A DNA stretch of 64,000 nucleotides from Chloroflexota bacterium (lineage in GTDB: Bacteria; Chloroflexota; UBA6077; CF-72). A program made the position numbers and the translations under genes. The notes under the pieces were generated by a model. The model was not told the DNA's origin. It ran no database searches and was given only the letters and a program-made list of their open reading frames with translations. This document shows positions 1 through 64,000 of the stretch, piece after piece. Location: contig JAFAZN010000199.1 of the NCBI GenBank assembly GCA_019239775.1, forward strand, positions 26,690 to 90,689, in the 5' to 3' direction. The first letter of the stretch is position 1. Every line of letters starts with the position of its first letter.

Positions 1-1499
1 GAAGCGGCATCCGCATAGACCAGCCGCTCAGCGACTGTTCCAGCCAATGCCACGGTCACACGGGCTTCCAGTTGCGGGCTCGTCAGCAGCGCGCGGTCCT
101 CCGCGTCAAGGGAGTGGGTACGCAAAAGCGTAATCTTGTGAACCGGCGGATGATGCTCCAGCACGTGCATTGCCAGGGCGCGCCCCGCCTCACGATACGC
201 GCGGCGCGACTTTGCCTCCGGCGGCACGATGCGACTGCCGTACTCGATACCTGTTTGGAGGCGCTCCAGCGCCGCGTCCAACTCACCAGTACCAATGCTG
301 CACTTCCCGCGGCGAACCGCGAGAATCGCACCCTCATTCATGATTGTGGCCAGGTCCGCGCCCGAGCATCCCGTGGTCATCCCGGCGAGGGCCACCAGGT
401 CAACCGTGGGATCGAGTGGCTTGCCACGGGAGTGGACCCGCAGGATTGCTTCCCGCTGCGCGCGATTGGGCGGTGAAACCAACACTTGCCGATCGAACCG
501 ACCTGGTCGCAGCAGGGCTGGGTCGAGGATGTCCACACGATTGGTCGCGGCGATGACGACGATTTGCGAGCTGGAGTCGAATCCATCCATTTCAACGAGC
601 AGCTGATTCAAGGTCTGCTCGCACTCCGTATTGACCCCACCAATGCCTAATCCGCGCCGACGTCCAATCGCGTCGATTTCGTCGACGAATAGAATGGACG
701 GACCGATGCGACTTGCTTCGTCGAACAGATCGCGCACGCGGCTGGCGCCGACGCCTGCCACGATTTCGACGAACCCTGATCCGCAGATGTTGAAGAACGG
801 CACGCGCGCCTCGCCGGCGACGGCCCGCGCCAGCAAGGTTTTGCCTGTGCCAGGCGGACCGACCAGAAGGACGCCGCGCGGGCAGCGGGCTCCGACCTCT
901 TTGAACGCTCTCGGCGCGGAGAGAAACTGCACGATTTCCTGCAACTCCTGTTTGGCCTCGTCGGCGCCCGCGACATCCGCAAAACCAATCGATTGCGAGC
1001 TGCCAATAACACGCCTGGCGCGATGGCGCATGAGCTGGAGTACCTGGGTGTTTGGGTCTGAGCCGGTGCTCATCGCAAGCACGACCATCGTTCCCAGCAG
1101 GACCATTGGTACGAGCGGCGCGAGGACTCGGGACCATTCCGCTGCCGGCGACGGATCGCGAACCGAATAGGTGATTGTGGCGAGTTGTTCTGGGGTTACG
1201 CCGAGTGTAGAAAGAGCTTTGAGCAAGGTCGTCTTCGGCTCGAGTGTGAAGCTGTACATTGAGCCAAGCCGGTCGCGGGCGACACCGCCATGCTCGTCGA
1301 CGTCGACCGATGCAATCGCGGATTGCTGAATAGCCAGTGCGAGGTCGTTGAGTGCGATCGGGCGCGGCGGAGGGCCCTGACGGGGTGATCCCACAAGCGT
1401 CAGGACAATAAAGGGCAAGGATGCCAGTACGCCGACGACGGCTAGCCAGACGAAGTCCCAGATGTTCGGCCGCATGCCCAGGCCAGCCTGGGGCGGCAT
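1..1499 (-). CDS. FtsH-family membrane AAA+ protein; C-terminal end runs off the window; protease motif degenerate
   Basis: My translation of the minus frame from ATG 1499 (alternative ATG 1475) is open to nt 1. It shows two TM helices, Walker A GPPGTGKT, Walker [10 protein letters not shown] and [23 protein letters not shown]. Where FtsH has AYHEAGHA it reads [14 protein letters not shown]. It is absent from the ORF track because no stop lies inside the window. Confidence 0.85.
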
Positions 1500-1567
1500 C
1501 CCCGGCGGCAGCCTGGCCGGCGCGCGCCTGAAACTGGATTAGAACGAACTACTTTATGAGGAGGTCA

Positions 1568-1601
1568 GTCGAGATACTATTCCTGTCGAGGGACTATTCC
1601 T
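1568..1601. promoter_or_regulatory. Tandem 17-bp direct repeat (GTCGAGATACTATTCCT / GTCGAGGGACTATTCCT) in the low-GC spacer upstream of the FtsH-like gene
   Basis: Read directly: two adjacent 17-mers, 15/17 identical, lying 69-102 nt from the ATG at 1499. Direct repeats are a typical layout for response-regulator sites. There is no functional evidence. Confidence 0.35.
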
Positions 1602-1739
1602 GACTTTGTCTTCCCACTGCGTATGGCCATCGGGGCGATGCTGCCAATGGCGCACACGCAGTAAGAGATACAAGTCACCAATGAAGTGGTCTCTTGAACA
1701 AGTAAAGAAGTGAGGCCTCCTAGAAGTTCGGCCGAGTCC

Positions 1740-2393
1740 CTAGAGCCAGCCGCGGCGGGTGGCGAGAATTGCGGCGTGCACCCGGTTGCGCGCGCCGAGT
1801 TGTTTGAGCAAATCTTCGATATAACTTTTGACCGTGAGCTCGCTGAGATGGACCTGCTCGGCGATCTCGCGGTTGGAGAGCCCGTCGGCCACCAGCCGCA
1901 AGATGGTGCGCTGACGATCGCTCAAGGGCTGCTCACCGTCGCCTCGGTCCGTGCGGCGAGCAACCGCGAGCACTTGCGGCAAGACCTTACGATCGATCAC
2001 CGATTCACCCATTGCCAGCGAGCGGATGCTGGAAGCCAGGTCGAACCCGGGAATTTCCTTCAGCAAATAGCCGCGGGCTCCGGCACGCACGCACTGGCGC
2101 ACGAGCTCGTCATCGGTGAAGGTTGTCAGAATAGCGACGGCGATGTCCGGAAACGCTTCGCACAGGTCATGGCAGACATCCCAGCCGGGCATATCCGGCA
2201 GTCTGGCATCCAGAAGAACCACCTCCGGCTGCAGCCGGCGGGCTTGCGTGAGCGTTTGACTGCCCGTGCCAGCCTCGCCGACGATCTCGATATCCAGCTC
2301 CGACTCCAGCAAGCTCCGCAAGCCAGCCCGGACCATCTCGTGATCGTCCGCGATCAAGACACGAATCTTTTTCCGTATGGCAGTCTGGCTCAC
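1740..2393 (-). CDS. NarL/LuxR-family response regulator (REC + LuxR HTH)
   Basis: 217 aa. Receiver motifs VLIADDHEMVR and VVLLDARLPD. C-terminal LSDRQRTILRLVADGLSNREIAEQVHLSELTVKSYIEDLLKQLG. Overlaps the upstream kinase stop by 4 nt. Confidence 0.9.
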   Translation of the reverse strand: MSQTAIRKKIRVLIADDHEMVRAGLRSLLESELDIEIVGEAGTGSQTLTQARRLQPEVVLLDARLPDMPGWDVCHDLCEAFPDIAVAILTTFTDDELVRQCVRAGARGYLLKEIPGFDLASSIRSLAMGESVIDRKVLPQVLAVARRTDRGDGEQPLSDRQRTILRLVADGLSNREIAEQVHLSELTVKSYIEDLLKQLGARNRVHAAILATRRGWL

Positions 2394-3709
2394 CGCTTCC
2401 CCCCCTTCGCCAAGGGCACCTGCGCGCGAACCACAAACCCACCGGCGGGGCCTGGCTCCGCTTTGAAGTGACCCTTGAGCCGACGAACACGTTCGCGGAG
2501 CCCGTCGAGACCGAAATGCATGGCGCTCGAACCGCGCCGGTTCAGGATCAGGTCAGACACACCCATCCCATCGTCGTGGACGACCAGTGTCATTGACCTT
2601 GGACGCATCTGGAGTGTCATGACGACTGAGCTTGCGTGTGCGTGACGCTCCACGTTCGCCAGCGCTTCGGTAGCAACCGCGAGAAGCGCTTCGATTACTT
2701 CGGCAGATGGGTCCGACTCCGGTCCGGACAGTACGAGGTCTGTATCCACTCCGGTTCGTTCTTCGAACGAGTGGACCAGTTTGCGCAGACTCGAAATGAG
2801 GCCCACAGCTGAGGTGTCCGCGTGCTTCAGTGCGAATATCGCTCCACGTAGCTGCTCGGCGCCGCTCGTGGCTAGCTGAGCTGTCCGCCGAAGTGCGTCC
2901 GCTAGCTCCGGGACTACCAGCGCGTGGTCGCGAGCATCGAGAGCCGACTCCGCGGTCAACCCGATGGCGAAATAGATTTGCTCCACGTGGTCGTGCAGAT
3001 CACGCGCGATCCTGAGTCGTTCATCACTGCGCAGCCATTCCGTTTGTGGGGTGTCCAGCTGACCGCGCACCGCCTCCAGGTGCCCGACGAGCTCGCGCTG
3101 CTCTTGAAAGAGCCTGGCATTTTCAAGGGCGAGGCTCGCCTGGTTGGTAAAGGATTCCAGCAAGCTCAGGTCGTCGAGCCGAAAGGCGCGGCGCGGCGCA
3201 ACCGAAAGGACGCGAAGCGCACCCAGAGTCCGGCCGCGGGCGCGCATCGGTACGACGATAAAGCTGACCGCGGGTCCATCAACGGAGGGTGCTGGAGGAG
3301 CGCCAGGGGCTGCGCTCTCGCGCTGCGCCATGCCGCGCTCAGTCGCATCCGCAATAGCTGGCCGAGTCACGCGTTCAATCCACTCCCACCAAGCCAACGG
3401 GGCACCCTGGGCAGAGTCCGAAATAGCCGAGGTAACCAGCGGCGCCCGTCGGCCGGGCGTGAGAATGTGCAGCGTGGCGGCGTCAGCGAGCTCGGGTACC
3501 GCCAGGTCAAGCAGCGTCTGCAGTACCGTCGCGGGTTCCAAGCAGAGGGCAAGCCGCTGGCTCGCGTTCAACAAGAAGCTCAGTCGCACACGGGCCTCGT
3601 CGGATTCGTCGGCGCGCTCTTGCGCGCGCAAACCGGCGATGAACAGCCGCTCAGCCACCTTTAACCGTGTCGCAACTGAGTAGGTCGGGCGCTCCGTCAG
3701 CATGCTCAT
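2390..3709 (-). CDS. GAF-domain sensor histidine kinase (HisKA_3 / NarX-type core)
   Basis: H-box RIARDLHDHVEQIYFAIGL, with NVERHAHAS, DDGMGV and FGLDGLRERV ATPase motifs. The N-terminal 66 codons of the maximal ORF (to 3907) are R/P/A-rich and unprotein-like, so I prefer the start at MSMLTERP (ATG 3709 or 3703). Confidence 0.85.
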   Translation of the reverse strand: MSMLTERPTYSVATRLKVAERLFIAGLRAQERADESDEARVRLSFLLNASQRLALCLEPATVLQTLLDLAVPELADAATLHILTPGRRAPLVTSAISDSAQGAPLAWWEWIERVTRPAIADATERGMAQRESAAPGAPPAPSVDGPAVSFIVVPMRARGRTLGALRVLSVAPRRAFRLDDLSLLESFTNQASLALENARLFQEQRELVGHLEAVRGQLDTPQTEWLRSDERLRIARDLHDHVEQIYFAIGLTAESALDARDHALVVPELADALRRTAQLATSGAEQLRGAIFALKHADTSAVGLISSLRKLVHSFEERTGVDTDLVLSGPESDPSAEVIEALLAVATEALANVERHAHASSVVMTLQMRPRSMTLVVHDDGMGVSDLILNRRGSSAMHFGLDGLRERVRRLKGHFKAEPGPAGGFVVRAQVPLAKGGKR

Positions 3710-3933
3710 GCTGTGGCTCGTGCGCGCCGATGGTCTGGTGTGGCAGTCCGCCCTGACGTACGCACACCGCTGGTTAGCGTCTGCCCGGTGGGGTCGACCA
3801 CGCAAACTCTCCTTTGGTGGGCCGGTCCCGAGTGCGGGCCGCGACGCGGCGGCTTTGTTAGGTTGAACGGGGCCTGTCGCCGTGTGTGGAAAGGCCCGTA
3901 GGTCCACTCTAGGGGCGAACCGTGCACGTTGGC

Positions 3934-3977
3934 ATACGGAAAATACCGTATCTTCACGCTCACGAACTCGTTAACGA
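3934..3977. promoter_or_regulatory. Two palindromes in the divergent intergenic region: ATACGG-N6-CCGTAT (3934-3951) and TCGTTAACGA (3968-3977)
   Basis: Read directly. They lie 80-125 nt upstream of the response-regulator start at 4059. Candidate operator sites only. Confidence 0.25.
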
Positions 3978-4058
3978 CTCGTCACCTTCAGGTCGAATTC
4001 AGGGTCGCCTCTGGCCGGGCCAAGCAGGCGACAGGCCCCGCTCGATACCGTCGGCTCC

Positions 4059-4823
4059 ATGGCTCAGCAAGCGATCCTGGTGGTCGACGACGAAGCGCCC
4101 ATGCGCAAATTTGTGCTTCACAATCTCAAGGCGGGCGGCTACAACGTTCTGGCGGCGGCCGACGGATCCGAAGCTCTGAAGCTGGCATCTGAGCACCCGC
4201 TAGATCTCCTCCTGCTCGATATCGGCTTGCCCGGCCCGGACGGGCTGGCGGTCCTGCAGGCGTTGCGTCGGGATATGCAAGTACCCGTGCTCATGATCTC
4301 GGCGCGCGGGCGTGAGGCCGACCGCGTGAAGGCCCTCGATCTTGGTGCGGATGACTACCTGACCAAACCGTTTGGTGTCGCGGAACTGCTGGCGCGAGTC
4401 CGCGCGCTCCTGCGGCGGTCATCGACCGGCCCCAAGGGCCCGTTGCCGAGCTATCAGTATCAAGGATTGGAAGTAGACTTCGGCGCGCGTCGTGCGCGGT
4501 TACGCGGCGAAGCAGTGCCGTTAACGCGGCGCGAGTTTGAAGTCCTGGCGTACCTAGCCCGCAACGCTGGGAAGGTCCTACTCCATCGTCAGGTCTTGCA
4601 GGCGGTGTGGGGCAACGAATACGGCGAAGAGGCCGACTACGTGTGGACCTTTGTTCAGCGCATTCGACGAAAGATCGAACCGGACCGCCACCACCCGATC
4701 TACGTGCTTACTGAGGCCGGCGTGGGGTACTGGATGCCGCCATCGGAGGTGGATACCCCCGCGGACCCACGGTCGGGCGAAGGTCAGGCAGTGGCCCGGT
4801 CCGTTGGAGCTGAAGGAACGTAA
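4059..4823 (+). CDS. OmpR/KdpE-like response regulator (REC + winged helix)
   Basis: ILVVDDEAPMRKF, LLLLDIGLPGPDG, LGADDYLTKPF and the C-terminal wHTH LTRREFEVLAYLARNAGKVLLHRQVL. Close paralog of 14835..15527. Has a roughly 25-aa C-terminal tail. Confidence 0.9.
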   Translation: MAQQAILVVDDEAPMRKFVLHNLKAGGYNVLAAADGSEALKLASEHPLDLLLLDIGLPGPDGLAVLQALRRDMQVPVLMISARGREADRVKALDLGADDYLTKPFGVAELLARVRALLRRSSTGPKGPLPSYQYQGLEVDFGARRARLRGEAVPLTRREFEVLAYLARNAGKVLLHRQVLQAVWGNEYGEEADYVWTFVQRIRRKIEPDRHHPIYVLTEAGVGYWMPPSEVDTPADPRSGEGQAVARSVGAEGT

Positions 4824-5233
4824 TCGGTCTCGCACAGCAGCTCTTCGAGCAGCTCACCCCCAAGGAAGCGGAAGAGCAGGGTCAGCATGATGGACAGGGT
4901 GGCGTCGAGGGCGCGATGCACGTCGCCCTGTTCGGGCGGCGGTAGTCCGATCAAACGACCAGGTGGCGCGAGCGCGGGACGCACCGTCTTGAGGTCGGGA
5001 TAATCCTCAGACGCGAGGTGCAGGGCGCGTTCGAGGAGTGCCCGATAACCCTCGCGGCCGATGAGTCGGAGCAGCGGCTCGCCCATGCTGATGAAAACGG
5101 CCTCGGGCGGTGAGCTGCGCCAGCTGTTCGCGAACGCGGGTGGATTAGCCGGAACAACGCGAAGATCGCGGGGGTGAGCGTGTGCAGTCCGCGTCACGGC
5201 CGGACCGTAGGCGCCGATCGGCGGTTGCTGCAT
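4784..5233 (-). CDS. Hypothetical protein (start uncertain: ATG 5233 or ATG 5086)
   Basis: Only the 3' part of track ORF 4784..5902 has coding-like codon bias and sequence (GEPLLRLIGREGYRALLERALHLASEDYPDL...LLFRFLGGELLEELL). The upstream part is antisense to the regulator at 5325. I recognise no domain. Confidence 0.4.
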   Translation of the reverse strand: MQQPPIGAYGPAVTRTAHAHPRDLRVVPANPPAFANSWRSSPPEAVFISMGEPLLRLIGREGYRALLERALHLASEDYPDLKTVRPALAPPGRLIGLPPPEQGDVHRALDATLSIMLTLLFRFLGGELLEELLCETDYVPSAPTDRATA

Positions 5234-5324
5234 GTGCAAAGTGCGGTATCTTCGCCGGCAGCCAGCATCGGCGTCGTAACATGATTGTGACTTCGCCCGG
5301 GGAGGGGAGTCTTTTGGGACTTGT

Positions 5325-7646
5325 GTGAGCTGCACCGAATCACACATGGGGTTGCTGCCGTTCATTGGGCGTAAATCCGAACTGCACCAACTCGAAGAAC
5401 TCCGACCGCGCGCGCGTGCGTTAACACTCGTTGGCCGCGGTGGGATCGGCAAAAGCCGTGTCGCGTCCGAGCTCGCAGTAGCGACAGCCGGCGGATTCGA
5501 CGATGGCATCCGCTTCGTCGATTTCGACGGGCTCACCGCCGAGTCGGAGCTCCGCTCCGCGCTCTCCGACATGGCCGGCCGCAGCCTGCTTCTCGTCCTC
5601 GACAACTGCGATGCAAACCTCGATGGATGTGCGCGCATCGCCTCCGACCTATTGCGGCGCGAGGCAGGCGTACACATCCTGGCAACGAGTCGCGAACCGC
5701 TCCGGATCGAAGGCGAGTTCGTCTGGGTGATGCCCTCGATGCAAACTGCCGAGGCGGTCCGCCTGTTCGAGGCGAGCGCACGCCTGTTGCAGCCCGGGTT
5801 TGGAGTAGCCGGGGACGATGGTGCAGTCGTCGCGGAGGTGTGTGCCCGTATCGACAACCTGCCCGCGGCTATCCAGGGGGTAGCTGCGCAGGTACGCAAC
5901 ATGAGTGTTAACGAAATACGCGGACGGCTGGACCCCGCGTGGCTATTGGACCTCGAGGATCCTTTACAGAATGCGGCACGCCAGCGAAGTCTTCGTGCAA
6001 TGCTCGATGCAGACTATTCCAAGCTCGACGAATTCGCCCGACGCTTACTGGTGCGGCTTGCGCTCCTGCGCGGCGACTGGACACTCGATTCGATCGAAGC
6101 GGTCTGCGCGGATGAGAAATTGCCAGGCGCGCGAATCACCGGCGTGCTGCATCGACTGGCTGCCAGGTGGCTGATCCAGGTTGACCACGCGAGTCATCCA
6201 CCGCGTTACCGAATTCCGGAACTGGTTCGCGAGTACGCCCGTGGACTACCCATCGCCGCCGATGACGAGCAAACGCTTCAGCGGCGACGCGCACGTTACG
6301 TCATCAGTATTGGCAGACGTGCCGAGCCCGCGCGCATGGATCACGCTGTGGCCGCGGATCTCGACCGTGAGCACGCCAGCATGATGGAGGCAATCACATG
6401 GGCGGTGGACGCGCGTGAGCTGGATCTTGCATACGAGCTTGCCATCATCGGCTTTGGCCTGTGGTACTGTCGCGGTCCCGTTAGCGAGGGACGGCACGGA
6501 CTTGCGCGATTGCTGGTGTCGAACATGCGCGATCCAGGTCTTCGCGCGCGCGTGGCGTTCCTGGCTGGTCAGCTCGCGTTGCTCGAGGGCGACATCCACG
6601 CCGCGCGGCAATTGGCGACGCAGTCGGCACGGGCAGCGCCAAATGGATCCAAGGATGCGGTCGCAACGACACTGGCGCTTCACCTGCGCACGTTGATCGC
6701 GCACGCTAGCACTGAGACTTTCAGAGCCACTGCGCTAATGCAAGCGACCGAGGCGGCGCTCGAACGAATCGACGCCGATGATCGATTGAAGCGTGTGCTC
6801 GACCTGGCGGTGCCAATTGCGAATGCCCTGCTCGCGCTGGAGCTGAACGACCTACGGCGTGCCACCCAACTTGCGAACCGCGCCGCAAGACTTGCGCGAG
6901 CACGTGATGATACTTTCTGGCGAGCACGCGCCATGCACGCGCAGGCAATGATTGCCACCCGCGGCCGCCAGCACGCGATCGCTCGATGGTTGGTCGAACG
7001 GGCGGTGCTTGCGCAGTCGAATGACGGCGACACGCCGGGCCTCATCGAGTCGCTTTGTGCACTCGGACAAATCGAGCTGAATGCAGGTGCTGTAGGCGCA
7101 GCCCTGCCGTCATTCTCGCGGGCGTTCGATCTCTCCGAGCAGAACGGCTTCCGGTCGCGGCAGCTGGTGGCGATGGAGGGAATCGCATGTGCAACGGCGG
7201 CTTCGCAGCCGGAGTCGGCATTGCGTCTCGCGGAAGCATGTGAGTCATTGCGCCGGACTACTGGCGCGACTATGTGGCCACGACAACACCACCGACTGCT
7301 CATGTGGTTGGGGCGTGGCTTGCAGCAGCCGCCGACGGCGATCGCGCCCAGGGAGTACGGAGCGAGCCGTGGCTGGACCTGGAGCGCCGCGGCAGCGCTT
7401 GTGCACGACATCTTGAATGGCCGGACGGGCGATGCATCCGGAGGGTCAGACGTCCTCACCCCGCGCGAACGTGAAGTGGCCGGACTCCTGACACGTGGAC
7501 TGTCCAATCAACAAATCGCCAGTCGACTGGCGATCAGCGTGGGAACTGTCCGCGCGCACGTCGAACACATCCTGTTCAAATTAGGTTTGCATTCACGGGC
7601 ACAGGTCGCTCTCTGGGCATCACGAGAGCATCGCCTGCCTGTGTGA
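5325..7646 (+). CDS. STAND-type P-loop NTPase / helical-repeat / LuxR-HTH transcriptional regulator (LAL/AfsR-like)
   Basis: Walker A GRGGIGKS, Walker B LLLVLDNCD, ILATSREPL, a long Ala/Leu-rich TPR-like middle, and C-terminal LTPREREVAGLLTRGLSNQQIASRLAISVGTVRAHVEHILFKLG. The start could instead be ATG 5346 (MGLLPFIGRKSEL). Confidence 0.85.
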   Translation: MSCTESHMGLLPFIGRKSELHQLEELRPRARALTLVGRGGIGKSRVASELAVATAGGFDDGIRFVDFDGLTAESELRSALSDMAGRSLLLVLDNCDANLDGCARIASDLLRREAGVHILATSREPLRIEGEFVWVMPSMQTAEAVRLFEASARLLQPGFGVAGDDGAVVAEVCARIDNLPAAIQGVAAQVRNMSVNEIRGRLDPAWLLDLEDPLQNAARQRSLRAMLDADYSKLDEFARRLLVRLALLRGDWTLDSIEAVCADEKLPGARITGVLHRLAARWLIQVDHASHPPRYRIPELVREYARGLPIAADDEQTLQRRRARYVISIGRRAEPARMDHAVAADLDREHASMMEAITWAVDARELDLAYELAIIGFGLWYCRGPVSEGRHGLARLLVSNMRDPGLRARVAFLAGQLALLEGDIHAARQLATQSARAAPNGSKDAVATTLALHLRTLIAHASTETFRATALMQATEAALERIDADDRLKRVLDLAVPIANALLALELNDLRRATQLANRAARLARARDDTFWRARAMHAQAMIATRGRQHAIARWLVERAVLAQSNDGDTPGLIESLCALGQIELNAGAVGAALPSFSRAFDLSEQNGFRSRQLVAMEGIACATAASQPESALRLAEACESLRRTTGATMWPRQHHRLLMWLGRGLQQPPTAIAPREYGASRGWTWSAAAALVHDILNGRTGDASGGSDVLTPREREVAGLLTRGLSNQQIASRLAISVGTVRAHVEHILFKLGLHSRAQVALWASREHRLPV

Positions 7647-9997
7647 ACGCGGCATCTATTTCGGCCGAGCTTCCAGTCGAGCGCAGCCGATTCATCGGCC
7701 GGCGCTCGCATGTCAGGCAAGTGACGCGGCTTCTCGCGTTCGCACAACTCGTGACGCTGGTCGGGCCGGGTGGAAGTGGTAAGACGCGCCTGGCGCTACG
7801 TGTGGGAAGGCAGCGCTGGAGGGTAGCGCCAGACGCCGTGGTTTATGTCGATCTTGCCACCGCGGCAACGACTGACGTTCGCATGCCTGATGGTCCCGCG
7901 CTGCTGGTGCTGGACACGTGCGACGTCGACATCCAGGCCAGTGCGCAATTGATAATTGAACTCTTCGCCAAGTATCAGGGGCTCCAGGTTCTCGCGACCG
8001 CTCGTGAGCCGTTGGGGTTGCCGACGGAGGTTGTCTGGCGCGTACCGTTGATGGCAGTACCAGACCACCACACGCTCGGAACCAATCAACTGCTGGGACC
8101 AGAGGCCTGCCAATTATTCCTCGACCGAGAGACTGGCGCGTTCGCGGAGCGCCCAAGCAGCACCGAACGCGCTGAGGCGATCTCCAGTCTTTGCCGCAAT
8201 CTTGACGGACTGCCACTGGCCGTTGAGATTGCGGCGATGCGCGTTGCGGAGTTGGGACTGGACGTTCTGGTCGCGCGCAGCACCACCAATCTGCTGCTGG
8301 ACCTGCCGGGTAGACGAGACGCTCCGCCGCGACAGGCGTCTCTACGCGACACGCTGGAATGGAGTTATGCGCGCCTCCGTCCGCGTGAGCAGCACGTCCT
8401 GCGGCGAGTATCCGTCTACTGTGGCGACTGGACGCAAGAGATGGCCTGTGCGGTTTGTCCGGAGCTGCCGCCTTTAGAAGTTACCGACGCGCTTACGCAG
8501 TTGCTCCATCGATCCCTGGTGCATACCACCCGCGCAAAGTCCCCGCGGCGATACAACCTCCTCCAGGTTACGCGGCTCTATGGCCGTGAGCTGTTGCGCG
8601 TGCACGGCGAGCTGGAGCGTGCGCAGCAGCACATGCTGGAGTGGTGTATTGCCCTCGCGGAGTCGGACACTCCGGAAGCCCTTAATGGCGCACACGCTCA
8701 TCGCCTCGAACGGGAGCATGGTAATGTGCGCGTAGCCCTGGAATGGGCACTTGCCTCAGGCCAGGCCGAGCTGGGACTGCGCCTGGCCACGGCAGCGTTT
8801 CCGCTGTGGTATCTGCGCGGGCTGCCCGCGGAAGGTGAGCGGTGGTTCGAGCGCCTGCTGGCACAACCGCTGGAGTCTGTCCCACCGCCAACAGTTGGGC
8901 GCGCGCGCGCCTGGCACATGCAGCTGAAAATGCAACGTGGCGACTATGTGGCCGTCGCCGATCAGCTCGAGCGCGTGCTTGTGGAACAACGGTCTTGTGG
9001 GAGCACGGCCGAGACCGGTGTGATGTTGACGCTGGTCGGTAATGCCATGCTCTGGGCAGGGCAGCTAAAAACGGCGGGCAGCTTCTATGAGGAATCCGAG
9101 CAGCTGCTAGCGGCATTGAGTGCGCCAGGCGTGGCGCCCGCAAGATATCAGGCGGCGCGCGTCGCCTGGGAGAGCGGCGACGTGGAGCGCGCGGAGACAT
9201 TGGTGCAGGGTCTCATCGGCATGGTCCGCTCGCGCGAGCCCGTGATGCTCGCGCGTGCACATCAGCTCCAGGCATTGATGGCCGGCGAAGCTGGCGATGC
9301 ACCCGCCGCCCAACACTACCTGGATCTGGCTGAACGCGCGCTGCGGCGCATCGACGACGTGTTCGGGTTTGTTGACCTACTCACGGATCGGGCGAGAGTC
9401 CTCCTGCAGATCGGCCAAGCACGTGCCGCGCACCAGGCGTATATCAACGCGGCAGCGTTGGCTCGCAGTATTGGTGCGCGAGTCCGGCTGGTACGGGCTA
9501 TTGAAGGCGTGGCTTGCGCCGTGGTGGAGCAGCAGCCCTGCCTGAGCGTGCAGCTTGCCGCGGCGGCCGCGGCTAGCCGGATGACCATGCGCGCAATTGC
9601 GTGGCCACGCGATGCCGCGCGACTGGAGATCGCGCTCGACACAGCTCGCGGCTTCTCCGCCAGATGGCCGGATGGCGCCGCAATCGGCCTGGCCTTTGCC
9701 ACCTACACGCAAGTGTGGCAACTTGGATCGTTGTTGTCAGAATCTGAGGCGGCTGATATGGCAATCGCCACCATTGGTAGCAGGCCGCCTACTTCGATTG
9801 GCGATGTTCCAGCCATGTTGACAAGTCGCGAGTGGGAGGTGGCACAACTGTTCGCGAACGGGGCATCAACTCGCGATATCGCGGAGCGGTTGACGCTTAG
9901 CCGAGAAACCGTGCGCACGCATCTCGATCGCGCCACCGCCAAGCTCGGACTCCATTCGCGGGTGCAGCTGGCTATGTGGGTCGCGCAGTCCGTCTAA
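7643..9997 (+). CDS. STAND-type P-loop NTPase / helical-repeat / LuxR-HTH regulator, paralog 2
   Basis: GPGGSGKT, LLVLDTCD, VLATAREPLG, C-terminal LTSREWEVAQLFANGASTRDIAERLTLSRETVRTHLDRATAKLG. The GTG start overlaps the upstream TGA (GTGTGA). Confidence 0.85.
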   Translation: MNAASISAELPVERSRFIGRRSHVRQVTRLLAFAQLVTLVGPGGSGKTRLALRVGRQRWRVAPDAVVYVDLATAATTDVRMPDGPALLVLDTCDVDIQASAQLIIELFAKYQGLQVLATAREPLGLPTEVVWRVPLMAVPDHHTLGTNQLLGPEACQLFLDRETGAFAERPSSTERAEAISSLCRNLDGLPLAVEIAAMRVAELGLDVLVARSTTNLLLDLPGRRDAPPRQASLRDTLEWSYARLRPREQHVLRRVSVYCGDWTQEMACAVCPELPPLEVTDALTQLLHRSLVHTTRAKSPRRYNLLQVTRLYGRELLRVHGELERAQQHMLEWCIALAESDTPEALNGAHAHRLEREHGNVRVALEWALASGQAELGLRLATAAFPLWYLRGLPAEGERWFERLLAQPLESVPPPTVGRARAWHMQLKMQRGDYVAVADQLERVLVEQRSCGSTAETGVMLTLVGNAMLWAGQLKTAGSFYEESEQLLAALSAPGVAPARYQAARVAWESGDVERAETLVQGLIGMVRSREPVMLARAHQLQALMAGEAGDAPAAQHYLDLAERALRRIDDVFGFVDLLTDRARVLLQIGQARAAHQAYINAAALARSIGARVRLVRAIEGVACAVVEQQPCLSVQLAAAAAASRMTMRAIAWPRDAARLEIALDTARGFSARWPDGAAIGLAFATYTQVWQLGSLLSESEAADMAIATIGSRPPTSIGDVPAMLTSREWEVAQLFANGASTRDIAERLTLSRETVRTHLDRATAKLGLHSRVQLAMWVAQSV

Positions 9998-10229
9998 CCG
10001 CGGTAGCCCTGGTAGGCATCGCATACAGCTCGCGCCGAATGAAGAGCTTGCGCATGCGGTAGACATACAGCAGGTGATCCAGCGAGGCCTGATGCGCAAG
10101 CATGTCATGCGCGGAACATCGCGTGGGTGGCAAGCCAAACATGCCGCCGAGACATTCGCAGTGTTCGGCGACCGCCTCTCGTAAACGCGCGAGCTCGTGC
10201 CGAGTTCCATGCCATATCGCGATGGCCAT
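9972..10229 (-). CDS. Small Cys/His-containing hypothetical protein (paralog of 10511..10732)
   Basis: 85 aa. Shares IWHGTR, CxC, CSAHxM and Q..LD.L..V..M.K with the 73-aa ORF on the other strand. That paralogy is the main support for coding. Confidence 0.5.
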   Translation of the reverse strand: MAIAIWHGTRHELARLREAVAEHCECLGGMFGLPPTRCSAHDMLAHQASLDHLLYVYRMRKLFIRRELYAMPTRATAVRRTARPT

Positions 10230-10510
10230 CAGCGTGGGCTCCGCCGGTTCGGGTACTGTTCGGTTGAGCGACTGTCGCCGCGAGGCGCTGTTGAGCTGAG
10301 CGGCGCAAAATAGTGATAGGCGCTAGTCATGCCCACCAGTCTGACCCGGCCCGGACACCTGTCTGTCCGCTGAGCGCGCGCTCGCGGTCCATCCTCGGGA
10401 ATCTTCCAGTTGGGAGACAGTCCTGTATGCGGCTTTCCATTCGGGCAGAGATCAGGTAGTCACCGGGGCATGCCAGGAAGCGTTCAGTCCGTCGCTTTTA
10501 TGTTGATGTC

Positions 10511-10732
10511 GTGAGATCACAGCCGGTCTGGCACGGGACCCGAGAGGAAGCAGTACAGCTGACGAAGGCGATCGCGGCCAACTGCTGTTGCGAGTTCGAC
10601 CCGACTACCGGCGCGCGGGCGATCACTTGTTCGGCGCACTCGATGATCGAGGACCAGCGGCTGCTTGATGGCTTGGCCTTCGTGCGGTACATGGCCAAGC
10701 GCCTCGTCGAGCAAGAGTTCGGACCTGAGTGA
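10511..10732 (+). CDS. Small Cys/His-containing hypothetical protein (paralog of 9972..10229)
   Basis: 73 aa with a GTG start: VWHGTREEAVQLTKAIAANCCCEFDPTTGARAITCSAHSMIEDQRLLDGLAFVRYMAKRLVEQEF. Confidence 0.55.
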   Translation: MRSQPVWHGTREEAVQLTKAIAANCCCEFDPTTGARAITCSAHSMIEDQRLLDGLAFVRYMAKRLVEQEFGPE

Positions 10733-10823
10733 TCCATTATCTGCCACGCCCGCAGGTTGCGGCGTACGTACCTGCCGAGCGGCAGGTTGCGTGGGCCGCG
10801 GCGGACACCTAGCGTACGTCGCT

Positions 10824-11207
10824 ATGCAACATGGCGACGCGCAGCCGACCGTACTTGTCGTCGATCATGACGTATGGGAGCGCAAGTACACCTCGGACAC
10901 ACTCGAAAACGAGGGATACGCCGTGATGGCCGCCTCCAATGGCGCCAGCGCGCTACGCCTGGCGGAACAATTCACGTGTGACGCCATTCTGCTGGACATC
11001 GCTTTGCCTGAAATGAATGGCCTCGAGCTGATGCGAGTCCTGAAAGACATGGATCGCACGAGCGCCATCCCGGTGATTGTGCTTGGCCAGTCCACCGCCG
11101 AATCAGTGGCGGTCGCTGGCTGCGTCCCGAAACCGCTCGACGGTGTGCGGATGATCTCAGAAGTCGCTCGCTGTCTGCAGGCAGTGCCGCCGACTCCGCG
11201 CCACTGA
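10824..11207 (+). CDS. Stand-alone receiver (CheY-like) response regulator
   Basis: Start placed at ATG 10824 (MQHGDAQPTVLVVDHD). Contains ILLDIALPEMNG and CVPKP. No output domain. Confidence 0.8.
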   Translation: MQHGDAQPTVLVVDHDVWERKYTSDTLENEGYAVMAASNGASALRLAEQFTCDAILLDIALPEMNGLELMRVLKDMDRTSAIPVIVLGQSTAESVAVAGCVPKPLDGVRMISEVARCLQAVPPTPRH

Positions 11208-11224
11208 CCGGCCCGTCAGGCCGG
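11208..11224 (+). terminator. Short GC hairpin (CCGGCC-N5-GGCCGG) immediately after the receiver gene stop
   Basis: Read directly. 6-bp stem with no U-tract. Confidence 0.25.
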
Positions 11225-11289
11225 ATCCAGGCGCGCCCCCGCCGAACAACAACTGAAATCCGGGTGGTTGTTCGTAGGGTGGGGACGCA

Positions 11290-12027
11290 ATGTACGCAAC
11301 CGCTCCAGAGGATCACGACAGCCTGGTGATCGTTCCAACTTACAACGAAGTTCAGAATCTGGAGTGCCTGGTGCAGGCTGTCCTGGACCAGGACACGACA
11401 ACTCCGTTCACCCTTCTGATTATCGACGACAACTCTCCGGACGGGACCGGCGAGCTGGCGGACCTCCTGGCCGCGGAACGCCCCGAACGGTTGGCAGTAC
11501 TCCACCGCGCACGCAAGCTTGGGCTCGGCACGGCGTATATCGCCGGCTTTCGCTATGCGCTTCAGCATGGATACACACACGTCTTCGAAATGGATGCCGA
11601 CTTCTCACACGACCCGTCCACGCTACCGCTGTTGCGGTCGGCGCTCGAAGACGCGGACCTGGTTGTGGGTTCGCGCTACGTCCGCGGCGGCAGCGCGCGT
11701 GGCTGGTCAATTCCGCGGCGAGCATTGAGCCAGCTCGGCTCGTTCTATGCGGGCTCAATCCTGGGCGTACCGGTTCGCGACCTGACGGGCGGCTTCAAGG
11801 GGTATCGCGCAAATGTGCTGGCGAATATCAACCTGGGAGCGATCAAGTCGAGCGGGTACGCGTTTCAGATCGAAATGACCTACTACGCATTCGCGCATGG
11901 ATTTCGTATCATGGAGCTGCCAATTTGTTTCGGCCCAAGAGCGGCTGGAAACTCCAAAATGGGGTTCAGCATCGTTCTCGAGGCGCTGCTCGCCGTCTGG
12001 CGTTTGCGCCTCACTGCGCACCCGTAG
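11290..12027 (+). CDS. GT2 polyprenol-phosphate sugar synthase (dolichol-P-mannose synthase / Ppm1-like)
   Basis: 245 aa: LVIVPTYNEVQNL, LLIIDDNSPDGTGELA, GLGTAYIAGF, EMDADFSHDP, VVGSRY. These match the soluble DPM1/Ppm1 catalytic-domain pattern. Confidence 0.8.
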   Translation: MYATAPEDHDSLVIVPTYNEVQNLECLVQAVLDQDTTTPFTLLIIDDNSPDGTGELADLLAAERPERLAVLHRARKLGLGTAYIAGFRYALQHGYTHVFEMDADFSHDPSTLPLLRSALEDADLVVGSRYVRGGSARGWSIPRRALSQLGSFYAGSILGVPVRDLTGGFKGYRANVLANINLGAIKSSGYAFQIEMTYYAFAHGFRIMELPICFGPRAAGNSKMGFSIVLEALLAVWRLRLTAHP

Positions 12028-12505
12028 CCACGAAGCTGGCGCTCGCGGCAACAGGCGGATTCACCGAAATATCGTTGCTTCCGACGAGCAGCACGTAGAG
12101 CGTATGCGACCCGTGCGGGACATGCTCGAAGCTAACGCTCGTCGTGATCGCATGGACGATCTTCGAGTTGCATCTCGGGATCGGTGCCCCGGTTCCAACG
12201 TAGGCGGAATCGTCCGTATCCAGAAAAAACACGAGGTGGTAGTCGTCCACGTTGTGTGCCGCTCCGGCCGCGACAAGACGTGGACCCCAATAGTCGACAG
12301 TCACGCTGAGCGACTCCGCCGGCATGGCTTCACTTACCATTTCGCCAGCACGTGGGCTGACGATTGCCAATAAGACCCCTGCCGGTTTGAGGGCAGCCGT
12401 GCTAGCGGCAATAGGTGACCCGGTGTCGGTGCATGGCGCTGCCGGAGTCTGTCCGACCAGTATGACACCCGCGAGTAGCAGAAGCGCGCTGAGCGCTCCG
12501 ATCAT
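12011..12505 (-). CDS. Membrane-anchored/secreted beta-sandwich protein, DUF4399-like
   Basis: Start placed at MIGALSALLLLAG (ATG 12505), which forms an ATGA overlap with the upstream stop. Contains IVSPRAGEMV, DDYHLVFFLDTD and HGSHTLYVLL, resembling what I recall of DUF4399. Confidence 0.5.
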   Translation of the reverse strand: MIGALSALLLLAGVILVGQTPAAPCTDTGSPIAASTAALKPAGVLLAIVSPRAGEMVSEAMPAESLSVTVDYWGPRLVAAGAAHNVDDYHLVFFLDTDDSAYVGTGAPIPRCNSKIVHAITTSVSFEHVPHGSHTLYVLLVGSNDISVNPPVAASASFVATGAQ

Positions 12506-13032
12506 CCATCCTCCGAAACAGTCGGCAAGTCGTCGTATGTGGACAGGACGTCGACGTCGTCCAATGCGCCGGCCCCGCCACACACTCGGCAGCGGAAGCG
12601 AAGCCCCGGCCAGAATGGCACGATCCGATCGACGGGATCCAGAGGACGATACGCCAGAAATGCCGTGGGACTGCCTGCCGTACGATCGCCATTCTCACGT
12701 GCCCGCGTCGTGCCAAGCAGTCGTCCTAGTAAACGCCCACACATCAAACACCGCACATCACCACGCACCCAGTCGCGACGTTTCCGACTGCCTATCTTCG
12801 TCGAGGATGAGAATGTATCGCCAAAAGCGTCGACCACGACCATGAAGCTGTTGCCCAATCCCTCTATCAAAAGTTGGATCAGGCGACCGCGATTGGCATC
12901 GGTGCGCATTCCGTGCCGTAGGCCCCAGGGGGAGGAGGTGCAGGCGCCTGATCCGCGACCAAAGTACGTGGCGCACACCGTCCCGCTCTCGACCGTTGGT
13001 CGTTCAGCCCTGTACCGGACCTGAACGGTCAT
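12502..13032 (-). CDS. Hypothetical protein with two CxxC pairs (zinc-ribbon-like)
   Basis: 176 aa with CLMCGR and CRVCGG about 56 aa apart. Translationally coupled (ATGA) to the downstream gene. The antisense ORF 12539..13024 is R/S/P-rich junk. Confidence 0.4.
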   Translation of the reverse strand: MTVQVRYRAERPTVESGTVCATYFGRGSGACTSSPWGLRHGMRTDANRGRLIQLLIEGLGNSFMVVVDAFGDTFSSSTKIGSRKRRDWVRGDVRCLMCGRLLGRLLGTTRARENGDRTAGSPTAFLAYRPLDPVDRIVPFWPGLRFRCRVCGGAGALDDVDVLSTYDDLPTVSEDG

Positions 13033-13099
13033 GAGCCGGGAAAATCGACGACAGCCTCTCGTTCAGGTCGCGTTCAGGCGGTCGCGCCGGGCGGTCAGG
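13020..13099. promoter_or_regulatory. GTTCAGG motif cluster: inverted copy at 13020-13026, direct copies at 13061-13067 and 13072-13078, near-copy GGTCAGG at 13093-13099
   Basis: Read directly in the divergent spacer between 12502..13032 and the kinase at 13144. Direct copies are spaced 11 and 21 nt apart, roughly helical phasing. Confidence 0.3.
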
Positions 13100-13143
13100 T
13101 TACGTCCTACGCGCGGGCAGTCTTCTGAGCCGGGTTATTCACG

Positions 13144-14430
13144 TTGACTACCGGGGAGGTGCCCGCCGTGCGTGGACCGGCGGTATTTCTGTGCAACGCC
13201 AGCAAACGGCTGGCTCATTCGCTCGAGCTCGAGGACACACTCCGAAGCATGGCTGATCTCTGCGTCCCCGAATTCGGGCAGGCCTGTGTCCTGTACTTCT
13301 TCAAAAACGACCTGACTGACGGGCAGGTCGGCATGACAAAACACGTGGATCCAGAACGAGAAGAATTGCTCACCGCTCTCGCGCAGCGCGCGTTTGCCGA
13401 CAGAGATCGATGTCAGATCCTGCGCCAGGTGGCGTGCACTCGGCACCCACTAGTGCTGTCCCAGCTCGAAACCGCGCAGCTCATCGGCGATGGCCGCGCG
13501 GCCCATGTTTTACAAAACGACCTGCAGCTGAAAACCTCGATCATTGTGCCAGTCGCCGAGCGTGCGCATGTACTGGGAGTCACGATCTGCTTCGCGGATT
13601 CGGCACACTGGTACACGCATCGGCAGGTCCGAATTGTGCGGGAACTCAGCGATCGTTTCGCGCTTGCCGTCACAGCCGCGCAGATGTACCGGGCGTGCCA
13701 AGTAGCACTTGATGCGACGCAGGAAATGGTCGCGACGACGATTCACGACCTTATGTCGCCGCTGACGTACATTAAGGGCTCGGCGCAACGGCTGCGCCGG
13801 CTGGATTGGAGCAAAGCCGACGCCAGCATCGGCACCGAGATGGAGCAGCGCCTCAGCGCGATCGACGCCGCCGTCACGCGTATGGCTTCGGCTATGTCGA
13901 CTCTCGTGGCGAGCACCAACCCCAACCCAACAAGCCTGGACAAGCGCCCACTCGCTGAGCCGGCCGATCTTGTGAGAATTGCTGGCGAAGTCGTCGGGCT
14001 AGAGCAGCTTATCGCGCCGGACCATGCTCTTCACCTTACGGTGGACACACCCGCACCGATGTGCGGCATGTGGGATACCAGCCAGATCCATCGCATGCTT
14101 GCGAACGTCGTCAACAACGCCGTGAAATATAGTCCGGCCGGATCCTCGGTCGAGATCCACCTCAGCGCAGAGTCGAGCCAGGACCGTCATTGGGCGGTGT
14201 TACGGGTGAAGGACCATGGCATCGGCATCCCGACCAGCGACCTTCCATTTATCTTCGAGCCATTCCGACGCGGTGGCAACGTTGGTCTGGTCGCAGGAAC
14301 AGGTCTGGGATTGGCAAGTGTCTGGCAGACTGTCACAACACATGGTGGACGGCTGTGCGCCGAAAGCCAAGTGGGCGAGGGCACCGTCGTTACGATCCAA
14401 CTGCCACTCGCCACGTCCATAGCAGATTGA
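13144..14430 (+). CDS. GAF-domain sensor histidine kinase (orphan)
   Basis: TTG start. H-box ATTIHDLMSPLTYIKGSAQRL, N-box NVVNNAVKYS, VKDHGIGIP, GTGLGLAS. Confidence 0.85.
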   Translation: MTTGEVPAVRGPAVFLCNASKRLAHSLELEDTLRSMADLCVPEFGQACVLYFFKNDLTDGQVGMTKHVDPEREELLTALAQRAFADRDRCQILRQVACTRHPLVLSQLETAQLIGDGRAAHVLQNDLQLKTSIIVPVAERAHVLGVTICFADSAHWYTHRQVRIVRELSDRFALAVTAAQMYRACQVALDATQEMVATTIHDLMSPLTYIKGSAQRLRRLDWSKADASIGTEMEQRLSAIDAAVTRMASAMSTLVASTNPNPTSLDKRPLAEPADLVRIAGEVVGLEQLIAPDHALHLTVDTPAPMCGMWDTSQIHRMLANVVNNAVKYSPAGSSVEIHLSAESSQDRHWAVLRVKDHGIGIPTSDLPFIFEPFRRGGNVGLVAGTGLGLASVWQTVTTHGGRLCAESQVGEGTVVTIQLPLATSIAD

Positions 14431-14773
14431 TCGCGAAGTTGCACGCCGCTGCCAGTGAAATTCCGGCAAGGTTCGCCACCAGGTAGTTGATGTCGGCGGC
14501 CTGCACCAACAGCCAGGCAGTCGCGGTCGTTACCACCAGTCCACCGAGAGACACGATATTGAATTTTATGAAGCGCGAGACGGAGCGGCTGGTTCGCTGG
14601 AAAGTCCAGCGATCGTTCCAGATGAAATTGCTGGCGATCGCCAACTCGACTGCCATGGCCGAGGCCCAGAGGAGCGGCAGGCCGAGAAGCTGGTACAGCA
14701 CGAACAGCGTTGCGCTGTTTACCAGCACCCCCGATCCGCCGACCAGGAGAAAGCGGACAAACGTCAGCGTCAC
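14390..14773 (-). CDS. GtrA-family membrane protein
   Basis: 127 aa, four TM helices. FVRFLLVGGSGVLVNSATLFVLY and SNFIWNDRWTF are the GtrA hallmark. Confidence 0.85.
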   Translation of the reverse strand: MTLTFVRFLLVGGSGVLVNSATLFVLYQLLGLPLLWASAMAVELAIASNFIWNDRWTFQRTSRSVSRFIKFNIVSLGGLVVTTATAWLLVQAADINYLVANLAGISLAAACNFAINLLWTWRVAVGS

Positions 14774-14834
14774 ATAGCTACGCTACATGGCACAACCGGT
14801 TGAGAACCGAACGCGACGGCAGAGAAGCCGAACG

Positions 14835-15527
14835 CTACGTGGACGCGCTGGGCATGCGGTAGCCGACGCCGGGCTCCGTCAGGACGTATTGGGGCTCAGC
14901 GGGGTCCGGCTCGATACGCCGGCGGATGCGGCGCACGTACGTCCAGACGTAGTCAACCTCGTCGGCGTACTGGCCACCCCAGACCACTTGCAGAATCTGC
15001 CGGTGGGTGAGTACCTTGCCCGCGTTTCGCGCCAGGTACGCCAGCACATCATACTGTTTAGGAGTCAGCGAAACGTCGCGGCCGGCCACGCGCACACGGC
15101 GTGCCGAAAAGTCCAACTCCAGCTCTGCGCACCGGTACGTTGGCAGCGAGCTTTCCAGTACAGATCCGTTGCGACGGAGTGTGGCACGCACACGAGCCAG
15201 CAGCTCGTCGACGCCAAACGGCTTGGTCAAATAGTCATCCGCACCAAGGTCCAGCGCGCGCACCTTATCCTGTTCGCGCGCTCGTCCCGACAACATGATG
15301 ACCGGAATCTGCGATTCTTGGCGCAGCGCTTGCAGGACCTGTGTGCCGTCTGGTCCGGGCATACCGATGTCCAGTAGGACCAGATCCAGCGGGTGTTCCG
15401 AGGCGAGCTTGAGAGCCTCCAGGCCGTCTGCCGCCAGTACGACGTCATAGCCCCGTACCTTCAGGTTGCTGGCCACGTACTTGCGCATCGGCGCTTCGTC
15501 GTCTGCAACAAGAATAGTCGTCCGCAT
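14835..15527 (-). CDS. OmpR/KdpE-like response regulator
   Basis: ILVADDEAPMRKY, LVLLDIGMPGPDG, LGADDYLTKPF, LTPKQYDVLAYLARNAGKVLTHRQIL. Lies 4 nt downstream of its kinase. Confidence 0.9.
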   Translation of the reverse strand: MRTTILVADDEAPMRKYVASNLKVRGYDVVLAADGLEALKLASEHPLDLVLLDIGMPGPDGTQVLQALRQESQIPVIMLSGRAREQDKVRALDLGADDYLTKPFGVDELLARVRATLRRNGSVLESSLPTYRCAELELDFSARRVRVAGRDVSLTPKQYDVLAYLARNAGKVLTHRQILQVVWGGQYADEVDYVWTYVRRIRRRIEPDPAEPQYVLTEPGVGYRMPSAST

Positions 15528-15531
15528 TCAT

Positions 15532-17364
15532 TCAGCCTTTCTCGGTGGTCATCGCCATCGGCAAAGTGAACGCCATTACCGCTCCGCCGCCAGGTCGCTG
15601 TTCCGTCCAGATGCGCCCACGCTGTGAACGAATAATGCTGCGACAGATGGCCAGGCCCAGTCCCGTTCCCGGTTTGGCGGGGTAGGCACCGGTTGGCTCG
15701 CGGAAAAACGGCTCGAAAATGCGCTCGGCGTGTTCGGGTGGAACGCCGAGTCCCCGATCCTCGATCCTGAAGACCACAAACCTTCCGTCGATATGCGCCT
15801 CGATTGTGATCGGCTCTGATTGCGGCGAATACTTCGCGGCGTTGTCGAGGAGGTTCGCGACGACTCGCTCCACCTGCGATGCATCCGCGAGGACGGCCGG
15901 AAGCTCGGGCGCCACATGCAACTCGAGGCGCCGGTCGGGGAATGACGTCCGGACCCGATCGATGCCGGCGGCCACGAGTGACACTGGCGCAACCGGGCGA
16001 CGCTGTGCCGGATCGAGTCCGCCCGAATCTATGCGTGACAGGTCGAGCAGGATATCCACGAGGGATGCGAGTCGGTCGGCCTCATGCTCGATTTCAGCCA
16101 GAAAGTCATCACGGGTTGTCGCGTCCCATGCGGCGTCGTTTGTTCGCAAGGTGCTCACAAAACCTTTGATGTGGCTGAGTGGAGTGCGGAGCTCGTGTGA
16201 CGTCGCGGCGACGAAGTCTTCACGCGCCTGGTTGGCGCGTTCGGCGATCTGGCGCCACCGGACGTATTCCAACCAGGCGGCGCACCGTCGTGCCACCCTA
16301 TCCGCCACCGACTGATCGGATTGGGAATACGTCAGACCGCCGCGACCAGTGCCGACGGAAAGGACTCCGAGCGTTTGTCCGTGAATACGCATCGGAACAA
16401 GGAGCACACGCTGCACTCCGAGCATGCGTAGCGCCTCTACGTGGCGCCGACCCAGCACCCCGGTCCTGGTGGAGTCCATCTCGATGTTCTCGACCAGAAC
16501 AGGCAAGCCTCGATCCAATAAGCCTAGCGGTTTTCTGGGTGACGTGATGCCATCCGGGAGTAACTGGTGCAACAACTGCTCCTTTTGCGGGTCCGCGTGC
16601 GCGGTCGCCATCTGCCGCAAGCGGCCATGCTCATCGATGGTTTGAACGCAGGACCACTCGCCCAGCCGCTGGAGAAGCAAGCGCGCGACCAACCCCAGAC
16701 TCTTGGAGCCACGCTCGGCATCGCCGGCGCTGTCGAGTGTCGAGCTTATTGCTGCCATCATGCGGTCCTGGCGCACGATGTCGTATGCGCCAAGCTCCGC
16801 TCGCATGCGCACCTGTCGCTCGCTATCGAAGACTCCAGCTCGATAGAGGGCCACGCCGGCCGCCTCGGTCAATGCGCGCATCGACGCACGTTGGACGGAG
16901 GTCAGCCACTGTCGTTCAAAGCTCCAGCCGACCGCACCGAGTATGACGCCATCGATTTGCAGAGGTAGCGCGGCCCACGCGCAGGCGTTGCCGGACGCTT
17001 CAATGCCAGGGTAGGCGTCCGCCAGGACGTTCGGATCGGTGAGCCACAGCTCCTTACGCGAGCGCACGACATCGCAGAGTGGAAAACGCTGGCTAAGGGC
17101 AAGCGTACCGGTGCGCGTCGCACTGGCGGGGTCGTCACCAACGGCATGGATGACGCGTAGTTCAGTCCGTTCTGTGTTGAGCAGGACCAGTGCCCCGCTA
17201 TTGGCCGCGGCGGCCGCGCAACCTCCTTCTACCACGACCTTCGCGACTTGTTCCGAGGTAATGGCTCGATCGAGTCGGGCAAATACCCCCTCCAACCGCG
17301 CTACTCCATCCGTCGCGTGAGCGACCTCTGGGCTCATTCGATGTGCTGTAAGTTGTGTGCGCAT
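15532..17364 (-). CDS. Tandem-GAF sensor histidine kinase with KdpD-like catalytic core
   Basis: [52 protein letters not shown] prefer the start at ATG 17364 (MRTQLTAH), which is preceded by GGGGGAAGGG. The maximal ORF reaches 17436. Confidence 0.85.
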   Translation of the reverse strand: MRTQLTAHRMSPEVAHATDGVARLEGVFARLDRAITSEQVAKVVVEGGCAAAAANSGALVLLNTERTELRVIHAVGDDPASATRTGTLALSQRFPLCDVVRSRKELWLTDPNVLADAYPGIEASGNACAWAALPLQIDGVILGAVGWSFERQWLTSVQRASMRALTEAAGVALYRAGVFDSERQVRMRAELGAYDIVRQDRMMAAISSTLDSAGDAERGSKSLGLVARLLLQRLGEWSCVQTIDEHGRLRQMATAHADPQKEQLLHQLLPDGITSPRKPLGLLDRGLPVLVENIEMDSTRTGVLGRRHVEALRMLGVQRVLLVPMRIHGQTLGVLSVGTGRGGLTYSQSDQSVADRVARRCAAWLEYVRWRQIAERANQAREDFVAATSHELRTPLSHIKGFVSTLRTNDAAWDATTRDDFLAEIEHEADRLASLVDILLDLSRIDSGGLDPAQRRPVAPVSLVAAGIDRVRTSFPDRRLELHVAPELPAVLADASQVERVVANLLDNAAKYSPQSEPITIEAHIDGRFVVFRIEDRGLGVPPEHAERIFEPFFREPTGAYPAKPGTGLGLAICRSIIRSQRGRIWTEQRPGGGAVMAFTLPMAMTTEKG

Positions 17365-17556
17365 ATCACTGCCCTTCCCCCTTCGATACATTCCCGTCAA
17401 GGGGGTCGCTGTGAAGCGTGGCGACCGGGTCCACAATCGTCAATCTGCCGTTCGGCCCAAACCCCTCGGCCAGACGGCGGCCGGTTCAGGTGGTGTTCAG
17501 GCCCGATTGTGTCCCAGCCGGGTGGCGTCGGAGCACCGCCGCGGAACCTATCCGTC

Positions 17557-18024
17557 GTGAATCGACCTCTCGTCGGTGCTCTCTTGCTGTGTCTGGCAGT
17601 CGGAGCGTCCGCCGCGAGCCTGGTGCTCGCTCACGATGCACCAGCGGATGCGGGCGCCGTTGTCACAGTGAGGTCGCTGGAGTCCGCGTTGAACGCTCAC
17701 GACTCCGAATCAGTCGTCGGATTGTTCGCAAGCACTGCGAACGTCCAGAACCAGCATCCGCCACAAACACATGAACAGATTCAGGGTTGGATCGACGAGC
17801 TGATACGCCAGGACATCCATCTTGCAGCGAGAGGCAAGCCAAGCGAATCGGGGACAGAGGTCACCTGGCGCATCTGGCTGGACCTGCAAATGTATCGTGC
17901 GCTAGGTCTGGCATTCGTCCCCGCAACGTTGCGGGCGCAGGTGGTCAATCGCGGGATAACATTCCTGTCAATTCGACCGGATCCAGATTGGACGTCGCTG
18001 CTCTCCGACTCGGCCATCACCTGA
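17557..18024 (+). CDS. Small secreted protein, possibly NTF2/SnoaL-like
   Basis: GTG 17557 gives the signal peptide VNRPLVGALLLCLAVGASAAS. The upstream part of the track ORF overlaps the kinase and looks non-coding. The fold call is a guess. Confidence 0.45.
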   Translation: MNRPLVGALLLCLAVGASAASLVLAHDAPADAGAVVTVRSLESALNAHDSESVVGLFASTANVQNQHPPQTHEQIQGWIDELIRQDIHLAARGKPSESGTEVTWRIWLDLQMYRALGLAFVPATLRAQVVNRGITFLSIRPDPDWTSLLSDSAIT

Positions 18025-18025
18025 C

Positions 18026-19291
18026 GTGCCATCTGGCTATCGGATCAACCGCCGAATAGCGGGTACGGTGATCGTCGCGCTTTGCCTGATTGCCGCATGC
18101 GCACCTGCGTCACCAGTGCCGGCGACCGCACCCGCGCCGACGGCACGTCCCTCCCCGTCGCCGATCCCAACCCCCACCGCGCTTCCGTACGGCACAGGTC
18201 CCTTGCGTGCCGATGGCGGCACGCTCTTCGACGCCGGCGGGCAACCAGTGCGCTTGACAGGCGTGAACTGGTCTGGCATGGAAACCTCGAACTACGCTCC
18301 GATCGGACTCGATTCGCGCACGCTGGACGATATGCTGGACGAAATTGTCTCGACGGGCTTCAACACGATACGGCTGCCATTCAGCAATCAGATGCTGACC
18401 GCCGCGACGCCGCGTGGTATCAACTTCGATCTGAATCCAACCCTCAAGGGTCTCAGCGCACTCCAGCTCATGGACCGGCTGATCCGCGACGCAGGCCAGC
18501 GCGGCCTGCGCGTCGTGCTCGATCGGCACCGGCCGACGGATGACGCCCAGTCGGAGCTCTGGTACAGCCCTCAGATCTCTGAGGCGCGGTGGATCGAGGA
18601 TTGGGTGATGTTGGCCACCCATTATCGGGACGAGCCGACCGTCGTAGGGGCGGATCTGACCAACGAACCGCACGGGTCCGCCACCTGGGGCGATGACAAT
18701 CCGCAAACTGACTGGCGTCTCGCGGCGGAGCGCGCAGGCAACGCCATTCTTGCGGCGAATCCCAACTGGCTGATCATTGTTGAAGGCATTCAAAACGTCG
18801 GTAGCGACACGTACTGGTGGGGCGGCAACCTGAGCGCTTCCGCGGCTGCTCCAGTTCGATTGTCCAACCCGGGCCGCCTTGTGTACTCCGCCCATGACTA
18901 TGGTCCCCAGGAGTCCGGCCAAACCTGGCTGCGGCCGCCTGAATTTCCGTCCAACCTGCCGAGTGTGTGGCGCGCGCACTGGGCGTTCTTGCAGCAAGAC
19001 GGGATCGCGCCCGTGCTGGTAGGTGAGTTCGGTGGTCGATCGATAGGCGACGATGCCGAGGGCGTATGGCAGCGCACCTTGATCGACTTTCTGGCCCAGG
19101 GAGCATTCAGCTACACTTACTGGGTCTGGAACCCGGATGGCTGGGTCGGGGGATTACTGACGGACGGTCGGGGGACGGTCGATCAGGCGAAATTGAACCT
19201 GTTAGGGCCCTCGCAGTCGGCATTGCTCAGCAGGCCGGCTCCCCAACCGTCACCATCATCCACGGCGTACGGGTTCCATTCGGCTAACTGA
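18026..19291 (+). CDS. GH5 endo-beta-1,4-glucanase (Acidothermus E1-like), lipoprotein
   Basis: Lipobox LIAAC. GVNWSGMETSNYAPIGL, FNTIRLPFS, VLDRHRP, SELWY, LTNEPHG (acid/base), WWGGNL, YSAHDYGP, VGEFGG (nucleophile). Confidence 0.9.
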   Translation: MPSGYRINRRIAGTVIVALCLIAACAPASPVPATAPAPTARPSPSPIPTPTALPYGTGPLRADGGTLFDAGGQPVRLTGVNWSGMETSNYAPIGLDSRTLDDMLDEIVSTGFNTIRLPFSNQMLTAATPRGINFDLNPTLKGLSALQLMDRLIRDAGQRGLRVVLDRHRPTDDAQSELWYSPQISEARWIEDWVMLATHYRDEPTVVGADLTNEPHGSATWGDDNPQTDWRLAAERAGNAILAANPNWLIIVEGIQNVGSDTYWWGGNLSASAAAPVRLSNPGRLVYSAHDYGPQESGQTWLRPPEFPSNLPSVWRAHWAFLQQDGIAPVLVGEFGGRSIGDDAEGVWQRTLIDFLAQGAFSYTYWVWNPDGWVGGLLTDGRGTVDQAKLNLLGPSQSALLSRPAPQPSPSSTAYGFHSAN

Positions 19292-19334
19292 CGCGTAGAA
19301 AAAGGGGTCCGTGTGGATCGTGCGCGTAGGCTGA

Positions 19335-20141
19335 GTGTGGATCAAGTCGCGTATGCCGCCGCACGAAGTTCTGCAGATTCATCTCTTCGAACCGCTGCAC
19401 ATCCAATTGGGAGCTCGACCTCCGCTCGATGTGAATTATCCGCGTCGCAAAGCCAAGGCACTCTTCGTTTACCTGTATCTCAACCGCGGCCGCTGGATAT
19501 CGAAGTACCAACTGCTGGCGGATCTGTGGCCGGAGTCCGAGCACGCCGATCCCGGCCGGGTCAAGCACACGATCCAGATCCTGAGGTCCGCGTTGGAAGG
19601 ACAACGTCCGATCGACGGGTGGCAGGTCATCCTGGAAAAAGGCGGATCGTACGCGTTCAACGCGAGTTTGGACTGGACCAGCGACGTGGAACAATTCGAG
19701 GATACGCTGCGTCTCGCCCGTGCCACCCGGGACCTCGGCGACAAAAGTGCTGCGCGCGAATACTTTCGCGCGGCCATTGCTATCAGGCGCGGTGCGTTCC
19801 TCTCGGAGTTCCGCTACGACGACTGGGCCGCCGTGGAAATCGCCCGGCAGCACGAGCTGTTCATGCAGGCACTCGAAGAAGCGGCTCGGCTGGAGATCAG
19901 CGCGGGTAAGTACACGAACGCGATCGAGCTCTCGCGCTCGGCGATTCGCGAGGACTCGCTGCACGAAAGTAGCTACGTCGAGCTCATGCGCGCACTGTGG
20001 CTGGATGGCCGGCGCACCGACGCCCTGCGTGAGTACCACCGCCTCCGCGACATCCTTGCCAAACGCCTCGACGTCGAGCCGCAAACCCAGACCACGCAAC
20101 TGTATGAGGCTATTCGCCGCGACTCGGCCGTCGCCGTGTAA
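19335..20141 (+). CDS. SARP-family regulator (OmpR-type wHTH + BTAD)
   Basis: 268 aa: RRKAKALFVYLYLNRGRWISKYQLLADLWPE, then the BTAD pattern FEDTLRLA...YFRAAIAIRRGAFLSEF..DDWA...EL.RALWLDGRRTDALREYHRLRDILAKRLDVEP. Confidence 0.85.
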   Translation: MWIKSRMPPHEVLQIHLFEPLHIQLGARPPLDVNYPRRKAKALFVYLYLNRGRWISKYQLLADLWPESEHADPGRVKHTIQILRSALEGQRPIDGWQVILEKGGSYAFNASLDWTSDVEQFEDTLRLARATRDLGDKSAAREYFRAAIAIRRGAFLSEFRYDDWAAVEIARQHELFMQALEEAARLEISAGKYTNAIELSRSAIREDSLHESSYVELMRALWLDGRRTDALREYHRLRDILAKRLDVEPQTQTTQLYEAIRRDSAVAV

Positions 20142-20159
20142 GCTGACGGCGGCGAAACA

Positions 20160-22538
20160 ATGGCCTGGGTTTCGCGCGATGCGGGCAACCTCGTCGGGCG
20201 TGATGCGGACTTGGCTCAGTTGCGGACGCTGCACGCCGGTGCACGCCTGCTCACGGTGCTCGGACCACCTGGTGTGGGCAAGACTCGCCTGGGCATGCAC
20301 CTCGCGGCGACGGTCGGCAGGGATTACCCCGATGGCGTGTGGTTTGCTGATGTTGCCGCGATTGCGGACCCGACAATGCTGCCACACGTCCTTTGCCGGC
20401 TCACGGAGGCGCGCCAGGAGCCAGGCCGGACCGCGCTGGACGCGTTGGTCGACCATCTTCGAACTCGCAGCGCGCTGTTAATTCTCGACGGCTGCGAACG
20501 TGCGCTCGAAGTGTGCACTGCCCTCGCGCGAACCCTGTGCGACAGTTGCCCGCACTTGCACGTGATCGCAATCAGTCGTGAACCGATGAATACCAGCGGC
20601 GATACGATCTGGCGCACACCACCACTCGCCGTGCCCACACTCACAGCCGCCCGCGATGAAGTAGCCACTACCGACTCGGTGCAGCTGATGGTGGCGCGCG
20701 CGCGGCAACACGATGCGCGGTTCTCCATCACCCGCGCCAATTGGGCGCCCATCGCGGAGATGTGTCGTCGTCTGGGCGGATTGCCTCTCGCGGTCGAACT
20801 GGTCGCGCCACATATTTCCTCGCGATCGACGCCAGTCCTGCCAATTGCGGAGCTGCGCGAGCACACGAACCGCGAGCAGATCCTGCGAACCACGCTTCGC
20901 TGGGCGACCGCAAACGAGCAGTTGCCACACTTGGCCCGACTCTTGTTGTGTCGTCTATCTGTTTTCGCCGGTACATTCGATGCCGATTCGGCGAAGACGA
21001 TCTGTAGCGACCGAAAGTTGCCCCGGCGGACCATCGAGTCGAATCTCGATCGGCTTGCGAACGCATCACTTCTGGTGCGCGAGGCAACCGCGGACGCGAA
21101 GCGCTATCGAATGCTGGACAGTGTCCGGGAGTTCGCGCTCGAACAACTGTCAGACTCCGGCGAGGAGGACGCGTTCAGGAACAACCTCCTCGAGTACATG
21201 GTCGGACTCGCGGAGCGAGTGGTGCCGGAGGCGGTTGACCCGGCGCACGCTACGGTGCTTGAACGCGAGATCGACAACATCCGCGCAGCTTTGAGCTGGG
21301 CGCTGCGTCGCGGTGAGGACCTCTCCGCCTTGCGATTGGCGCTCGCCGCCTGCTCATTGTGGTACTTCCGCGGGTATTACGCAGAAGGCTCCGAGTGGCT
21401 GGAGCGCGCGTTGCAGCAGGCGGCAGACGCTCCGCCTCCCATACGTGCGCGCGCGGCGGCATGGCTTGGGCAGCTCCTTCAGTTTCGCGGAGAATACGCC
21501 GCTGCCGAGCGGTGGTTGACCCTGGCCGCCGAGCTCCACCAGGTGAGCGGCGATGCTGTGGGCTCCGCTTTTGCAACCGGCATGCTTGGCCAGCTCTTGC
21601 TGATGAGAGGTGAGCTCGAACGAGCTCGGGAATTCGCCAGTCAAGCAGCCGAACGACTCGAAAGCCTGGGCCATCCCATGCACGTCGCCAGCCGCCTTCA
21701 ACTGGCGATTGTCTCGGTGGAGGTGGGTGATCTCACTGCTGCGCGAGCGATCATCCAGCAGTGCGCAGCGCAACGACCCGACCCGAGCGGAATGCTTGGC
21801 GCGTGGTTGCGCTTCCTCGAGGGGCGCGTCGGGGCCGCGGCGCGCAATCTAGTCATCGCGCGCCAGTGTTTTACGCAAGCGTTAGGGGCCAGTCGTGCGC
21901 TCCGCGAACAGACGGCCATCGTCGCGGCCCTGGTCGAGTTAGGCTATGTGGACCTGGGACAACATGAACCCAACCAGGCCCAGGCGGCGTTTCTGGAAGC
22001 GGTCGACCTGGCACGCCAGTCGAGCGACCGGATGCAGTGCGCTCGCGCGGTTGAGGGCCTTGCCGGTACGGTGGCGGACGATCGTCCATTCCTTGCCATT
22101 CGTCTCATAAGCGCCGCGGATCGGTTGCGCACGCTGCTGGGCGCAACCGCGTGGCCACGCGATCGCGGCCGGGCGCAGAGCTGGCTTGCGGCTGCACAGG
22201 CCCAGCTTTCGCAGCGTGAGTATGTGGCCGCCTGGGAACTCGGCCAATCCGACGGCATCGACGAAGCAGTCTCTCTCGTGTGGCAGTTTCCACCGGATGC
22301 CCAATCCTCTACGCCCCAAGCTCCCGCCTTTACGGTGCGCGAGCGCCAGATCGTCAGGCTGTTGGCGCGTGCTGCGACGAATGAACAGATCGCCCGACAG
22401 TTAGGAATCCGCCCGTCCACAGCGCGCACACACGTCGAGCATGTCATGGCCAAGCTGGGTCTTCACAAACGGACGGAGGTCGTGCTGTGGGCGAGCCAGC
22501 ACGTCGCCAGCGATGAAATCAGCCTGGCGCGGGCGTAG
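20160..22538 (+). CDS. STAND-type P-loop NTPase / helical-repeat / LuxR-HTH regulator, paralog 3
   Basis: GPPGVGKT, LLILDGCE, VIAISREPM, TPR-like middle, C-terminal FTVRERQIVRLLARAATNEQIARQLGIRPSTARTHVEHVMAKLG. Lies 18 nt downstream of the SARP gene. Confidence 0.85.
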   Translation: MAWVSRDAGNLVGRDADLAQLRTLHAGARLLTVLGPPGVGKTRLGMHLAATVGRDYPDGVWFADVAAIADPTMLPHVLCRLTEARQEPGRTALDALVDHLRTRSALLILDGCERALEVCTALARTLCDSCPHLHVIAISREPMNTSGDTIWRTPPLAVPTLTAARDEVATTDSVQLMVARARQHDARFSITRANWAPIAEMCRRLGGLPLAVELVAPHISSRSTPVLPIAELREHTNREQILRTTLRWATANEQLPHLARLLLCRLSVFAGTFDADSAKTICSDRKLPRRTIESNLDRLANASLLVREATADAKRYRMLDSVREFALEQLSDSGEEDAFRNNLLEYMVGLAERVVPEAVDPAHATVLEREIDNIRAALSWALRRGEDLSALRLALAACSLWYFRGYYAEGSEWLERALQQAADAPPPIRARAAAWLGQLLQFRGEYAAAERWLTLAAELHQVSGDAVGSAFATGMLGQLLLMRGELERAREFASQAAERLESLGHPMHVASRLQLAIVSVEVGDLTAARAIIQQCAAQRPDPSGMLGAWLRFLEGRVGAAARNLVIARQCFTQALGASRALREQTAIVAALVELGYVDLGQHEPNQAQAAFLEAVDLARQSSDRMQCARAVEGLAGTVADDRPFLAIRLISAADRLRTLLGATAWPRDRGRAQSWLAAAQAQLSQREYVAAWELGQSDGIDEAVSLVWQFPPDAQSSTPQAPAFTVRERQIVRLLARAATNEQIARQLGIRPSTARTHVEHVMAKLGLHKRTEVVLWASQHVASDEISLARA

Positions 22539-24843
22539 CAGCCGTCGGCTGACGCATGCGAATCCGGTAGATGCCCTGCGCATCGGAGTAGTAGAGCGCG
22601 CCGTCAGGTCCGGTGGCGACATCGGAGCTGCAGCCTTGCTTCACGACCTCCTCAAAGCCGATCCGGTCGAAGGTTTGGGACGCGACATGTACGCGACGCA
22701 GCTGCTGCAGGTTCGCATTGCAGTAGAACCAGTCATTGGTCCAGTCGGGCAGTTGGTTGCCCAGATAGAACGTCGACCCAGTCAACCGGACCGGCGGCTT
22801 GATCACCGCCAGCGGCTGTAACGTGCCATAGTCTCCGCCGCGCACGATCATCTGTAACGCGTCGTGGTCCCCACTACTTTCTGCCGCGAGCAACTGATGC
22901 CCGAGTGGGTGAAACGCGAGGCTGGCGACATGATGGAGACCATACGCCCAAATCGCTGGCTGCTTCCCCTGCTGACCAACGAAGGGATTATCATCCGGTA
23001 CGGTTCCATCTGCATTGATGCGGAGAATCGTGCCTGACAGTGTCATGAGGTCTGGCGCCTTGCCAGTCGGACGGTCGTCGGCCACCGATACGTACAGTTT
23101 GCCATCCGGCCCAAACTGGATCGCGCCTGCGCCTGGCAGGTCCTGCAGGATCGGCTTCAAATCGGTCCCTTTGCTGTCAACGTCGGTGAGACGTACGATC
23201 TCGGAGGGCCCACTTGGAGCGGCGTAATAGGCATACACGAAGTGGTTGCGCTGAAAATCCGGATCCAGCGTAAGCCCGAACAAGCCCGAGTCTGGCTGAC
23301 TGGCAACCAGGAGCTGATAGAACGGATCTGGCAGCAACGCTCCGTCCTGCACGACGCGAATCGTGCCGGTCCGCTGCTCTGCATAAAACAGGCGCCCGTC
23401 CGGCGCGAACGACATCGCGGCCGGCATCGCCGCTCCGCTGACAAACGGTTCGGCAATGGCGCTGGCCGGCAGCTTGTCCGGTGGCAGTGCGCCTTGCGGC
23501 AACGGCGTCGGACTGGGTACCAGTGTGGGCGTCGCAGATGGAGTGGAACTCGCCGCCGGCATCGTGCTCGTGCGACTCATGACCATTCCAACCGGCTGAG
23601 ACGCCAATGCGACCGTCCGCATGACCTGAACAGTATCGGCGCTGATCACATCCAGCGCGTTCGTCGCCGCATCGCTTACAAACAGCACGGTCCCGTCCGG
23701 GTTCAGCGCGATTCCGGCCGGTTTGCTACCGACCGGCACCTGCGCCCGCACGCTTGTGGCGTCCGGTGTAACGAGCCATACGGCGCCGGTATCGTCACCA
23801 CCAACGACGTACAACGTGCCATCGTTTCCGATCGTTCCGGCCGAGGGCGGTGCGCCCAGGTCCAGGCGGTTTGCAATTCGCGATGTCGCGGTGTCGATTG
23901 ACACCACCTGGTTCAGCGTGCCAACGAGTACGTAGACACGTTGTCTCGCGGGATCAGGCAGCAGAAGCGTGGGTCCGCCACCGATGTCCAGTGCGTTTAG
24001 CACTGCGCCAGAACCTCCGTCTAGTGCCCACACGGTGCCGGTGCCAGCATCCGCTGCATAGAGGACGTCGCCGCTCGGACCAGCTCCTACTGCGAGGCTG
24101 GTGATTCGGTGAGGCAGGCTGACATCGGACGTCTGTTGCCCCAATGGAATGCGGCCGAACTCTTTGCCAGCACTGGAAGCAAACACCACCGTGCCGCCAA
24201 CTGCCACATATGCTCGCGATGCATCGGTTGAAAACGCAACCGCCAGCGGGCTCTCACCCTCGCGGAACTGGATGTCCTCGCGCCTGGCGCCACTGGGTAC
24301 ATCAAGGAGCGCCACTGAACCACCACGCCCCTGAGGTTTGAACACCCATGCCGTGCGCCCGTCCGGCGCCAACGTCATGCTGCCGGCTGGTTCGCTCAAG
24401 TCGACCGTACGTACTACGCGAGCCGAAACGGGATCGATCTCGGCGATACGGTTGTCTTTGGCCATACTGACCGCCACCAGCGGCACCAGTGTCTGCGCGG
24501 ACGGACTGGGGCTGGCAGCAACACGACTGGGCTTCGGCGGCACGGACGGCGAACCGCTGACACCTCCGGTCAGAGTAGAACCACCGGCTGGTCTAGGAAG
24601 TGGTTGGTCGGTGCTCTCCGGTTGGACCGTCGTTTCGAGAGTTCCTGGGTCAACACTTCGTGCGTCAACACCTCGTGGGTCAAAGTCCGGAGGATCGCTA
24701 TTGGTTACGGCAGTAACTGCGATGGGTGCGGTAGTAACGGTAGGTTGCATCGGATTTGATAGGTGGGGCTCGCAACCACCTTGCGCAAGCGCCACAGCGC
24801 CCAGCACCACCGCAACCGCCGCCGCCGCGCGAGTCCAGTGCAT
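22519..24843 (-). CDS. Secreted two-propeller protein: YVTN/YncE-like repeats + degenerate PQQ sugar dehydrogenase (GSDH)-like domain
   Basis: 774 aa. N-terminal signal/anchor, YVTN-type repeats (about nt 23584-24486), a P/S/T linker, then FAPDGRLFYAEQRTGTIRVVQDG...GLFGLTLDPDF...FGPDGKLYVS (about nt 22549-23460). Several GSDH consensus motifs are replaced (see findings). Confidence 0.8.
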   Translation of the reverse strand: MHWTRAAAAVAVVLGAVALAQGGCEPHLSNPMQPTVTTAPIAVTAVTNSDPPDFDPRGVDARSVDPGTLETTVQPESTDQPLPRPAGGSTLTGGVSGSPSVPPKPSRVAASPSPSAQTLVPLVAVSMAKDNRIAEIDPVSARVVRTVDLSEPAGSMTLAPDGRTAWVFKPQGRGGSVALLDVPSGARREDIQFREGESPLAVAFSTDASRAYVAVGGTVVFASSAGKEFGRIPLGQQTSDVSLPHRITSLAVGAGPSGDVLYAADAGTGTVWALDGGSGAVLNALDIGGGPTLLLPDPARQRVYVLVGTLNQVVSIDTATSRIANRLDLGAPPSAGTIGNDGTLYVVGGDDTGAVWLVTPDATSVRAQVPVGSKPAGIALNPDGTVLFVSDAATNALDVISADTVQVMRTVALASQPVGMVMSRTSTMPAASSTPSATPTLVPSPTPLPQGALPPDKLPASAIAEPFVSGAAMPAAMSFAPDGRLFYAEQRTGTIRVVQDGALLPDPFYQLLVASQPDSGLFGLTLDPDFQRNHFVYAYYAAPSGPSEIVRLTDVDSKGTDLKPILQDLPGAGAIQFGPDGKLYVSVADDRPTGKAPDLMTLSGTILRINADGTVPDDNPFVGQQGKQPAIWAYGLHHVASLAFHPLGHQLLAAESSGDHDALQMIVRGGDYGTLQPLAVIKPPVRLTGSTFYLGNQLPDWTNDWFYCNANLQQLRRVHVASQTFDRIGFEEVVKQGCSSDVATGPDGALYYSDAQGIYRIRMRQPTAATPAPG

Positions 24844-25029
24844 CTGACGAACAGTCTGGCGGACCGACCTGACCGAATCTGTTGTGGGTTACTGCTCCCG
24901 CCTGAACGGCACCTGGCAATGTCACGGCGTCTGGGGCGCGTTCAAGGCGAATGCGGCAAGTGTCAGCGGCGCGTCGATTGACCTGGCGTACGGTCGCCGC
25001 ATTCGTGTTCACGGAGGTTTGAGAAGTCC

Positions 25030-25500
25030 ATGATGTCTTTCCGCGCACCGTTCGTTGTCGCCTGCCTGACCGTGGCTTCATTTGCCGCGCCAGCCACCCA
25101 TGCGCAGCAAATGAGTCCCGACTTCAACAGGCAGGTACAGACGACGTTGCCGTCAAATGAGCAGCTCCTGGGACAAATCCAGGACGCACTGCCCACGGAG
25201 GATCTTTCAACTGTTGTCGACCAGACCAATGGGTCCGTCAGCACCGCGCAAGACCTCGTCGACCAATTGCAATCAGCGCTGAGCCTTGCTCCTGACGACA
25301 TCACGCGATCGCGCATCGAAGGTGTGTTGAGCCACACGCACGCCGCACTGGATTCATTGGAAGCGGCGCAGAGCGAATCCTCGCTGGACTCCGCTCGCGG
25401 CCGGCTGGACCAGGCGCGGGGCGAGGCGCAAGAAGCCCTCAGCGAACTGCGACCGTTCGTGCTGGGGTTGGTTGCCACCGGGGACATCACTGGAAAGTAG
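25030..25500 (+). CDS. Secreted helical protein of unknown function
   Basis: 156 aa with signal peptide FVVACLTVASFAAPATHA. Ala/Leu/Gln/Asp-rich helical sequence. GGAGG lies 9 nt upstream of the start. Confidence 0.5.
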   Translation: MMSFRAPFVVACLTVASFAAPATHAQQMSPDFNRQVQTTLPSNEQLLGQIQDALPTEDLSTVVDQTNGSVSTAQDLVDQLQSALSLAPDDITRSRIEGVLSHTHAALDSLEAAQSESSLDSARGRLDQARGEAQEALSELRPFVLGLVATGDITGK

Positions 25501-25504
25501 CCGG

Positions 25505-26194
25505 ATGAAGGCGGTCATCCTTTCAGGTTTCGCGGCCGCGGTCGTGCAACTCGCCGCCTATGCGCCGGTCGAGGCTGCACCAAACCAGTGGAACGGAAGT
25601 GTGTCCGGCGCGGGCGCAGGCGTATACGCCGCGCCCGGCGGCGCGCAGATATCCAGCCTGGACGCGGGCTCTCAAGTGGTCGTGTCCAACTGGGTGTACG
25701 GTCCCGCATTGACCTCCGACAACTACACGTGGGCGGACCTCGGCGACGGTCGTTTCGTCCACTCTGCTGCGTTGCGGCACGCACCGCTTCCCGAGTCACC
25801 GCCGGCTCCGCCGCAGATCGTGTCGAGTGGGCACTGGGCGGACGCGAATCTAACGCAGCAAATTCTGACGCTGTATGACGGCGCCGTTGCTGTGCATATG
25901 TCGTTGATGAATTCTGGTAGACCAGGACCGGACACCGAGACGCACCTCGGCATCTGGCCAATCAAACGCCGCGTTGCTGACGAAACGATGCGCGGCGACG
26001 GTTACGATATCGCGGGCGTTCTGTTTACCCAGTATTTTACGGATGATGCGGAGGCAATTCATCTGAATTACTGGCTCTCGGATGATGAACGGGGTATGCC
26101 TCGAAGCCACGGCTGTCTCGGTTTGCCGTACGCCGACGCCGCCCTGGCGTGGCGGTTCCTCGACGTTGGCTCGCTGGTCTACGTGCACCCGTAA
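25505..26194 (+). CDS. L,D-transpeptidase (YkuD) with N-terminal SH3-like domain
   Basis: Start at MKAVILSGFAAAVV. The catalytic end is HLNYWLSDDERGMPRSHGCLGLPYADAALAWRFLDVGSLVYVHP (the SHGC motif). Confidence 0.85.
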   Translation: MKAVILSGFAAAVVQLAAYAPVEAAPNQWNGSVSGAGAGVYAAPGGAQISSLDAGSQVVVSNWVYGPALTSDNYTWADLGDGRFVHSAALRHAPLPESPPAPPQIVSSGHWADANLTQQILTLYDGAVAVHMSLMNSGRPGPDTETHLGIWPIKRRVADETMRGDGYDIAGVLFTQYFTDDAEAIHLNYWLSDDERGMPRSHGCLGLPYADAALAWRFLDVGSLVYVHP

Positions 26195-26306
26195 ACCCGC
26201 CATCAGCGGCGAGAGCCCTGCTAATCGGCGGCTTACCTGGTTCCGTCTTCCAAACGTACGGTGAGTTCGCGCGAACCATATTCAGCTCAAAGGAGTGAGC
26301 ACACGT

Positions 26307-26762
26307 ATGGCCAAAAACGCCACGATTGACGATATCCGCAGCGCCGACACCGATGACGAGGCTCCTGACGACGAGGAACGCCGGTTTATCAAAGCACTCA
26401 TTGCGGGCCGCATGTTGCGTCGGCGTCGCGTACGACGCGCCATCCTGCTCCACCTGATGCGCGAGCGGTACGGTGGCGAGGACGAAGACGACGACGAGGA
26501 GGACTATGACACCGAGCGGCGGCTAGTCAGGGCGATCGTGGCCGGACGAATGCTCCGGCGCCGTCGTGTACTCCGCGCGATCCTGCTCCACCTGATGCGC
26601 GAGCGGTACGGTGAGGAGGATGAGGACGAAGGCGACGAGGATGACGAGGACGACGAAGACGGTGACCGCGAAATCATGCGCTGGCTGCTCGGAGAGCGTA
26701 TGCGGCGCCGCCGTCGCGCCAGGCGAATCACCGCGGCCAGCCTGCTGAGGAACAGCGCCTGA
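26307..26762 (+). CDS. Repeat protein alternating Arg-rich amphipathic helices and poly-Asp/Glu tracts
   Basis: AAGGAG at 26290-26295 sits 11 nt before ATG 26307 (the track start GTG 26295 overlaps this RBS). Two and a half copies of RR(F/L)(I/V)(K/R)A(L/I)(I/V)AGRMLRRRRV.RAILLHLMRERYG(E/D)n. Confidence 0.6.
   Translation: MAKNATIDDIRSADTDDEAPDDEERRFIKALIAGRMLRRRRVRRAILLHLMRERYGGEDEDDDEEDYDTERRLVRAIVAGRMLRRRRVLRAILLHLMRERYGEEDEDEGDEDDEDDEDGDREIMRWLLGERMRRRRRARRITAASLLRNSA
26379..26744 (+). repeat. In-frame tandem repeat (138-nt period) inside the charged protein gene
   Basis: An identical 34-nt run, ATCCTGCTCCACCTGATGCGCGAGCGGTACGGTG, occurs at 26442-26475 and at 26580-26613, exactly 138 nt apart. 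A third, partial unit follows. Confidence 0.8.
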
Positions 26763-26792
26763 CTGAGAATCACTGCAAAGATTGGGCTACAA

Positions 26793-26821
26793 GGAAGGGC
26801 CGCGTACTCCGCGGTCCTTTC
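26793..26821. terminator. GC-rich hairpin between convergent genes (GGGCCGCG-TACTC-CGCGGTCC, extendable with flanking AAGG/TTTC)
   Basis: Read directly. 8-bp core stem with one G:U pair, extendable to 12 bp. It lies 31 nt after the + gene stop and abuts the - gene stop, so it is a possible bidirectional terminator. Confidence 0.45.
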
Positions 26822-26822
26822 G

Positions 26823-29486
26823 CTATGGCCCAACAACGGTCAGGGTCGCAGCCATCCCCTGCTGCTCATGCCCTGGGATGGGGCAGACCAACCGATACTC
26901 GCCTGGTGCGAGCACCATCTGCAGCGTGCGCGACTCGCCCGCACCGAAATCGTCGGTACTGACGTCGAGTCCTTGTCCCTCAATTCGAAACGCGTGTGCA
27001 GTCTCACCCGTGTCTTCAGCAAGGAATCGAATCGTCCCGGCCGGAACTTTGGTGCGCGACGGTTGCAGCTTCCATTCGCTCAACGAGACGTTCACATCGC
27101 GGTCTTCAGGCCGAGTACCCTCTGGCAGCTCCTCAGGCGTAGACGTAGGCGCGGCTTCGGCCGAAGCCGCGGCCGCTCCGGTGGGCGCCGCAATGAGGTC
27201 GACGGCGTCCACACTGTAAACTCGATAAATGCCTTTGGCGTCGGTGTAATACAGGGCGCCGTCCGGAGCGTTCGCAATACCCAGACTGCAACCCTTCTTG
27301 GCGACTTCCTCGAAGACAACGCGATCGCGACTCTCTGGTGCCAGGTGCACACGTCGCAGCTGACCCTGGTGATAGTTGCAGTAGAACAGGTCGTTCTTCC
27401 AGTCGGGGACCTGGTTACCAGTAAAGAATGCCGCGCCGGTTGGACCAATCGGGGGATTCATCACCGCGATCGGATCGACGACGCCGGGCGCGAACTTGTA
27501 GCCGGTAGGCGGCCAGCCGTAGTTGGCGCCCCTGATAATCAAGTCCAGCTCGTCGTTGTCACCGGGCCCGTTTTCGGTCGCAAACAGACCGTGCTGTAGG
27601 GGATCAAAGTCGAAACTGAAAGGGTTGCGCAGACCATACGCCCAGACTGCACCCTGCTTGCCCGGCTGTCCGGCAAACGGGTTGTCGTCAGGGATGGTCC
27701 CATCTGAATTCACTCGCAGAATTTTGCCAGCCATGCTTCCGAGATCCTGCGCGTTTGACCCCTGGTCGTTGTCGCCCAGCGACAGATACAGCTTGCCGTC
27801 TGGCCCGAAGCGCAGCGTGCCTGAGTTGTGGATCGGGCCTGACGGCAGATCACGGAGAATTGGCGTCAGTTCAGTGCCTTTGTTGTTCACGTCCGTCAGA
27901 CGCACCACTTCGTTTGGCCCGTTCGTCCCGCCATTATCCTGACCATCGGGGACAGACGTGTAAAAGACATACACGTAGTGATTGGTGTCAAAGTCCGGAT
28001 CGAGCGCCAGGCCAATTAATCCGGTCTCCGGCTGGCCCGCTACTTTAAACTGGAAAAATGGATCGGGCAACAGCGTCCCATTTTGTACGACGCGAATCTT
28101 CCCGGTGTGCAGCTCGTTGTAGAACAGCGTTCCATCAGGCGCGAACGCGAGTGACACGGGTGAGTCCGCCGGCATGAATTGTTCGGCGACAACCCCGGCG
28201 GGCAGGTGCTCCGCGGGTTGCGCTCCGTCCGGCAGCGGAGTTGGAGAAGGCACCATTGTCGGAGTCGGGGTGGGGTGCGACGCAGCAGCCGCCGCGGGAC
28301 TGGCGCTGGCGGTCGCCGCGCCACGACCCCGTGCTACAACGACAAGGGCTGTGTCCTTGCCGGTAACGATCTTCGACGCAACCTGATTGACTTCGAGGTC
28401 CAGCACAGCCAGCGCACCGTCCCCAGCGAGCGTGACATATGCCCGCTCGCCATTGAGACTGATCGCCAGTCCGGCCGGTTGGGAGCCGACAGCAACAGGC
28501 GAACCGACGCGCCAGTTTGTGAGGTCGATGGGCCACACCTCGCCCATATCTGTACCGGACACGTAGAGCATTCCGTTTGGCGCAAGGGCGGCGCCGCCCG
28601 GTCGTCCTGGCAAACTCAGACGCTTTGTGATGGACTGGTCGACGGTACTAACTGCAAGTAATTCGTTCGTCGTATCAGCCAAGACGTAGACCGCTTGTCG
28701 CTCCGAGTCGGGCACCAGCGCAATGGGGCCTCCGCCCGTTTCGATCTGTGCCACGAGTCCGCCGGAGCCCCCGTCCAGCGCCCACACCGTACCGCTCGCG
28801 TGCCCCGCGACGTACACGACGTCGCCAGTTGGTCCGCTGGTTACCGCGAGTGCGTCCAGTCTCCGCTGAATCTGGACCCCGGGCGTCGTCTGGCCGAGAT
28901 CCACATGCCCGAATTCGCTGCCGTTCTTGGCATCCAGAAACACGACGCTGCTCGGAAGGGGTGGTGATTCGTTGCCGCCACCGAGCGTGACGTAGGCCCG
29001 CCGGCCATCGGAGGAAAACGCGGCGGCGCTCGGGGTACTACGCAACCGATGGCTGTCGGTATGCGCGTTCTTTGCCAGATCAACCGTGACAAAATCGCTG
29101 GCACCTGGCTTGTTGCTGAACACCCATGCGGTTTGACCGTCCGGCAGGAGCGCCATGCTCTGCACTGGCGTCCCAATATCAACACTGGCGGAGATTTTGC
29201 CGCTTGCGGTGTCAATCAATGACAGTCGCTGGTCAGTCCGACTGGCAACCGCTACGACCTCCGGTTGGACCGGAGTCGCCGTGCCCAATGGGCGTGGTGA
29301 CACCGACGGCACCGGCGCACTCGCTGATCGGCCGGGTGTCGCGCTAGCGGGTGTCGGTGTGCTGGCGCCTGAAAACACTGCCGCGGCCGAAAGCGCGGCG
29401 TCTCCGTTATTGTTCGTGGAAAACGCGAAATAGCCAACGAAAGCCAATACAGCCAGGCCCAAGAGCGTCCGTAGACCATGACGCAT
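26823..29486 (-). CDS. Secreted three-domain redox protein: YVTN/YncE-like propeller + PQQ-dependent sugar dehydrogenase (GSDH family) + type-1-copper cupredoxin
   Basis: Start at MRHGLRTLLGLAVLAF (ATG 29486). GSDH motifs are intact: FAPDGTLFYNELHTGKIRVV, GLIGLALDPDF, IHNSGTLRFGPDGKLYLSLGD, AQD, GKILRV, DNPF, WAYGLRNPFS, ENGPGDNDELDLIIRGANYGWP. C-terminus reads TAHAF...YRLVCPIPGHEQQGMAATLTVV. Confidence 0.85.
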   Translation of the reverse strand: MRHGLRTLLGLAVLAFVGYFAFSTNNNGDAALSAAAVFSGASTPTPASATPGRSASAPVPSVSPRPLGTATPVQPEVVAVASRTDQRLSLIDTASGKISASVDIGTPVQSMALLPDGQTAWVFSNKPGASDFVTVDLAKNAHTDSHRLRSTPSAAAFSSDGRRAYVTLGGGNESPPLPSSVVFLDAKNGSEFGHVDLGQTTPGVQIQRRLDALAVTSGPTGDVVYVAGHASGTVWALDGGSGGLVAQIETGGGPIALVPDSERQAVYVLADTTNELLAVSTVDQSITKRLSLPGRPGGAALAPNGMLYVSGTDMGEVWPIDLTNWRVGSPVAVGSQPAGLAISLNGERAYVTLAGDGALAVLDLEVNQVASKIVTGKDTALVVVARGRGAATASASPAAAAASHPTPTPTMVPSPTPLPDGAQPAEHLPAGVVAEQFMPADSPVSLAFAPDGTLFYNELHTGKIRVVQNGTLLPDPFFQFKVAGQPETGLIGLALDPDFDTNHYVYVFYTSVPDGQDNGGTNGPNEVVRLTDVNNKGTELTPILRDLPSGPIHNSGTLRFGPDGKLYLSLGDNDQGSNAQDLGSMAGKILRVNSDGTIPDDNPFAGQPGKQGAVWAYGLRNPFSFDFDPLQHGLFATENGPGDNDELDLIIRGANYGWPPTGYKFAPGVVDPIAVMNPPIGPTGAAFFTGNQVPDWKNDLFYCNYHQGQLRRVHLAPESRDRVVFEEVAKKGCSLGIANAPDGALYYTDAKGIYRVYSVDAVDLIAAPTGAAAASAEAAPTSTPEELPEGTRPEDRDVNVSLSEWKLQPSRTKVPAGTIRFLAEDTGETAHAFRIEGQGLDVSTDDFGAGESRTLQMVLAPGEYRLVCPIPGHEQQGMAATLTVVGP
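26826..27101 (-). other. Cupredoxin domain with complete type-1 Cu ligand set (His857, Cys894, His899, Met904 in maximal-ORF numbering)
   Basis: Codons verified on the sequence: TGC 26883-26885, CAT 26868-26870, ATG 26853-26855 (minus strand). The pattern C-x4-H-x4-M follows an upstream His in ETAHAF. Confidence 0.8.
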
Positions 29487-29487
29487 G

Positions 29488-31224
29488 TCAGTGACTGGCC
29501 AGTGCGGACTGGAGGCGATCCAGCGCTGTTTGTACTTTCGCGTTATCGCCTGCCGCGGCCTCACGCGCCGCGGTGAGTGCGCTGCGAATTTGGTCAGCGC
29601 GTGGATCGTTGACGCCCTGCAATGCTGCTTCGGCTTTGGTGGCTTCCGAATTCACCGCATCACGTCTTTTGGCCAGCTCGTCCGGCGACTGATGCTGGTC
29701 CTGCGCGGCCTGGCTCAGTGCTGTCAGCGCGTTCACAACGCCACCTCCGACTTGTTGCGAATCCAGCTTCGGACCCGGTGTGGACTGCGTTTGGGGACTG
29801 GGTACCGCGGTACCGGGCACGGTACCGGCTGGAGCACCAGCCGCCACCGGTCGGAGTGCCACGCGTGCGTCGGCTAGCTTGTTGGTGTCACCCGCGAATG
29901 CTGCGCGAATCGCATCGACGGCTGTCAGCACTTGCTGTGCAGGGGTGCTCTGAACGCCCTTCAGGCTTGTTTCCGCCTGGTCTGCCTGGTCGGCGAGAGT
30001 TTTCTGGAGGCGGAGCATCGAGCCGGTGTCGTTCTTTTGAAGCGCCGACTGAAAAGCGGCGATTGTCGCGTCCAGGTCGGCCGCGAAACCCTTGATATCG
30101 GTAATGGGTTTGGCGCTGGATGAGCCCTGCGAGGCGGCATCACCGGAGACCTTGCCAAGGTCTGCTCGTGCGCTGCCCAACTTGCTCAGGTCACCTGAGG
30201 CAGTCGCGCGCGCAGCGTTGATTGCGTTGCGTAACGCCACTGCTTGCGCGGATTGGTCTGTGCCCAACGCGGCCTCGTCCTGAGTCGCTTCGTTCAGAAT
30301 CTCCTGCTGGAGCCGGAGCAAGTCGGACTGGCTCGCGGTGGAGGTCGCGGTCGAAAACGCATCCATTTTCGCGGCAAGTGAAGCCGCGAGTCCGGCGTAG
30401 TCGGGAGCACTCTCCGCCGGACCCGCAGCGCCTCCAAGTTTGTCGAGCGCGTCGCCGGCGGTAGCCAGCGCGGTCGCGTCGCCGTCGAGGCCTTTCTGAA
30501 GCAGCGCCAGCGCATCGGTCAGCGCCTTGCCTTGAGCCGAGGTGTCGCTGCCGGCGATCTTCTGAACCGGACCGATCTCTTCGACCAGCTTGCCTTGAAG
30601 GCGCAGCGCATCTCCGGCGTTCTTGCTCTGCACCGCCTGGCGCAGATTGCGCACGTCCTCCGCGACGGTTCTGACGTCTGCAACGCCGCCTGAATTGGAC
30701 GTGTCGGACGTGAGCTGAGCGATGCTCGTCGAACCACCGATGACCTGCCGCAGCGCCGCGTCGGCGTGATCGAGTCCATTGGTGTCACCACCAATCGCTT
30801 GCCGAATGTCGGCTATGGCGCCTCGCACCGCCTGCGCCTGCGGGGACTTATCGCTCTTGAGCGCGGTATCTGCGTCGTTGGCGGCCGCCAACAAATCGCG
30901 CTGGTCCTTCAGCGCGCCGTTCACATCCTGATCGCGCAGCGCGGTGCGGAACGCACCGAGCTTTGCGTCGAGCGATGCTGCGGCTGGCGTGAGTGCTTGA
31001 CTCGGCGCGACGGGTGTTGGAATCGGCAGCGGCGTCGGACGCGGAGTAGGCGAGGGCACGGCTGTCGGCGACTCCTCCGCCGTCGGGACCGTGGCGACCT
31101 CAGTCGCGGTCGGGACATCCGTAGGCGGGGGCGCCCCCGCTCCAGGGATTGCCGACTGGCAGGCCGTGGCCGCCACGAGTGCCGCCGCACAAGCCAGGTG
31201 AGAAATCGCTTTGCTCCCTACCAT
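29488..31224 (-). CDS. Lipoprotein built from five roughly 85-100-aa Ala-rich helical repeats
   Basis: Signal LVAATAC, a P/T-rich linker, then five units. Each ends in a motif like AQAVRGAIADIRQAIGGDTNGLDHADAALRQV / AQQVLTAVDAIRAAFAGDTNKLADARVALRPV / ADQIRSALTAAREAAAGDNAKVQTALDRLQSAL. The stop lies 1 nt before the next gene's start. Confidence 0.6.
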   Translation of the reverse strand: MVGSKAISHLACAAALVAATACQSAIPGAGAPPPTDVPTATEVATVPTAEESPTAVPSPTPRPTPLPIPTPVAPSQALTPAAASLDAKLGAFRTALRDQDVNGALKDQRDLLAAANDADTALKSDKSPQAQAVRGAIADIRQAIGGDTNGLDHADAALRQVIGGSTSIAQLTSDTSNSGGVADVRTVAEDVRNLRQAVQSKNAGDALRLQGKLVEEIGPVQKIAGSDTSAQGKALTDALALLQKGLDGDATALATAGDALDKLGGAAGPAESAPDYAGLAASLAAKMDAFSTATSTASQSDLLRLQQEILNEATQDEAALGTDQSAQAVALRNAINAARATASGDLSKLGSARADLGKVSGDAASQGSSSAKPITDIKGFAADLDATIAAFQSALQKNDTGSMLRLQKTLADQADQAETSLKGVQSTPAQQVLTAVDAIRAAFAGDTNKLADARVALRPVAAGAPAGTVPGTAVPSPQTQSTPGPKLDSQQVGGGVVNALTALSQAAQDQHQSPDELAKRRDAVNSEATKAEAALQGVNDPRADQIRSALTAAREAAAGDNAKVQTALDRLQSALASH

Positions 31225-31229
31225 GGTCG

Positions 31230-31868
31230 TCAGTCCTTCGCAACCGTGAAAGTGGCAGTCACCTCCGTCTGGCTGTGTTCGCCGACGAAGATCAGCGTGT
31301 TGTCTCCAGTGAGGTCCTGCAGCGCGACGGCATTCTCGGCAGTGATCCGCCCGTCGGAGTCCGCGGTGACCTGAGCTACGGGTGCGTTCGTGCGCGTGTT
31401 GAGATAAACGGCTACGGCTTCACCCGGAACGAAGTCTTCGCCAGCGAATCCCACTCCGCTCTGCGGTGAGATGTAGTAGCTGCGCAACACTACCCAGGGG
31501 TGAAAGCCTTGCACGTTGAATCCAACCGAGGCCGGTGTCTGGGACGTGCGTCCGACGAAGGTCAACTTGTAGTCGCCAGCGCCGAGAAAGGGAACCGCGA
31601 CGTCCGTTCCGGATATTTCACCGCGAGTATCCGCTGTCACCGTAATAAGCGGATCCGCTGTCTGGTCCCCCAGAAATGCATCCACGGGTTCGCCCGGGGC
31701 GAAGCCGGAGCCGCTGAAGCTAAATGTTTGGCTCGGCTTGCCTGTGTACGTCTGCAGATGTACCGCTGGCGGACCAGAATCGGCAGTGGCCGGAGTGGCC
31801 GCCATCGTGCAAGCAAGTGCGACCAGGGTCCGGACGACATTGACATAGTGCTTCGGCGAAGGGATCAC
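31230..31868 (-). CDS. Secreted protein with two copies of a roughly 100-aa Ig-like module
   Basis: GTG start in a GTGA overlap with the upstream stop. Signal peptide present. Modules carry FSFSGSGFAPGEPVDAFL and VGFAGEDFVPGEAVAVYL, each followed by D..G motifs and LTFVG / LIFVG strands. Confidence 0.6.
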   Translation of the reverse strand: MIPSPKHYVNVVRTLVALACTMAATPATADSGPPAVHLQTYTGKPSQTFSFSGSGFAPGEPVDAFLGDQTADPLITVTADTRGEISGTDVAVPFLGAGDYKLTFVGRTSQTPASVGFNVQGFHPWVVLRSYYISPQSGVGFAGEDFVPGEAVAVYLNTRTNAPVAQVTADSDGRITAENAVALQDLTGDNTLIFVGEHSQTEVTATFTVAKD

Positions 31869-33796
31869 GCGCCGGACTCCTTTGGCGGAAGGGTGAGCTG
31901 GGTGCCAGCTTGAAGGACGTTCGGGTCATTGCCGATTGCCGCCTTGTTGGCGTCGTAAATCGCCTTCCACTGGTTCGCGTCGCCGTACACGGCGGCAGCG
32001 ATCGACGGCAGTGTGTCGCCGGCCTTGACGGCGTACGTCGCGCTGGGCGGCGAGGCTGGTGCAGCCGTCGCGGCCAGCGTGGCTGCCACGGACGGTGCTG
32101 GCGTACTCCGCTTCGCGGGTGTTGGACTCCCCTTCGCCGGCGTTGGACTTCCCTTCGTCGGCGCCGGCGTCGCTTGCGGCGTGGTACTCGCGGCAGCCCG
32201 CACGTTCGGCGAGGGCTTCGGAACCGCGGTCGGACTCGTCTGCTCGGGCGCGGGAGTATCAGCTGTTGCGCCAGCCGCGGCCGCTGCAACAGCCCCCGCC
32301 GAGACCGGTGGGCCTTGCACGACACCGACCACCTGCGGCGCATCGGGACCATCCGTCAAATCGCAGGCAAATGGCGCTTGTGGTGGAACCTGAACCGGAA
32401 CATCTGAGGCAATGACTTCCAACGCAGCCGTGGCGGCTGCCTGGCTTCGGCTACCAATCAACGTGAACACCAGCTGGCCAGGACTCGCGTCACCGGGCAC
32501 GACGTACGAGCCACCGGAGGCGGCGTTGCCCTGGCCGTCGGTCCGGAAGCAACTCACCTCCTGGCCGGCGTCGGCGTCTGTCCGCCCGACAAACGCGTGC
32601 ACGATCTCGTTGCGCGCAAAGCCGATCGCGTAAAACGTCAATGTTGTGCCGGGACGTCCACCGTACGTGCTGGGCTGCGCGCTTGGTGTGTACGGCAACG
32701 TGTCAAAGCTGGCGGTCGTCGGCGCTTTGCTCTGGCTGCCAACGAAAATCAGCGTTTGCTTGCCCTGGAGTCCGAACGGCACGAGAAAACCACCAGAATT
32801 CGTGAATCCGCCGGTATCGTCCGTCTGAATCGTCGTCAGCGCGGGAGTATCAGGATCATTGAGAAAAACAGTCACCTGTTCGCCAGGACCAAAATCCTTG
32901 CCAGAGAAGCTGAGCACGTTGTCAGGTTTGATCGCGTAGCTCGAAAGGTCTACGCTTGGATACAGGTTCAGCAATTGGAACGCGACGGTTACCGGCGACT
33001 GGCTCTTGTCGCCAACGAACACGAACGCGTTATTGCCGACCGCACCGAACGGCACGCGGACAGAGCCTTGCCGCACAGTGCCAGCCTCGTCCGTTTGCAC
33101 AGTGCCGATCGAGTCGCTGGACAGATCGTTCCAGTACACCGTGATCGTCTCGGTCGGGTCGAAGCCGCTCGCCGACAGCTGGATGGTGTCGCCGGATTTG
33201 GCGGCTTGCGTTCCCAGTTTGACCTGCGGCGATCCTCCCGCAATGACGGCCGTCGCGGTGGCAGCATTGTCGCTTTCCCTTTCTCTCGCCTGAACGACGA
33301 AGCTGCCACGGGGTAGCGAATCGGGCACGGCAAATGTCACTCCGCCAAAACCGCCACTCTTATCGACCTGGACAAAGGTCAACGGATCGACGCTGTCTGT
33401 CACCTGTTGTTTGACATAGATATCCAGCGTGGCGCCCGGATCGAAGCCGCTGCCCGTTACGCCCACGCTCGAGCCCTGCCTGACGGTGCTCGGATTGAGC
33501 AATACCAGTGGTCGCGCTTCGATCGACACGGCAGTGCCCTGGATTTGCACGACCAATGGAGTTGGAGTCGGCCCGTTGGCCTGTGCCGCGGCGGGAGTCC
33601 GCCCGGCAACCGGCGTCGTCGTAGCCGGTGCATTGCCGTTGCGCACGCCCGGAGTGCCGCGCTGGGCGCTAGCGCCTGTTGTGTCCACAGCCACCTCTCC
33701 GCCTGAGCCAGAACCCGTCAAGATGATGCGAGCGACAACCAGCACCAGGATGAGCCCTGCGCCCACCGCGATGAGGCGTTGTTTCATCCGAGCCAA
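31865..33796 (-). CDS. Membrane-anchored surface protein: four Ig-like modules + P/A/T linker + C-terminal LysM
   Basis: N-terminal TM (ATG 33787 gives MKQRLIAVGAGLILVLVV). Modules with VGVTGSGFDPGATLDIYV, LSASGFDPTETITVYW, FSGKDFGPGEQVTVFL, FYAIGFARNEIVHAFV. LysM is YAVKAGDTLPSIAAAVYGDANQWKAIYDANKAAIGNDPNVLQAGTQLTLP (about nt 31868-32035). Confidence 0.7.
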   Translation of the reverse strand: MARMKQRLIAVGAGLILVLVVARIILTGSGSGGEVAVDTTGASAQRGTPGVRNGNAPATTTPVAGRTPAAAQANGPTPTPLVVQIQGTAVSIEARPLVLLNPSTVRQGSSVGVTGSGFDPGATLDIYVKQQVTDSVDPLTFVQVDKSGGFGGVTFAVPDSLPRGSFVVQARERESDNAATATAVIAGGSPQVKLGTQAAKSGDTIQLSASGFDPTETITVYWNDLSSDSIGTVQTDEAGTVRQGSVRVPFGAVGNNAFVFVGDKSQSPVTVAFQLLNLYPSVDLSSYAIKPDNVLSFSGKDFGPGEQVTVFLNDPDTPALTTIQTDDTGGFTNSGGFLVPFGLQGKQTLIFVGSQSKAPTTASFDTLPYTPSAQPSTYGGRPGTTLTFYAIGFARNEIVHAFVGRTDADAGQEVSCFRTDGQGNAASGGSYVVPGDASPGQLVFTLIGSRSQAAATAALEVIASDVPVQVPPQAPFACDLTDGPDAPQVVGVVQGPPVSAGAVAAAAAGATADTPAPEQTSPTAVPKPSPNVRAAASTTPQATPAPTKGSPTPAKGSPTPAKRSTPAPSVAATLAATAAPASPPSATYAVKAGDTLPSIAAAVYGDANQWKAIYDANKAAIGNDPNVLQAGTQLTLPPKESGA

Positions 33797-33991
33797 GCTA
33801 TCGGCGCGGGACCGGCATGATCCTGTTCTGGTTCGAGAAGGGCCTTAACGCAGCCAGAACGACGACACAATGGTTACTTGCGGTTAGAGTTCCGGAGAAA
33901 CAGAACGGTAGTTTGCGTCAGGTGTCGTTCGGGCGGGCGCTGATAGGCTTCAACTCCAGTTCGGGAACCGACCCCTACGCTCGCCTGACCG

Positions 33992-35305
33992 ATGCCGGTG
34001 TTACTGGATGTCTTTGTGCTCGGTTCGCTGGTGTTGTCCATCCTGCTGACCATCCAATCCGCGTACACCCTCTATCTGATGCTCTACACATGGGACAGCC
34101 CAGAGTCGCATTCGGCAGCCAAGGCGCCCGCCGAGTTCCTTCCCCCAGCGCGCTCGTTTACGGTGATGCTGCCGGCGCGTCATGAGGAGGATGTGATCCA
34201 GACCACAATCGAGCGCGTCGTCCGCGCGAACTATCCGGCGCACTTGTTGGAAATCGTCGTGATCTGCAAGACAGATGACCAGGGCACCATCGCGCAAGCG
34301 GAGGAAAAGATCGCGCGGCTACGGTCGGAGGGGGTCAGCAACGTGAATGTTCTGACCTTCAGCACGCCACCCACGAACAAACCTCACGGGCTGAACGTTG
34401 GACTGGCAGCGACATCCCATCAGATCGTCACCATTTTCGACTCTGAAGACGACATCCACCCGGACATCTTCAACGTCGTGAACACGGTGATGCTGACGGA
34501 GAACGTCAACGTCGTGCAGAGCGGTGTCCAGCTCATGAACTACGATTCGAACTGGTACTCCACACTCAACGTGCTGGAGTATTTCTTCTGGTTCAAGAGC
34601 CGCCTGCACTACCATGCGCGGGCCGGCATGACGCCGCTCGGCGGCAATACCGTGTTCTTCGCGAGGAACGTGCTAGAGCGAGCTGGTGGTTGGGACGAAC
34701 GTAACCTCACGGAGGACGCCGACGTCGGGATCCGTATCAGCTCGATGCGGGAGCCGGTGCGCGTTGTCTACGACGACCGGTACGTGACTCGTGAAGAGAC
34801 GCCACCGTCGTTAAACCACTTCATTCGACAGCGCACGCGGTGGAGTCAGGGCTTCCTGCAAACGTTGAAAAAGGGCGACTGGACGCGCCTACCGACGTTC
34901 GAGCAGCGTTTGCTGGCGATTTACACGCTGATGTTTCCGAGCATCCAGACCGTGCTGGGGCTGTACGTCGTCGTCTCGCTGGCGACGATGTTCACGATCA
35001 AGACACCCGTGCTGGTGGCCATCACGCTGTCATTGCCGCTGTACTTGCTACTGGCCCATCTTTTGTTGGCAATAATCGGCCTGTACGAGTTCGCGGCGGC
35101 TCACCATCTCAAGCCGACCTGGACAACGCCGCTGGTCATGATCATCACGTATTTGCCCTACCAATGGGTGCTGTCCTACGCCTCAGTGCGCGCCACGATC
35201 CGCGAGCTGCGCGGCATCAACAACTGGGAGAAGACGGCACACGTCGGTGCACACCGGGTGGAGTCAGCTCCGAGTCGTTCTGCCGCAGGCGCCAAGATCG
35301 GCTGA
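33992..35305 (+). CDS. Membrane-embedded processive family-2 glycosyltransferase (synthase type, NodC/PgaC/cellulose-synthase-like)
   Basis: N-terminal TM, GT-A core FTVMLPARHEEDVI, IFDSEDDIHPD, LTEDADVG, and QRTRW at 34829-34843 followed by about four TM helices. No PilZ domain. Confidence 0.85.
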   Translation: MPVLLDVFVLGSLVLSILLTIQSAYTLYLMLYTWDSPESHSAAKAPAEFLPPARSFTVMLPARHEEDVIQTTIERVVRANYPAHLLEIVVICKTDDQGTIAQAEEKIARLRSEGVSNVNVLTFSTPPTNKPHGLNVGLAATSHQIVTIFDSEDDIHPDIFNVVNTVMLTENVNVVQSGVQLMNYDSNWYSTLNVLEYFFWFKSRLHYHARAGMTPLGGNTVFFARNVLERAGGWDERNLTEDADVGIRISSMREPVRVVYDDRYVTREETPPSLNHFIRQRTRWSQGFLQTLKKGDWTRLPTFEQRLLAIYTLMFPSIQTVLGLYVVVSLATMFTIKTPVLVAITLSLPLYLLLAHLLLAIIGLYEFAAAHHLKPTWTTPLVMIITYLPYQWVLSYASVRATIRELRGINNWEKTAHVGAHRVESAPSRSAAGAKIG

Positions 35306-35324
35306 TGGATGGATGAATAGATAG

Positions 35325-36911
35325 ATGTTCGGTTGGTGGCGTTTCGATCGCATTCTGCTCCTTGCGAGCGTCGCGGCCGGCGCGCTTACGCACGGCTACA
35401 ACCTCTTCAACTACCCGTTGTACATCACCGACGAAGGCATTTACATCCAGCAGGCGTGGGCGGTACTGCGCGAGGACCGACTCTCGCCCTACACCTACTT
35501 CTACGATCACGCGCCGGCTGGCTGGCTCGCCATCGCGACCTGGGTCGCGCTTTTACCGGGGCAGTTCCAGACGTTTGGCAATGCGCTCAACACCGGTCGT
35601 GCGCTCATGCTGGTTTGCCACGTGATCAGCACGTTCCTGCTGTACCGGATCACCCAGCGGTTGTCGGGCAGCCGCGTGAGTGCCGTGGTCGCAACGTTCT
35701 TTTTCAATGTGTCGCCGCTGGCGGTGTTCTATCAGCGCGAGGTCCTGCTGGACAACGTGATGGTCATGTGGCTGCTGCTCGCGGTATTTTTCCTGACATC
35801 GGGGCGGGAATGGCGTGATGGTGACCTGCGTATCGTCACGGTGATTTTGAGCGGACTCGCGTTCGGTGTCGCCGTGCTCACCAAAGAAAACGCGCTGTTC
35901 TTCGCACCCGCATTGACGTACGTGCTGTTCAAACGCTTGCGCGGTCGGATGAACTACCGCTTCAGCATGGGCTTCTGGTCGTTCTCGGCCATCTCCTCGA
36001 TCTCCATCTATTTTCTCTACGCGACGCTGAAGAACGAGCTGCTGCCATCCAATTTCAGCTTTGATCTCAACAACCCACCGGCCGACCACGTATCCCTCTT
36101 GTACTCCATCTGGTGGCAGCTGCACCGTGGTGAGGGAACCATTCTGGACGCCAGTAGTCCAGTATGGCGCTTCTCGCTCGGGGCGTGGCTTCCCAAAGAC
36201 AGCTTCATTCTCGCCGCGGGCGCCGCGGCGACCCTGGTCAACTTAGCCGTTGGATTGCTCTCTCATGGCCGCAAACGCGAAGGGACTATCGTGGGAGCGC
36301 TCGCACTCAGCTACGGAGTGTATCTCGCACGTGGCAGCGAAATGCTCGAGTTCTACGTCGTGCCATTGTTGCCATTCCTCGCGATGAACATCGGTCTTCT
36401 CCTAGGTTGGTGCGTGGCGGTGTTGCCGAACCGCATTCGCGCGATTCCGGCGATCATCCTGGTGATGGTGTTCACGCTAAATCCGCTGTGGGGCTACGTC
36501 CTGGTCATCGACGAGTTCGGCCACGTCGTCCCACATGACCTGTACAAGCTCGGCCAGACCTATATGCAAGAACAACAGCTCCAGTGGATACGGCAGAATG
36601 TGCCGCCCGATGCAAAGCTGATCATCGACGACGACATGTGGGCGGACCTGCACGACGTCAAGCCGTACTACCGTTTCGCGCATTCGCACTTCAAGGCCGC
36701 ATCTGACCCGGACGTCCGCGACAAGCTTTTCGGGAAAGACTGGCGCAATATCGATTTCATCGTCATGTCGAACAAGATGCGTGATGCGATGACCCTGAAT
36801 AATGCGGACGGCTCGGAGAGTTGGATCCTGCAGGCGCTCGACAACTCCACCAGAGTCTGGTCCGTACAGCACGGCGATGTCGAGCTCGAGGTCGACAAGG
36901 TGAATGGATGA
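35325..36911 (+). CDS. Polytopic GT-C-type membrane protein (GT39/PMT_2- or ArnT-like glycosyltransferase)
   Basis: 528 aa with many TM helices. The first loop reads LYITDEGIYIQQAW (DE motif), then YFYDHAPAGWL. A C-terminal soluble domain of about 130 aa follows. The family call is from loop motifs only. Confidence 0.6.
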   Translation: MFGWWRFDRILLLASVAAGALTHGYNLFNYPLYITDEGIYIQQAWAVLREDRLSPYTYFYDHAPAGWLAIATWVALLPGQFQTFGNALNTGRALMLVCHVISTFLLYRITQRLSGSRVSAVVATFFFNVSPLAVFYQREVLLDNVMVMWLLLAVFFLTSGREWRDGDLRIVTVILSGLAFGVAVLTKENALFFAPALTYVLFKRLRGRMNYRFSMGFWSFSAISSISIYFLYATLKNELLPSNFSFDLNNPPADHVSLLYSIWWQLHRGEGTILDASSPVWRFSLGAWLPKDSFILAAGAAATLVNLAVGLLSHGRKREGTIVGALALSYGVYLARGSEMLEFYVVPLLPFLAMNIGLLLGWCVAVLPNRIRAIPAIILVMVFTLNPLWGYVLVIDEFGHVVPHDLYKLGQTYMQEQQLQWIRQNVPPDAKLIIDDDMWADLHDVKPYYRFAHSHFKAASDPDVRDKLFGKDWRNIDFIVMSNKMRDAMTLNNADGSESWILQALDNSTRVWSVQHGDVELEVDKVNG

Positions 36912-38398
36912 AAAGACAACAGCGAAACTGGTGGTTTGTGTTCGTACTCGTGGTCATCTGCGGGATCGTTCTGGGCGCTGCCATCCTGGTTCCACCTTAC
37001 GTGGCGGTAGCGCCAACGCAGGCACGCCTCGACCGCTTGCGGGGCCAGTCCGCCTTTGTGGCCGGCCTGAACTATCCATGGAAGACGGGTCAGGACTTCG
37101 GAACTGGCGCCTGGGGCCACTCGGGTGTGAGCGACCCCACCACATACCAGGAGGTCGACGCGGATTTCGCCAACATGGCGGCGCAGGGGGTTCGAGTCGT
37201 GAAGTGGCGGATCTTCAACGATGGTCGCTACGGCCTGGAGTTCGCCGCGGATGGCTCGGTCATCGGAGTGGACGACCTGTTCTTCCAGGACGTCGACGCG
37301 GCCCTCGAGATCGCTTCCCACCACGACGTGTACCTGGTCTTCACACTGTTTTCCAGCGGTTTCTGGACGGCCGACTGTCAGAGCAATGGCGTCCAGCTCG
37401 GGGGGCATGCCGATCTCGTTGTGGACCCGAACAAACGGAAGTCGCTCATTGAGCATGCTGTAGTGCCGCTGCTGACGCACGTCGCCAGCTCCGATCGCAT
37501 ACTCGCCTACGAGGTCGTTGCCGAACCCGAATGGGGCGTCCAGGAACTGAACTCGGACCCCGATCAACGTATCAAATTACCACTTGGAGCCGTCCACGAC
37601 TTTGTCACGGACCTCGTCACCGCGGTTCACGCAAACACGCGGTCTTTGGCCACGCTGGAGTCCAATCGTTTCAGCAACATGCGACAGTGGCAAGGTACGG
37701 GTGTTGATTACTACAGCTTCAGCTGGTATGACTGGTTGGAGCCATATGAACCGCTGGCGACTACAGCCAGCTCCGCAAGTCTGGATAAACCAATTGTTCT
37801 GGGCGAATATCCCGCCGGTGGCAGCGCATATTACTCCGTGCCACAGGTGCTTGACAGCATGGACACACTCGGATACGCCGGAGCCTTCGGCTGGAGTTAC
37901 TGGGCAGGTGACGGCATCAGCGACTGGCGCGACGTGGCTCCGACGTTTAGCGACTGGGTTGGCGCTCATTGGGCCGACGTCGATGTCGGCGGGAACGCGC
38001 CTGTACCCAGTGCAGGCCCGATCCAGGAGCATCCCTATCCATACTCCGTCACGGACCTCTCGGTACACGCAGAGAACGGTGTGGTCACAGCCGACATGAC
38101 CATCGACGTACCGTCTGGTGAGGCGTATGTGCCGCATGCGTACCTCTACGACGTCGGGTCTCCGCAGCCCCTGGAGGACGTGCGCCTCACAGCAGCACCC
38201 GGGCAACCTGGCAAACTTGAAGCCCGCTTCACCTCTGTTGGTGAAGGCACTACCTACTCCCTAAGCCTTGGCATTTTCGATCCCGCGGGCGCGCTGCACA
38301 AGTGGTTCAATGATCTGTCGACGTTTGCCATCGCCGGTGGAGCGCTCACAACCCCCCACGTCGACGCGCTCGCGAACGAACTCGGGTGCAGCAGCTGA
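36908..38398 (+). CDS. Membrane-anchored clan GH-A (TIM-barrel) glycoside hydrolase-like protein with C-terminal beta-rich domain
   Basis: ATG 36908 overlaps the upstream TGA (ATGA). TM is WWFVFVLVVICGIVLGAAIL. LAYEVVAEPEW (NEP-like acid/base strand) and IVLGEYPAG (nucleophile-like strand). GH family not assignable by eye. Confidence 0.55.
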   Translation: MKRQQRNWWFVFVLVVICGIVLGAAILVPPYVAVAPTQARLDRLRGQSAFVAGLNYPWKTGQDFGTGAWGHSGVSDPTTYQEVDADFANMAAQGVRVVKWRIFNDGRYGLEFAADGSVIGVDDLFFQDVDAALEIASHHDVYLVFTLFSSGFWTADCQSNGVQLGGHADLVVDPNKRKSLIEHAVVPLLTHVASSDRILAYEVVAEPEWGVQELNSDPDQRIKLPLGAVHDFVTDLVTAVHANTRSLATLESNRFSNMRQWQGTGVDYYSFSWYDWLEPYEPLATTASSASLDKPIVLGEYPAGGSAYYSVPQVLDSMDTLGYAGAFGWSYWAGDGISDWRDVAPTFSDWVGAHWADVDVGGNAPVPSAGPIQEHPYPYSVTDLSVHAENGVVTADMTIDVPSGEAYVPHAYLYDVGSPQPLEDVRLTAAPGQPGKLEARFTSVGEGTTYSLSLGIFDPAGALHKWFNDLSTFAIAGGALTTPHVDALANELGCSS

Positions 38399-38402
38399 AC
38401 CT

Positions 38403-40151
38403 ATGCATCGATCCGTACTGGTGTCAATCGCAACGGTTCTCACCTCCGTCGTGGTAGCGAACGTGGTCCTCCTCCAGTCACCATCGCGACGGACTGGCCC
38501 GCAGGCGGCTGCAACCGTGGACACTGAGAGACCGACCTCCGTTCCGCCGTCGGCGACAGCGACGCCCGATCCGTTCGCTGCATGCCAACACGATCCCGCG
38601 AATCTCCCCCCGCTCCAGTCTGGCACCACGTTCCACACGTGCGGTGCGCAGATCATGAACGCGGACGGTCACCCCGTACGAATTACGGGTGTCAGCTGGT
38701 TTGGTATGGAAACGGGCACCTATGCGCCGCATGGTTTATGGACTCGCAATTGGAAGGCGATGCTGGACCAGATCGCGGCGATGGGCTTCAACACGGTCCG
38801 CATCCCGTTCAGCAACGATGCGCTGACGCCAGGGCGGATGCCGCAGAACATTAACTACGCCGTCAACCCGGACCTCGCAGGCAAAACCAGCCTCCAACTG
38901 CTGGACATGTTGGTGCAGGGCGCCGGCGAACGCGGATTGAAGGTCATCCTCGATCGACATCGGCCGACCTCCGCGGCTCAGTCTGATCTCTGGTACACAG
39001 ACGATGTTCCGGAGGAGCGCTGGATCGCCGATTGGGTGATGCTCGCCCAGCGTTACGAGAACCAGGCCGCGCTGCTTGGTGTGGACCTGCACAACGAGCC
39101 GCGCGGTCCGGCGACGTGGGGCAGCGACGACGTGAGCACCGATTGGCGGCTGGCTGCAGAACGCGCCGGAAACGCGATTCTCGCGGTGAATCCGTACGTG
39201 CTGATCTTTGTTCAAGGCATCGAACGCAGCGGCGACGACTGGTATTGGTGGGGCGGCAATTTTCTGGATGCTCGAACGGCTCCGGTTCAACTGGCAGTGC
39301 CGGGTAGGGTCGTGTATTCGCCTCACGACTACGGACCCGACGTCTATGCGCAGCCCTGGTTCAGCGCCGCGGATTTTCCGAACAATCTGCCAGGCATCTG
39401 GGACGCACATTGGGGCTATCTGGCTACTGACCAGGCTGCGCCGGTGGTGCTTGGCGAGTTTGGCGGAGCCGTGAGTGACGGCGCCGAGGGCATCTGGCAG
39501 CATGCGTTGATCGATTACGCCCAGGCGCATTCGATTGGCTGGTTGAGCTGGGCGTTCAATCCGAATTCCGCCGACACCGGCGGGCTGCTCGCGGACGACT
39601 GGCTGACGGTCGTACAATCCAAGGCAGACCTGTACCAGGGGCACCTGGCGCCGCCGCTCGACGTAGGCTCGACCGGCGTCTTTGGACAGGCGCAAACTCG
39701 CCTGTCAGTTCAGGGTCGCAGTACGAGCACCACCGCCCAGACATCCAACATTGGCTTCGTTCTCCAGATCGTCAACGACGGCCCGACCCCGGTCGACTTT
39801 AGCCAGCTGGAGCTGCGCTACTGGTTTAAACCCGGCACATCGATAGCGACTCAGCAGGTGAATATCGACTATGCGGCGGTCGGCGCAGCGAATATCAGTG
39901 GTCGGTTCGACCCTCCCGACGCCAGTGGAGTCGGCGCGCTGAGCCTCACGTTTGCACCTAACGCGGGATCAATCAGTCCATACACCTCCAGCGGTGACAT
40001 CGATGTCCGCATTCACCGACTGGACTGGACGCCCTACGATCAAATCGTCAATTTCAGCTTCCGACCCGAATCAACGCTGGTCGAATGGGACCATGTTGGC
40101 CTGTATCGAGCGGGCGTGCTGGTCTGGGGCACGCCACCCGCGGGACTCTAA
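38403..40151 (+). CDS. GH5 endoglucanase (E1-like) with C-terminal CBM3
   Basis: ATG 38403 with an N-terminal anchor. GVSWFGMETGTYAPHGLW, ILDRHRP, LHNEPRG, LGEFGG. The CBM3 pattern from about nt 39700 reads NIGFVLQIVNDGPTPVDFSQLELRYWF...IDYAAVG...RIHRLDWTPYDQIVNFSF. Confidence 0.88.
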   Translation: MHRSVLVSIATVLTSVVVANVVLLQSPSRRTGPQAAATVDTERPTSVPPSATATPDPFAACQHDPANLPPLQSGTTFHTCGAQIMNADGHPVRITGVSWFGMETGTYAPHGLWTRNWKAMLDQIAAMGFNTVRIPFSNDALTPGRMPQNINYAVNPDLAGKTSLQLLDMLVQGAGERGLKVILDRHRPTSAAQSDLWYTDDVPEERWIADWVMLAQRYENQAALLGVDLHNEPRGPATWGSDDVSTDWRLAAERAGNAILAVNPYVLIFVQGIERSGDDWYWWGGNFLDARTAPVQLAVPGRVVYSPHDYGPDVYAQPWFSAADFPNNLPGIWDAHWGYLATDQAAPVVLGEFGGAVSDGAEGIWQHALIDYAQAHSIGWLSWAFNPNSADTGGLLADDWLTVVQSKADLYQGHLAPPLDVGSTGVFGQAQTRLSVQGRSTSTTAQTSNIGFVLQIVNDGPTPVDFSQLELRYWFKPGTSIATQQVNIDYAAVGAANISGRFDPPDASGVGALSLTFAPNAGSISPYTSSGDIDVRIHRLDWTPYDQIVNFSFRPESTLVEWDHVGLYRAGVLVWGTPPAGL

Positions 40152-40208
40152 AATCACCTTCGTGTAACCGGTCGCGCTTACGCTCGTGCGGATCGTACAG
40201 GAGGTGTT

Positions 40209-41576
40209 GTGTTCAGCTTGTTCGGAATCCGGTCGGCGGGCATCCTCGCCGTAACCTTCGCTGGGCTTCTGCTCGTTCCGCGTCCATTCTCCGCGCCTGT
40301 GGTCGCGCAGTCGTTGAACGATCCGCTTGGGACCGGGCCACTACACACTGATGCTGGCAACATCGTCGATGCAGACGGCCGCGTGGTCCATATCAGCGGC
40401 GTCAACTGGTTTGGACTCGAGACCGGCACGTTTGCCCCGCAGGGTCTCTGGGCGCGCAGCCTCGACAGCATGCTGGATCAGATCGCCCAGGCAGGTTTCA
40501 ACACGATCCGTTTGCCGTATAGCGACGACATCTTCAACCCCGCCAACGTACCCAACGGCATTGATTTCCAGAAGAACCCGGATCTGCAGGGTCTCACAGG
40601 CTTGGAGATCATGGACCAGGTGATCGAGCGCGCTGGAACACGCGGCCTCAGAGTGATACTCGACAGGCACCGCCCGACGGCTGCCGGTCAGACCGAGCTC
40701 TGGTACACGGACCACGTCTCCGAGCAGACCTGGATCGATCATTGGGTGGCACTGGCCAACCGCTACAAAGGCAACCCCACCATCATCGGTGCCGACCTCG
40801 ATAACGAGCCGCACGGCGCAGCCACCTGGGGCGACGGCAATCCTTCGACCGATTGGCGCGCGGCAGCGGAGCGCGCGGGTGATGCCGTGCTCCAGGCAAA
40901 CCCGGATTGGCTCATTTTCGTGGAAGGTATCGAGCACCAGGGCAATGACTGGTACTGGTGGGGCGGCAACCTCGCGCCCGCGGCGCAGGCGCCAGTCGAG
41001 CTTGCGCTACCGAACAAGCTGGTCTATGAAGCGCACGACTACGGCGCTGGCGTCGTGAATCAACCCTGGTTCCATACGCCGGACTTCCCGCAGAATCTGC
41101 CAGGTATGTGGCAGTCGCATTGGGCCTATCTGAAGCTCAATGGAATCGCACCAGTCCTGATAGGCGAATTTGGAGGGCGGTCAGTTGGAAACGACGCTGA
41201 AGGTACCTGGCAACGGATGCTCATCTCGTATTTGCAGACCAACAGCTTTGATTACACGTACTGGTGTTGGAACCCGAACTCCGGCGACACGGGCGGAGTG
41301 CTTCAGGATGATTGGACAACGCTGAATCAAGCCAAGCTCAGCCTACTCCAGGCGTACCAGTGGCCACTGCTGGGCTCACCTGTGCCGCCGGCCGATGCGC
41401 AAGCCGTCGTCGCTGCCTATACAGGCCCGCTCGATGTTGCACCAGCCACCTCCAGCTCTCCAGTGGCCGATCCGGACCCGGTCCATGCTGCGCAACCGAC
41501 CGGCGGGGCCAATGACCCGGACCCTGTACATCAACAGGCGGCAGGTCAATCGCCAACTCCGTCACCAGGTCCGTAG
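40209..41576 (+). CDS. GH5 endoglucanase (E1-like), secreted
   Basis: Signal peptide present. GVNWFGLETGTFAPQGLWARSLDSMLDQIAQAGFNTIRLPYSDD, ILDRHRP, LDNEPHG, IGEFGG, WCWNPNSGDTGG. Pro-rich C-terminal tail. Confidence 0.9.
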   Translation: MFSLFGIRSAGILAVTFAGLLLVPRPFSAPVVAQSLNDPLGTGPLHTDAGNIVDADGRVVHISGVNWFGLETGTFAPQGLWARSLDSMLDQIAQAGFNTIRLPYSDDIFNPANVPNGIDFQKNPDLQGLTGLEIMDQVIERAGTRGLRVILDRHRPTAAGQTELWYTDHVSEQTWIDHWVALANRYKGNPTIIGADLDNEPHGAATWGDGNPSTDWRAAAERAGDAVLQANPDWLIFVEGIEHQGNDWYWWGGNLAPAAQAPVELALPNKLVYEAHDYGAGVVNQPWFHTPDFPQNLPGMWQSHWAYLKLNGIAPVLIGEFGGRSVGNDAEGTWQRMLISYLQTNSFDYTYWCWNPNSGDTGGVLQDDWTTLNQAKLSLLQAYQWPLLGSPVPPADAQAVVAAYTGPLDVAPATSSSPVADPDPVHAAQPTGGANDPDPVHQQAAGQSPTPSPGP

Positions 41577-43186
41577 GTCACTGGGGTCGCCACTGGGGTC
41601 TCGGTGAGGACAACCGTTGGCACTGGCGTGTCGAGTTGTGTGGTTACTTTGAAGTCTGTAGCGGCTTCCACTTTTGAGTCGCTGCCAACGAGAACGAAGT
41701 GAATATCGTCACCCCAGTTGCCATCAATTGGATACGCCCCGAAGTTCAGAATGGTGCCGTCGTCGTCGGCACTGCCTGTGGCGAGGACCGGGCCACCCCG
41801 GTCGCGCAAATGCACGCTCACCGGCTCACCGGCCGCGAAGCTGCGGCCGGTGAATTCGACCACCGTACCGGGCGGGCCATGATATGCCGTCAGCTCCGCG
41901 GTCGCCTTCAACTCCAATGCCTGGAACCAGAGGGTCACCTCCGCCTGGCTGGTTGCGCCCCGGACGGTGATCGGAACTCCGCCGGCCACCGTATCGACGG
42001 GCAGTCGGAATCCACCCGCGGCGGTGAACGCACCTGACGTATCCGCTTGAAATGTCGTGACAAGCTTGGTCACAAGCTGCTTCTCCGACTCACCGACGTA
42101 CACGCTCAACGTCTCGTTCCTTGCCCAACCGTCGCCGGTAAAGGCGATTGGCGTGCCAGGGCGGCCGGCGTAATTGGTCAGTTGTAAACCAGGGTTGAAC
42201 GGGAGCACCACGAACTTTGCGCTGATCTCTGCTCCACTCTGGTGCGGCACGAAGATCAAAGTCTGATCGCCGTGAGCGGAGTCCGGCAGCGTGAATGCGT
42301 TCTTGACGACAAATTGGCCGTTCGCGTCAGCCTGAGCTCGGAATAATGGGTCACCCCTTTTTGCGTTCAAATAGACTTCGATCTGGTCTCCAGGGACGAA
42401 GTCCTGGCCGGTGAATCCCATCGCCGAATAGGGTGGGACAGCATATCCATCCAGCACGACCCATGGTGAGAACCCCTGGATATTGAACGGGATCGCGACG
42501 GGCAACTGCGAGCGTTCGCCCACAAAGTACAGGACGTAGTCTCCAGGCTGCACGAGCGGTAGTGGCACGCTATCGGCAGTGACGTTGCCCTGATCGTCAC
42601 TTTGAAAGCTGGCGAGTGCGTCGCCGCCCAGACCGCCAAGACGCACGTCAACCAGTTCGTTGGGGGCGAACCCGGAGCCCGAAAACGCGAACGTATGATC
42701 CGACTTGGCTGAGTACGAATCCATGCTGATGGCAGGCGTGATCTGCCGCAAGTCGAATCTCGTGCGCGCCGACCGCCCACTCGCGTCGCCTACGACGTGC
42801 AGCAGATACTCTCCGGGAGTGAGGCCGCCGGGGACGGTTACTGAGACCTCGTCGAGGTTGCCATCCTTGGTCATTGTCACCGGATCGAGTGTGGCCTCGA
42901 CGTCACCTTGTGCGTTCTCAATCGTAACGGTCGCCGGCTCACCAGCCGAAAAGCCCTGTGCCTGGAAATTCATCCTGGCACCCGTCGTGATCTGCGTGGA
43001 CCTCAGCAGGACAAACGCCGGGCCCATCTGACGGATGGTTGTTGGCGAGGCCGCCGCCTGCGCACTCGGCGACGGACTCGGCAGCACTTGTTGTCGCCCG
43101 ACCGCGGCACTGCCAGTGTTCGTGCCACAGGCTGCGCACACCACCAGCAGCGAGAGCGCAGCAAGGCGTGCGATTGTCCGCACCAT
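41546..43186 (-). CDS. Lipoprotein with five Ig-like modules (same family as 31230..33796)
   Basis: Signal LLVVCAAC. Modules with FQAQGFSAGEPATVTI, FAFSGSGFAPNELVDVRL, MGFTGQDFVPGDQIEVYL, IAFTGDGWARNETLSVYV, VEFTGRSFAAGEPVSVHL. Confidence 0.6.
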   Translation of the reverse strand: MVRTIARLAALSLLVVCAACGTNTGSAAVGRQQVLPSPSPSAQAAASPTTIRQMGPAFVLLRSTQITTGARMNFQAQGFSAGEPATVTIENAQGDVEATLDPVTMTKDGNLDEVSVTVPGGLTPGEYLLHVVGDASGRSARTRFDLRQITPAISMDSYSAKSDHTFAFSGSGFAPNELVDVRLGGLGGDALASFQSDDQGNVTADSVPLPLVQPGDYVLYFVGERSQLPVAIPFNIQGFSPWVVLDGYAVPPYSAMGFTGQDFVPGDQIEVYLNAKRGDPLFRAQADANGQFVVKNAFTLPDSAHGDQTLIFVPHQSGAEISAKFVVLPFNPGLQLTNYAGRPGTPIAFTGDGWARNETLSVYVGESEKQLVTKLVTTFQADTSGAFTAAGGFRLPVDTVAGGVPITVRGATSQAEVTLWFQALELKATAELTAYHGPPGTVVEFTGRSFAAGEPVSVHLRDRGGPVLATGSADDDGTILNFGAYPIDGNWGDDIHFVLVGSDSKVEAATDFKVTTQLDTPVPTVVLTETPVATPVTYGPGDGVGD

Positions 43187-43195
43187 CCGCGACGA

Positions 43196-43588
43196 CTACT
43201 GCACCGACTCCACGCAGCCGCTGGCCTCGGTCTGCAACACGTACGTCTTCTGTCCGGTGGACCCGTCAGGAGCTTGCTCCGTGGCAACGTACACCCGAAT
43301 CTCGCCACCACTGGTGCGCGGCCAATCACCAACGTGATTGATGGTCAATGTCACCCCGCTTTCGGCATGGCTTGTGCGCAGTTGCTGTGTCTGCTGCTCG
43401 AGCACATCAACCGGTAGCTGCGCCTGTACCGTCGGGCAGAGCTGACTCCAGCCGAGCGCGCCGTCTTCCGCGGCGACCGACTGCATGAAGACGTCAGCAG
43501 GCGTCGGCTCGCTCGACGCCATGCGCCAGTAGGCTGCGCCAGCGACCACCAGAGTCAGCGCCACGTTCACGAGCACAATCGGGTGCAT
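43196..43588 (-). CDS. Small N-terminally anchored protein of unknown function
   Basis: 130 aa, TM IVLVNVALTLVVAGAAYW, two Cys. GGAGGAGG lies upstream of the ATG. Confidence 0.45.
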   Translation of the reverse strand: MHPIVLVNVALTLVVAGAAYWRMASSEPTPADVFMQSVAAEDGALGWSQLCPTVQAQLPVDVLEQQTQQLRTSHAESGVTLTINHVGDWPRTSGGEIRVYVATEQAPDGSTGQKTYVLQTEASGCVESVQ

Positions 43589-43676
43589 ACGAGGGAGGTC
43601 CTCCTCCGGTCAGACTAATTTCGCACGCTGGTCTCGCACCTCGACAGGGCAGTCAAAGGCCCGAACGAAAGCCGAA

Positions 43677-44966
43677 CTAGCCGGTGGGCGTCGTCGTTGG
43701 CTGAGGGTGAAGTCCGAACGGGAACACCACCGTGAACGTTGCCGCGCACACCAGGTGGCTCTGGTCGCCGGTGGCTACGAAGATGACGTTGTCGCTCACA
43801 TCCAGCGGGATGTAGACCACAGCGGTGTCTTTCAGCCATCCACCATCGTCGGTGACTGCTTCGACGACCACTGGGCTCGTCGCGCCGCCCATGCGAATGC
43901 TGACTTTCTCACCGGCGATCCAACCCCCACCACCGAAGCCGACGGGTGCGCCAGGAGCACCGAACCAGTTTGTGAGCTCGAGCCAGGGTTTGGGCGCCAG
44001 CACTTTGAAGTCCGCGGTTGCAATCGCTCCACTATCGTCGCCAACGAGGTTGATCGTCACCGATCCGACGGCAGCACTCTGCGGAATCCGTACCGGACCA
44101 GCACCCCACAAGTTGCCATAGTCATCTGCTTGAGCGACAACCGGCGCGTTGTCTGGCACCCCGTTGATGCTGATTTTGACCTGCTCACTAGGCGCGAAGC
44201 CACGTACGTTTAGCTGCACCGGGAGTCCGGGCGGGCCAGCCCATGGGCTTAGCTCGACGACAGGCTTCAACGGAGTGATGTGCATCTCACGCGTCAGCTC
44301 CGCCGAACTCGCCTGACCGTGTAGCACCAGGCTGTACGTCCCCGCGCTCGCTCGTGGGAGCTTCACCTGGAGCCACGCCCCGTTGCCGGCTTGATCCGTT
44401 GTGAAGCGTGCGAGATCGATAGAAGGACCGGACGTCGGGGCAAGCGAGACCTGCACCGAGTCCATCGGCTCAAAGCCACCGGCCACCAGCCCAAGATCAC
44501 CGTACTGAGGCACGTCGTAGTTGTCCATGACCAGCCACGGTTGCGGTGCACGGATCCACAACGTGCCGGTGCTCGTGCGTTGGCTGGTCTGCCCAACCGC
44601 CTGAAGCGTGTGGGGCCCGGATTGGAGCTGGTCGGGTAGCGTGAGCGTTGCAGGCGCGAACGCTCCGTCAGAGGCGGTTGTCACGTCGCCGAGCGACAGC
44701 GTGCCCGTGTCTGCCACTTCAATCGACACTATCTCGCCCGGCGCGAAACCCGCTCCGGCGACATGCACCTGCCCAGACTGCGGTGCCGGTTGCGGATTGA
44801 TCACCAATTGTGGCGCAGGTCCACGCGTTGGCACGGCCGTCGGCACCGACTCCGCCTCCGGCGCGGGTGTACCCTCCAGGTGATCGATTGGCGGCGCTGC
44901 GCACCCTGTGACAACCACCACGCAAGTGGTCAGCAACGCAACGGCGTAAGAACGTGTCGCGCCCAT
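43677..44966 (-). CDS. Lipoprotein with four Ig-like modules
   Basis: Lipobox VVVTGC. Modules with VHVAGAGFAPGEIVSIEV, LGLVAGGFEPMDSVQVSL, VQLNVRGFAPSEQVKISI, VGFGGGGWIAGEKVSIRM. The start directly abuts the upstream stop. Confidence 0.6.
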   Translation of the reverse strand: MGATRSYAVALLTTCVVVVTGCAAPPIDHLEGTPAPEAESVPTAVPTRGPAPQLVINPQPAPQSGQVHVAGAGFAPGEIVSIEVADTGTLSLGDVTTASDGAFAPATLTLPDQLQSGPHTLQAVGQTSQRTSTGTLWIRAPQPWLVMDNYDVPQYGDLGLVAGGFEPMDSVQVSLAPTSGPSIDLARFTTDQAGNGAWLQVKLPRASAGTYSLVLHGQASSAELTREMHITPLKPVVELSPWAGPPGLPVQLNVRGFAPSEQVKISINGVPDNAPVVAQADDYGNLWGAGPVRIPQSAAVGSVTINLVGDDSGAIATADFKVLAPKPWLELTNWFGAPGAPVGFGGGGWIAGEKVSIRMGGATSPVVVEAVTDDGGWLKDTAVVYIPLDVSDNVIFVATGDQSHLVCAATFTVVFPFGLHPQPTTTPTG

Positions 44967-45812
44967 CTACGGTTGGGAGCCGGCGACATTGACCAACGGA
45001 TCGGGCAGGGGCGCCGGCCAGCGGCTGCGCGCACCGAGCAGCTTTTGCAATTCGTTGCACGCCTCTGGACTCCCGAGCTGTTGCCGCTCATCGATCGAAC
45101 ACGCGGTAGCAAGTCTGGCCAGTCCGTCAGCGTGTTGAGTCGTATCCGTCCGCTCGGCCCACGCCAGGCCGAGGTTGTACTGAGCAGCGTAGTCCGCGCG
45201 CACGACGTCACGGTCCTGCGTGGATGAGTCCCCGTCGATGAATGCGTCGGCATAGGCCGCGGCTGCCAGCAAGAAGAGTCGCTTGTCGTACGCGGACTGG
45301 GCAATAGGCAATGGCGCGGGTGGCTGCGCACCATACGTTGTGGCGAGTGATTTGAGGTCAGCGTAGGCGGCGACAACGCGTTTTTGCCCGGGGGCATCCT
45401 CAGGGGCTGCCGGCTGCTCGAACAACGCTTGTTGCCCAAGCGCAATTGCCTTTTGTCCCAGTGCCGCCCGATCAGTCTCGCACAGCCCCGGCGTATGCAT
45501 CGCCGTCTGGGCCGTGGTCGCGGCCAGGCTCCAGCGCGCCTGACGTTCATACCCGGCGATCACCTCCAGGTACGATGCCACGGACGGACATGCCTGCTGC
45601 GCCGGTGCCGCTGTCGTCGCTGGCGCGGCCGTGATCCGCGTCAAGACCCCGCCACCAACAATCAATGCGGCCACTCCAAGCGCTGCAACCAGAAGGAGAC
45701 TCCGCGGAAACGGTGCCCGTTGGTCACGTGTCGGAGGTGGCAGAGGAGCATTCGCTGGCGCCTCCGCCGATGGAGGTGCATCGACCGGCTGCAAAATGGT
45801 GCGTCGCGTCAC
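44967..45812 (-). CDS. Single-pass membrane protein with Ala-rich, four-Cys extracytoplasmic domain
   Basis: 281 aa. Pro-rich N-terminus, TM LLLVAALGVAALIVGGGVL. 4-nt overlap with the upstream gene. Confidence 0.5.
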   Translation of the reverse strand: MTRRTILQPVDAPPSAEAPANAPLPPPTRDQRAPFPRSLLLVAALGVAALIVGGGVLTRITAAPATTAAPAQQACPSVASYLEVIAGYERQARWSLAATTAQTAMHTPGLCETDRAALGQKAIALGQQALFEQPAAPEDAPGQKRVVAAYADLKSLATTYGAQPPAPLPIAQSAYDKRLFLLAAAAYADAFIDGDSSTQDRDVVRADYAAQYNLGLAWAERTDTTQHADGLARLATACSIDERQQLGSPEACNELQKLLGARSRWPAPLPDPLVNVAGSQP

Positions 45813-47398
45813 GGCGCGGACTCCGACACACGCGGTACTCCATCAACGCGGTCGGCGCCAACGCTGTACACCGTGTGCGGTGCATTGACGATAGCACGGT
45901 ACACCGCGTCCCAACCACCTTCCACCGTGCCCAGGCGAATCGCCAGGGCGCGTTCCTGTCGGTTGTTCGGGTCGGCCCGATAGCCACTGAAAAAGATGCC
46001 GACACGTCTCCGGTCAGCCATTCCAGCGAACTCCAGCCGCTCCAGGACGTACTGTTCGACCTGGCGGACGTCTTCCCAGTCGTTGCACGGCATTGTCACC
46101 AGTACCAGGTGGCGCCCGATCTCTGCTTCGAGAGCAGTCTTGACGCCCTCTCCGAATCGCAGCGCACGCAGGGTTGCGTCGGCGATCGGCGACAACGAGC
46201 TCACGTCGATCCGGCCGAACGCTCCGCCCGCGGTGATTGGCACCGCGCTGTACGCGTATTCGAACGTCAACGGGCACGGCTCGGATTCGGAATGGGGACC
46301 GTGTTTGGTCAAGCGTCGCATCAGGTTGGACAGGTTTTCAGATGTACCGGTTTCATACCGAACGCGCGCGCTGAGCGCTGGAGCAATGTGCGCAGCGACC
46401 TCATCCAGATCATCCCGCCCGCGTCGGTTGTCACGTATCAGCGTTGTCAACGCCAACGGAAGTTTGTCCTGCCATGGCATCGGCAGCAGACGTTGGCCGA
46501 CCAGCAGGCCGCCAGACCGTAGCGCGTCGAGCAAACGCACAGCTTCCGTGCGCTCCACATCACCTTCCGGCACGATGAAGTGCGCATGGCGGTCCGCACG
46601 CGGAAACTCGTCGGCCATGCGAGCGAGTGCAAACAGGCCAGGCACGCCATGTCCACCCGCACTGAGGTCGGCGGTGATTCGCGCTGGCCAGACGCCGGCT
46701 GAGCGCAGGCACAGTGCCGCTTCGTCAATGAAGTGGCTTACGCCTGGCATCCATTCTTCGCGAATGTCCCACACTTCTGCTGGAGGACGGTTGCCCAATC
46801 CCTCGCTAAGCGACGTATGCGCATCCAGCGTGTCGCTCAATACCAGATACGACGGACCATTCACTCGATTCGCGATGGCGACGCGCTCCTGGTGCTTGTC
46901 GAAATCGGCGAATGCCTCGAAGGCGGTTTCAGATGGCAGACGTATCTGGTACGCATCCTCCATGCGGCCTTCGCGCACCACGCATTTGATGCCAGCACTG
47001 CCAATTGCCAGCTTGCATTCAGCTCCTCGGCGCGGCCGCAGTGTGCTGATCGGCGTTACGGGAGTTGGCTCCGGTAGCGTTTCGGGTTCCGGCTGAGTGG
47101 GTTTCGCTCGTCCACGCCAAAGCCACCACGCTGCGCCGGCCAGGGCTGCAACCAACAGTGGCGCCAGCCACATGGAAGGATCGGACAACATTCTGGCACC
47201 TCCGGGAGCGCTCGGCAGCGGCAGGCTGCGTAGGATTCGGAACGCCCTTGCCAGCGTCGCCAGAATATCTGATCCAAGCGTCGGCGAGAGCTGACAGTCC
47301 AGTCCGCTGTAGCGCTGGCCGACCGCGAAGCCAATGGCGGGACCAACGAGCCCCGCCCATAACGTCACCAGCAGGCCTAACCAGAAGCGCCCAGACAT
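45809..47398 (-). CDS. Membrane-tethered protein of unknown function; cytoplasmic domain has a possible divergent FtsZ/tubulin-like layout
   Basis: 529 aa, two N-terminal TM helices, Pro-rich linker, then a roughly 400-aa domain. The antisense 366-aa ORF (45996..47096) is S/R-rich junk. The fold suggestion rests on motif order only (see finding). Confidence 0.55.
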   Translation of the reverse strand: MSGRFWLGLLVTLWAGLVGPAIGFAVGQRYSGLDCQLSPTLGSDILATLARAFRILRSLPLPSAPGGARMLSDPSMWLAPLLVAALAGAAWWLWRGRAKPTQPEPETLPEPTPVTPISTLRPRRGAECKLAIGSAGIKCVVREGRMEDAYQIRLPSETAFEAFADFDKHQERVAIANRVNGPSYLVLSDTLDAHTSLSEGLGNRPPAEVWDIREEWMPGVSHFIDEAALCLRSAGVWPARITADLSAGGHGVPGLFALARMADEFPRADRHAHFIVPEGDVERTEAVRLLDALRSGGLLVGQRLLPMPWQDKLPLALTTLIRDNRRGRDDLDEVAAHIAPALSARVRYETGTSENLSNLMRRLTKHGPHSESEPCPLTFEYAYSAVPITAGGAFGRIDVSSLSPIADATLRALRFGEGVKTALEAEIGRHLVLVTMPCNDWEDVRQVEQYVLERLEFAGMADRRRVGIFFSGYRADPNNRQERALAIRLGTVEGGWDAVYRAIVNAPHTVYSVGADRVDGVPRVSESAP

Positions 47399-47481
47399 GA
47401 GCTGTTCGCGACGCAGCCTATGGGCGAGTACCCGAACACCACCGGTACAGGCCGGCGCGCCTCCTGAACAGGAGTTGCGTT

Positions 47482-49191
47482 TTAACTTGCGGTTGCCGCC
47501 AGTACGCTGGTGACAAATACCAGCGGTGCGTTGTACTCCACCGAATTTTCATTCGACGCGTAGGCCTGCAACTGGTCCACATAACTGCGTTGGCCCTGCG
47601 CGGTCGGGGTTATGCCATCCTGGCCATCCCCGTTTGGCCCACCAACCAGCACCCCGGGCACGAGACGGCCGATCACAAACATGGTCCGGTTGTGCGGATT
47701 CTGAACGGTGTTCGTCCCGTACCTAGTCACGAATGACTTGGCCAGAGCGTTGCGCCCCAGCACAAAGTGCAGTTGCTCATTGGCCGCCGCAACATAGCGA
47801 ACGTTCGGTGCCGCGCGATTGGCAATCAACAGCAGAACCGCGTTGTCCAGCCCGGTCTTGTTCGAAGCCCAGTGAAACTCGGAAACAGAGTCAGACCATG
47901 GATTGATCGGGCTGGTAACGGAGGTCACCGTGCCATCAGCCCACTGCACAAGATTGCCAGTGATCCGAGCGCGCAATGCTGGATCGGCCGCGTCGTTGAA
48001 CGCGAGACTTAGCAACCCATAGGTGTCCGTGTTCGTCCAACCCAGCAAACCAATTGAAGGCGACCGCCGTGCAACATAATCGCTGACGTACTGGCCGTAG
48101 CTCGGATCGCCGGTCGTCTTGTACAACTCGGCCGCCGCCCAGAATCGCTGCGAGCTGTCGCCACCGTACACGTATCCGCCCGTACCCTCCAGCTCTGGTG
48201 GCAGAATTGCCTTCGGTTGCTGGCTCAAGTAGCTCCAGGACTTTTGCGCTGCTGCGAGCAACTGCGCGGAGTACGTGGCGTCGCTTGCGCTGTACACACG
48301 CGCTGCCTCAGCAGTAATCGCCGCGAAGACCGCCGCGTCGGCGGTATTCGGGTCGAACGCATACAACTGCCCACCGATGTTGTCGGAGTTCTTGTCGAAT
48401 CCGCCAAACTGGAGCGGCGTGACCTTGTGGTAGACCGAGCCGTCGGAACGCTGCATGGTCAAAACCCAGTCGAGCTCGCGCTTCAGTACCGACAGCGCAT
48501 CGGCCTGTGCTTGTTGTGGGAAGAGATCGTCAACCAGCAACAACGTGCCCAACGCGCTGGCAGCACTTGGCATGTACCGACCATAGTCGCCAGCATCCGG
48601 CCAACCGCCGGTCACATTGACCGTCTGGTTGGATGTCCGGTCCTTGACGCTGGCAGTCTGCCAGCCTTTCGGCGCGAGCACCGCCAACTGCTCGTACGAA
48701 TCCAGCGCGTCGCGGCCTAGCTGCGCGTAGACATCAGTGCCAATGCGAAATTCGGGCGACCTGCCCACGCCTGGCACCACCACCGTATAGGACCCGGACT
48801 CCGTGAAGCTGGAAAAGTCCGCGCTGCGCAAGGGTTGACCCGTATCCGAGTCCTTTGTGAGCGCTCCAACGCGTCCAGCAAACACGGCACGGTCGGTTCG
48901 CGTGTCGACCAGTTGGAAGGTGTCGGCCGAGGCCGCGTCAGAGCCAGTCACCACGGCCGTCTTGGGCAGAGTTGGCAGATAGCCGACCTGGTCAACCAGC
49001 ACCGTCTGGGCGGTGATTGGGCCGAGGCTCAGTGGTGCGGCATCCGGTGTTGGAGCCGCGGTTGGGCTCGGCGGAACGGTAGTGGCCGCTACCTGCGTTT
49101 CCGGTGCTGGTGCCGCCTGGCACGCGACGAGCGCGATAACGGCCACGGTTGCCGCCGCGGGCAACACAACAGAAGCTACATTCATACGCAA
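47482..49191 (-). CDS. GH9 endoglucanase with N-terminal Ig-like (CelD_N) domain, lipoprotein
   Basis: Lipobox IALVAC. GGWPDAGDYGRY (DAGD), DPNTADAAVFAAI, HWASNKTGLDNAV, NPHNRTMF, VLVGGPNG, YASNENSVEYNAPLV. Confidence 0.9.
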   Translation of the reverse strand: MRMNVASVVLPAAATVAVIALVACQAAPAPETQVAATTVPPSPTAAPTPDAAPLSLGPITAQTVLVDQVGYLPTLPKTAVVTGSDAASADTFQLVDTRTDRAVFAGRVGALTKDSDTGQPLRSADFSSFTESGSYTVVVPGVGRSPEFRIGTDVYAQLGRDALDSYEQLAVLAPKGWQTASVKDRTSNQTVNVTGGWPDAGDYGRYMPSAASALGTLLLVDDLFPQQAQADALSVLKRELDWVLTMQRSDGSVYHKVTPLQFGGFDKNSDNIGGQLYAFDPNTADAAVFAAITAEAARVYSASDATYSAQLLAAAQKSWSYLSQQPKAILPPELEGTGGYVYGGDSSQRFWAAAELYKTTGDPSYGQYVSDYVARRSPSIGLLGWTNTDTYGLLSLAFNDAADPALRARITGNLVQWADGTVTSVTSPINPWSDSVSEFHWASNKTGLDNAVLLLIANRAAPNVRYVAAANEQLHFVLGRNALAKSFVTRYGTNTVQNPHNRTMFVIGRLVPGVLVGGPNGDGQDGITPTAQGQRSYVDQLQAYASNENSVEYNAPLVFVTSVLAATAS

Positions 49192-49217
49192 TCGAGGATC
49201 TTCCTTTCAGGTACTGC

Positions 49218-50069
49218 TTACTGGCCGCTCAAGGCGCCAGCGGTGAGACCATCTATGATTCGCCGCGAGCCGAAGATGGTCACCAGCAACATTGGCAGCG
49301 TGGCAATGGAGCTACCAACCAGCAGTGCGCCGGTGTCAGTCCCGTGCACTCCCTGCAGATTGGCCAGTGCCACTGGATAGGTGTACATATTCGGATCCGT
49401 CATCAAGGTCAGCGGTCCCAGAAACGCGTTCCAGCCGCCGATGAAGCTGGTGATGGCCAGCGCGCCGGCCGCCGGAGCAGCCAGCGGCAGGACAATACGC
49501 CAGAAGATCCCAAACTCATTGCAGCCATCGATGCGCGCGGCGTCGAACAATTCCGCGGGAATGGCGCTTGCGATGTACTGTCGCATCCAGAAGGTGCCAA
49601 ATGCGTTGCCGATTGCTGGCACAAGAAAAGGCAAGAACGAGTTGGTCCAGCCCAGGTGCGTCATTTCGATGTACCACGGAATGAGTCCCAGCTGGCCTGG
49701 AATGAGCATCGTCATCAGCAGCACCCAGAACAGCTTCTCTTTGGCGGGAAAACTGTGGCGAGCGAACGCGTAGCCGCTGAGTGCACTGAAGAATACCGTC
49801 ACCAGAGTTGAGCCCACGCCAATGACGCCGCTGTTCAGCATTGACCGCCAGAAGTACGGCGCGTACTCCAGCAACGTCTGGTAGTTTTGCTGCAACGCAT
49901 GCCCCAACCACACGGGCGGCGGAGTGTTTGAAATTTCCGCTGTGGTATGGCTGGCCAACATGAACTCCCAGTAGAACGGCCCTATGGTCGCGACGCCCGC
50001 GCAGCAGAGCAGTGCGTACACCACCGCGCGCCGCAGGATCGTCCACTGTGCAATAGAAGAGTTCACCAT
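49218..50069 (-). CDS. Carbohydrate ABC transporter permease (MalG-like)
   Basis: 283 aa, six TM helices. EAA loop ELFDAARIDGCNEFGIFWRIVLPLAAP. Confidence 0.9.
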   Translation of the reverse strand: MVNSSIAQWTILRRAVVYALLCCAGVATIGPFYWEFMLASHTTAEISNTPPPVWLGHALQQNYQTLLEYAPYFWRSMLNSGVIGVGSTLVTVFFSALSGYAFARHSFPAKEKLFWVLLMTMLIPGQLGLIPWYIEMTHLGWTNSFLPFLVPAIGNAFGTFWMRQYIASAIPAELFDAARIDGCNEFGIFWRIVLPLAAPAAGALAITSFIGGWNAFLGPLTLMTDPNMYTYPVALANLQGVHGTDTGALLVGSSIATLPMLLVTIFGSRRIIDGLTAGALSGQ

Positions 50070-50075
50070 GCCCCG

Positions 50076-51056
50076 CTAGTCCTCTGCGCCGCGGAAGAAC
50101 AACCGTCGGTTCGCCGCGGTCAAGATGAGCAGCACCGCGAACATTAAGATCGAGATCGCCGCTGCGTAGCCGAACTGACCGTAGTTGAACGCGGTTTCGT
50201 ACACCATCATTGCCAGGGTCAAACCGCCGCTTTCCGCGCCGCCGAGCGTGCCGGAGCCAGCACCAGCCACACCACCAAGAAGCATCAATGGTGCATCGAA
50301 CAACTGAACGCTGCCGATGATGGTGATGCTCACAATGAAGAACGTGACGCGCTTCAACAATGGCAGCGTTATCTGTGTCAGAACTTCCCAGCTGTTAGCT
50401 CCATCAATCCTGGCTGCCTCGAAAATCTCGTTGGGAATCGCCTGGAGTCCGGCGGCAAAGAGCAGGACATTCCAGCCAAAGTACTGCCAGACGGTCACGA
50501 GGGCGATGGCAGGTTTGATCCAGAGGCTGCTGCCACTTGCATAACCGAGCCAGTCAATAGGTCCGATTCCAAGCTCGCCCAGAAGACTGTTTAGCAAGCC
50601 CGTATAGGCAAAGATGACACCCCATACGAGGCCCAGCACGACTGGTGAGGTGATGTAGGGCAGAAAGAAGATGCCGCGGAAGACGTGCCGACCGTGCAAA
50701 CGTCTGGCATTCAGCGCGATCGCGATCAACAGTGCAAGGCTAATCTGGACCGTGCCAATGACGACCATCAGCCACAGTGAGTTGAACAGGGCCGTATGTA
50801 CGAGCCGATCCTGCAGCAGATTGACAAAATTGCCGGCACCAATCCAGACGTTCTGATAGGGAGTCCAACGGGTCAGCGCGAGATAGAAGCTGAACAGGAT
50901 CGGAAAAACGCCGAATGCCAGAAAACTCATGTAAAACGGCGCAATAAAGACGTATGCCCACGCAGCGCGCCGCGTGGACTCCGTCAGCCTCCAGCGACGG
51001 AATCCGCGGCGCGCCGGTGCATCGCTGCGGGCCAGCGCGTTCGCGATTGACGACAT
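50076..51056 (-). CDS. Carbohydrate ABC transporter permease (MalF-like)
   Basis: 326 aa. EAA loop IFEAARIDGANSWEVLTQITLPLLK. Confidence 0.9.
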   Translation of the reverse strand: MSSIANALARSDAPARRGFRRWRLTESTRRAAWAYVFIAPFYMSFLAFGVFPILFSFYLALTRWTPYQNVWIGAGNFVNLLQDRLVHTALFNSLWLMVVIGTVQISLALLIAIALNARRLHGRHVFRGIFFLPYITSPVVLGLVWGVIFAYTGLLNSLLGELGIGPIDWLGYASGSSLWIKPAIALVTVWQYFGWNVLLFAAGLQAIPNEIFEAARIDGANSWEVLTQITLPLLKRVTFFIVSITIIGSVQLFDAPLMLLGGVAGAGSGTLGGAESGGLTLAMMVYETAFNYGQFGYAAAISILMFAVLLILTAANRRLFFRGAED

Positions 51057-51061
51057 GTGAC

Positions 51062-52423
51062 TCAGGGCGCTTGGGCGATCGATAGCTGCAGGTTGGACGC
51101 CATTTGTGCGCGCTCCTGGATCTGGCTCGCGGCGGTCTGCAGCGCCTGCTGAGGCGGGGCTTTGCCACTGATCGCCGCGTCAACCTGGGCGTTCAACAGG
51201 TCCGTACCGAGTGCATCTACGGGGCTGTACGTGAGCGGCTTCACCTGCTGCGCCAGGTTCACCATCAAGCGGAAAGCAGGTTCGCCGCCGAGGTACGGCA
51301 CCGGCTGATCGTAGACTGGGCTCTCCCAGGCCGGTGTGTAAGCAGGGACAATGCCGGTCTTCTGAAAGACCGCATTCAGCGCGTCGGTATTGGTCGTCAG
51401 AAATTGCGTGAACTCCCAGGCGAGCTGCTTGTGTTCGGCGAGCTTGGGGATCTGGATGTAGGTTCCGCCGTTGCTGAATGCTCCGCCCGGCGGTGTGGTC
51501 ACGCGCCAGTTACCGGCGCCATCTGGGTCGATGAGGTTCTGCAGATTACCCAGCATCCAACCGCCCATGATGACGGTCGCGATGTTGCCGTTCTGAAGTG
51601 ACGGCGCCCATCGCTCGCTCCAGGCGGGAACATTGGCGCCGATATTTGCGCCCTTGGCTTGAAGCGCAATCTGCAGCGGCTGCAAACCTTCAGGCAGCAG
51701 CACGATCGATCCGTTCTGCGCGATATTGCCGCCGTTCTGCCAATAGGCCGCGTTGAACACGTCGTGCTCGTTGCCGATGATGGCCGTCTGTCCGCCGCTC
51801 TTGGCCTTGATGGTCTGGCCGGCCTTGATGAAGTCATCCCACGTGGAGAGCGCTTTCGCGACGTCATCCGGCTCGGTTGGCAGTCCGGCCGCCTTGAATG
51901 CATCCGGTCGATAGAACATCACGCCCGTGGCCACATCCCACGGCATCGCTGTCATTTCGCCCGAGCTGGTGAGGGGCGCATCAAACTTCCACTGGACGAA
52001 GTCGCTCTTGAGTTGTCCGGCGCTGTATGGCTCCCCAAGCAGGTTCTCACCTGCGTCCAGGAACTGGCCGACCATGCTGGTGTCCAGGCCGATCACATCA
52101 GGGACACCTTGTTGGGCAGCGAGTGCTGCCAGGTACTTCTTGCTCATGTCGCCGAATGGCTGCTCAACGAAGTTGACTTTGACGCCGGGATGGCTCTGCT
52201 CGAACAGCGGTATGACGGTTTCCATGGAAACCTTGTCGAAGTACCACACCGTCAGCACCTGATTGTCCGGATTGCTTGCCTCGGCCGCGGGCGTATCCAC
52301 GGGAGCGGATGTGGAGTCTGGCACCACAGGTGCCGGGGTTATCGTCCGACTGCAGGCCGTTGCCAGTACGGCTGCGCCTGTGAACAGCGCGAATGCTGGT
52401 GTGCGAAAGCGGCTAAGGTCCAT
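51062..52423 (-). CDS. Sugar ABC transporter substrate-binding lipoprotein (family 1 SBP)
   Basis: Start at MDLSRFRTPAFALFTGAAVLATAC (ATG 52423). The upstream 64 codons of the track ORF are R-rich and overlap another ORF. Position and length fit a CUT1 binding protein. Confidence 0.85.
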   Translation of the reverse strand: MDLSRFRTPAFALFTGAAVLATACSRTITPAPVVPDSTSAPVDTPAAEASNPDNQVLTVWYFDKVSMETVIPLFEQSHPGVKVNFVEQPFGDMSKKYLAALAAQQGVPDVIGLDTSMVGQFLDAGENLLGEPYSAGQLKSDFVQWKFDAPLTSSGEMTAMPWDVATGVMFYRPDAFKAAGLPTEPDDVAKALSTWDDFIKAGQTIKAKSGGQTAIIGNEHDVFNAAYWQNGGNIAQNGSIVLLPEGLQPLQIALQAKGANIGANVPAWSERWAPSLQNGNIATVIMGGWMLGNLQNLIDPDGAGNWRVTTPPGGAFSNGGTYIQIPKLAEHKQLAWEFTQFLTTNTDALNAVFQKTGIVPAYTPAWESPVYDQPVPYLGGEPAFRLMVNLAQQVKPLTYSPVDALGTDLLNAQVDAAISGKAPPQQALQTAASQIQERAQMASNLQLSIAQAP

Positions 52424-52850
52424 GATCGGTTGAGCCCTCCACGGGGAATTGAAGCGGTGCGCGCGCCGGTGCTTGTGAGTTGACGCGTTCGACCAGGCAG
52501 CGAATGTGCTGCGCGGCGCGTTCCAGGCTGCGAAAGTAGGCGACGTCACCTGTTTGCACGTGCGTCGCCTCGTACCGGAAGGCCGATTCGTGCGGGGGTC
52601 CGGTGCGCCACGCACGCAGCACGAGCGTCACCATTGTGGGCACCTCGTCTGCGGAGCCGAGCATCATGACTGCTGTTGTCTCCTCTGTATCTCTTGTCCC
52701 GTTGTCCACTTCGCCGGTTGTCCTGGACGTGTCCGGGGCGAGTGTGTTGCTGTCCATTCCCTGTTCAACTACGCCACCTAGACTTTGATAGGCGTGCATG
52801 TGGAGTGTCAGGCGCCGCGGTAATACCGCGGTTGCCAAGGTGTCCTCCAT
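52413..52850 (-). CDS. Small hypothetical protein (true start probably internal, ATG 52667 or 52634)
   Basis: Only the C-terminal half has coding-like GC3. The motif VTLVLRAWRTGPPHESAFRYEATHVQTGDVAYFRSLERAAQHI resembles a small widespread (L)R(L)WR...G(E/D)..(Y/F)F.(S/D)LE domain of unknown function. Confidence 0.35.
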   Translation of the reverse strand: MEDTLATAVLPRRLTLHMHAYQSLGGVVEQGMDSNTLAPDTSRTTGEVDNGTRDTEETTAVMMLGSADEVPTMVTLVLRAWRTGPPHESAFRYEATHVQTGDVAYFRSLERAAQHIRCLVERVNSQAPARAPLQFPVEGSTDHGP

Positions 52851-53000
52851 GCGTGACTTTTTTGCGATCTGTCAGTCTTGCATGGGTCCGTTTTCCGTTC
52901 GGGGAACATTCATGCCGCGTCCGTCGACAGCAAGGGACCATTCGCAGCGGTCGAGGGTAGGCTGAAACTCACCAAACTTCTCCCGCAACGGAGGTCAGCG

Positions 53001-53732
53001 ATGCGCTGGTACCTGCTTGGCAGGGCAATTGTTCCAATTTGCGTTCTTCTTGGCGCCGGGTGCGCTTCGGGCGCCAACTCCTCGAGCGGAGCTCCCGCGG
53101 CGCAGGCGGCGGTGAGCGCGTCACCCCAAGCGGGGCTTGCGACCGGTCCGTCGCAGACTGTGGCAGTACCCGGCGCACAAGCGAGCCCGGTGCCAGCTGC
53201 GAGCGTTCAGGTGTCGCCGCCGAATGTCGCCGTTGGCAGTGTTAGCCTCAGTCTTGCCTTCGAGCCGCCTCGCCACATGGAGGATGAGGCCAGGGTCGCC
53301 GTCACGGATCCGACCCAGCTTGCGGCGCCGCAACCGACCCTGGTGAGTGGTGCACCGAGCCTCGGCGCCATCGTCCTCAGCGACATGCTGCATGTGACGA
53401 ACAACCTCGATCCAACCCAACCGGTTCCCGCCGATTCACCGCAGCTTGCAGTACGGCACGCGGTGGTGGAAGTACTGACTTCAGATACGCACCAGCTCGT
53501 CCCATACCTGGGGGTGACAATGGATTTGCTGCTGGATGGACACCCCGTCACGTATGGGCAGACATTGGTGCCAATGCTGTCGCAGGATGGATCTGCCGAG
53601 CGCGTGTACTATGGGAATAACATCCGCTTGCCTGCGCGCGGCACATTCCAGGTCTTTGTTCGCCTGCAGCGAACGCCGCTGCTAGGCCAGGAAGACCCGC
53701 CGGCGGCGCAGTTCAACCTTGCCGTGAACTAG
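53001..53732 (+). CDS. Lipoprotein, possibly P19/FetP/Tp34-type periplasmic metal (iron/copper) binding protein
   Basis: GGAGG lies 7 nt before ATG 53001. Lipobox LLGAGC. HAVVEVL...LVPYLGVTMDLL...LVPMLSQDG...YYGNNIRLPARGTFQVFVRL resembles the PF10634-type pattern as I recall it. Confidence 0.45.
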   Translation: MRWYLLGRAIVPICVLLGAGCASGANSSSGAPAAQAAVSASPQAGLATGPSQTVAVPGAQASPVPAASVQVSPPNVAVGSVSLSLAFEPPRHMEDEARVAVTDPTQLAAPQPTLVSGAPSLGAIVLSDMLHVTNNLDPTQPVPADSPQLAVRHAVVEVLTSDTHQLVPYLGVTMDLLLDGHPVTYGQTLVPMLSQDGSAERVYYGNNIRLPARGTFQVFVRLQRTPLLGQEDPPAAQFNLAVN

Positions 53733-54546
53733 CTCTGCTGCGCTCAGATGTTCTCGGCCGACGCCGTCCACGCTCTCCAGTACACACTTGCACAGCCTGG
53801 TGCAGTGGACAATGCGCCGGAGCTGGTGCCATGAGCGGCAGGGTGACGGTGAACCGCGCACCGCCGCCTGGCCGCGGCGCCGCCCAGATGCGGCCGCCGT
53901 GCGCTGTCACGATGGCTCGGCAGATAGCCAGACCCAGGCCATGACCTCCCTGGTCGTGGCCACTACCGCGATAAAATGGTTCGAAGATCCGCTCGTACTC
54001 CAGCGGCGGAACGCCCGGTCCGCGGTCTTCTACTCGAAACTCAATCATTCCGTCGATATGGCGCGCCGAAATGTCGATTACCGCGCGCGGTGGCGAGTAT
54101 TTACTGGCGTTCTGCAGCAGGTTTGCCAGTACGCGTTCCATCGCCGGGACTTCGAGCTCCGTTTGTGGAAGGTTTGTCGGGACATCGATGCGGACTGCAC
54201 GATCCTGAAGCATCGGGCGCAATCTCGCTACGGTCGTCAAGACCAGGGCACGTGGTGAGACGCGTGTACGGCGATCCTGCGCGACGTGGCCGGCCGTTGA
54301 CTGATCCAGCAGCTCCTCGATCAAGCGTTCGAGGCGATCGACCGCGCGATCCGCTTCCGACAGCAACTCACGCCGCGTGCGGGCGTCCCACTCCACGTCA
54401 GTTCGCGACAAGGTGGTGATGAAACCTTTAATGTGACTCAGCGGCAGGCGCAGCTCGTGCGCCGCGATGCCCAACGCGGCTCGCAGCCGCTCATCGTACT
54501 CTAGCCCTTGCGTCTCAGTTGTGCCCGTACAACCACCCACGCGCAC
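53713..54546 (-). CDS. Sensor-less histidine kinase core (DHp + ATPase only)
   Basis: 277 aa, GTG start. IAAHELRLPLSHIKGFITTL, NLLQNASKYS, EDRGPGVPP, GHGLGLAICR. An in-frame stop 9 nt upstream excludes a longer N-terminus. Confidence 0.75.
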   Translation of the reverse strand: MRVGGCTGTTETQGLEYDERLRAALGIAAHELRLPLSHIKGFITTLSRTDVEWDARTRRELLSEADRAVDRLERLIEELLDQSTAGHVAQDRRTRVSPRALVLTTVARLRPMLQDRAVRIDVPTNLPQTELEVPAMERVLANLLQNASKYSPPRAVIDISARHIDGMIEFRVEDRGPGVPPLEYERIFEPFYRGSGHDQGGHGLGLAICRAIVTAHGGRIWAAPRPGGGARFTVTLPLMAPAPAHCPLHQAVQVCTGERGRRRPRTSERSRASSRQG

Positions 54547-54632
54547 GCGCTTTGATCATGCCGTGGCCGAATCGACCAAGGCCCGAACGCGGCCGCCGAT
54601 TCCTGAACATTATCCGGACTCGTCGGTGCTGC

Positions 54633-55940
54633 CTAGCGCTTCGGAAGTAGTGGCCCCCCGATTGGTAGGCTGAGCACGAACCGGGCGCCACCACCGTTGC
54701 GATTCTCAGCGCGGATACTGCCACCGTGCGCCTCCGCTATCGCACGCACGATCGCAAGCCCGGATCCTGTGCCCGGAGTTTCCGCTCTCTGCACCGACGC
54801 GCCTCGATAGAAAATGTCGAAAACGCGAGCGAGATCTTCATCAGGGATACCTGGACCCTCGTCCTCAACCATCAAGTCCACGCGGGCGCCTCCGTTTGCC
54901 AGGATACCTGTGATATGGATCGGAGACGCGGGCGCGTGTTTAGACGCGTTCTCCACAAGATTGGCGATCGCCTGCTCGACACGACTCGGATCCACGTACA
55001 CCGCAGGCAAGGAACCAAGCGACGAATCAATCGACAGCGTGGACCCGGACAAGCATGTGCGGACTCGCTTCAGGCCGTCGCACACAAGTACCGCGGGCGA
55101 CATCCGACGCCGCTCCAACTTGAAACCCCCGGCTGCCAATTCTGACATGTCCAGCAGATCGCAGATGAGATCACCCAGACGATCAGCCTGGCATTCGATT
55201 TCTTGCAGGAAGTCCTGACGCGTCGCTTCGTCCCAGCTCACATCGCAGCGACGCAACGTACTGACGAATCCTTTGATCTCGCTGACCGGCGTGCGAAGCT
55301 CGTGCGACGTTGCTGCAAGGAGCTCTTCGCGCACCCTCGCCGCCTCAGTCGCCTGTTGGTACAGGCGTGCGTTGTCGACTGCCTGCGCACACTGGCGTGC
55401 CAGTTGTTCGATGAGTGGCATCTCTGAGGCCGCGAATGGCGGACGCGACGGGAGTCGTAGCAGTGACAGCACTCCCAGAACATCGCTGCGCGCCATGAGT
55501 GGCGAGGAAATCGCCGCCTGTGGTCCAACCTCGCGGATGCCGGCCGCCGTTCGTGTATCGAACGGAATACCCTCCTCTTCCGCGACGCGCCTCAAGTTCG
55601 CTTCAGAAACGTCATTAACGAGTATCGAATGCCGGCGCCGCAGGGCGCGCACGGCGTTCGCCGGCGACTCGATGCCGCTGTCAACCGCTAATTCGCGCAG
55701 CCGGCCCTCCTTCGCGGGCTCGAGGTGAGCAACCGCCACGGGCTCGAGATGGCCGTCAACTCCGACCAACTCCACGACACAGATGTCAGCCAGGAATGGC
55801 ACGGCCTGATGTGCCGCGGCCGAGAGCGTGGTCTCATAATCCAGTGATTTGGCCAACTCATCGCCGACACGCGCCAGAAATCGAGCCGAGTTGTCGCCAT
55901 CACTGGCGATGTCCTCGGGTGCGGATTGTGCATCAACCAT
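54633..55940 (-). CDS. GAF-domain histidine kinase with KdpD-like core
   Basis: [52 protein letters not shown]-terminal GAF-like region. Confidence 0.85.
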
Positions 55941-56056
55941 TTGAATGTCTCCGCCATGTGCATCGTAGACCCTAGCTCGGAGTCTGGTTCCGGCAGGAAC
56001 GCCTTGTGCCTTGGACAGTATCCGAACAACGTGTCGCGCGGACGGGTAGAACCTTG

Positions 56057-56554
56057 CTAACTTCGCGGCCGCGGCTGGAGTTTCAACGATCGCTCCGTTT
56101 CGAAAACGATGGCGTGACGCGCCACTCGAATCTCGAGCGTCGTGAGCAGGACTCCATACAGAAGCACGCTCGTTCCCACCAACAGCAGCACCAGGACTCC
56201 GAGCGGTGCCCAGATAACATCCGTCAGCGCGGCCACCGCAACAGCGAACATGCTGATCACCAGCAACACCACGGAGTAATAGATCGTCAGCATCGCGTTG
56301 TGGATGAGTCGATGGCGGTCCAGCAGGCCCGGAAGTTGGTGGTCGATTTCCTCGAGCCGCTCGATATCCAGTGGATCAGCCGAGGTCGCCAGGCTGTGCA
56401 CGAGCTCGAACCGCTCGTGATTCATGGTTCGAATGCGTCCGTTGACTTCGCCGTAGTGGGTCAGCAGACCATTAAGCAGCACCGCCGCGCTGCTGATCAT
56501 CACGACCGGTGCCAGGACCAGTTGTACGACTCGCGCCAAAATGTCGGCGGTCAT
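56057..56554 (-). CDS. DUF2721-like small membrane protein
   Basis: 165 aa, three TM helices. N-terminus [31 protein letters not shown] matches my recollection of DUF2721. Confidence 0.6.
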
Positions 56555-56631
56555 TCGGTTGGCTCCCTTGTCTCGAACGCCTATCGTACTCGATGGCCGA
56601 TGACCCAGGAGTCATACTGTAGGGCTTAATA

Positions 56632-57054
56632 ATGCCGAAATCCTCGCGCAACACCGGCGAGCTGTGGAAGACCGAACCCGAGGCGCACGACTACCCGGCG
56701 GCCCTGGACTACCTGAGCCTGATCCTGCCCCCGGTCACCGCCCAACGCCTGGTCCAGGCACTGCGGACTGCGGACACCGTGCACCGCAAAGCCAAGGACC
56801 TGCTGCGCGCATCCGAGTTGCCGTTGCTGCCGGCCATCAACCCGCACGTGAAGTCGGATCTACGAAAAATCAAGCGAGGTCAGCGGTTGGCACCTGTGCT
56901 GCTGGTGCGCGGCGACGCACAGCGCAGTGGCCGTCGGCTCACCATCGCAGATGGCTACCACCGCATCTGCGCAAGCTATATGACCGACGAAGATGCCGAC
57001 ATACCGTGCCGCATCGTGGATCTGCCATCGCGCAGCAGCGGCACGTCGGGTTGA
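56632..57054 (+). CDS. ParB/sulfiredoxin-fold domain protein
   Basis: 140 aa: PVLLVRGD....LTIADGYHRICA, a DGxHR-type motif. Confidence 0.5.
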   Translation: MPKSSRNTGELWKTEPEAHDYPAALDYLSLILPPVTAQRLVQALRTADTVHRKAKDLLRASELPLLPAINPHVKSDLRKIKRGQRLAPVLLVRGDAQRSGRRLTIADGYHRICASYMTDEDADIPCRIVDLPSRSSGTSG

Positions 57055-57160
57055 TCCCGCGGCACCAGCCTGGAGCCGACGTCCACGTTGGTGGTGCACC
57101 CTCCGGTGGATCGATACCGCCGCGCCGGCTATTTCTGAGAGCGCAGAGATGCGGCAGGGT

Positions 57161-57703
57161 TTACCGCGCTAATCGCTGCGCGCCGGCGGGTAGCTCCATG
57201 TCCGTTGCAATCAGGACGCAACCGATCATCAGGTAGTAGCCCATCGTCGCCAGCACTTCGATGATGCCACGATCGCCGAGTTGCTTTCGGGCCGCCTCGA
57301 ATGTTTCGGCCGACAACTGGTGTCTTCCGACAAGCTCGCGACCCACCGAAATAATGACCTGCTCACGTTCACTCAGCGCGGACAGGTCACCGCGCGTGCG
57401 AATCACGTCGATGGTCGCCTGGCTCACGCCCGCGCGCATCGCGGCGGATTGGTGGGCAGCCCACACGAAATCAATGTCGAACTCGCGCGCAGCGCTCAGC
57501 ACCGCCGGCTCGAAATCTGCATCGGACAGCAGTTCCCGCAGCACGTCGTTGAGCGCCGACGCACGCGCGGATATTTGCGGCGCGTACATGAGCATCGATT
57601 GCGGGGCGTTGATTCGGCCACGCGATGCAGTGATTTCGTCGAACGCGGCGCGGTCGCTTTCGGCGACCTGATTTCGCTGAGTAATCGGCTCGAGTCGTGG
57701 CAT
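57161..57703 (-). CDS. Carboxymuconolactone decarboxylase (AhpD-like) family protein
   Basis: Start at MPRLEPIT (ATG 57703). FDIDFVWAAHQSAAMRAGVSQATID...LSEREQVIISVGREL...IIEVLATMGYYLMIGCVL fits the two-repeat CMD pattern. Confidence 0.65.
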   Translation of the reverse strand: MPRLEPITQRNQVAESDRAAFDEITASRGRINAPQSMLMYAPQISARASALNDVLRELLSDADFEPAVLSAAREFDIDFVWAAHQSAAMRAGVSQATIDVIRTRGDLSALSEREQVIISVGRELVGRHQLSAETFEAARKQLGDRGIIEVLATMGYYLMIGCVLIATDMELPAGAQRLAR

Positions 57704-57740
57704 TGCAACTCGCGATTGTAGGCGAGGTCCGCACGTGCGA

Positions 57741-58287
57741 CTAGCTTGCTGCGAGCGCCTCCGCAAGCACGTAGCGCAGCCAGGGCGGAGCTTCGCCATC
57801 GCGGACGTGCTCGAAGCCGGCGTCGGCAATCAATCGCTCCAGGTCGGGCACCGCTTGCGCCATCCGATCGTAGCCGTGCAGGCGTCCCATCCATCGACAC
57901 CACCACGTCGAACTGTTGATCCGGGAAGCTCAACGATTCAGCCGCACCCAGTTGGAACTTGCAGTTCGTCCGGGGTCTCACCTGGCGGCTGGCGTAGTCG
58001 ATCATCTCCGGAGACGCATCGAGGCCCACCGATAGACGATCGGGCCCAACCACTTCAGCAATGAGACGTGCGAAATAGCCGGTGCCACAGCCGACGTCCA
58101 GAACACGTTGACCGGACTTGACACCGGCCGCGTCGGCCAACGCCTTGAACGTGGCACGCCGGCGACCGAGAAAGAACAGGTTCACGAACGCGTCGTAGGC
58201 GCGCGGGGCACCAAGCGTGTGGCTGCGCGTGCGGTGAGCAACGGACGATCGAGGGAACAGGTGCGCGACGGGTGAATGAACACTCAT
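57741..58287 (-). pseudogene. Class I SAM-dependent methyltransferase, disrupted (frameshift plus apparent internal deletion near 57885-57900)
   Basis: Frame 1 reads RVLDVGCGTGYFARLIA...LDASPEMIDYA...FPDQQFDVVVS, then turns to junk. The +1 frame resumes with GRLHGYDRMAQAVPDLERLIADAGFEHVRDGEAPPWLRYVLAEALAAS and stops at 57741. The span is 547 nt, not a multiple of 3, and the segment expected after strand beta4 is missing. Confidence 0.7.
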
Positions 58288-58307
58288 GGGCTGCCAGATC
58301 TCCTAAC

Positions 58308-58338
58308 TTAGTCGTCACTAAACTTAGTCCGTGCTAAG
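58308..58338. promoter_or_regulatory. Two adjacent palindromes, TTAGT-CGTC-ACTAA (58308-58321) and CTTAG-TCCGTG-CTAAG (58323-58338): candidate TetR operators
   Basis: Read directly in the 93-nt divergent spacer between the methyltransferase remnant and the TetR gene. AACTTAGTC also occurs twice as a direct repeat. Confidence 0.45.
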
Positions 58339-58380
58339 CTAAATGTCAAGCGTGAACTCGCAGGGAGCGTTACTCTGAGC

Positions 58381-59022
58381 ATGGCCTCGGGGCAGGTTGG
58401 CACCGAAGGCGGAGTGCGCCCTCGGCGGCGGCGCTTGGACGCGGCTGCCCGGCGTGCGAGCATCCTCGAGGCTGCCATTCCCGTGTTTGCCACGGTCGGC
58501 TACGAGCAGACGCGCATGTCTGATGTCGCCGCGCGAATCGGCGTGACGGAGCCGGTCATCTTTCAGAACTTCGGCACGAAAGCTGAGCTGTTTGCGGCGG
58601 CTCTCGACCGGGTTTCGGAGCAAGCTGCTGCGCATCTGACCGAGTTGGCGGTCAAACACGAGACCGTCGACGTCTGGCTGCGACACCTCCTGGACGCCGA
58701 CCACCTGGACCATTTGCACACTGCGCCAATGTTTGGCGTTCTGTTCGAAGACGCGCACAGACTCCAGTTCGAAGCGGCAGTCGCCGCCGCATTCCACCGC
58801 AACACCGCCCGCGTAGCCGAAGGTCTCGCGTCTATTTTGAAGCGTGGTCAGGCCGAAGGTGCCATTCGCAACGATGTGTCAGCCTTGAGCCTGGCGTGGC
58901 TGGTTGTATCGTTGATCCAGGCGCGTCAGTTCAGACGCCGATTCTCTCCCGAGTCCTCCTCCTCGCTGGAGCGTGAACTGCTGGATCGTATTGTGGACAC
59001 GCTCCGCCGCCCGCAGGCCTGA
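58381..59022 (+). CDS. TetR-family transcriptional regulator
   Basis: N-terminal HTH ILEAAIPVFATVGYEQTRMSDVAARIGVTEPVIFQNFGTKAELF. Confidence 0.9.
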   Translation: MASGQVGTEGGVRPRRRRLDAAARRASILEAAIPVFATVGYEQTRMSDVAARIGVTEPVIFQNFGTKAELFAAALDRVSEQAAAHLTELAVKHETVDVWLRHLLDADHLDHLHTAPMFGVLFEDAHRLQFEAAVAAAFHRNTARVAEGLASILKRGQAEGAIRNDVSALSLAWLVVSLIQARQFRRRFSPESSSSLERELLDRIVDTLRRPQA

Positions 59023-59176
59023 CTAGTGGCGATGTTCGCTCTCATGCATGTCACTTGCAGCAGCGCCGGCTACGTGAACTGTTAACACACCGATCTGGTC
59101 GGCTGGCTCCTGGTGGAACGTTAGCATGGCGCCGCGCAGTTAGTGGCGCATCAATTCGTGAGGAGCAAGCAATCGC

Positions 59177-60691
59177 ATGAACAGAATGGTGCCAAGAGTC
59201 GCAGTAGGCCTTGGACTGGCGATGATCACAACCAGTCTCGCGATTACGCAAGGCGCGGCAATGACACCGAGTTTTGCAGACAACGACTCCGTCAGGTGGA
59301 CTCGCGTTGAAGCGCCAACCGAAACGTACATTGCTGGCGGGCCGTGGACCCTCGAGCAATCCGGCGCCGCCGTTGGCCTGAAGTCCGCCGGCTACTGCGA
59401 CGCCAGTGGACACCAGGTCGGTAACCCGGCCAGCGAGCGCATGGAACCGTACTACTTCCCATTCATTACGGGCCACGGTGACCACCTGCAGGGCTATTTC
59501 GACTATCGACCGAAAGACATCGACGAGGCTGTCGTTGCCGCTTCCTCGACCGACGGAGGCCGCACCTGGACCTTTCAGCAGGAAGCGCTTCAATTGCGAA
59601 CCACCTGTCCGAAACAACTCCAGAAGGATCCCGACGGCGACAAAGACAACCCGAACGACGGAAACAACGACGACAACGGCGACGACGATGGTCAGGGCCA
59701 CCAGTTCGTATTGTCGATCGGCGGGCATACGTACCTGTACACACTCGAACGCGCGAACAATCATATCGACGTTGACGACCTGTACATTCACGAGCTCAAG
59801 CCCACGTCCGGGCAGCCGCTGGCTGGTGCTCCGGAGATGAATGATGGCCCGACCGATGCGACCTCGTCGCAGCCCGAGCTCGCCAGCCACACGTTCGGAC
59901 TCATGAATCCGGACGGCATCCTGGGCGTTGTGCCGGGCGATTCGCGCGGTGCAGTCAAGATCATCTACGAACAGAAGATTGTCAACGGCGACAACACCGG
60001 CCCGACGGCGCTCCCTGCCGTCCAACAATGCAACACGACATGGGCGCCGTATTACGCCAGCAATCCGTTCGGCACCGGCACCAATGACGACATCACCTAT
60101 CTGCGTTTGGCCCAAACAACCGACGGCATCCACTTCACGGACCTGGGCCCACTGCAAGGCTTGAACGATCCAACCGATGTCACGGCGACAGGCACGCGTT
60201 GGCTCGCCACCGCTGGCACCATCCTGAAGCTCGGTGGCGACAGATACGGGCTCTTGTTTTCGGGAGGCGGCTGCATTGACGGAGATTCGGATGCATTCCG
60301 CTATATCGGCTATGCCGAGTCGACCGACCTCGTCCATTGGACGGTCGTCAACGGACTCAACAATCCCATCATGATCGCCAGCGCATACACCATCAATGTG
60401 GATTCGAAAGGCCTGCCCGTTTTCGGCGGCGGTGGCACACCCGTGAGCGTGCCCGCGCAACCGGCGGTGGGCGGCATTACCAGCGGCTTCTTCGCCGGGC
60501 GTGTCTACGCTCCCAGCGCTACACTGGCCGGAGATAACGTGCTGAACGTGTTCTTCGCCGGCTACCACACCCCCAAGCCCAAGAACGGACTCGGAGACTA
60601 CCGCACCATCGGCCGAGTGAGCCTGCACGCAAACCGGCACATTGAAGGCGTGAGTACCGATGTGAGGAACGAAAGCGGGGACGATCGTTAG
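59177..60691 (+). CDS. Secreted beta-propeller protein with Asp-box (BNR)-like repeats; glycoside-hydrolase-like
   Basis: GAGGAG RBS and a signal peptide. SSTDGGRTWTF, AQTTDGIHFTDLG, AESTDLVHWTVV. Asp/Asn-rich insert DPDGDKDNPNDGNNDDNGDDDGQG. The 622-aa antisense ORF is rejected. Confidence 0.55.
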   Translation: MNRMVPRVAVGLGLAMITTSLAITQGAAMTPSFADNDSVRWTRVEAPTETYIAGGPWTLEQSGAAVGLKSAGYCDASGHQVGNPASERMEPYYFPFITGHGDHLQGYFDYRPKDIDEAVVAASSTDGGRTWTFQQEALQLRTTCPKQLQKDPDGDKDNPNDGNNDDNGDDDGQGHQFVLSIGGHTYLYTLERANNHIDVDDLYIHELKPTSGQPLAGAPEMNDGPTDATSSQPELASHTFGLMNPDGILGVVPGDSRGAVKIIYEQKIVNGDNTGPTALPAVQQCNTTWAPYYASNPFGTGTNDDITYLRLAQTTDGIHFTDLGPLQGLNDPTDVTATGTRWLATAGTILKLGGDRYGLLFSGGGCIDGDSDAFRYIGYAESTDLVHWTVVNGLNNPIMIASAYTINVDSKGLPVFGGGGTPVSVPAQPAVGGITSGFFAGRVYAPSATLAGDNVLNVFFAGYHTPKPKNGLGDYRTIGRVSLHANRHIEGVSTDVRNESGDDR

Positions 60692-60779
60692 CGGCAAGCC
60701 AGGTCGTTCGACAGGCCGTCGGCATGCGCCTGAGCTCAACGAGGTTGTTGAGCTCATTCTCCCACTCGACGAGCGAGCT

Positions 60780-61874
60780 ATGGCCGCGGCCCGCCAGCGG
60801 CAGGACCTCCTCACCAAACCGCCGGGGAGTCTGGGACGCCTCGAGAGACTGGCGACCCAACTCGCCGGGATCACAGGTGAGAGCCTGCCGCGCTTACCGC
60901 GCAAGGCAGTCGTGGTCATGGCCGCCGACCATGGCGTGTCGCGTGAGGGCGTCTCCGCCTATCCGCAGGAGGTTACCGCTCAGATGGTGCGGAACTTCGC
61001 AAGCGGCGGAGCGGCCATCAATGTGCTTGCGCGTAATGCGGGTGCGCGCGTTGTCGTCGTCGACGTCGGCATCGCCACGGAACTTCCCTCGACACTTCGC
61101 ATCATTCACCGCAAGATCGCCTTCGGTACCGCCAATTTGGCAGACGGCCCTGCAATGACACGTGAACAGGCACTGGCGGCAATCGGTGTTGGATTCGAAG
61201 TGGTGGCGCGGGAGGCCAAGCGCGGACTCGACGTGGTGTGTCTCGGCGAAATGGGCATCGGCAACACCACGTCCGCTTCGGCAGTGGTGGCCATCGCCAC
61301 GGGGTTGCCGGTGGCCGATGTCACCGGCCGCGGCACCGGAATTGACGACTCGACATGGCGACGCAAAGTTGCTGTCATCGAGCGGGCGCTGCGGATCAAT
61401 CAACCTGATGCCGCGGATCCGCTCGACGTGCTTGCGAAGGTTGGCGGGTTGGAAACCGCCGCGCTCGTCGGTGTTACGTTGGCAGCCGCGTCGCGACGTA
61501 TCGCGGTGGTGGTGGACGGATTCATTGCCACATCCGCGGTCCTGCTGGCGGCGCAATTGTGCCCGCGGGTGCGGGGATATCTGATTGCAGCGCATCGATC
61601 GGTGGAGGTTGGTCATCGGGCGGCACTGGAGTCGCTCGAACTGGAGCCACTGGTCGCGCTTGATTTGCGCCTCGGAGAGGGCTCCGGTGCAGCCCTCGTC
61701 CTGCCAATGCTGGACGCGGCGGTGGCCTTACTTGGCGAGATGGCTACGTTCGAGGAGGCCGGGGTTGCTGGAGCTCACGATGCGAAGGCAGGTGCAGAGC
61801 CAGAAGTTCGGCCGACAAGCCGGTCCGCAGCACGAGTCGCAGTCGGCCTAACTTCTGTGACAGACTGCTCCTAG
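60780..61874 (+). CDS. cobT: Nicotinate-nucleotide--dimethylbenzimidazole phosphoribosyltransferase
   Basis: LTKPPGSLGRLERLATQLAGI, VVVMAADHGV, YPQEVTAQMVRNFASGGAAINVLA, GEMGIGNTTSASAV, VDGFIATSAVLLA. Confidence 0.9.
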   Translation: MAAARQRQDLLTKPPGSLGRLERLATQLAGITGESLPRLPRKAVVVMAADHGVSREGVSAYPQEVTAQMVRNFASGGAAINVLARNAGARVVVVDVGIATELPSTLRIIHRKIAFGTANLADGPAMTREQALAAIGVGFEVVAREAKRGLDVVCLGEMGIGNTTSASAVVAIATGLPVADVTGRGTGIDDSTWRRKVAVIERALRINQPDAADPLDVLAKVGGLETAALVGVTLAAASRRIAVVVDGFIATSAVLLAAQLCPRVRGYLIAAHRSVEVGHRAALESLELEPLVALDLRLGEGSGAALVLPMLDAAVALLGEMATFEEAGVAGAHDAKAGAEPEVRPTSRSAARVAVGLTSVTDCS

Positions 61875-61932
61875 GAACGCGGCAGGCCATTCACAACCTT
61901 TCGAGCGGCTTTTCGGCCGCGTTCCTAGGAGC
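61867..61932 (+). other. Perfect 17-bp inverted repeat (GCTCCTAGGAACGCGGC ... GCCGCGTTCCTAGGAGC) with a 32-nt loop; the 5' arm contains the cobT stop codon
   Basis: Read directly: arms at 61867-61883 and 61916-61932. No U-tract follows. A short alternative hairpin, GCGGC (61905-61909) with GCCGC (61916-61920), competes for the 3' arm. Confidence 0.5.
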
Positions 61933-61986
61933 GCTGTTGATGCTCTCGGCTCGTGCCGCGGCATGATCAATGCAGTTGCGCGTTGA

Positions 61987-62511
61987 GTGGGGTCGGCCGC
62001 CAAATACGTGCTCGTCGTCGAGGATGATGACTTGATCAGAGACCTCCTCGAACTGGCACTGACGGAGGCCGACTACAGCGTGGCGACTGCCAGCGGCGGC
62101 GTCCAGGCGCTGGAGTCGATGCGCACGCGTTTGCCTGACCTGCTGCTGCTGGACCTGATGATGCCCGACATGAACGGCTGGGAGCTGCTGCGCCACATGG
62201 CGATGTCGCGGGACCTGGCCGCAATTCCAGTCCTGGTCGTTTCGGCGGCTGGCGCCAACGCCCTGCGGCAAGCGCAAGACCTGGGTGCGCCCGTGTTCCT
62301 GCCCAAGCCCTTCAACATCGAGGATCTGCTGCTGGCAGTCGAGCAACTGACGACCGCACCGACCCGACAGTGCGCCTGGTGCGGCCAGGTGGCGACGGCC
62401 AGTGGCGATTTCGCGTTGCACTCAGGTCGAACGCTGGCATGGGCCACGCATGGAGTGTGTCCCGACTGCAAACGGCGGGAAATAGACCGCATCCTTCGGG
62501 AGACGCACTAG
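61987..62511 (+). CDS. Response-regulator receiver fused to a C-terminal CxxC...HGxCPxC zinc-ribbon-like tail
   Basis: VLVVEDDDLIRDLL, LLLLDLMMPDMNG, FLPKPF, then CAWCGQV...WATHGVCPDCKRRE (nt 62371-62469). Confidence 0.8.
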   Translation: MGSAAKYVLVVEDDDLIRDLLELALTEADYSVATASGGVQALESMRTRLPDLLLLDLMMPDMNGWELLRHMAMSRDLAAIPVLVVSAAGANALRQAQDLGAPVFLPKPFNIEDLLLAVEQLTTAPTRQCAWCGQVATASGDFALHSGRTLAWATHGVCPDCKRREIDRILRETH

Positions 62512-62530
62512 GTCAAGGGCAAAGCTTCAG

Positions 62531-64000
62531 TTGTCAATCCCAAAATCAAACATCAGCGCTGCGCTGTTCGAGCTAGTTGCGAGGTGGTTCCGATGGCCCA
62601 CTGGCCCACTGCTGAACGGCAGCGGCTTCGAGTCGACCCGTTACCTGACCAAGTGGCTGTTGCTTGGAACCGCAATTGGCCTAGTCGCCGGACTCGGCGC
62701 GATCGTGTTTTTCGTCGCGATCGACCAGGCGACACACTTCTTTCTGGGCGTCCTCGTTGGCTATCTGCCTCCCAGCCCGGTTGGCGAGGGTCAGCCAGTC
62801 ATCCGAGAGATCGAACGGCCATGGCTCTTGCCCGTCGTCGTTGGCCTCGGTGGTTTGTTGTCCGGACTGATCGTCTTCACATGGGCGCCGGAGGCCGAAG
62901 GACATGGGGCGGATGCCGCCATCGCGGCGATCCATCACCATCAAGGCCGTGTGCGGGCGCGTATTCCTCCAATCAAACTCATCGCATCGGCAATCACCAT
63001 TGGCTCCGGCGGCTCCGGAGGACGTGAAGGGTGGGTGCAGAGATTTTGTACCTGCACGACCTGGAGGTCGAAGCCATTATCCCCGCGCTCATTGCCTCGA
63101 TCGTGGGGTACACCGTCTACGGCGCATACTTTGGATTCGCTCCGATTTTCGGCGCACAGCCGGAGCTCGCACTCGATGCGCCGATCCAGCTCGCGTATTA
63201 CGGACTGCTAGGCGTGTGTGCCGGACTGGTTGGACTCCTGTACGCCCGGACGTTCTACGGCGTCACCGCGGTCTTTCACCGCCTGCGCCTGCCACTCTGG
63301 CTGAAACCAACGCTCGGCGGTGTGCTGGTCGGAGGCATGGCGCTGATCATTCCAGGTGCGCTGCACATGGGCTACGGCTGGGTCCAAATTGGCATGGGGC
63401 CGGATCTGCTCAACCTGCCACTGTGGATGGTAGTGCTACTGCCATTCGCGAAAATACTCAGCACGTCATTGTCCATTGGGTCCGGCGGATCGGGCGGGAT
63501 CTTCGGACCAGGCATGGTGATCGGAGGCATGCTTGGCGCCACGTTCTGGCGCTTGTTTCATGACGTTCTGCCCGGAATGCCGCACAGTCTGGCAGCTTTT
63601 GTGATTGTTGGAATGATGGCGCTGTTCGGCGGCATCGCGCACGCGCCGCTCGCGGTGATGTTGATGGTTGCTGAAATGACCGGCAATCTTTCGATGCTGG
63701 CACCGGCGATGGTTGCGGTGGGCATTTCGACGGCTCTGGTGGGTGACAACACCATCTACCGCAATCAACTGCCGAACCGGGTGAGCTCGCCTGCACATCG
63801 CTCGCGGTTCAGCTTCCCATTACTCTCGTCACTCATCGTTCGAGACGCGATGCTGCCGCCGCGCGTCCCGCTCCGACTCCAGGCAACCGTTCAGCAAGCG
63901 CTGTCACTGTTGGCTGAACAGGGTGCGTTGGTGCTGGCGGTGGTCGACGACCAGAATCTCTTCACTGGCATTCTGACCCGCGCTCGGCTAGAGACGATTG
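62531..64000 (+). pseudogene. ClC-family chloride channel/antiporter with CBS domain, interrupted by an out-of-frame internal deletion near 63025-63040; 3' end beyond the window
   Basis: Frame A reads ...EAEGHGADAAI...ITIGSGGSGGREG, then junk to a stop at 63211. A different frame is open from 63028 to nt 64000: (V)GAEILYLHDLEVEAIIPAL...SIGSGGSGGIFGPGMVIGG...GGIAHAPLAVMLMVAEMTG...CBS-like tail. The canonical block between GREGP and the EIL motif is absent. Confidence 0.7.

Follow-up and report, generated by a model that had tools for sequence, protein, structure and literature searches.

Soluble PQQ aldose sugar dehydrogenases of the GSDH family are known from Acinetobacter (sGDH, 1c9u), E. 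coli (YliI/Asd, 2g8s), Pyrobaculum (3a9g) and Thermus (2ism); they are single-domain enzymes of ~350-450 aa, located outside the cytoplasm, with acceptors that are separate or not known. In the quinohemoprotein dehydrogenases, as in the pairs of methylamine dehydrogenase with amicyanin and alcohol dehydrogenase with azurin, a quinone-cofactor enzyme hands electrons to a small one-electron protein toward the respiratory chain. It is established that cupredoxins can accept electrons from quinoproteins, and in the known cases the cupredoxin is separate or the built-in domain is a c-type cytochrome. The glycan-deposition locus cslA-glxA-cslZ(-lpmP) of Streptomyces, a monoderm filamentous-type bacterium, combines a processive GT2 glycosyltransferase with the membrane-anchored copper oxidase GlxA and an endoglucanase.

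Sugar oxidation is also linked to oxidative polysaccharide cleavage: the fungal AA12 enzyme CcPDH drives LPMOs (PMC5960967), and no bacterial equivalent of cellobiose dehydrogenase is known (PMC10916295), so that a niche for one is open. Cbp2D and Cbp2E of Cellvibrio japonicus and TERTU_2913 and TERTU_3803 of Teredinibacter turnerae are large exported multidomain redox proteins with a link to cellulose use and a proposed role as partners of LPMOs (PMC10916295), but they carry CBMs and c-type cytochrome domains and have no sequence relationship to the operon described here. A preprint of July 2026 (bioRxiv 10.64898/2026.07.10.737718) reports exported bacterial six-bladed PQQ dehydrogenases, Chloroflexi included, in CAZyme gene clusters, and proposes that they oxidise reducing ends, with electrons passing in its model via cytochromes to a terminal oxidase. 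Those enzymes are AA12-like, mostly with lanthanide-type sites, and have cytochrome c partners or haem domains; the preprint makes no mention of a cupredoxin fusion, a YVTN fusion or an operon of Ig-like, LysM and helical lipoprotein genes. Six-bladed PQQ enzymes in CAZyme clusters with cytochrome partners are thus known already, and what is new here is a fusion of PQQ dehydrogenase and cupredoxin that travels with cellulase genes. No paper on such fusions was found in a literature search, nor any described bacterial system of such composition, and the author of an earlier note on this DNA knew of none either.

A four-gene operon for exported proteins

The window, a 64,000-nucleotide stretch of a Chloroflexota contig, contains four consecutive minus-strand genes in its ORF read-out:

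31865..33796, minus strand: gene A, 643 aa from TTG, anchored Ig-like/LysM protein
31230..31868, minus strand: gene B, 212 aa, two-module Ig-like protein
29488..31224, minus strand: gene C, 578 aa, helical lipoprotein
26823..29486, minus strand: gene D, 887 aa from ATG, YVTN-GSDH-cupredoxin protein

Read on the sequence, the A/B junction is GTGA at 31868-31865, where the stop of A is overlapped by the start of B (4 nt); B and C are separated by a 5-nt gap (TGA, cgacc, ATG) and C and D by a 1-nt gap (TGA, c, ATG), which confirms the spacing of -4, 5 and 1 nt given in the earlier note. By these tight junctions and their recurring order (see below), A-D behave as an operon. The likelier start of gene A is ATG 33787, because the alignment of its homologs begins at residue 4. 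The longest ORF of gene D has 913 aa (from GTG 29564), but the 887-aa start is favoured because D homologs have the consensus N-terminus MxxxRxxLL. All four products have export or anchor signals: N-terminal anchors in A and D, a signal peptide in B and a lipobox in C.

In the gene A product, the membrane anchor is followed by about four Ig-like (GxPGS-type) modules (residues 97-462) in a ~90-aa register and, beyond a linker rich in Pro, Thr and Ser, by a LysM at the C-terminus (residues 588-637, nt 31886-32035; 22.6 bits against a cutoff of 20.9). The repeats appear as self-matches (88-135 with 182-229, 137-224 with 228-314, 190-270 with 280-361, and 229-312 with 319-403), and the Ig-like profile NF058592 scores under its cutoff. 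Both B and the Ig-like protein at 41546-43186 align with the Ig-like span; A is also similar to the protein at 43677-44966, and its orthologs in related loci L002, L005, L015 and L016 are 62-79% identical. Gene B encodes two modules of the same family, which an AlphaFold2 model (pLDDT 84) renders as two Ig-like beta-sandwiches, with 14 strands in the model; Foldseek matches it best to adhesin extender repeats (6xi3, 3.4e-9), Bap, RbmA, SiiE and macroglobulin domains. Relatives of B fall into 154 clusters (E <= 0.001), the best 120 of which include two-module and three-module forms and no named product. The gene C product (lipobox Cys22) has a Pro/Thr-rich linker and five tandem four-helix bundles, modelled by AlphaFold2 at residues 78-163, 184-263, 276-366, 377-461 and 489-576 (pLDDT 80-90 within repeats) and seen as repeats at ~100-aa offsets in self-comparison. 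The model has no significant match among PDB folds, only generic catenin/vinculin/talin-type bundles, and the 73 clusters of the family are all hypothetical, without Pfam domains except for one fusion with a SARP regulator. These results uphold the earlier descriptions of A as a TM-anchored protein with four Ig-like modules and a C-terminal LysM, of B as a secreted two-module relative of A, and of C as a lipoprotein of five helical repeats.

The gene D product and its cupredoxin-less paralogs

Gene D encodes an N-terminal signal/anchor, a YVTN beta-propeller, a Pro/Thr linker, a GSDH domain of the Ca/PQQ type, a second linker and a type-1 copper cupredoxin, in that order; a paralog, E, lies further downstream.

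28302..29279, minus strand: YVTN (YncE-like) beta-propeller of D, residues ~70-395
27207..28184, minus strand: six-bladed GSDH-family PQQ aldose sugar dehydrogenase domain of D, residues ~435-760
26826..27119, minus strand: cupredoxin of D, residues ~790-887
22519..24843, minus strand: paralog E, 774 aa, YVTN and GSDH-like domain without cupredoxin

The profile matches to TIGR02276 (YVTN; 34.6 against a cutoff of 27.85), PF07995 (GSDH; 227.8 bits, 2.8e-67, residues 441-748) and PF13473 (Cupredoxin_1; 29.7 bits against a cutoff of 27, residues 793-877) are, like that of LysM in A, above cutoff or strong, and bear out the earlier account of D as an 887-aa combination of YVTN propeller, GSDH PQQ domain and type-1-Cu cupredoxin. 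The propeller is also matched in part by the 7-bladed YncE model and by TIGR03866 ("PQQ-dependent catabolism-associated beta-propeller"), and matches the solved structures 1l0q (an S-layer YVTN propeller, 8.6e-29) and 3vgz/7seu (4.5e-8). The best solved relatives of the GSDH domain are the soluble enzymes 3a9g (1.6e-40), 2ism, 2g8s and the soluble quinoprotein glucose dehydrogenase 1c9u (range 1.6e-40 to 1.6e-27). In alignment with them, IHNSG of D corresponds to yIHNGG, and ENGPGDNDELDLI..NYGWP to EHGPvgHDEVNII..NYGWP. D thus shares with the soluble enzymes the His, R-N and E-x-G-P...D-E motifs and a location outside the cytoplasm, but differs from them as an anchored 887-aa protein in which the dehydrogenase lies between YVTN and type-1 copper domains. 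By profile it is of the bacterial sGDH/Asd type (PF07995), not AA12, and its metal loop is sGDH-like (Gly-Pro). D has no CBM and no CxxCH, and a profile search found no copper-radical-oxidase domain in it.

Conservation was assessed in 24 sequences, down to 48% identity. H553 (IHNSG), R620-N621, G640-P641-G642-D643, D645-E646 and Q709-L-R-R712, which we interpret as catalytic His, PQQ contacts and Ca loop, are invariant in all 24, and so is the copper ligand set H831, C868, H873 and M878 (C-x4-H-x4-M). The only Cys residues of D are 703, 733 and 868, with C868 as the sole Cys motif. Cupredoxin domains related to that of D number 4356.

Alternatively, D may be no working PQQ/Cu oxidoreductase at all, its two propellers and cupredoxin fold having a binding or structural function within a surface layer, comparable to YVTN S-layer proteins, HHIP and non-PQQ "GSDH-like" domains. 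The best solved match of the YVTN domain is the archaeal S-layer protein 1l0q, the operon partners of D are all structural, and GSDH-fold proteins without PQQ exist: HHIP is among the structure matches of D, and the PQQ-dehydrogenase-like domain of T. turnerae bound no PQQ when tested (PMC10916295), so that profile membership alone is no proof of cofactor use. In paralog E, too, the active-site motifs are clearly gone: neither the His motif nor the R-N pair nor the G-P/D-E loop remains. Such decay, however, is found exactly in the paralogs without a cupredoxin: in their clade 15 of 18 sequences have a replacement of R620 and 17 of 18 a replacement of the Gly-Pro pair, and 8 of 18 lack the His, the window's own paralog included, whereas in relatives of D the His, R-N, Ca-loop and copper-ligand residues are all kept. 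Selection for catalysis would be expected to leave such a pattern, and a purely structural D seems very improbable. D has instead the sequence features of a Ca/PQQ aldose dehydrogenase that is active and connected to a type-1 copper site.

Neighbouring genes and the wider gene kit

Upstream of the operon is a divergent GT2/PMT_2 glycosyltransferase operon, and downstream are a small ORF, a YkuD transpeptidase, a small exported protein and the D paralog. The earlier note placed the operon between GH5, GH9 and CBM3 genes; the cellulases are present at their coordinates, but they are not its immediate neighbours.

18026..19291, plus strand: GH5 endoglucanase with lipobox signal (orthologs near D in L002 and L015)
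33992..35305, plus strand: membrane GT2 of processive-synthase type (FDSED, TED and QRTRW motifs; Glyco_tranf_2_3 1e-37)
35325..36911, plus strand: PMT_2-type GT-C glycosyltransferase, co-directional with the GT2 gene (PF13231 3.9e-13)
36908..38398, plus strand: membrane-anchored GH5 beta-mannanase-like TIM-barrel protein (5y6t and 2c0h ~1e-15; no Pfam match)
38268..40151, plus strand: E1-type GH5 endoglucanase with CBM3 (Acidothermus endocellulase E1, 1ece, 6e-119); true start probably downstream of 38268
40209..41576, plus strand: second E1-type GH5 endoglucanase (profile match and sequence comparison)
41546..43186, minus strand: lipoprotein with A/B-family Ig-like modules (NF058592 48.8 bits against a cutoff of 45)
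43677..44966, minus strand: lipoprotein with Ig-like modules, a more distant A/B-family relative
47482..52615, minus strand: block of a sugar ABC transporter (binding protein and two permeases) followed downstream by a GH9 endoglucanase (47482-49191)

The operon represents one of the arrangements of a larger Chloroflexi gene kit whose members are shuffled. Besides Ig-like proteins and the helical lipoprotein, the kit comprises GH5 endoglucanases (of E1 type, some with CBM3), the mannanase-like GH5, a PMT_2 transferase, GtrA and two kinds of GT2 (a synthase and a small one). Lipoboxes occur in several of these other proteins, and D is a frequent but dispensable member of the kit. Co-conservation of the four genes, raised in the earlier note, holds as to order, since A-B-C-D recurs in four other loci (the P0002 locus, L002, the P0027 locus and L015), but they are not an obligate unit. 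L005 has A-C-D and lacks B; in L003 and L006 D is separated from the rest of the kit; L016 has A-B-C and GH5 without D, which makes D dispensable to the kit; and D relatives at 52% identity or less are often without any partner (L001, L008). Every close relative with a name is a Chloroflexi MAG, so that the organism is most likely an uncultured soil member of this phylum. Loci with A-B-C-D or A-C-D come from uncultured Chloroflexi or metagenome contigs, and matches to the C and D families are apparently on the same contig in 12 cases besides the window's own.

Among the other kit members, orthologs of the mannanase-like GH5 (63-67% identity) are found in L003, L015 and L016, and those of the CBM3-bearing GH5 in L003, L007 and L015. 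In L003 and L016 the Ig-like lipoprotein gene at 41546..43186 shares an operon with C-like and GH5 genes, and the one at 43677..44966, likewise a kit member, has orthologs in L003 and L016 (49% identity) and L013 (40%). The GH9/ABC-transporter block, which marks the catabolic side of the island, is also present in L003. MalT/LuxR-type regulators adjoin D in the window, L006 and L013. No PQQ biosynthesis genes were seen in the window, and none of the loci examined links D to a gene for a respiratory-chain component, an auracyanin or an oxidase.

The earlier note likened D to fungal CDH and AA12 enzymes feeding oxidative cellulose cleavage. On this reading, D would be the bacterial counterpart of cellobiose dehydrogenase or of AA12-AA8 pyranose dehydrogenase, oxidising cello-oligosaccharides and reducing an LPMO or other oxidative polysaccharide-cleaving catalyst in a wall-anchored cellulolytic assembly. 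CcPDH (AA8 cytochrome b, AA12 and CBM1) and cellobiose dehydrogenase do share with D an exported sugar-oxidising domain covalently linked to a one-electron carrier, in a cellulase-rich organism, and in 9 of 13 loci the D ortholog has a GH5 endoglucanase gene, in some cases with CBM3, no more than 10 kb away. But D has a cupredoxin instead of haem b, is membrane-tethered and not freely secreted, and differs in its lack of a CBM and in its profile; it is also dispensable to the kit, as L016 shows. No LPMO_10 match was found in 48 window ORFs scanned (nearly all of at least 200 aa), and no LPMO in 11-14 related loci (precomputed Pfam matches for the genes of 11 loci). The likeness thus remains an analogy; the proposed feeding of cellulose cleavage is not borne out, and an LPMO-reducing role seems quite unlikely.

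The divergent GT2-synthase/PMT_2/mannanase-like-GH5 operon, which is conserved opposite the surface operon in every locus with A-B-C-D or A-C-D, was missed in the earlier note. The start-to-start arrangement of GT2 (TED, QRTRW) and PMT_2 with the A-D operon is kept in the window, L002, L005, L015 and the P0002 and P0027 loci. The GT2 has a BcsA match of ~3e-8, a match to PcManGT (6yv7) and a PgaC/IcaA-like match (7e-21) under cutoff; its orthologs (72-86% identical) adjoin the operon in L002, L005 and L015 and lie 2 kb from D in L003. PMT_2 orthologs of 75-76% identity occur in L002, L005 and L015, and PMT_2 is also found in the P0002, P0027 and another locus.

This conserved divergent operon fits glycan synthesis or glycosylation as well as catabolism. 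Possibly the two operons make, decorate or deposit an envelope glycan, which D would oxidise or modify, or O-glycosylate Pro/Thr linkers in surface proteins. A pair of synthase and membrane-anchored hydrolase is typical of exopolysaccharide operons; L002, L015 and the P0027 locus have all three parts (GtrA, small GT2 and PMT_2) of an extracytoplasmic glycosylation set; in L003 and L016, GT2 or mannanase-like GH5 genes run in the same direction as the C-like and Ig-like genes; and Pro/Thr/Ser-rich linkers are found in A, C, D and GH5a. As in the Streptomyces cslA-glxA-cslZ-lpmP locus, a GT2 stands beside a membrane-anchored copper-containing oxidoreductase and an endoglucanase, but GlxA is a copper radical oxidase, a domain absent from the PQQ/type-1 copper protein D, and the window adds PMT_2 and Ig/LysM/helical proteins and has no LPMO among its scanned ORFs. 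Against a glycan-modifying D, the E1-type GH5 with CBM3 and the GH9 beside a sugar ABC importer belong to the classical equipment for degradation. The site of action of a GSDH enzyme is a free reducing end, of which a polymer offers one per chain, and relatives of D are away from any GT gene in L001, L007, L008 and L013. We judge this reading unlikely.

A proposed function for the operon, and other cupredoxin fusions

From gene structure, domains, motif conservation and synteny we infer a substrate, PQQ and copper loading, an electron path and a physical assembly, and give about an even chance to the reading that D, product of an operon for exported proteins tethered to the envelope, is a membrane-bound sugar dehydrogenase that acts on reducing ends and transfers electrons from PQQ via blue copper to a further acceptor. 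Held at the outer face of the membrane by its N-terminal anchor, D would use Ca and PQQ in its GSDH domain to oxidise free sugars or oligosaccharides at the C1 hydroxyl of the reducing end, with the lactone as product; glucose, cellobiose and cellodextrins freed by the co-located E1-type GH5 endoglucanases are its most plausible substrates. Such a role is favoured by the GH5 genes near D in 9 of 13 loci, the GH9 gene with its sugar transporter and the MalT/LuxR-type regulators, and the 2026 preprint offers a precedent for it. As relatives ~50% identical to D are often partnerless, this deduction from neighbours is valid for part of the family only. The two electrons of PQQH2 would leave singly via the C-terminal type-1 copper domain to a further acceptor, most likely the respiratory chain at the membrane surface, in the form of a blue-copper carrier or terminal oxidase. 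D would thereby be a copper counterpart of the quinohemoprotein dehydrogenases, from which, as from the known quinoprotein/cupredoxin pairs, it differs in that its cupredoxin is fused. The non-catalytic products of A, B and C together probably form a membrane-to-wall scaffold or adhesin layer. The wall-anchored sugar-oxidising and electron-transfer assembly envisaged in the earlier note is retained as to operon, export signals and enzyme features, but not as to a role in oxidative cellulose cleavage.

In favour of a coupling of the two cofactors, cupredoxins of the D type are also fused in three other PQQ-dehydrogenase architectures. P0350 is an 8-bladed PF01011 enzyme with C-terminal matches to Cupredoxin_1 and plastocyanin-type copper domains; P0376 combines CarboxypepD_reg domains and GSDH with a C-terminal cupredoxin-type match; and in P0342 the GSDH domain is flanked on both sides by cupredoxin-type matches.

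Gene structure and products of the A-D operon

The four minus-strand genes A-D, which the earlier note had read as tightly coupled, are joined on the sequence by junctions of -4, 5 and 1 nt: the stop codon of A is overlapped by the start codon of B (GTGA at 31868-31865), B and C are separated by five nucleotides (TGA-cgacc-ATG), and C and D by one (TGA-c-ATG). The coordinates of the four genes are as follows.

31865-33796, minus strand: A, 643 aa
31230-31868, minus strand: B, 212 aa
29488-31224, minus strand: C, 578 aa
26823-29564, minus strand: D, 913 aa from a GTG start or 887 aa from the ATG at 29486

The start of A is more likely the ATG at 33787, homologs aligning from residue 4, and the ATG start of D fits the consensus N-terminus MxxxRxxLL of 23 relatives. 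Judged by their common strand, tight or overlapping junctions and kept order, A-D constitute an operon, and co-transcription is predicted; scanning 26000-34500 for promoters and terminators yielded counts close to the shuffle expectation, with nothing placeable.

The descriptions given earlier for the products of A, B and C hold. A begins with a hydrophobic anchor, followed by approximately four Ig-like modules of ~90 aa over residues 97-462, a Pro/Thr/Ser-rich linker and a LysM (PF01476, full-length at residues 588-637, 22.6 bits against a cutoff of 20.9) that is kept in the related loci L002, L005 and L015; NF008399 matches A partially, at 41 bits. B has a signal peptide and two Ig-like modules of the same family, and its AlphaFold2 model (pLDDT 84) consists of two beta-sandwiches, for which the best solved Foldseek matches were extender repeats of large adhesins, biofilm scaffold proteins and macroglobulin domains, that is, generic adhesin or Ig-like matches with no specific likeness to cohesins or CBMs. 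On this model, the matched folds of B are structural, not catalytic. C is a lipoprotein (lipobox Cys22) with a Pro/Thr linker and five repeats of ~100 aa, each modelled by AlphaFold2 as a four-helix bundle (pLDDT 80-90 inside the repeats). No function can be inferred for C, because Foldseek matched no solved structure significantly and gave helical-bundle repeats of a generic kind only. None of the 73 relatives of C in the database has a name or, except for one fusion to a SARP regulator, a Pfam family. The internal repeats of the surface proteins were found by a windowed search, plain self-BLAST having given none.

All three domains proposed for D are borne out by profile searches. The catalytic domain belongs by profile and motif to the GSDH family (PF07995, residues 441-748, profile positions 2-322 of 332, 227.8 bits against a cutoff of 25, E-value 2.8e-67), its closest solved relatives being 3a9g (Pyrobaculum), 2ism (Thermus), 2g8s (E. 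coli) and the sGDH structure 1c9u. The motif containing H553 (IHNSGTLRFGPDG) aligns with yIHNGGrIRFGPDG of 3a9g and lHsGGrIaFGPDG of 2ism, this His being that of the H-N/Q-G/S-G motif preceding RFGPDG; YGLRNPF of D aligns with yGhRNPqG of solved GSDH-family enzymes; and the predicted Ca-loop stretch TENGPGDNDELDLIIRGANYGWP aligns with TEHGPvgHDEVNIIlkGGNYGWP, having E-x-G-P...D-E and then NYGWP, so that TENGPGDNDELDLI..NYGWP lines up with the corresponding motif in the solved-family alignments. Across 24 aligned relatives, the most distant of them 48% identical, H553 (24/24), R620, N621, G640-P641-G642-D643, D645, E646, Q709, L710, R711 and R712 are invariant. From the sGDH/Asd literature, we take H553 to be the catalytic base, the R-N pair and the C-terminal Arg to be PQQ contacts, and E-x-G-P...D-E to be the Ca loop. 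A lanthanide-type metal site like that of AA12, considered after a recent preprint (bioRxiv 10.64898/2026.07.10.737718), was rejected because the loop is of the Gly-Pro type of sGDH/Asd.

The C-terminus of D matches Cupredoxin_1 (PF13473, residues 793-877, 29.7 bits against a cutoff of 27), with weak matches to SoxE, the N-terminal domain of EfeO, and CopI. The ligand set H831, C868, H873 and M878 (C-x4-H-x4-M), invariant in 24/24 relatives, is predicted to bind copper. A match to the CuA-domain scaffold 6pty (7e-6) raised the candidate of a binuclear CuA site, which was rejected because the motif has one Cys only. Since the only Cys residues of D are 703, 733 and 868 and there is no CxxCH, its copper site is predicted to be mononuclear type 1, not CuA, with no haem c. 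The remaining domain matches the YVTN repeat model above cutoff, with partial matches to YncE and to TIGR03866 (named "PQQ-dependent catabolism-associated beta-propeller protein" at NCBI); thus propellers of this type are known from genomes to accompany PQQ catabolism, and in D one is fused to the PQQ dehydrogenase.

Cupredoxin-less paralogs and other copper-linked dehydrogenases

Near D lies a paralog, E, that belongs to a clade (E and proteins P0048-P0067) of YVTN and GSDH-like proteins without cupredoxin, ~50-55% identical to D.

22519-24843, minus strand: E, YVTN and GSDH-like, without cupredoxin, motif-eroded

Among 18 cupredoxin-less paralogs, R620 is replaced in 15, mostly by His; the Gly-Pro pair is missing in 17; D-E has often become D-A; and the catalytic His is missing in eight, including E, which also has deletions of 5 aa and 11 aa. 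E was rejected as a second active enzyme because its active-site motifs are lost, and the cupredoxin-less paralogs may be pseudo-enzymes or binding proteins. Intact PQQ/Ca motifs therefore accompany the cupredoxin, which is the pattern expected if both cofactors form one electron path. The same comparison bears on whether D could be a non-catalytic surface module. A PQQ-dehydrogenase-like domain that bound no PQQ when tested (PMC10916295) demonstrates that GSDH-like domains without PQQ exist, and is a caution for the PQQ binding and aldose oxidation predicted for D; in D, however, the motifs are strictly conserved, and decay is confined to the cupredoxin-less paralogs, which makes a non-catalytic D very improbable. 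In the locus of the related protein P0002, D is followed by another GSDH gene of similar kind.

A library-wide search with the cupredoxin domain of D alone found 4356 related domains. P0350, in a Pfam scan of large proteins, combines an eight-bladed PQQ dehydrogenase of the alcohol/glucose type (PF01011) with C-terminal matches to Cupredoxin_1 and a plastocyanin-type copper domain, and looks like a copper analogue of the type II quinohemoprotein alcohol dehydrogenases; in P0376, a GSDH domain is combined with two CarboxypepD_reg domains and a C-terminal cupredoxin-type match; and P0342 has a GSDH domain flanked on both sides by cupredoxin-type matches. Thus, with D, copper-wired PQQ dehydrogenases are a recurrent design and not a single fusion. 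The design of D is analogous to that of the quinohemoprotein dehydrogenases, with copper replacing haem, but D has no CxxCH and is not a member of that family; some lineages wire PQQ dehydrogenases to copper, not haem, in at least four architectures, which extends the quinohemoprotein concept. Such fusions are of practical interest for direct-electron-transfer biosensors.

Many other proteins, P0297, P0299, P0301, P0317 and P0319 among them, carry 4-10 tandem copies of the D-type cupredoxin, preceded in P0301 (four copies) by an N-terminal CBM96. By analogy with multihaem cytochromes, these may be multi-copper electron "wires"; no description of tandem D-type cupredoxin proteins was found.

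Conservation of the locus and its gene kit

The close relatives of D are all from uncultured sources, those named being Chloroflexi/Chloroflexota MAGs and the others unlabelled metagenome contigs; a search of genome contigs yielded four Chloroflexi MAG loci only and no cultured relative. Thirteen D-type loci, including the window, were examined, those of P0002, P0043 and P0027 (JGI) being compared from gene tables. Co-conservation of the four genes, set as a check in the earlier note, is partial: four further loci (P0002, with 73% identity, L002, P0027 and L015) keep A-B-C-D opposite a divergent glycosyltransferase operon, but L005 has A-C-D without B, and in L016 a single-strand run (7266-17859) takes in A-B-C, a mannanase-like GH5, a pair of Ig-like proteins and a GH5 endoglucanase while lacking D or any other GSDH gene. 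Thus, the scaffold genes accompany GH5 genes whether or not D is present. Elsewhere, D stands by itself in L003, where a co-directional series (GT2, Ig-like protein, C-like protein, mannanase-like GH5, GH5-CBM3, Ig-like protein) lies 0.7 kb upstream of it; follows a C-like gene and a GH5 gene ~5-8.5 kb upstream in L006; is convergent with a GH5-CBM3 gene in L007; and is near an Ig-like kit protein and a MalT/LuxR-type regulator in L013. The D gene of the P0043 locus has PMT_2, a GH32N-like gene and a GH5-LysM fusion as neighbours, the fusion (12895-14271) lying directly downstream; therefore, LysM wall anchoring of cellulolytic proteins seems to be a theme of the D clade. Overall, 9/13 loci have a GH5 "Cellulase" gene no more than 10 kb from D; in L001 and L008, where D is ~47-50% identical, none of its partners was found within 10 kb.

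These variable arrangements, together with L016, indicate that the true unit is a shuffled gene kit, of which D is a frequent but dispensable member. The kit further includes A, B and C, E1-type GH5 endoglucanases with or without CBM3, a processive-type GT2, a PMT_2 GT-C transferase, often GtrA with a small GT2, and the mannanase-like GH5 and Ig-like lipoproteins that follow.

33992-35305, plus strand: GT2, 437 aa, membrane; FDSED, TED and QRTRW motifs; processive-synthase type
36908-38398, plus strand: mannanase-like GH5, membrane-anchored, no Pfam match
41546-43186 and 43677-44966: Ig-like lipoproteins beyond A and B

Several kit proteins have anchors or lipoboxes, and the system is therefore located at the cell surface. 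The kit marks a lineage-specific surface system of abundant, uncultured soil Chloroflexi; stable-isotope studies implicate Chloroflexi in soil cellulose turnover.

The divergent operon (33992-38398, plus strand), overlooked in the earlier note, begins only 195 bp upstream of A and encodes, in order, the GT2, with weak similarity to BcsA, PgaC/IcaA and a minimal cellulose-synthase-like mannosyltransferase, the PMT_2 GT-C transferase and the mannanase-like GH5, with two E1-type endoglucanases next. Its divergence from the A operon is kept in all five further loci with A-B-C-D or A-C-D, and its relatives add GtrA and a small GT2, completing a three-component extracytoplasmic glycosylation set. 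This conserved operon would allow D to be a partner in envelope-glycan synthesis or trimming, or in O-glycosylation of the Pro/Thr linkers carried by A, C, D and the GH5 protein GH5a. As in loci of the CslA-GlxA type, a processive-type GT2 is adjacent; unlike them, the region has no GlxA-like copper radical oxidase, and no galactose-oxidase or kelch-type domain was found by profile search in D or its neighbours. Against a biosynthetic role, GSDH chemistry requires free reducing ends, and classical degradative enzymes and an importer occupy the same island, so that such a role is unlikely.

The degradative side of the island comprises a GH9 gene directly downstream of a sugar ABC importer, a block also present in L003, and three MalT/LuxR-type STAND regulators, whose homologs adjoin D orthologs in L006 (16300-17643) and L013 (2449-4953).

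47482-52615: sugar ABC importer and GH9 gene
5325-9997 and 20160-22538, plus strand: MalT/LuxR-type STAND regulators

The GH9/importer block and the regulators indicate catabolism. The window is also rich in GAF histidine kinases, which, with the regulators, suggest inducer-controlled regulation of the island.

Possible electron path and comparison with known systems

From the gene structure, domains, motif conservation and synteny observed here, we infer a mechanism in which D would be tethered to the membrane on its outer face, where its Ca- and PQQ-loaded domain would oxidize the reducing ends of free aldoses or oligosaccharides to lactones. In its subclade, cellobiose and cellodextrins set free by the endoglucanases encoded nearby would be the most plausible substrates. 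The C-terminal blue-copper domain would re-oxidize PQQH2 by removing its two electrons one at a time and would hand them to a membrane-surface acceptor, and A, B and C may assemble as a membrane-to-peptidoglycan scaffold or adhesin layer. A respiratory sink would be the simplest acceptor, because blue-copper proteins serve as soluble respiratory carriers in Chloroflexi, D has a membrane anchor, and no LPMO is linked to it in the ORFs and loci scanned. Taken as a whole, the mechanism of the tethered D is one to which we give about even credence. It parallels the model proposed for cytochrome-linked six-bladed PQQ enzymes in CAZyme clusters (bioRxiv 10.64898/2026.07.10.737718).

The earlier note likened D to fungal CDH and AA12 enzymes, which feed oxidative cellulose degradation, an analogy that would make D a redox partner of LPMOs. 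The architectural part of this analogy stands: an exported sugar-oxidizing domain is covalently joined to an electron-transfer domain (N-terminal signal/anchor, GSDH, then cupredoxin), and D would work like CDH or AA12-AA8 with copper replacing haem. D is not a member of those families, however: PF22807 (TrAA12) is absent from D at E <= 0.01, being seen only as a "faint" precomputed match on relatives of D, and PF07995 is the best family. Furthermore, no CBM family matches D in profile searches, no LPMO_10 match was found in the 48 window ORFs scanned or in the genes of 11 loci with precomputed Pfam matches, and D is dispensable to the kit. An LPMO partner is therefore an improbable role for D; any part it may play in cutting cellulose oxidatively is at present the less favoured view, a respiratory electron sink being preferred to LPMO support. 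Equally improbable, in our estimate, is the most ambitious reading, that D and the other fusions form an undescribed "quinocuproprotein" class in which D is the bacterial counterpart of CDH and AA12-AA8, a wall-tethered reducing-end oxidase whose blue copper feeds oxidative polysaccharide cleavage or extracellular multi-cupredoxin chains, within a new cellulolytic apparatus of Ig-like, LysM and helical-lipoprotein components.

Literature searches found no paper on a PQQ-dehydrogenase/cupredoxin fusion or on an A-D operon, in agreement with the earlier impression that no bacterial system of this composition had been described. Cupredoxins are, as separate proteins, established acceptors of quinoproteins. 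Bacterial six-bladed PQQ enzymes have already been placed in CAZyme clusters (bioRxiv 10.64898/2026.07.10.737718), and the novelty of D is tempered by both points. According to a 2024 structural study, cellulose-degrading bacteria have no known equivalent of fungal cellobiose dehydrogenase (PMC10916295), and D is a concrete, testable candidate for this open question.

Several small or unassigned ORFs lie near these genes. The 155-aa ORF at 26295-26762 (plus strand), convergent on the end of D, has repeats in which Arg-rich helix-like stretches (RMLRRRRVLRAILLHLMRERYG) alternate with long runs of Asp/Glu. It matches no family, is missing from every related locus, and could be either spurious or a small protein peculiar to the lineage. 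Between the GH9/ABC block and the Ig-like lipoproteins are two ORFs (44967-47398, minus strand), of 281 and 529 aa, neither with a family match; for the larger, the related loci have no counterpart. Likewise without a family match is a small exported protein, helical and 156 aa long (25030-25500, plus strand); a homolog with 42% identity is encoded ~4.6 kb upstream of D in L006, and a gene of 156 aa is found directly after D in the P0002 locus. A protein of ~290 aa with a weak match to PF10634 (Fe2+ transport protein) is encoded both in the window (52878-53732, plus strand) and in the P0027 locus (17719-18603), 6-25 kb from D in both.

Follow-up and report, generated by a model that had tools for sequence, protein, structure and literature searches.

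A GSDH-type dehydrogenase domain fused to a predicted type-1 copper domain in a membrane-anchored protein of uncultured Chloroflexota

The gene at 26823..29486 (-) appears, on balance, to encode an extracytoplasmic, membrane-tethered oxidoreductase in which sugar oxidation by a GSDH-type domain is wired to the protein's own cupredoxin acceptor. It is located in the window (the whole 64-kb stretch of DNA that was analysed), and its product is a membrane-anchored surface protein of an uncultured soil Chloroflexi bacterium. The ORF, Pfam, AlphaFold2 and orthologues define a membrane helix, a seven-bladed propeller, a GSDH-type six-bladed propeller and a cupredoxin, and the triple fusion proposed in the initial annotation was borne out by Pfam, TIGR02276, AlphaFold2 and Foldseek.

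The ORF is single and intact, with an ATG start, 887 codons and a stop codon. A longer version beginning with GTG at 29564 is improbable: the upstream gene (29488..31224 (-)) ends one nucleotide before the ATG, and orthologues begin at the same place as the ATG. The AlphaFold2 model consists of three well-folded domains with pLDDT of at least 90 in most blocks. The N-terminal signal-anchor or signal peptide (aa 1-23, 29418..29486 (-)) carries the basic residues R2 and R6 ahead of a hydrophobic stretch, with a DSSP helix at residues 5-21. Three linkers were delimited with AlphaFold2: an Ala/Ser/Pro/Thr-rich linker before the first propeller (aa 24-72, 29271..29417 (-), pLDDT 25-33, with disorder spanning residues 20-72), a Pro/Thr/Ala linker between the propellers (aa 391-429, 28200..28316 (-), disordered at 391-417) and an Ala/Pro/Thr linker before the cupredoxin (aa 761-789, 27120..27206 (-), pLDDT below 50 at 771-784).

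The C-terminal domain (aa 790-887, 26826..27119 (-), delimited by PF13473, AlphaFold2 and Foldseek) is a cupredoxin, predicted to bind copper through a mononuclear type-1 ligand set. As a single sequence it matches Cupredoxin_1 (PF13473) at aa 793-877 with 29.7 bits, just above the cut-off of 27, and its model (pLDDT 95) is structurally similar to auracyanin (6KOL, TM 0.75), the cupredoxin domain of EfeO (TM 0.73) and the CuA domain of ba3 (TM 0.63); the expected placement in the cupredoxin superfamily was thus upheld. The type-1 ligand set read from the DNA was also correct: the loop Cys868-x4-His873-x4-Met878 is encoded at 26853..26885 (-), as codons and conservation agree, and the upstream ligand is the invariant His831 (26994..26996 (-)). 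The domain contains one Cys and two His, all of them copper ligands, and H831, C868, H873 and M878 are invariant in 50 of 50 related cupredoxin-bearing clusters, so the ligand set is not due to chance. A CuA site was considered and ruled out by the single Cys, which implies a mononuclear type-1 centre instead.

The middle domain (aa 430-760, 27207..28199 (-)) is a six-bladed propeller of the GSDH or aldose-sugar-dehydrogenase type according to Pfam, PDB profile matches and Foldseek. Its match to PF07995 (aa 441-748, E=2.8e-67) scores 227.8 bits, with the cut-off at 25, and its model superimposes on 2ISM with a TM of 0.89, confirming that it belongs with GSDH. Its score against TIGR03606, the glucose/sorbosone family of PQQ-dependent dehydrogenases, is 132.7 bits, below the cut-off of 434.55. 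All of the GSDH motifs listed in the initial annotation were found at the right codons of the ORF: HNSG (aa 553-556), FGPDGKLY (aa 560-567), GD (aa 571), AQD (aa 579), GKILR (aa 587), DNPF (aa 601), GLRNP (aa 618-622, nt 27621-27635) and NYGWP (aa 655). The closest known enzymes are the Asd proteins of E. coli (YliI, 2G8S), Pyrobaculum aerophilum (3A9G/3A9H), Thermus (TTHA0570, 2ISM) and Streptomyces (3DAS), together with sGDH of Acinetobacter (1C9U). With these the domain shares the six-bladed GSDH fold (E about 1e-40 in profile comparison with 3A9G, 2ISM and 2G8S, TM up to 0.89), the catalytic His, the Glu of 'GE.GL', the Arg-Asn pair, the Gly-Pro calcium site and the motifs FGPDGxLY, GKILR, DNPF and NYGWP. 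The Asd and sGDH proteins, however, are soluble single-domain enzymes that need a separate acceptor, whereas this protein has two additional domains and a membrane anchor.

The description of this domain as an intact PQQ sugar dehydrogenase held for the fold and the quinone end of the pocket but not for the part that grips the carboxylates of PQQ. In alignments with sGDH, HNSG falls on 'DHQSG' and His553 (27828..27830 (-)) on the catalytic base His144; Arg620-Asn621 (27624..27629 (-)) correspond to R228/N229, which contact the quinone oxygens O4/O5 of PQQ; and Gly640-Pro641 (27564..27569 (-)) correspond to G247/P248, which ligate the active-site Ca2+ through their backbone carbonyls. The basic clamp K377/R406/R408 of sGDH (K/R...R-x-R in sGDH and Asd) is missing: the position of Lys377, the partner of the PQQ C7-carboxylate, is occupied by His706 (27369..27371 (-)), and that of R406-x-R408 by Cys733-Ser734-Leu735 (27282..27290 (-)), in a region that aligns with 'GRLREVQVGPDG' of 2ISM and 'ERIREVRSGPDG' of 7CDY with no gaps or nearly none. 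Altogether five PQQ-contacting side chains are altered throughout the family relative to sGDH and Asd (Q231 to F623, Q246, which is Gln or His in those enzymes, to N639, K377 to H706, R406 to C733 and R408 to L735). Cys733 and Cys703 (27378-27380) may form a disulfide; both are kept in relatives with and without the cupredoxin.

A database search for the same domain order identified about 50 sequence clusters with 48-73% identity, all of them from metagenomes or uncultured Chloroflexota MAGs; the orthologues that match over the full length are 50-73% identical. A second group, of 18 clusters, has the same propeller and GSDH-type domain but no cupredoxin; it is represented in the window by a paralogue of 774 aa (22519..24843 (-)), in which the catalytic His, Arg, Pro and His706 have been lost, and the same pair of genes with and without cupredoxin is found on the P0002 contig. 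Co-variation between the cupredoxin and an intact GSDH active site is perfect. The 50 cupredoxin-bearing clusters keep H553, N554, R620, N621, G640-P641, W658 and H706 (98-100% where given per position), whereas the 18 clusters that lack the cupredoxin are degenerate, with R620 replaced by H, P641 by R or A, and H706 by D or N. His553, which is invariant in alignment A1, is kept in 98% of the former group and only 65% of the latter, R620 in 98% and 17%, P641 in 100% and 6%, and His706 in 98% and 0%.

From the aligned residues, PQQ is the probable cofactor of the GSDH-type domain, held in a non-canonical manner. The alternative that the same redox-active architecture works with some organic cofactor other than PQQ, or with a metal, and that the cupredoxin serves that centre, is unlikely. 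It would explain the remodelling of the pocket (His706, Cys703/Cys733, Phe623, Asn639) and the five contacts altered family-wide, and it agrees with the lack of the R-x-R clamp in neighbouring GSDH clades that have fused electron-transfer domains, with the absence of pqq genes from the window, where no PQQ-biosynthesis gene was found, and with HHIP, which has the same fold without PQQ. PMC6881789 reports that sGDH, Asd and AA12 all retain the equivalent of R406. However, selection has kept precisely those residues that face the quinone end (His553, Arg620/Asn621 and the Gly-Pro calcium site), clamps can differ, as in AA12, which binds the PQQ carboxylates through His residues and backbone amides, and no other cofactor is known for the GSDH fold. 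A six-bladed enzyme of Thermomicrobiales binds PQQ in vitro (preprint 10.64898/2026.07.10.737718).

When the cupredoxin was used for a profile search, the same module was found fused to another GSDH architecture (P0191), on both sides of a GSDH domain (P0123, cupredoxin-GSDH-cupredoxin), and fused to an eight-bladed PQQ dehydrogenase (P0148), to subunit 3 of gluconate-2-dehydrogenase (P0177) and to cytochrome c (P0159). The P0123 clade comprises dozens of GSDH-cupredoxin clusters beside GSDH-cytochrome c siblings, at about 62-63% identity with respect to one and the same query. The suggestion that the copper domain replaces the cytochrome domain of fungal enzymes thereby acquires a bacterial counterpart, cupredoxin and cytochrome c fusions alternating in a sister GSDH clade, and the proposal of an acceptor fused in cis fits the comparison of sequences, both in the active-site co-variation (50 versus 18 clusters) and in the occurrence of the cupredoxin on other dehydrogenases.

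The N-terminal domain (aa 73-390, 28317..29270 (-)) is a YVTN/YncE-type beta-propeller according to profile matches and AlphaFold2. Seven blades, as first noted, are consistent with the approximately 29 strands of the model between residues 76 and 386, with a score of 34.6 against the YVTN repeat model TIGR02276 (cut-off 27.85) and with the best profile match, the S-layer YVTN propeller of the archaeon Methanosarcina (1L0Q, E=8e-56); the match to YncE of E. coli (3VGZ) has an E-value of 2e-20. The domain falls below the cut-offs of the YncE equivalog NF052280 (61.1 versus 400 bits) and of TIGR03866, the PQQ-dependent catabolism-associated beta-propeller (72.6 versus 287.3 bits). The similarity behind the speculation that it could be lactonase-like is slight and sub-threshold: the window protein has no match to lactonase PF10282, nine of eleven family members match at E<=0.1 (best 1.7e-9), and the profile likeness to PDB lactonases is marginal (3HFQ, E=9e-7; PpgL 6IGB, E=1e-4). 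The residues invariant in the family (W121, D160, R163, R208, R289 and W318) are also kept in the catalytically dead paralogues. The seven-bladed YVTN-repeat fold is common to 1L0Q, 3VGZ, TIGR03866, the periplasmic gluconolactonase PpgL (6IGB) and this protein, but none of the others is fused to a dehydrogenase. In architecture only, the N-terminal seven-bladed propeller and the C-terminal cupredoxin, with a scaffold resembling CuA domains, are reminiscent of NosZ; unlike NosZ, the protein has a GSDH domain between the two, its copper site is mononuclear type 1 rather than CuA, and the family alignment has no invariant His in the propeller and hence no CuZ site.

The S-layer match, the secreted Ig-like-repeat, LysM and Ala-rich proteins encoded by neighbouring genes, and the existence of a catalytically dead paralogue would all be in keeping with a non-catalytic binding or scaffold protein at the surface of a cellulolytic apparatus, with propellers that bind polysaccharide or partners and a cupredoxin that is a tethered carrier exchanging nothing with the GSDH domain. 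This is quite improbable, given that catalytic residues are invariant only in the cupredoxin-bearing proteins, that the same type of cupredoxin recurs on bona fide dehydrogenase folds, and that on GSDH domains cupredoxin and cytochrome c alternate.

The gene neighbourhood, with its GH5/GH9 cellulases and sugar transporter, is conserved. The upstream gene encodes an Ala-rich secreted protein of 578 aa with no Pfam match and is also conserved next to the orthologues (L001, L002, L010/L011). In the window there are also GH5, GH5+CBM3, GH5 and GH9 genes and a sugar ABC transporter, and the same GH5/GH9 and sugar transporter set surrounds orthologues P0035, P0002 and P0043 and is present in L002; near the orthologue at locus L009, there are no glycoside hydrolases. 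Fungal AA12 and cellobiose dehydrogenase (CDH) enzymes have a role in oxidative cellulose attack. The repeated linkage of orthologues to GH5/GH9 cellulases, CBM3 and a sugar ABC transporter, and the built-in electron-transfer domains of those fungal enzymes, could be taken to favour a variant of the oxidoreductase reading in which the protein is a bacterial analogue of CDH or AA12-AA8 that generates reductant outside the cell, with electrons drawn from cello-oligosaccharides and relayed by the copper domain, not to respiration, but to some extracellular acceptor such as a copper mono-oxygenase. Such a role has a slimmer chance still: no obvious acceptor (oxidase, auracyanin or LPMO, PF03067) was found in the window, where several neighbours have no Pfam match, and an N-terminal membrane anchor that holds the enzyme at the cell is equally suited to respiration. 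Least credible of all is a cupredoxin that handles copper or iron instead of electrons, in metal resistance or uptake as CopI or EfeO do. NCBIfam matches to EfeO (31.9 bits) and CopI (18.8 bits) and the structural similarity to the EfeO domain given above speak for it, but both scores are far under the cut-offs of 270 and 280 bits, the domain has only the four type-1 ligands with no His/Met-rich extra site, no cop or efe genes were found nearby, and such a role would not account for the way the cupredoxin co-varies with the dehydrogenase active site.

The reading of the protein as a sugar dehydrogenase wired to its own copper acceptor has parallels among known systems. In cellobiose dehydrogenase and in CcPDH, the fungal quinohaemoprotein pyranose dehydrogenase (AA8-AA12-CBM1), a flexible linker connects a sugar-oxidising propeller or flavo-domain with a one-electron carrier, as is proposed here, and those enzymes too are secreted and tied to cellulose breakdown; their carrier, however, is a b-type cytochrome in place of a type-1 copper domain, and the present protein is bacterial and, unlike CcPDH, has no CBM1. 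Pfam identifies no cytochrome domain in it, and its GSDH domain is no more than a remote relative of the AA12 domain, with faint matches to PF22807 (TrAA12) in some family members only. The resemblance to fungal AA12-AA8 enzymes is one of functional analogy, not membership. Type II quinohaemoprotein alcohol dehydrogenases and bacterial GSDH-cytochrome c fusions likewise combine a PQQ-type dehydrogenase with an acceptor in cis, but the acceptor is haem c and the alcohol dehydrogenases are eight-bladed; the GSDH-cytochrome c proteins (TIGR02604-type 'PVC heme-binding', P0283/P0286/P0287) are sisters of the Chloroflexota GSDH-cupredoxin proteins. There are also type-1 copper proteins that stand on their own and receive electrons from the quinone cofactor of a quinoprotein dehydrogenase: amicyanin serves methylamine dehydrogenase, and azurin serves ADH IIB or aromatic amine dehydrogenase. 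Auracyanin (1QHQ, 6KOL), the blue-copper carrier of Chloroflexi, is closest in the C-x4-H-x4-M loop and in fold. All three are separate polypeptides, whereas the cupredoxin of this protein is covalently fused. PMC6657660, citing Toyama 2004, treats it as established that cupredoxins can accept electrons from PQQ sugar dehydrogenases.

The cofactor, substrate, direction of electron flow and electron partner that we infer may be put together as follows. The GSDH/Asd-type propeller would oxidise the reducing end of an aldose with His553 as base; glucose or cello-oligosaccharides are likely substrates because of the cellulase and sugar-transporter neighbourhood. The electrons would be taken up by a bound quinone cofactor, most probably PQQ, with Ca2+ at Gly640-Pro641, and both would pass singly to the type-1 copper (His831, Cys868, His873, Met878). 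The cupredoxin may swing on its disordered linker of about 30 residues, much as the cytochrome does in cellobiose dehydrogenase or in the fungal AA8-AA12 enzyme, and deliver electrons to an external partner, which in Chloroflexi could plausibly be the auracyanin / terminal-oxidase branch of respiration. The YVTN propeller, which the catalytically dead paralogue also has, would be a non-redox module for binding or anchoring.

The quinoprotein sugar dehydrogenases that are known are either stand-alone enzymes with a separate acceptor or cytochrome fusions, and the literature searched describes no GSDH-type dehydrogenase that is naturally joined in one chain to a type-1 copper domain. The GSDH-cupredoxin arrangement is nevertheless common in Chloroflexota, with about 50 three-domain clusters and dozens more of two domains. 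It is conceivable, as a tentative proposal, that these are the first natural 'quino-cupro-proteins', combining a six-bladed PQQ-type dehydrogenase whose pocket lacks the Arg clamp with type-1 copper, and that with the dead paralogue, the Ala-rich partner and the GH5/GH9 cellulases they make up a cell-surface oxidative cellulose module of uncultured soil Chloroflexota, comparable to fungal cellobiose dehydrogenase or AA12 and feeding respiration or an extracellular copper enzyme. If the mechanism holds, cupredoxin and cytochrome c would be interchangeable built-in acceptors, and the protein would be a defined model for quinone-to-copper electron transfer within one molecule, as well as a natural template for the direct-electron-transfer biosensor enzymes that are engineered today by cytochrome fusion. 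Because its PQQ clamp is absent, the family also offers a way to probe to what extent the GSDH fold predicts PQQ dependence. For the abundant, uncultured soil Chloroflexi themselves, the mechanism would suggest that their use of cellulose has an oxidative component.

The gene occupies positions 26823 to 29486 of the minus strand as a single uninterrupted ORF of 887 codons with an ATG start. A longer, GTG-initiated ORF extending to 29564 was ruled out because the upstream gene (29488-31224, minus strand) stops with TGA one base ahead of this ATG, and because the orthologues start at the residue equivalent to the ATG at 29486. All of the motifs listed in the initial annotation were found in the translation: HNSG (residues 553-556), FGPDGKLY (560-567), GD (571), AQD (579), GKILR (587), DNPF (601), GLRNP (618-622, nucleotides 27621-27635), NYGWP (655), and the copper-ligand loop Cys868-x4-His873-x4-Met878 (nucleotides 26853-26885), with His831 upstream in the chain.

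The proposed triple fusion of a propeller, a glucose/sorbosone dehydrogenase (GSDH) domain and a cupredoxin was borne out by profiles, solved structures and structure prediction, which place the middle domain in GSDH and the C-terminus in the cupredoxins. Pfam assigns residues 441-748 to GSDH (PF07995, E=2.8e-67) and residues 793-877 to Cupredoxin_1 (PF13473, 29.7 bits against a cut-off of 27), and in the NCBIfam scan the YVTN repeat scored above its cut-off, with YncE and TIGR03866 below theirs. In comparisons with solved structures, the middle domain aligned with four aldose sugar dehydrogenases, 3A9G, 2ISM, 2G8S and 7CDY (E ~1e-40 to 1e-35), and with soluble glucose dehydrogenase (sGDH; E = 1e-27), and the N-terminal domain aligned with 1L0Q, a YVTN propeller from the S-layer protein of an archaeon. 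The C-terminus resembles the Thermus ba3 CuA domain in its cupredoxin scaffold and auracyanin B in its ligand loop. The AlphaFold2 model of the whole protein, computed from an alignment of 30 family members (mean pLDDT 82, pTM 0.72), consists of a helix (residues 5-21), a propeller of about 29 strands that fits seven blades (73-390), a six-bladed propeller (430-760) and a beta-sandwich (790-887), separated by Pro/Ala/Thr/Ser linkers modelled as disordered. Foldseek confirmed the fold of the GSDH domain (TM 0.89 to 2ISM), and the last 102 residues, modelled separately (pLDDT 95), are nearest to Roseiflexus auracyanin (TM 0.75), the cupredoxin domain of EfeO (0.73) and the ba3 CuA domain (0.63). 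The pTM of this three-domain chain is only suggestive of some kind of packing between domains, and the order of an N-terminal membrane helix followed by linkers and folded domains points to a membrane-tethered, extracytoplasmic protein.

The cupredoxin domain contains one cysteine and two histidines in total, all three of them ligands, so the copper site is predicted to be mononuclear type 1 and not CuA. A binuclear CuA site was considered on account of the best sequence matches, which are to Thermus ba3 CuA domains and loop chimeras, and is excluded by the single cysteine.

The domain order recognised in this one gene recurs in about 50 database clusters (90% identity) of the same length, which are 48-73% identical to it, derive in every case from metagenomes or MAGs, and bear the automatic annotations "YVTN family beta-propeller protein", "aldose sugar dehydrogenase" or "PQQ-dependent sugar dehydrogenase". 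The family is present in four of 185,579 species-representative genomes, all of them MAGs of uncultured Chloroflexi/Chloroflexota from soil and groundwater; the scan of these genomes yielded only those four loci and no cultured host. The same protein search returned 18 paralogous clusters in which the chain ends directly after the GSDH domain. One member is encoded nearby (22519-24843, minus strand); it lacks a cupredoxin and has lost the equivalents of the catalytic histidine, Arg620, Pro641 and His706. Its identity to the fusion protein is 39% in the propeller and 57% in the GSDH domain.

When the two groups were compared in an alignment of 69 sequences, His553, Asn554, Arg620, Asn621, Gly640-Pro641, Trp658 and His706 were each 96-100% conserved in the cupredoxin-bearing group, and all four copper ligands, which the initial annotation had read as a type 1 set, were each 100% conserved. 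In the cupredoxin-less group, Arg620 is replaced by histidine (arginine in 17%), Pro641 by arginine or alanine (proline in 6%) and His706 by aspartate or asparagine (histidine in 0%), and His553 is retained in only 65%. The copper domain is lost where the active site has decayed, as would be expected if the two form one redox unit. The inactive paralogue may be a pseudo-enzyme partner of the fusion protein. On the contig of the homologue P0002, too, a paralogue lies beside the active form. A 156-residue ORF stands between the two, in the same place as the ORF at 25030-25500 (plus strand), which encodes an apparently helical, secreted protein of 156 residues with no Pfam match and with a homologue (42% identity) at the orthologous locus L002.

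The dehydrogenase had been described as an intact PQQ enzyme, and this holds only in part. The base His553, Arg620/Asn621 and Gly640-Pro641 are kept, but five residues of the sGDH pocket are replaced in the alignment: Lys377 by His706, Arg406 by Cys733, Arg408 by Leu735, Gln231 (of "RNPQG") by Phe623, and Gln246 (of "EQGP", or "EHGP" in Asd) by Asn639. The register is set by an invariant family segment, …GC(S/T)L(N/D/G)(V/I)A..PDGALY, which aligns to 2ISM (…GRLREVQVGPDGALY) and 7CDY (…ERIREVRSGPDGYLY) with at most one gap. sGDH, Asd and fungal AA12 enzymes all retain an equivalent of Arg406, and Lys377 partners the C7 carboxylate of PQQ (PMC6881789). Both groups keep Cys733 and Cys703, which therefore probably form a structural disulfide.

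Several observations nevertheless speak against discounting PQQ. The residues of the quinone end and the calcium site are exactly those under selection in the comparison of the two groups. AA12 enzymes grip the carboxylates of PQQ through histidine residues and backbone amides (PMC6881789). Other GSDH clades without the R-x-R motif likewise have cytochromes or cupredoxins fused to them and so should possess a redox cofactor, and a six-bladed enzyme from Thermomicrobiales binds PQQ (2026 preprint 10.64898/2026.07.10.737718). Therefore, the fusion protein is likely to be a redox enzyme that works with a bound cofactor of the quinone type; PQQ in a non-canonical pocket is the most probable version of this reading, with about an even chance of being correct.

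In the N-terminal propeller, the invariant residues W121, D160, R163, R208, R289 and W318 are as well conserved in the catalytically dead paralogues as in the active forms, which indicates that its function does not depend on an active dehydrogenase. A binding or anchoring module is a more economical reading than the lactonase-like role that had been suggested for it. The profile of the propeller family matches 1L0Q (8e-56), hydrazine synthase beta (2.5e-21) and YncE (2e-20). A lactonase role is possible but unsupported: the profile matches lactonases only at 9e-7 (3HFQ) and 1e-4 (PpgL, 6IGB), and nine of eleven family members, though not this protein itself, match the Pfam Lactonase model PF10282, a similarity that stays below threshold. 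A metal centre such as the CuZ of NosZ is excluded by the lack of an invariant histidine.

A word-indexed homologue search that used just the cupredoxin as query yielded nothing beyond short fragments from its own family, and an exhaustive profile search with the C-terminal domain was needed to reveal other architectures. Of 1.84 billion representatives, 11,133 proteins matched the profile at E<=1e-3, a good many of them with tandem copies; proteins with 3-10 copies are numerous in this cupredoxin subfamily. Pfam scans of long single-copy matches identified the same GSDH subfamily behind CarboxypepD_reg domains (P0191), a different GSDH clade with a cupredoxin on both sides (P0123), an eight-bladed PQQ dehydrogenase (PF01011) with two cupredoxins (P0148), gluconate 2-dehydrogenase subunit 3 with two cupredoxins (P0177), and cytochrome c with a cupredoxin (P0159). 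By these architectures, this type of cupredoxin appears to be a reusable acceptor module. With P0123 as the query, dozens more GSDH-cupredoxin clusters of 570-740 residues were found, those with a source name being from Thermomicrobiales or Chloroflexota and some lying on megabase-sized contigs. Interspersed among these clusters, and no less similar to the query, are GSDH proteins with cytochrome c instead (P0283, P0286 and P0287), so that sequences of this clade have either C-x4-H-x4-M loops or CxxCH motifs. Thus the suggestion that copper takes the place of a cytochrome, originally made by comparison with fungal enzymes, holds within bacteria. The GSDH-cupredoxin fusion as such is not unique to this gene; the addition specific to its family is the N-terminal propeller.

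A GSDH active site with its base, quinone contacts and calcium site, together with a type 1 copper domain tethered by a disordered linker about 30 residues long, is the basis of the proposed mechanism. C1 of an aldose would be oxidised by the bound quinone, which would hand electrons to Cu(II) one at a time, in two successive steps, when the cupredoxin docks onto the top face of the propeller, and the electrons would then be released to a respiratory or extracellular partner. Blue-copper carriers of the auracyanin type fill the role of cytochrome c in Chloroflexi.

The location of the gene bears on its substrates. It is the last of a co-directional run on the minus strand that begins with a LysM/Ig-like-repeat protein (31865-33796), followed by a 212-residue protein with the same type of repeat (31230-31868) and an alanine-rich secreted protein of 578 residues with no Pfam match (29488-31224), a candidate partner of the fusion protein. 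The alanine-rich protein has a possible lipobox (ATAC) and no internal repeat detectable by BLAST, and its homologues near orthologues of the fusion gene are 60% (L001), 47% (L010/L011) and 40% (L002) identical. The repeat, a domain of about 90-180 residues that is Ig-like by appearance but without a Pfam model, defines a family of secreted proteins (31230-31868, 31865-33796, 41546-43186 and 43677-44966, all minus strand), one of which ends in a LysM domain; such proteins recur beside cellulases in L001 and L010/L011. Around the run are GT2 and PMT_2 glycosyltransferases, an L,D-transpeptidase and the paralogue.

Pfam analysis of 42 ORFs identified GH5 cellulases at 18026-19291, 38268-40151 (with CBM3) and 40209-41576 (all plus strand) and, at 47482-52615 (minus strand), a GH9 cellulase that has a CelD_N domain and lies beside genes for a solute-binding protein and two ABC permeases; the window is a cellulose-utilisation island. 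The set of cellulases and transporters recurs around orthologues on other Chloroflexi contigs (L010, L002 and the P0002 contig). Regulators of the LuxR/STAND, BTAD and two-component types are numerous, including three large STAND/AAA-TPR-LuxR (MalT-like) proteins (5325-7646, 7643-9997 and 20160-22538, plus strand), a BTAD/SARP protein (19335-20141, plus strand) and at least six two-component genes, and the region around the cellulases is unusually regulator-dense. The same scan found no LPMO, oxidase, auracyanin or pqq gene among the 42 ORFs that it covered in the 64-kb window. Within 41546-47398, five ORFs lack a confident Pfam match, and the three downstream of the GH9/ABC operon (44967-45812, 45809-47398 and 43196-43588, minus strand) could include the missing electron acceptor or other cellulolytic parts. 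An ORF of 155 codons at 26295-26762 (plus strand; third-position GC 0.76), in which a repeat (…GRMLRRRRV.RAILLHLMRERYG…) alternates with long Asp/Glu runs, matches no Pfam model and lacks homologues in the loci compared; it could be a genuine small gene or an ORF that arose by chance.

Similar ingredients surround other members of the family: GH5 with CBM3, the alanine-rich protein, GT2, BTAD, and a solute-binding protein with permeases and GH9 at P0035; GH5 with CBM3, PMT_2, GT2, LysM and a 583-residue protein at P0002; and GH32/43 and GH5 with LysM at P0043. They are also present in L001 and L002, and absent from the orthologous locus L009. Their recurrence suggests that the substrates are glucose or cello-oligosaccharides and that the protein acts at the cell surface.

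The literature searched contains no description of PQQ/GSDH-cupredoxin fusions, nor of architectures such as those of P0148, P0177 and P0159; the only fusions mentioned in a 2026 survey of 22,000 six-bladed PQQ proteins are haem fusions, and the database annotation of the fusion proteins is generic. The protein is an uncharacterised variant of a known theme, that of quinoprotein dehydrogenases with built-in electron carriers, and not a new kind of system; what stands out most in it are the copper carrier, the missing arginine clamp, the extra propeller and the dead paralogue.
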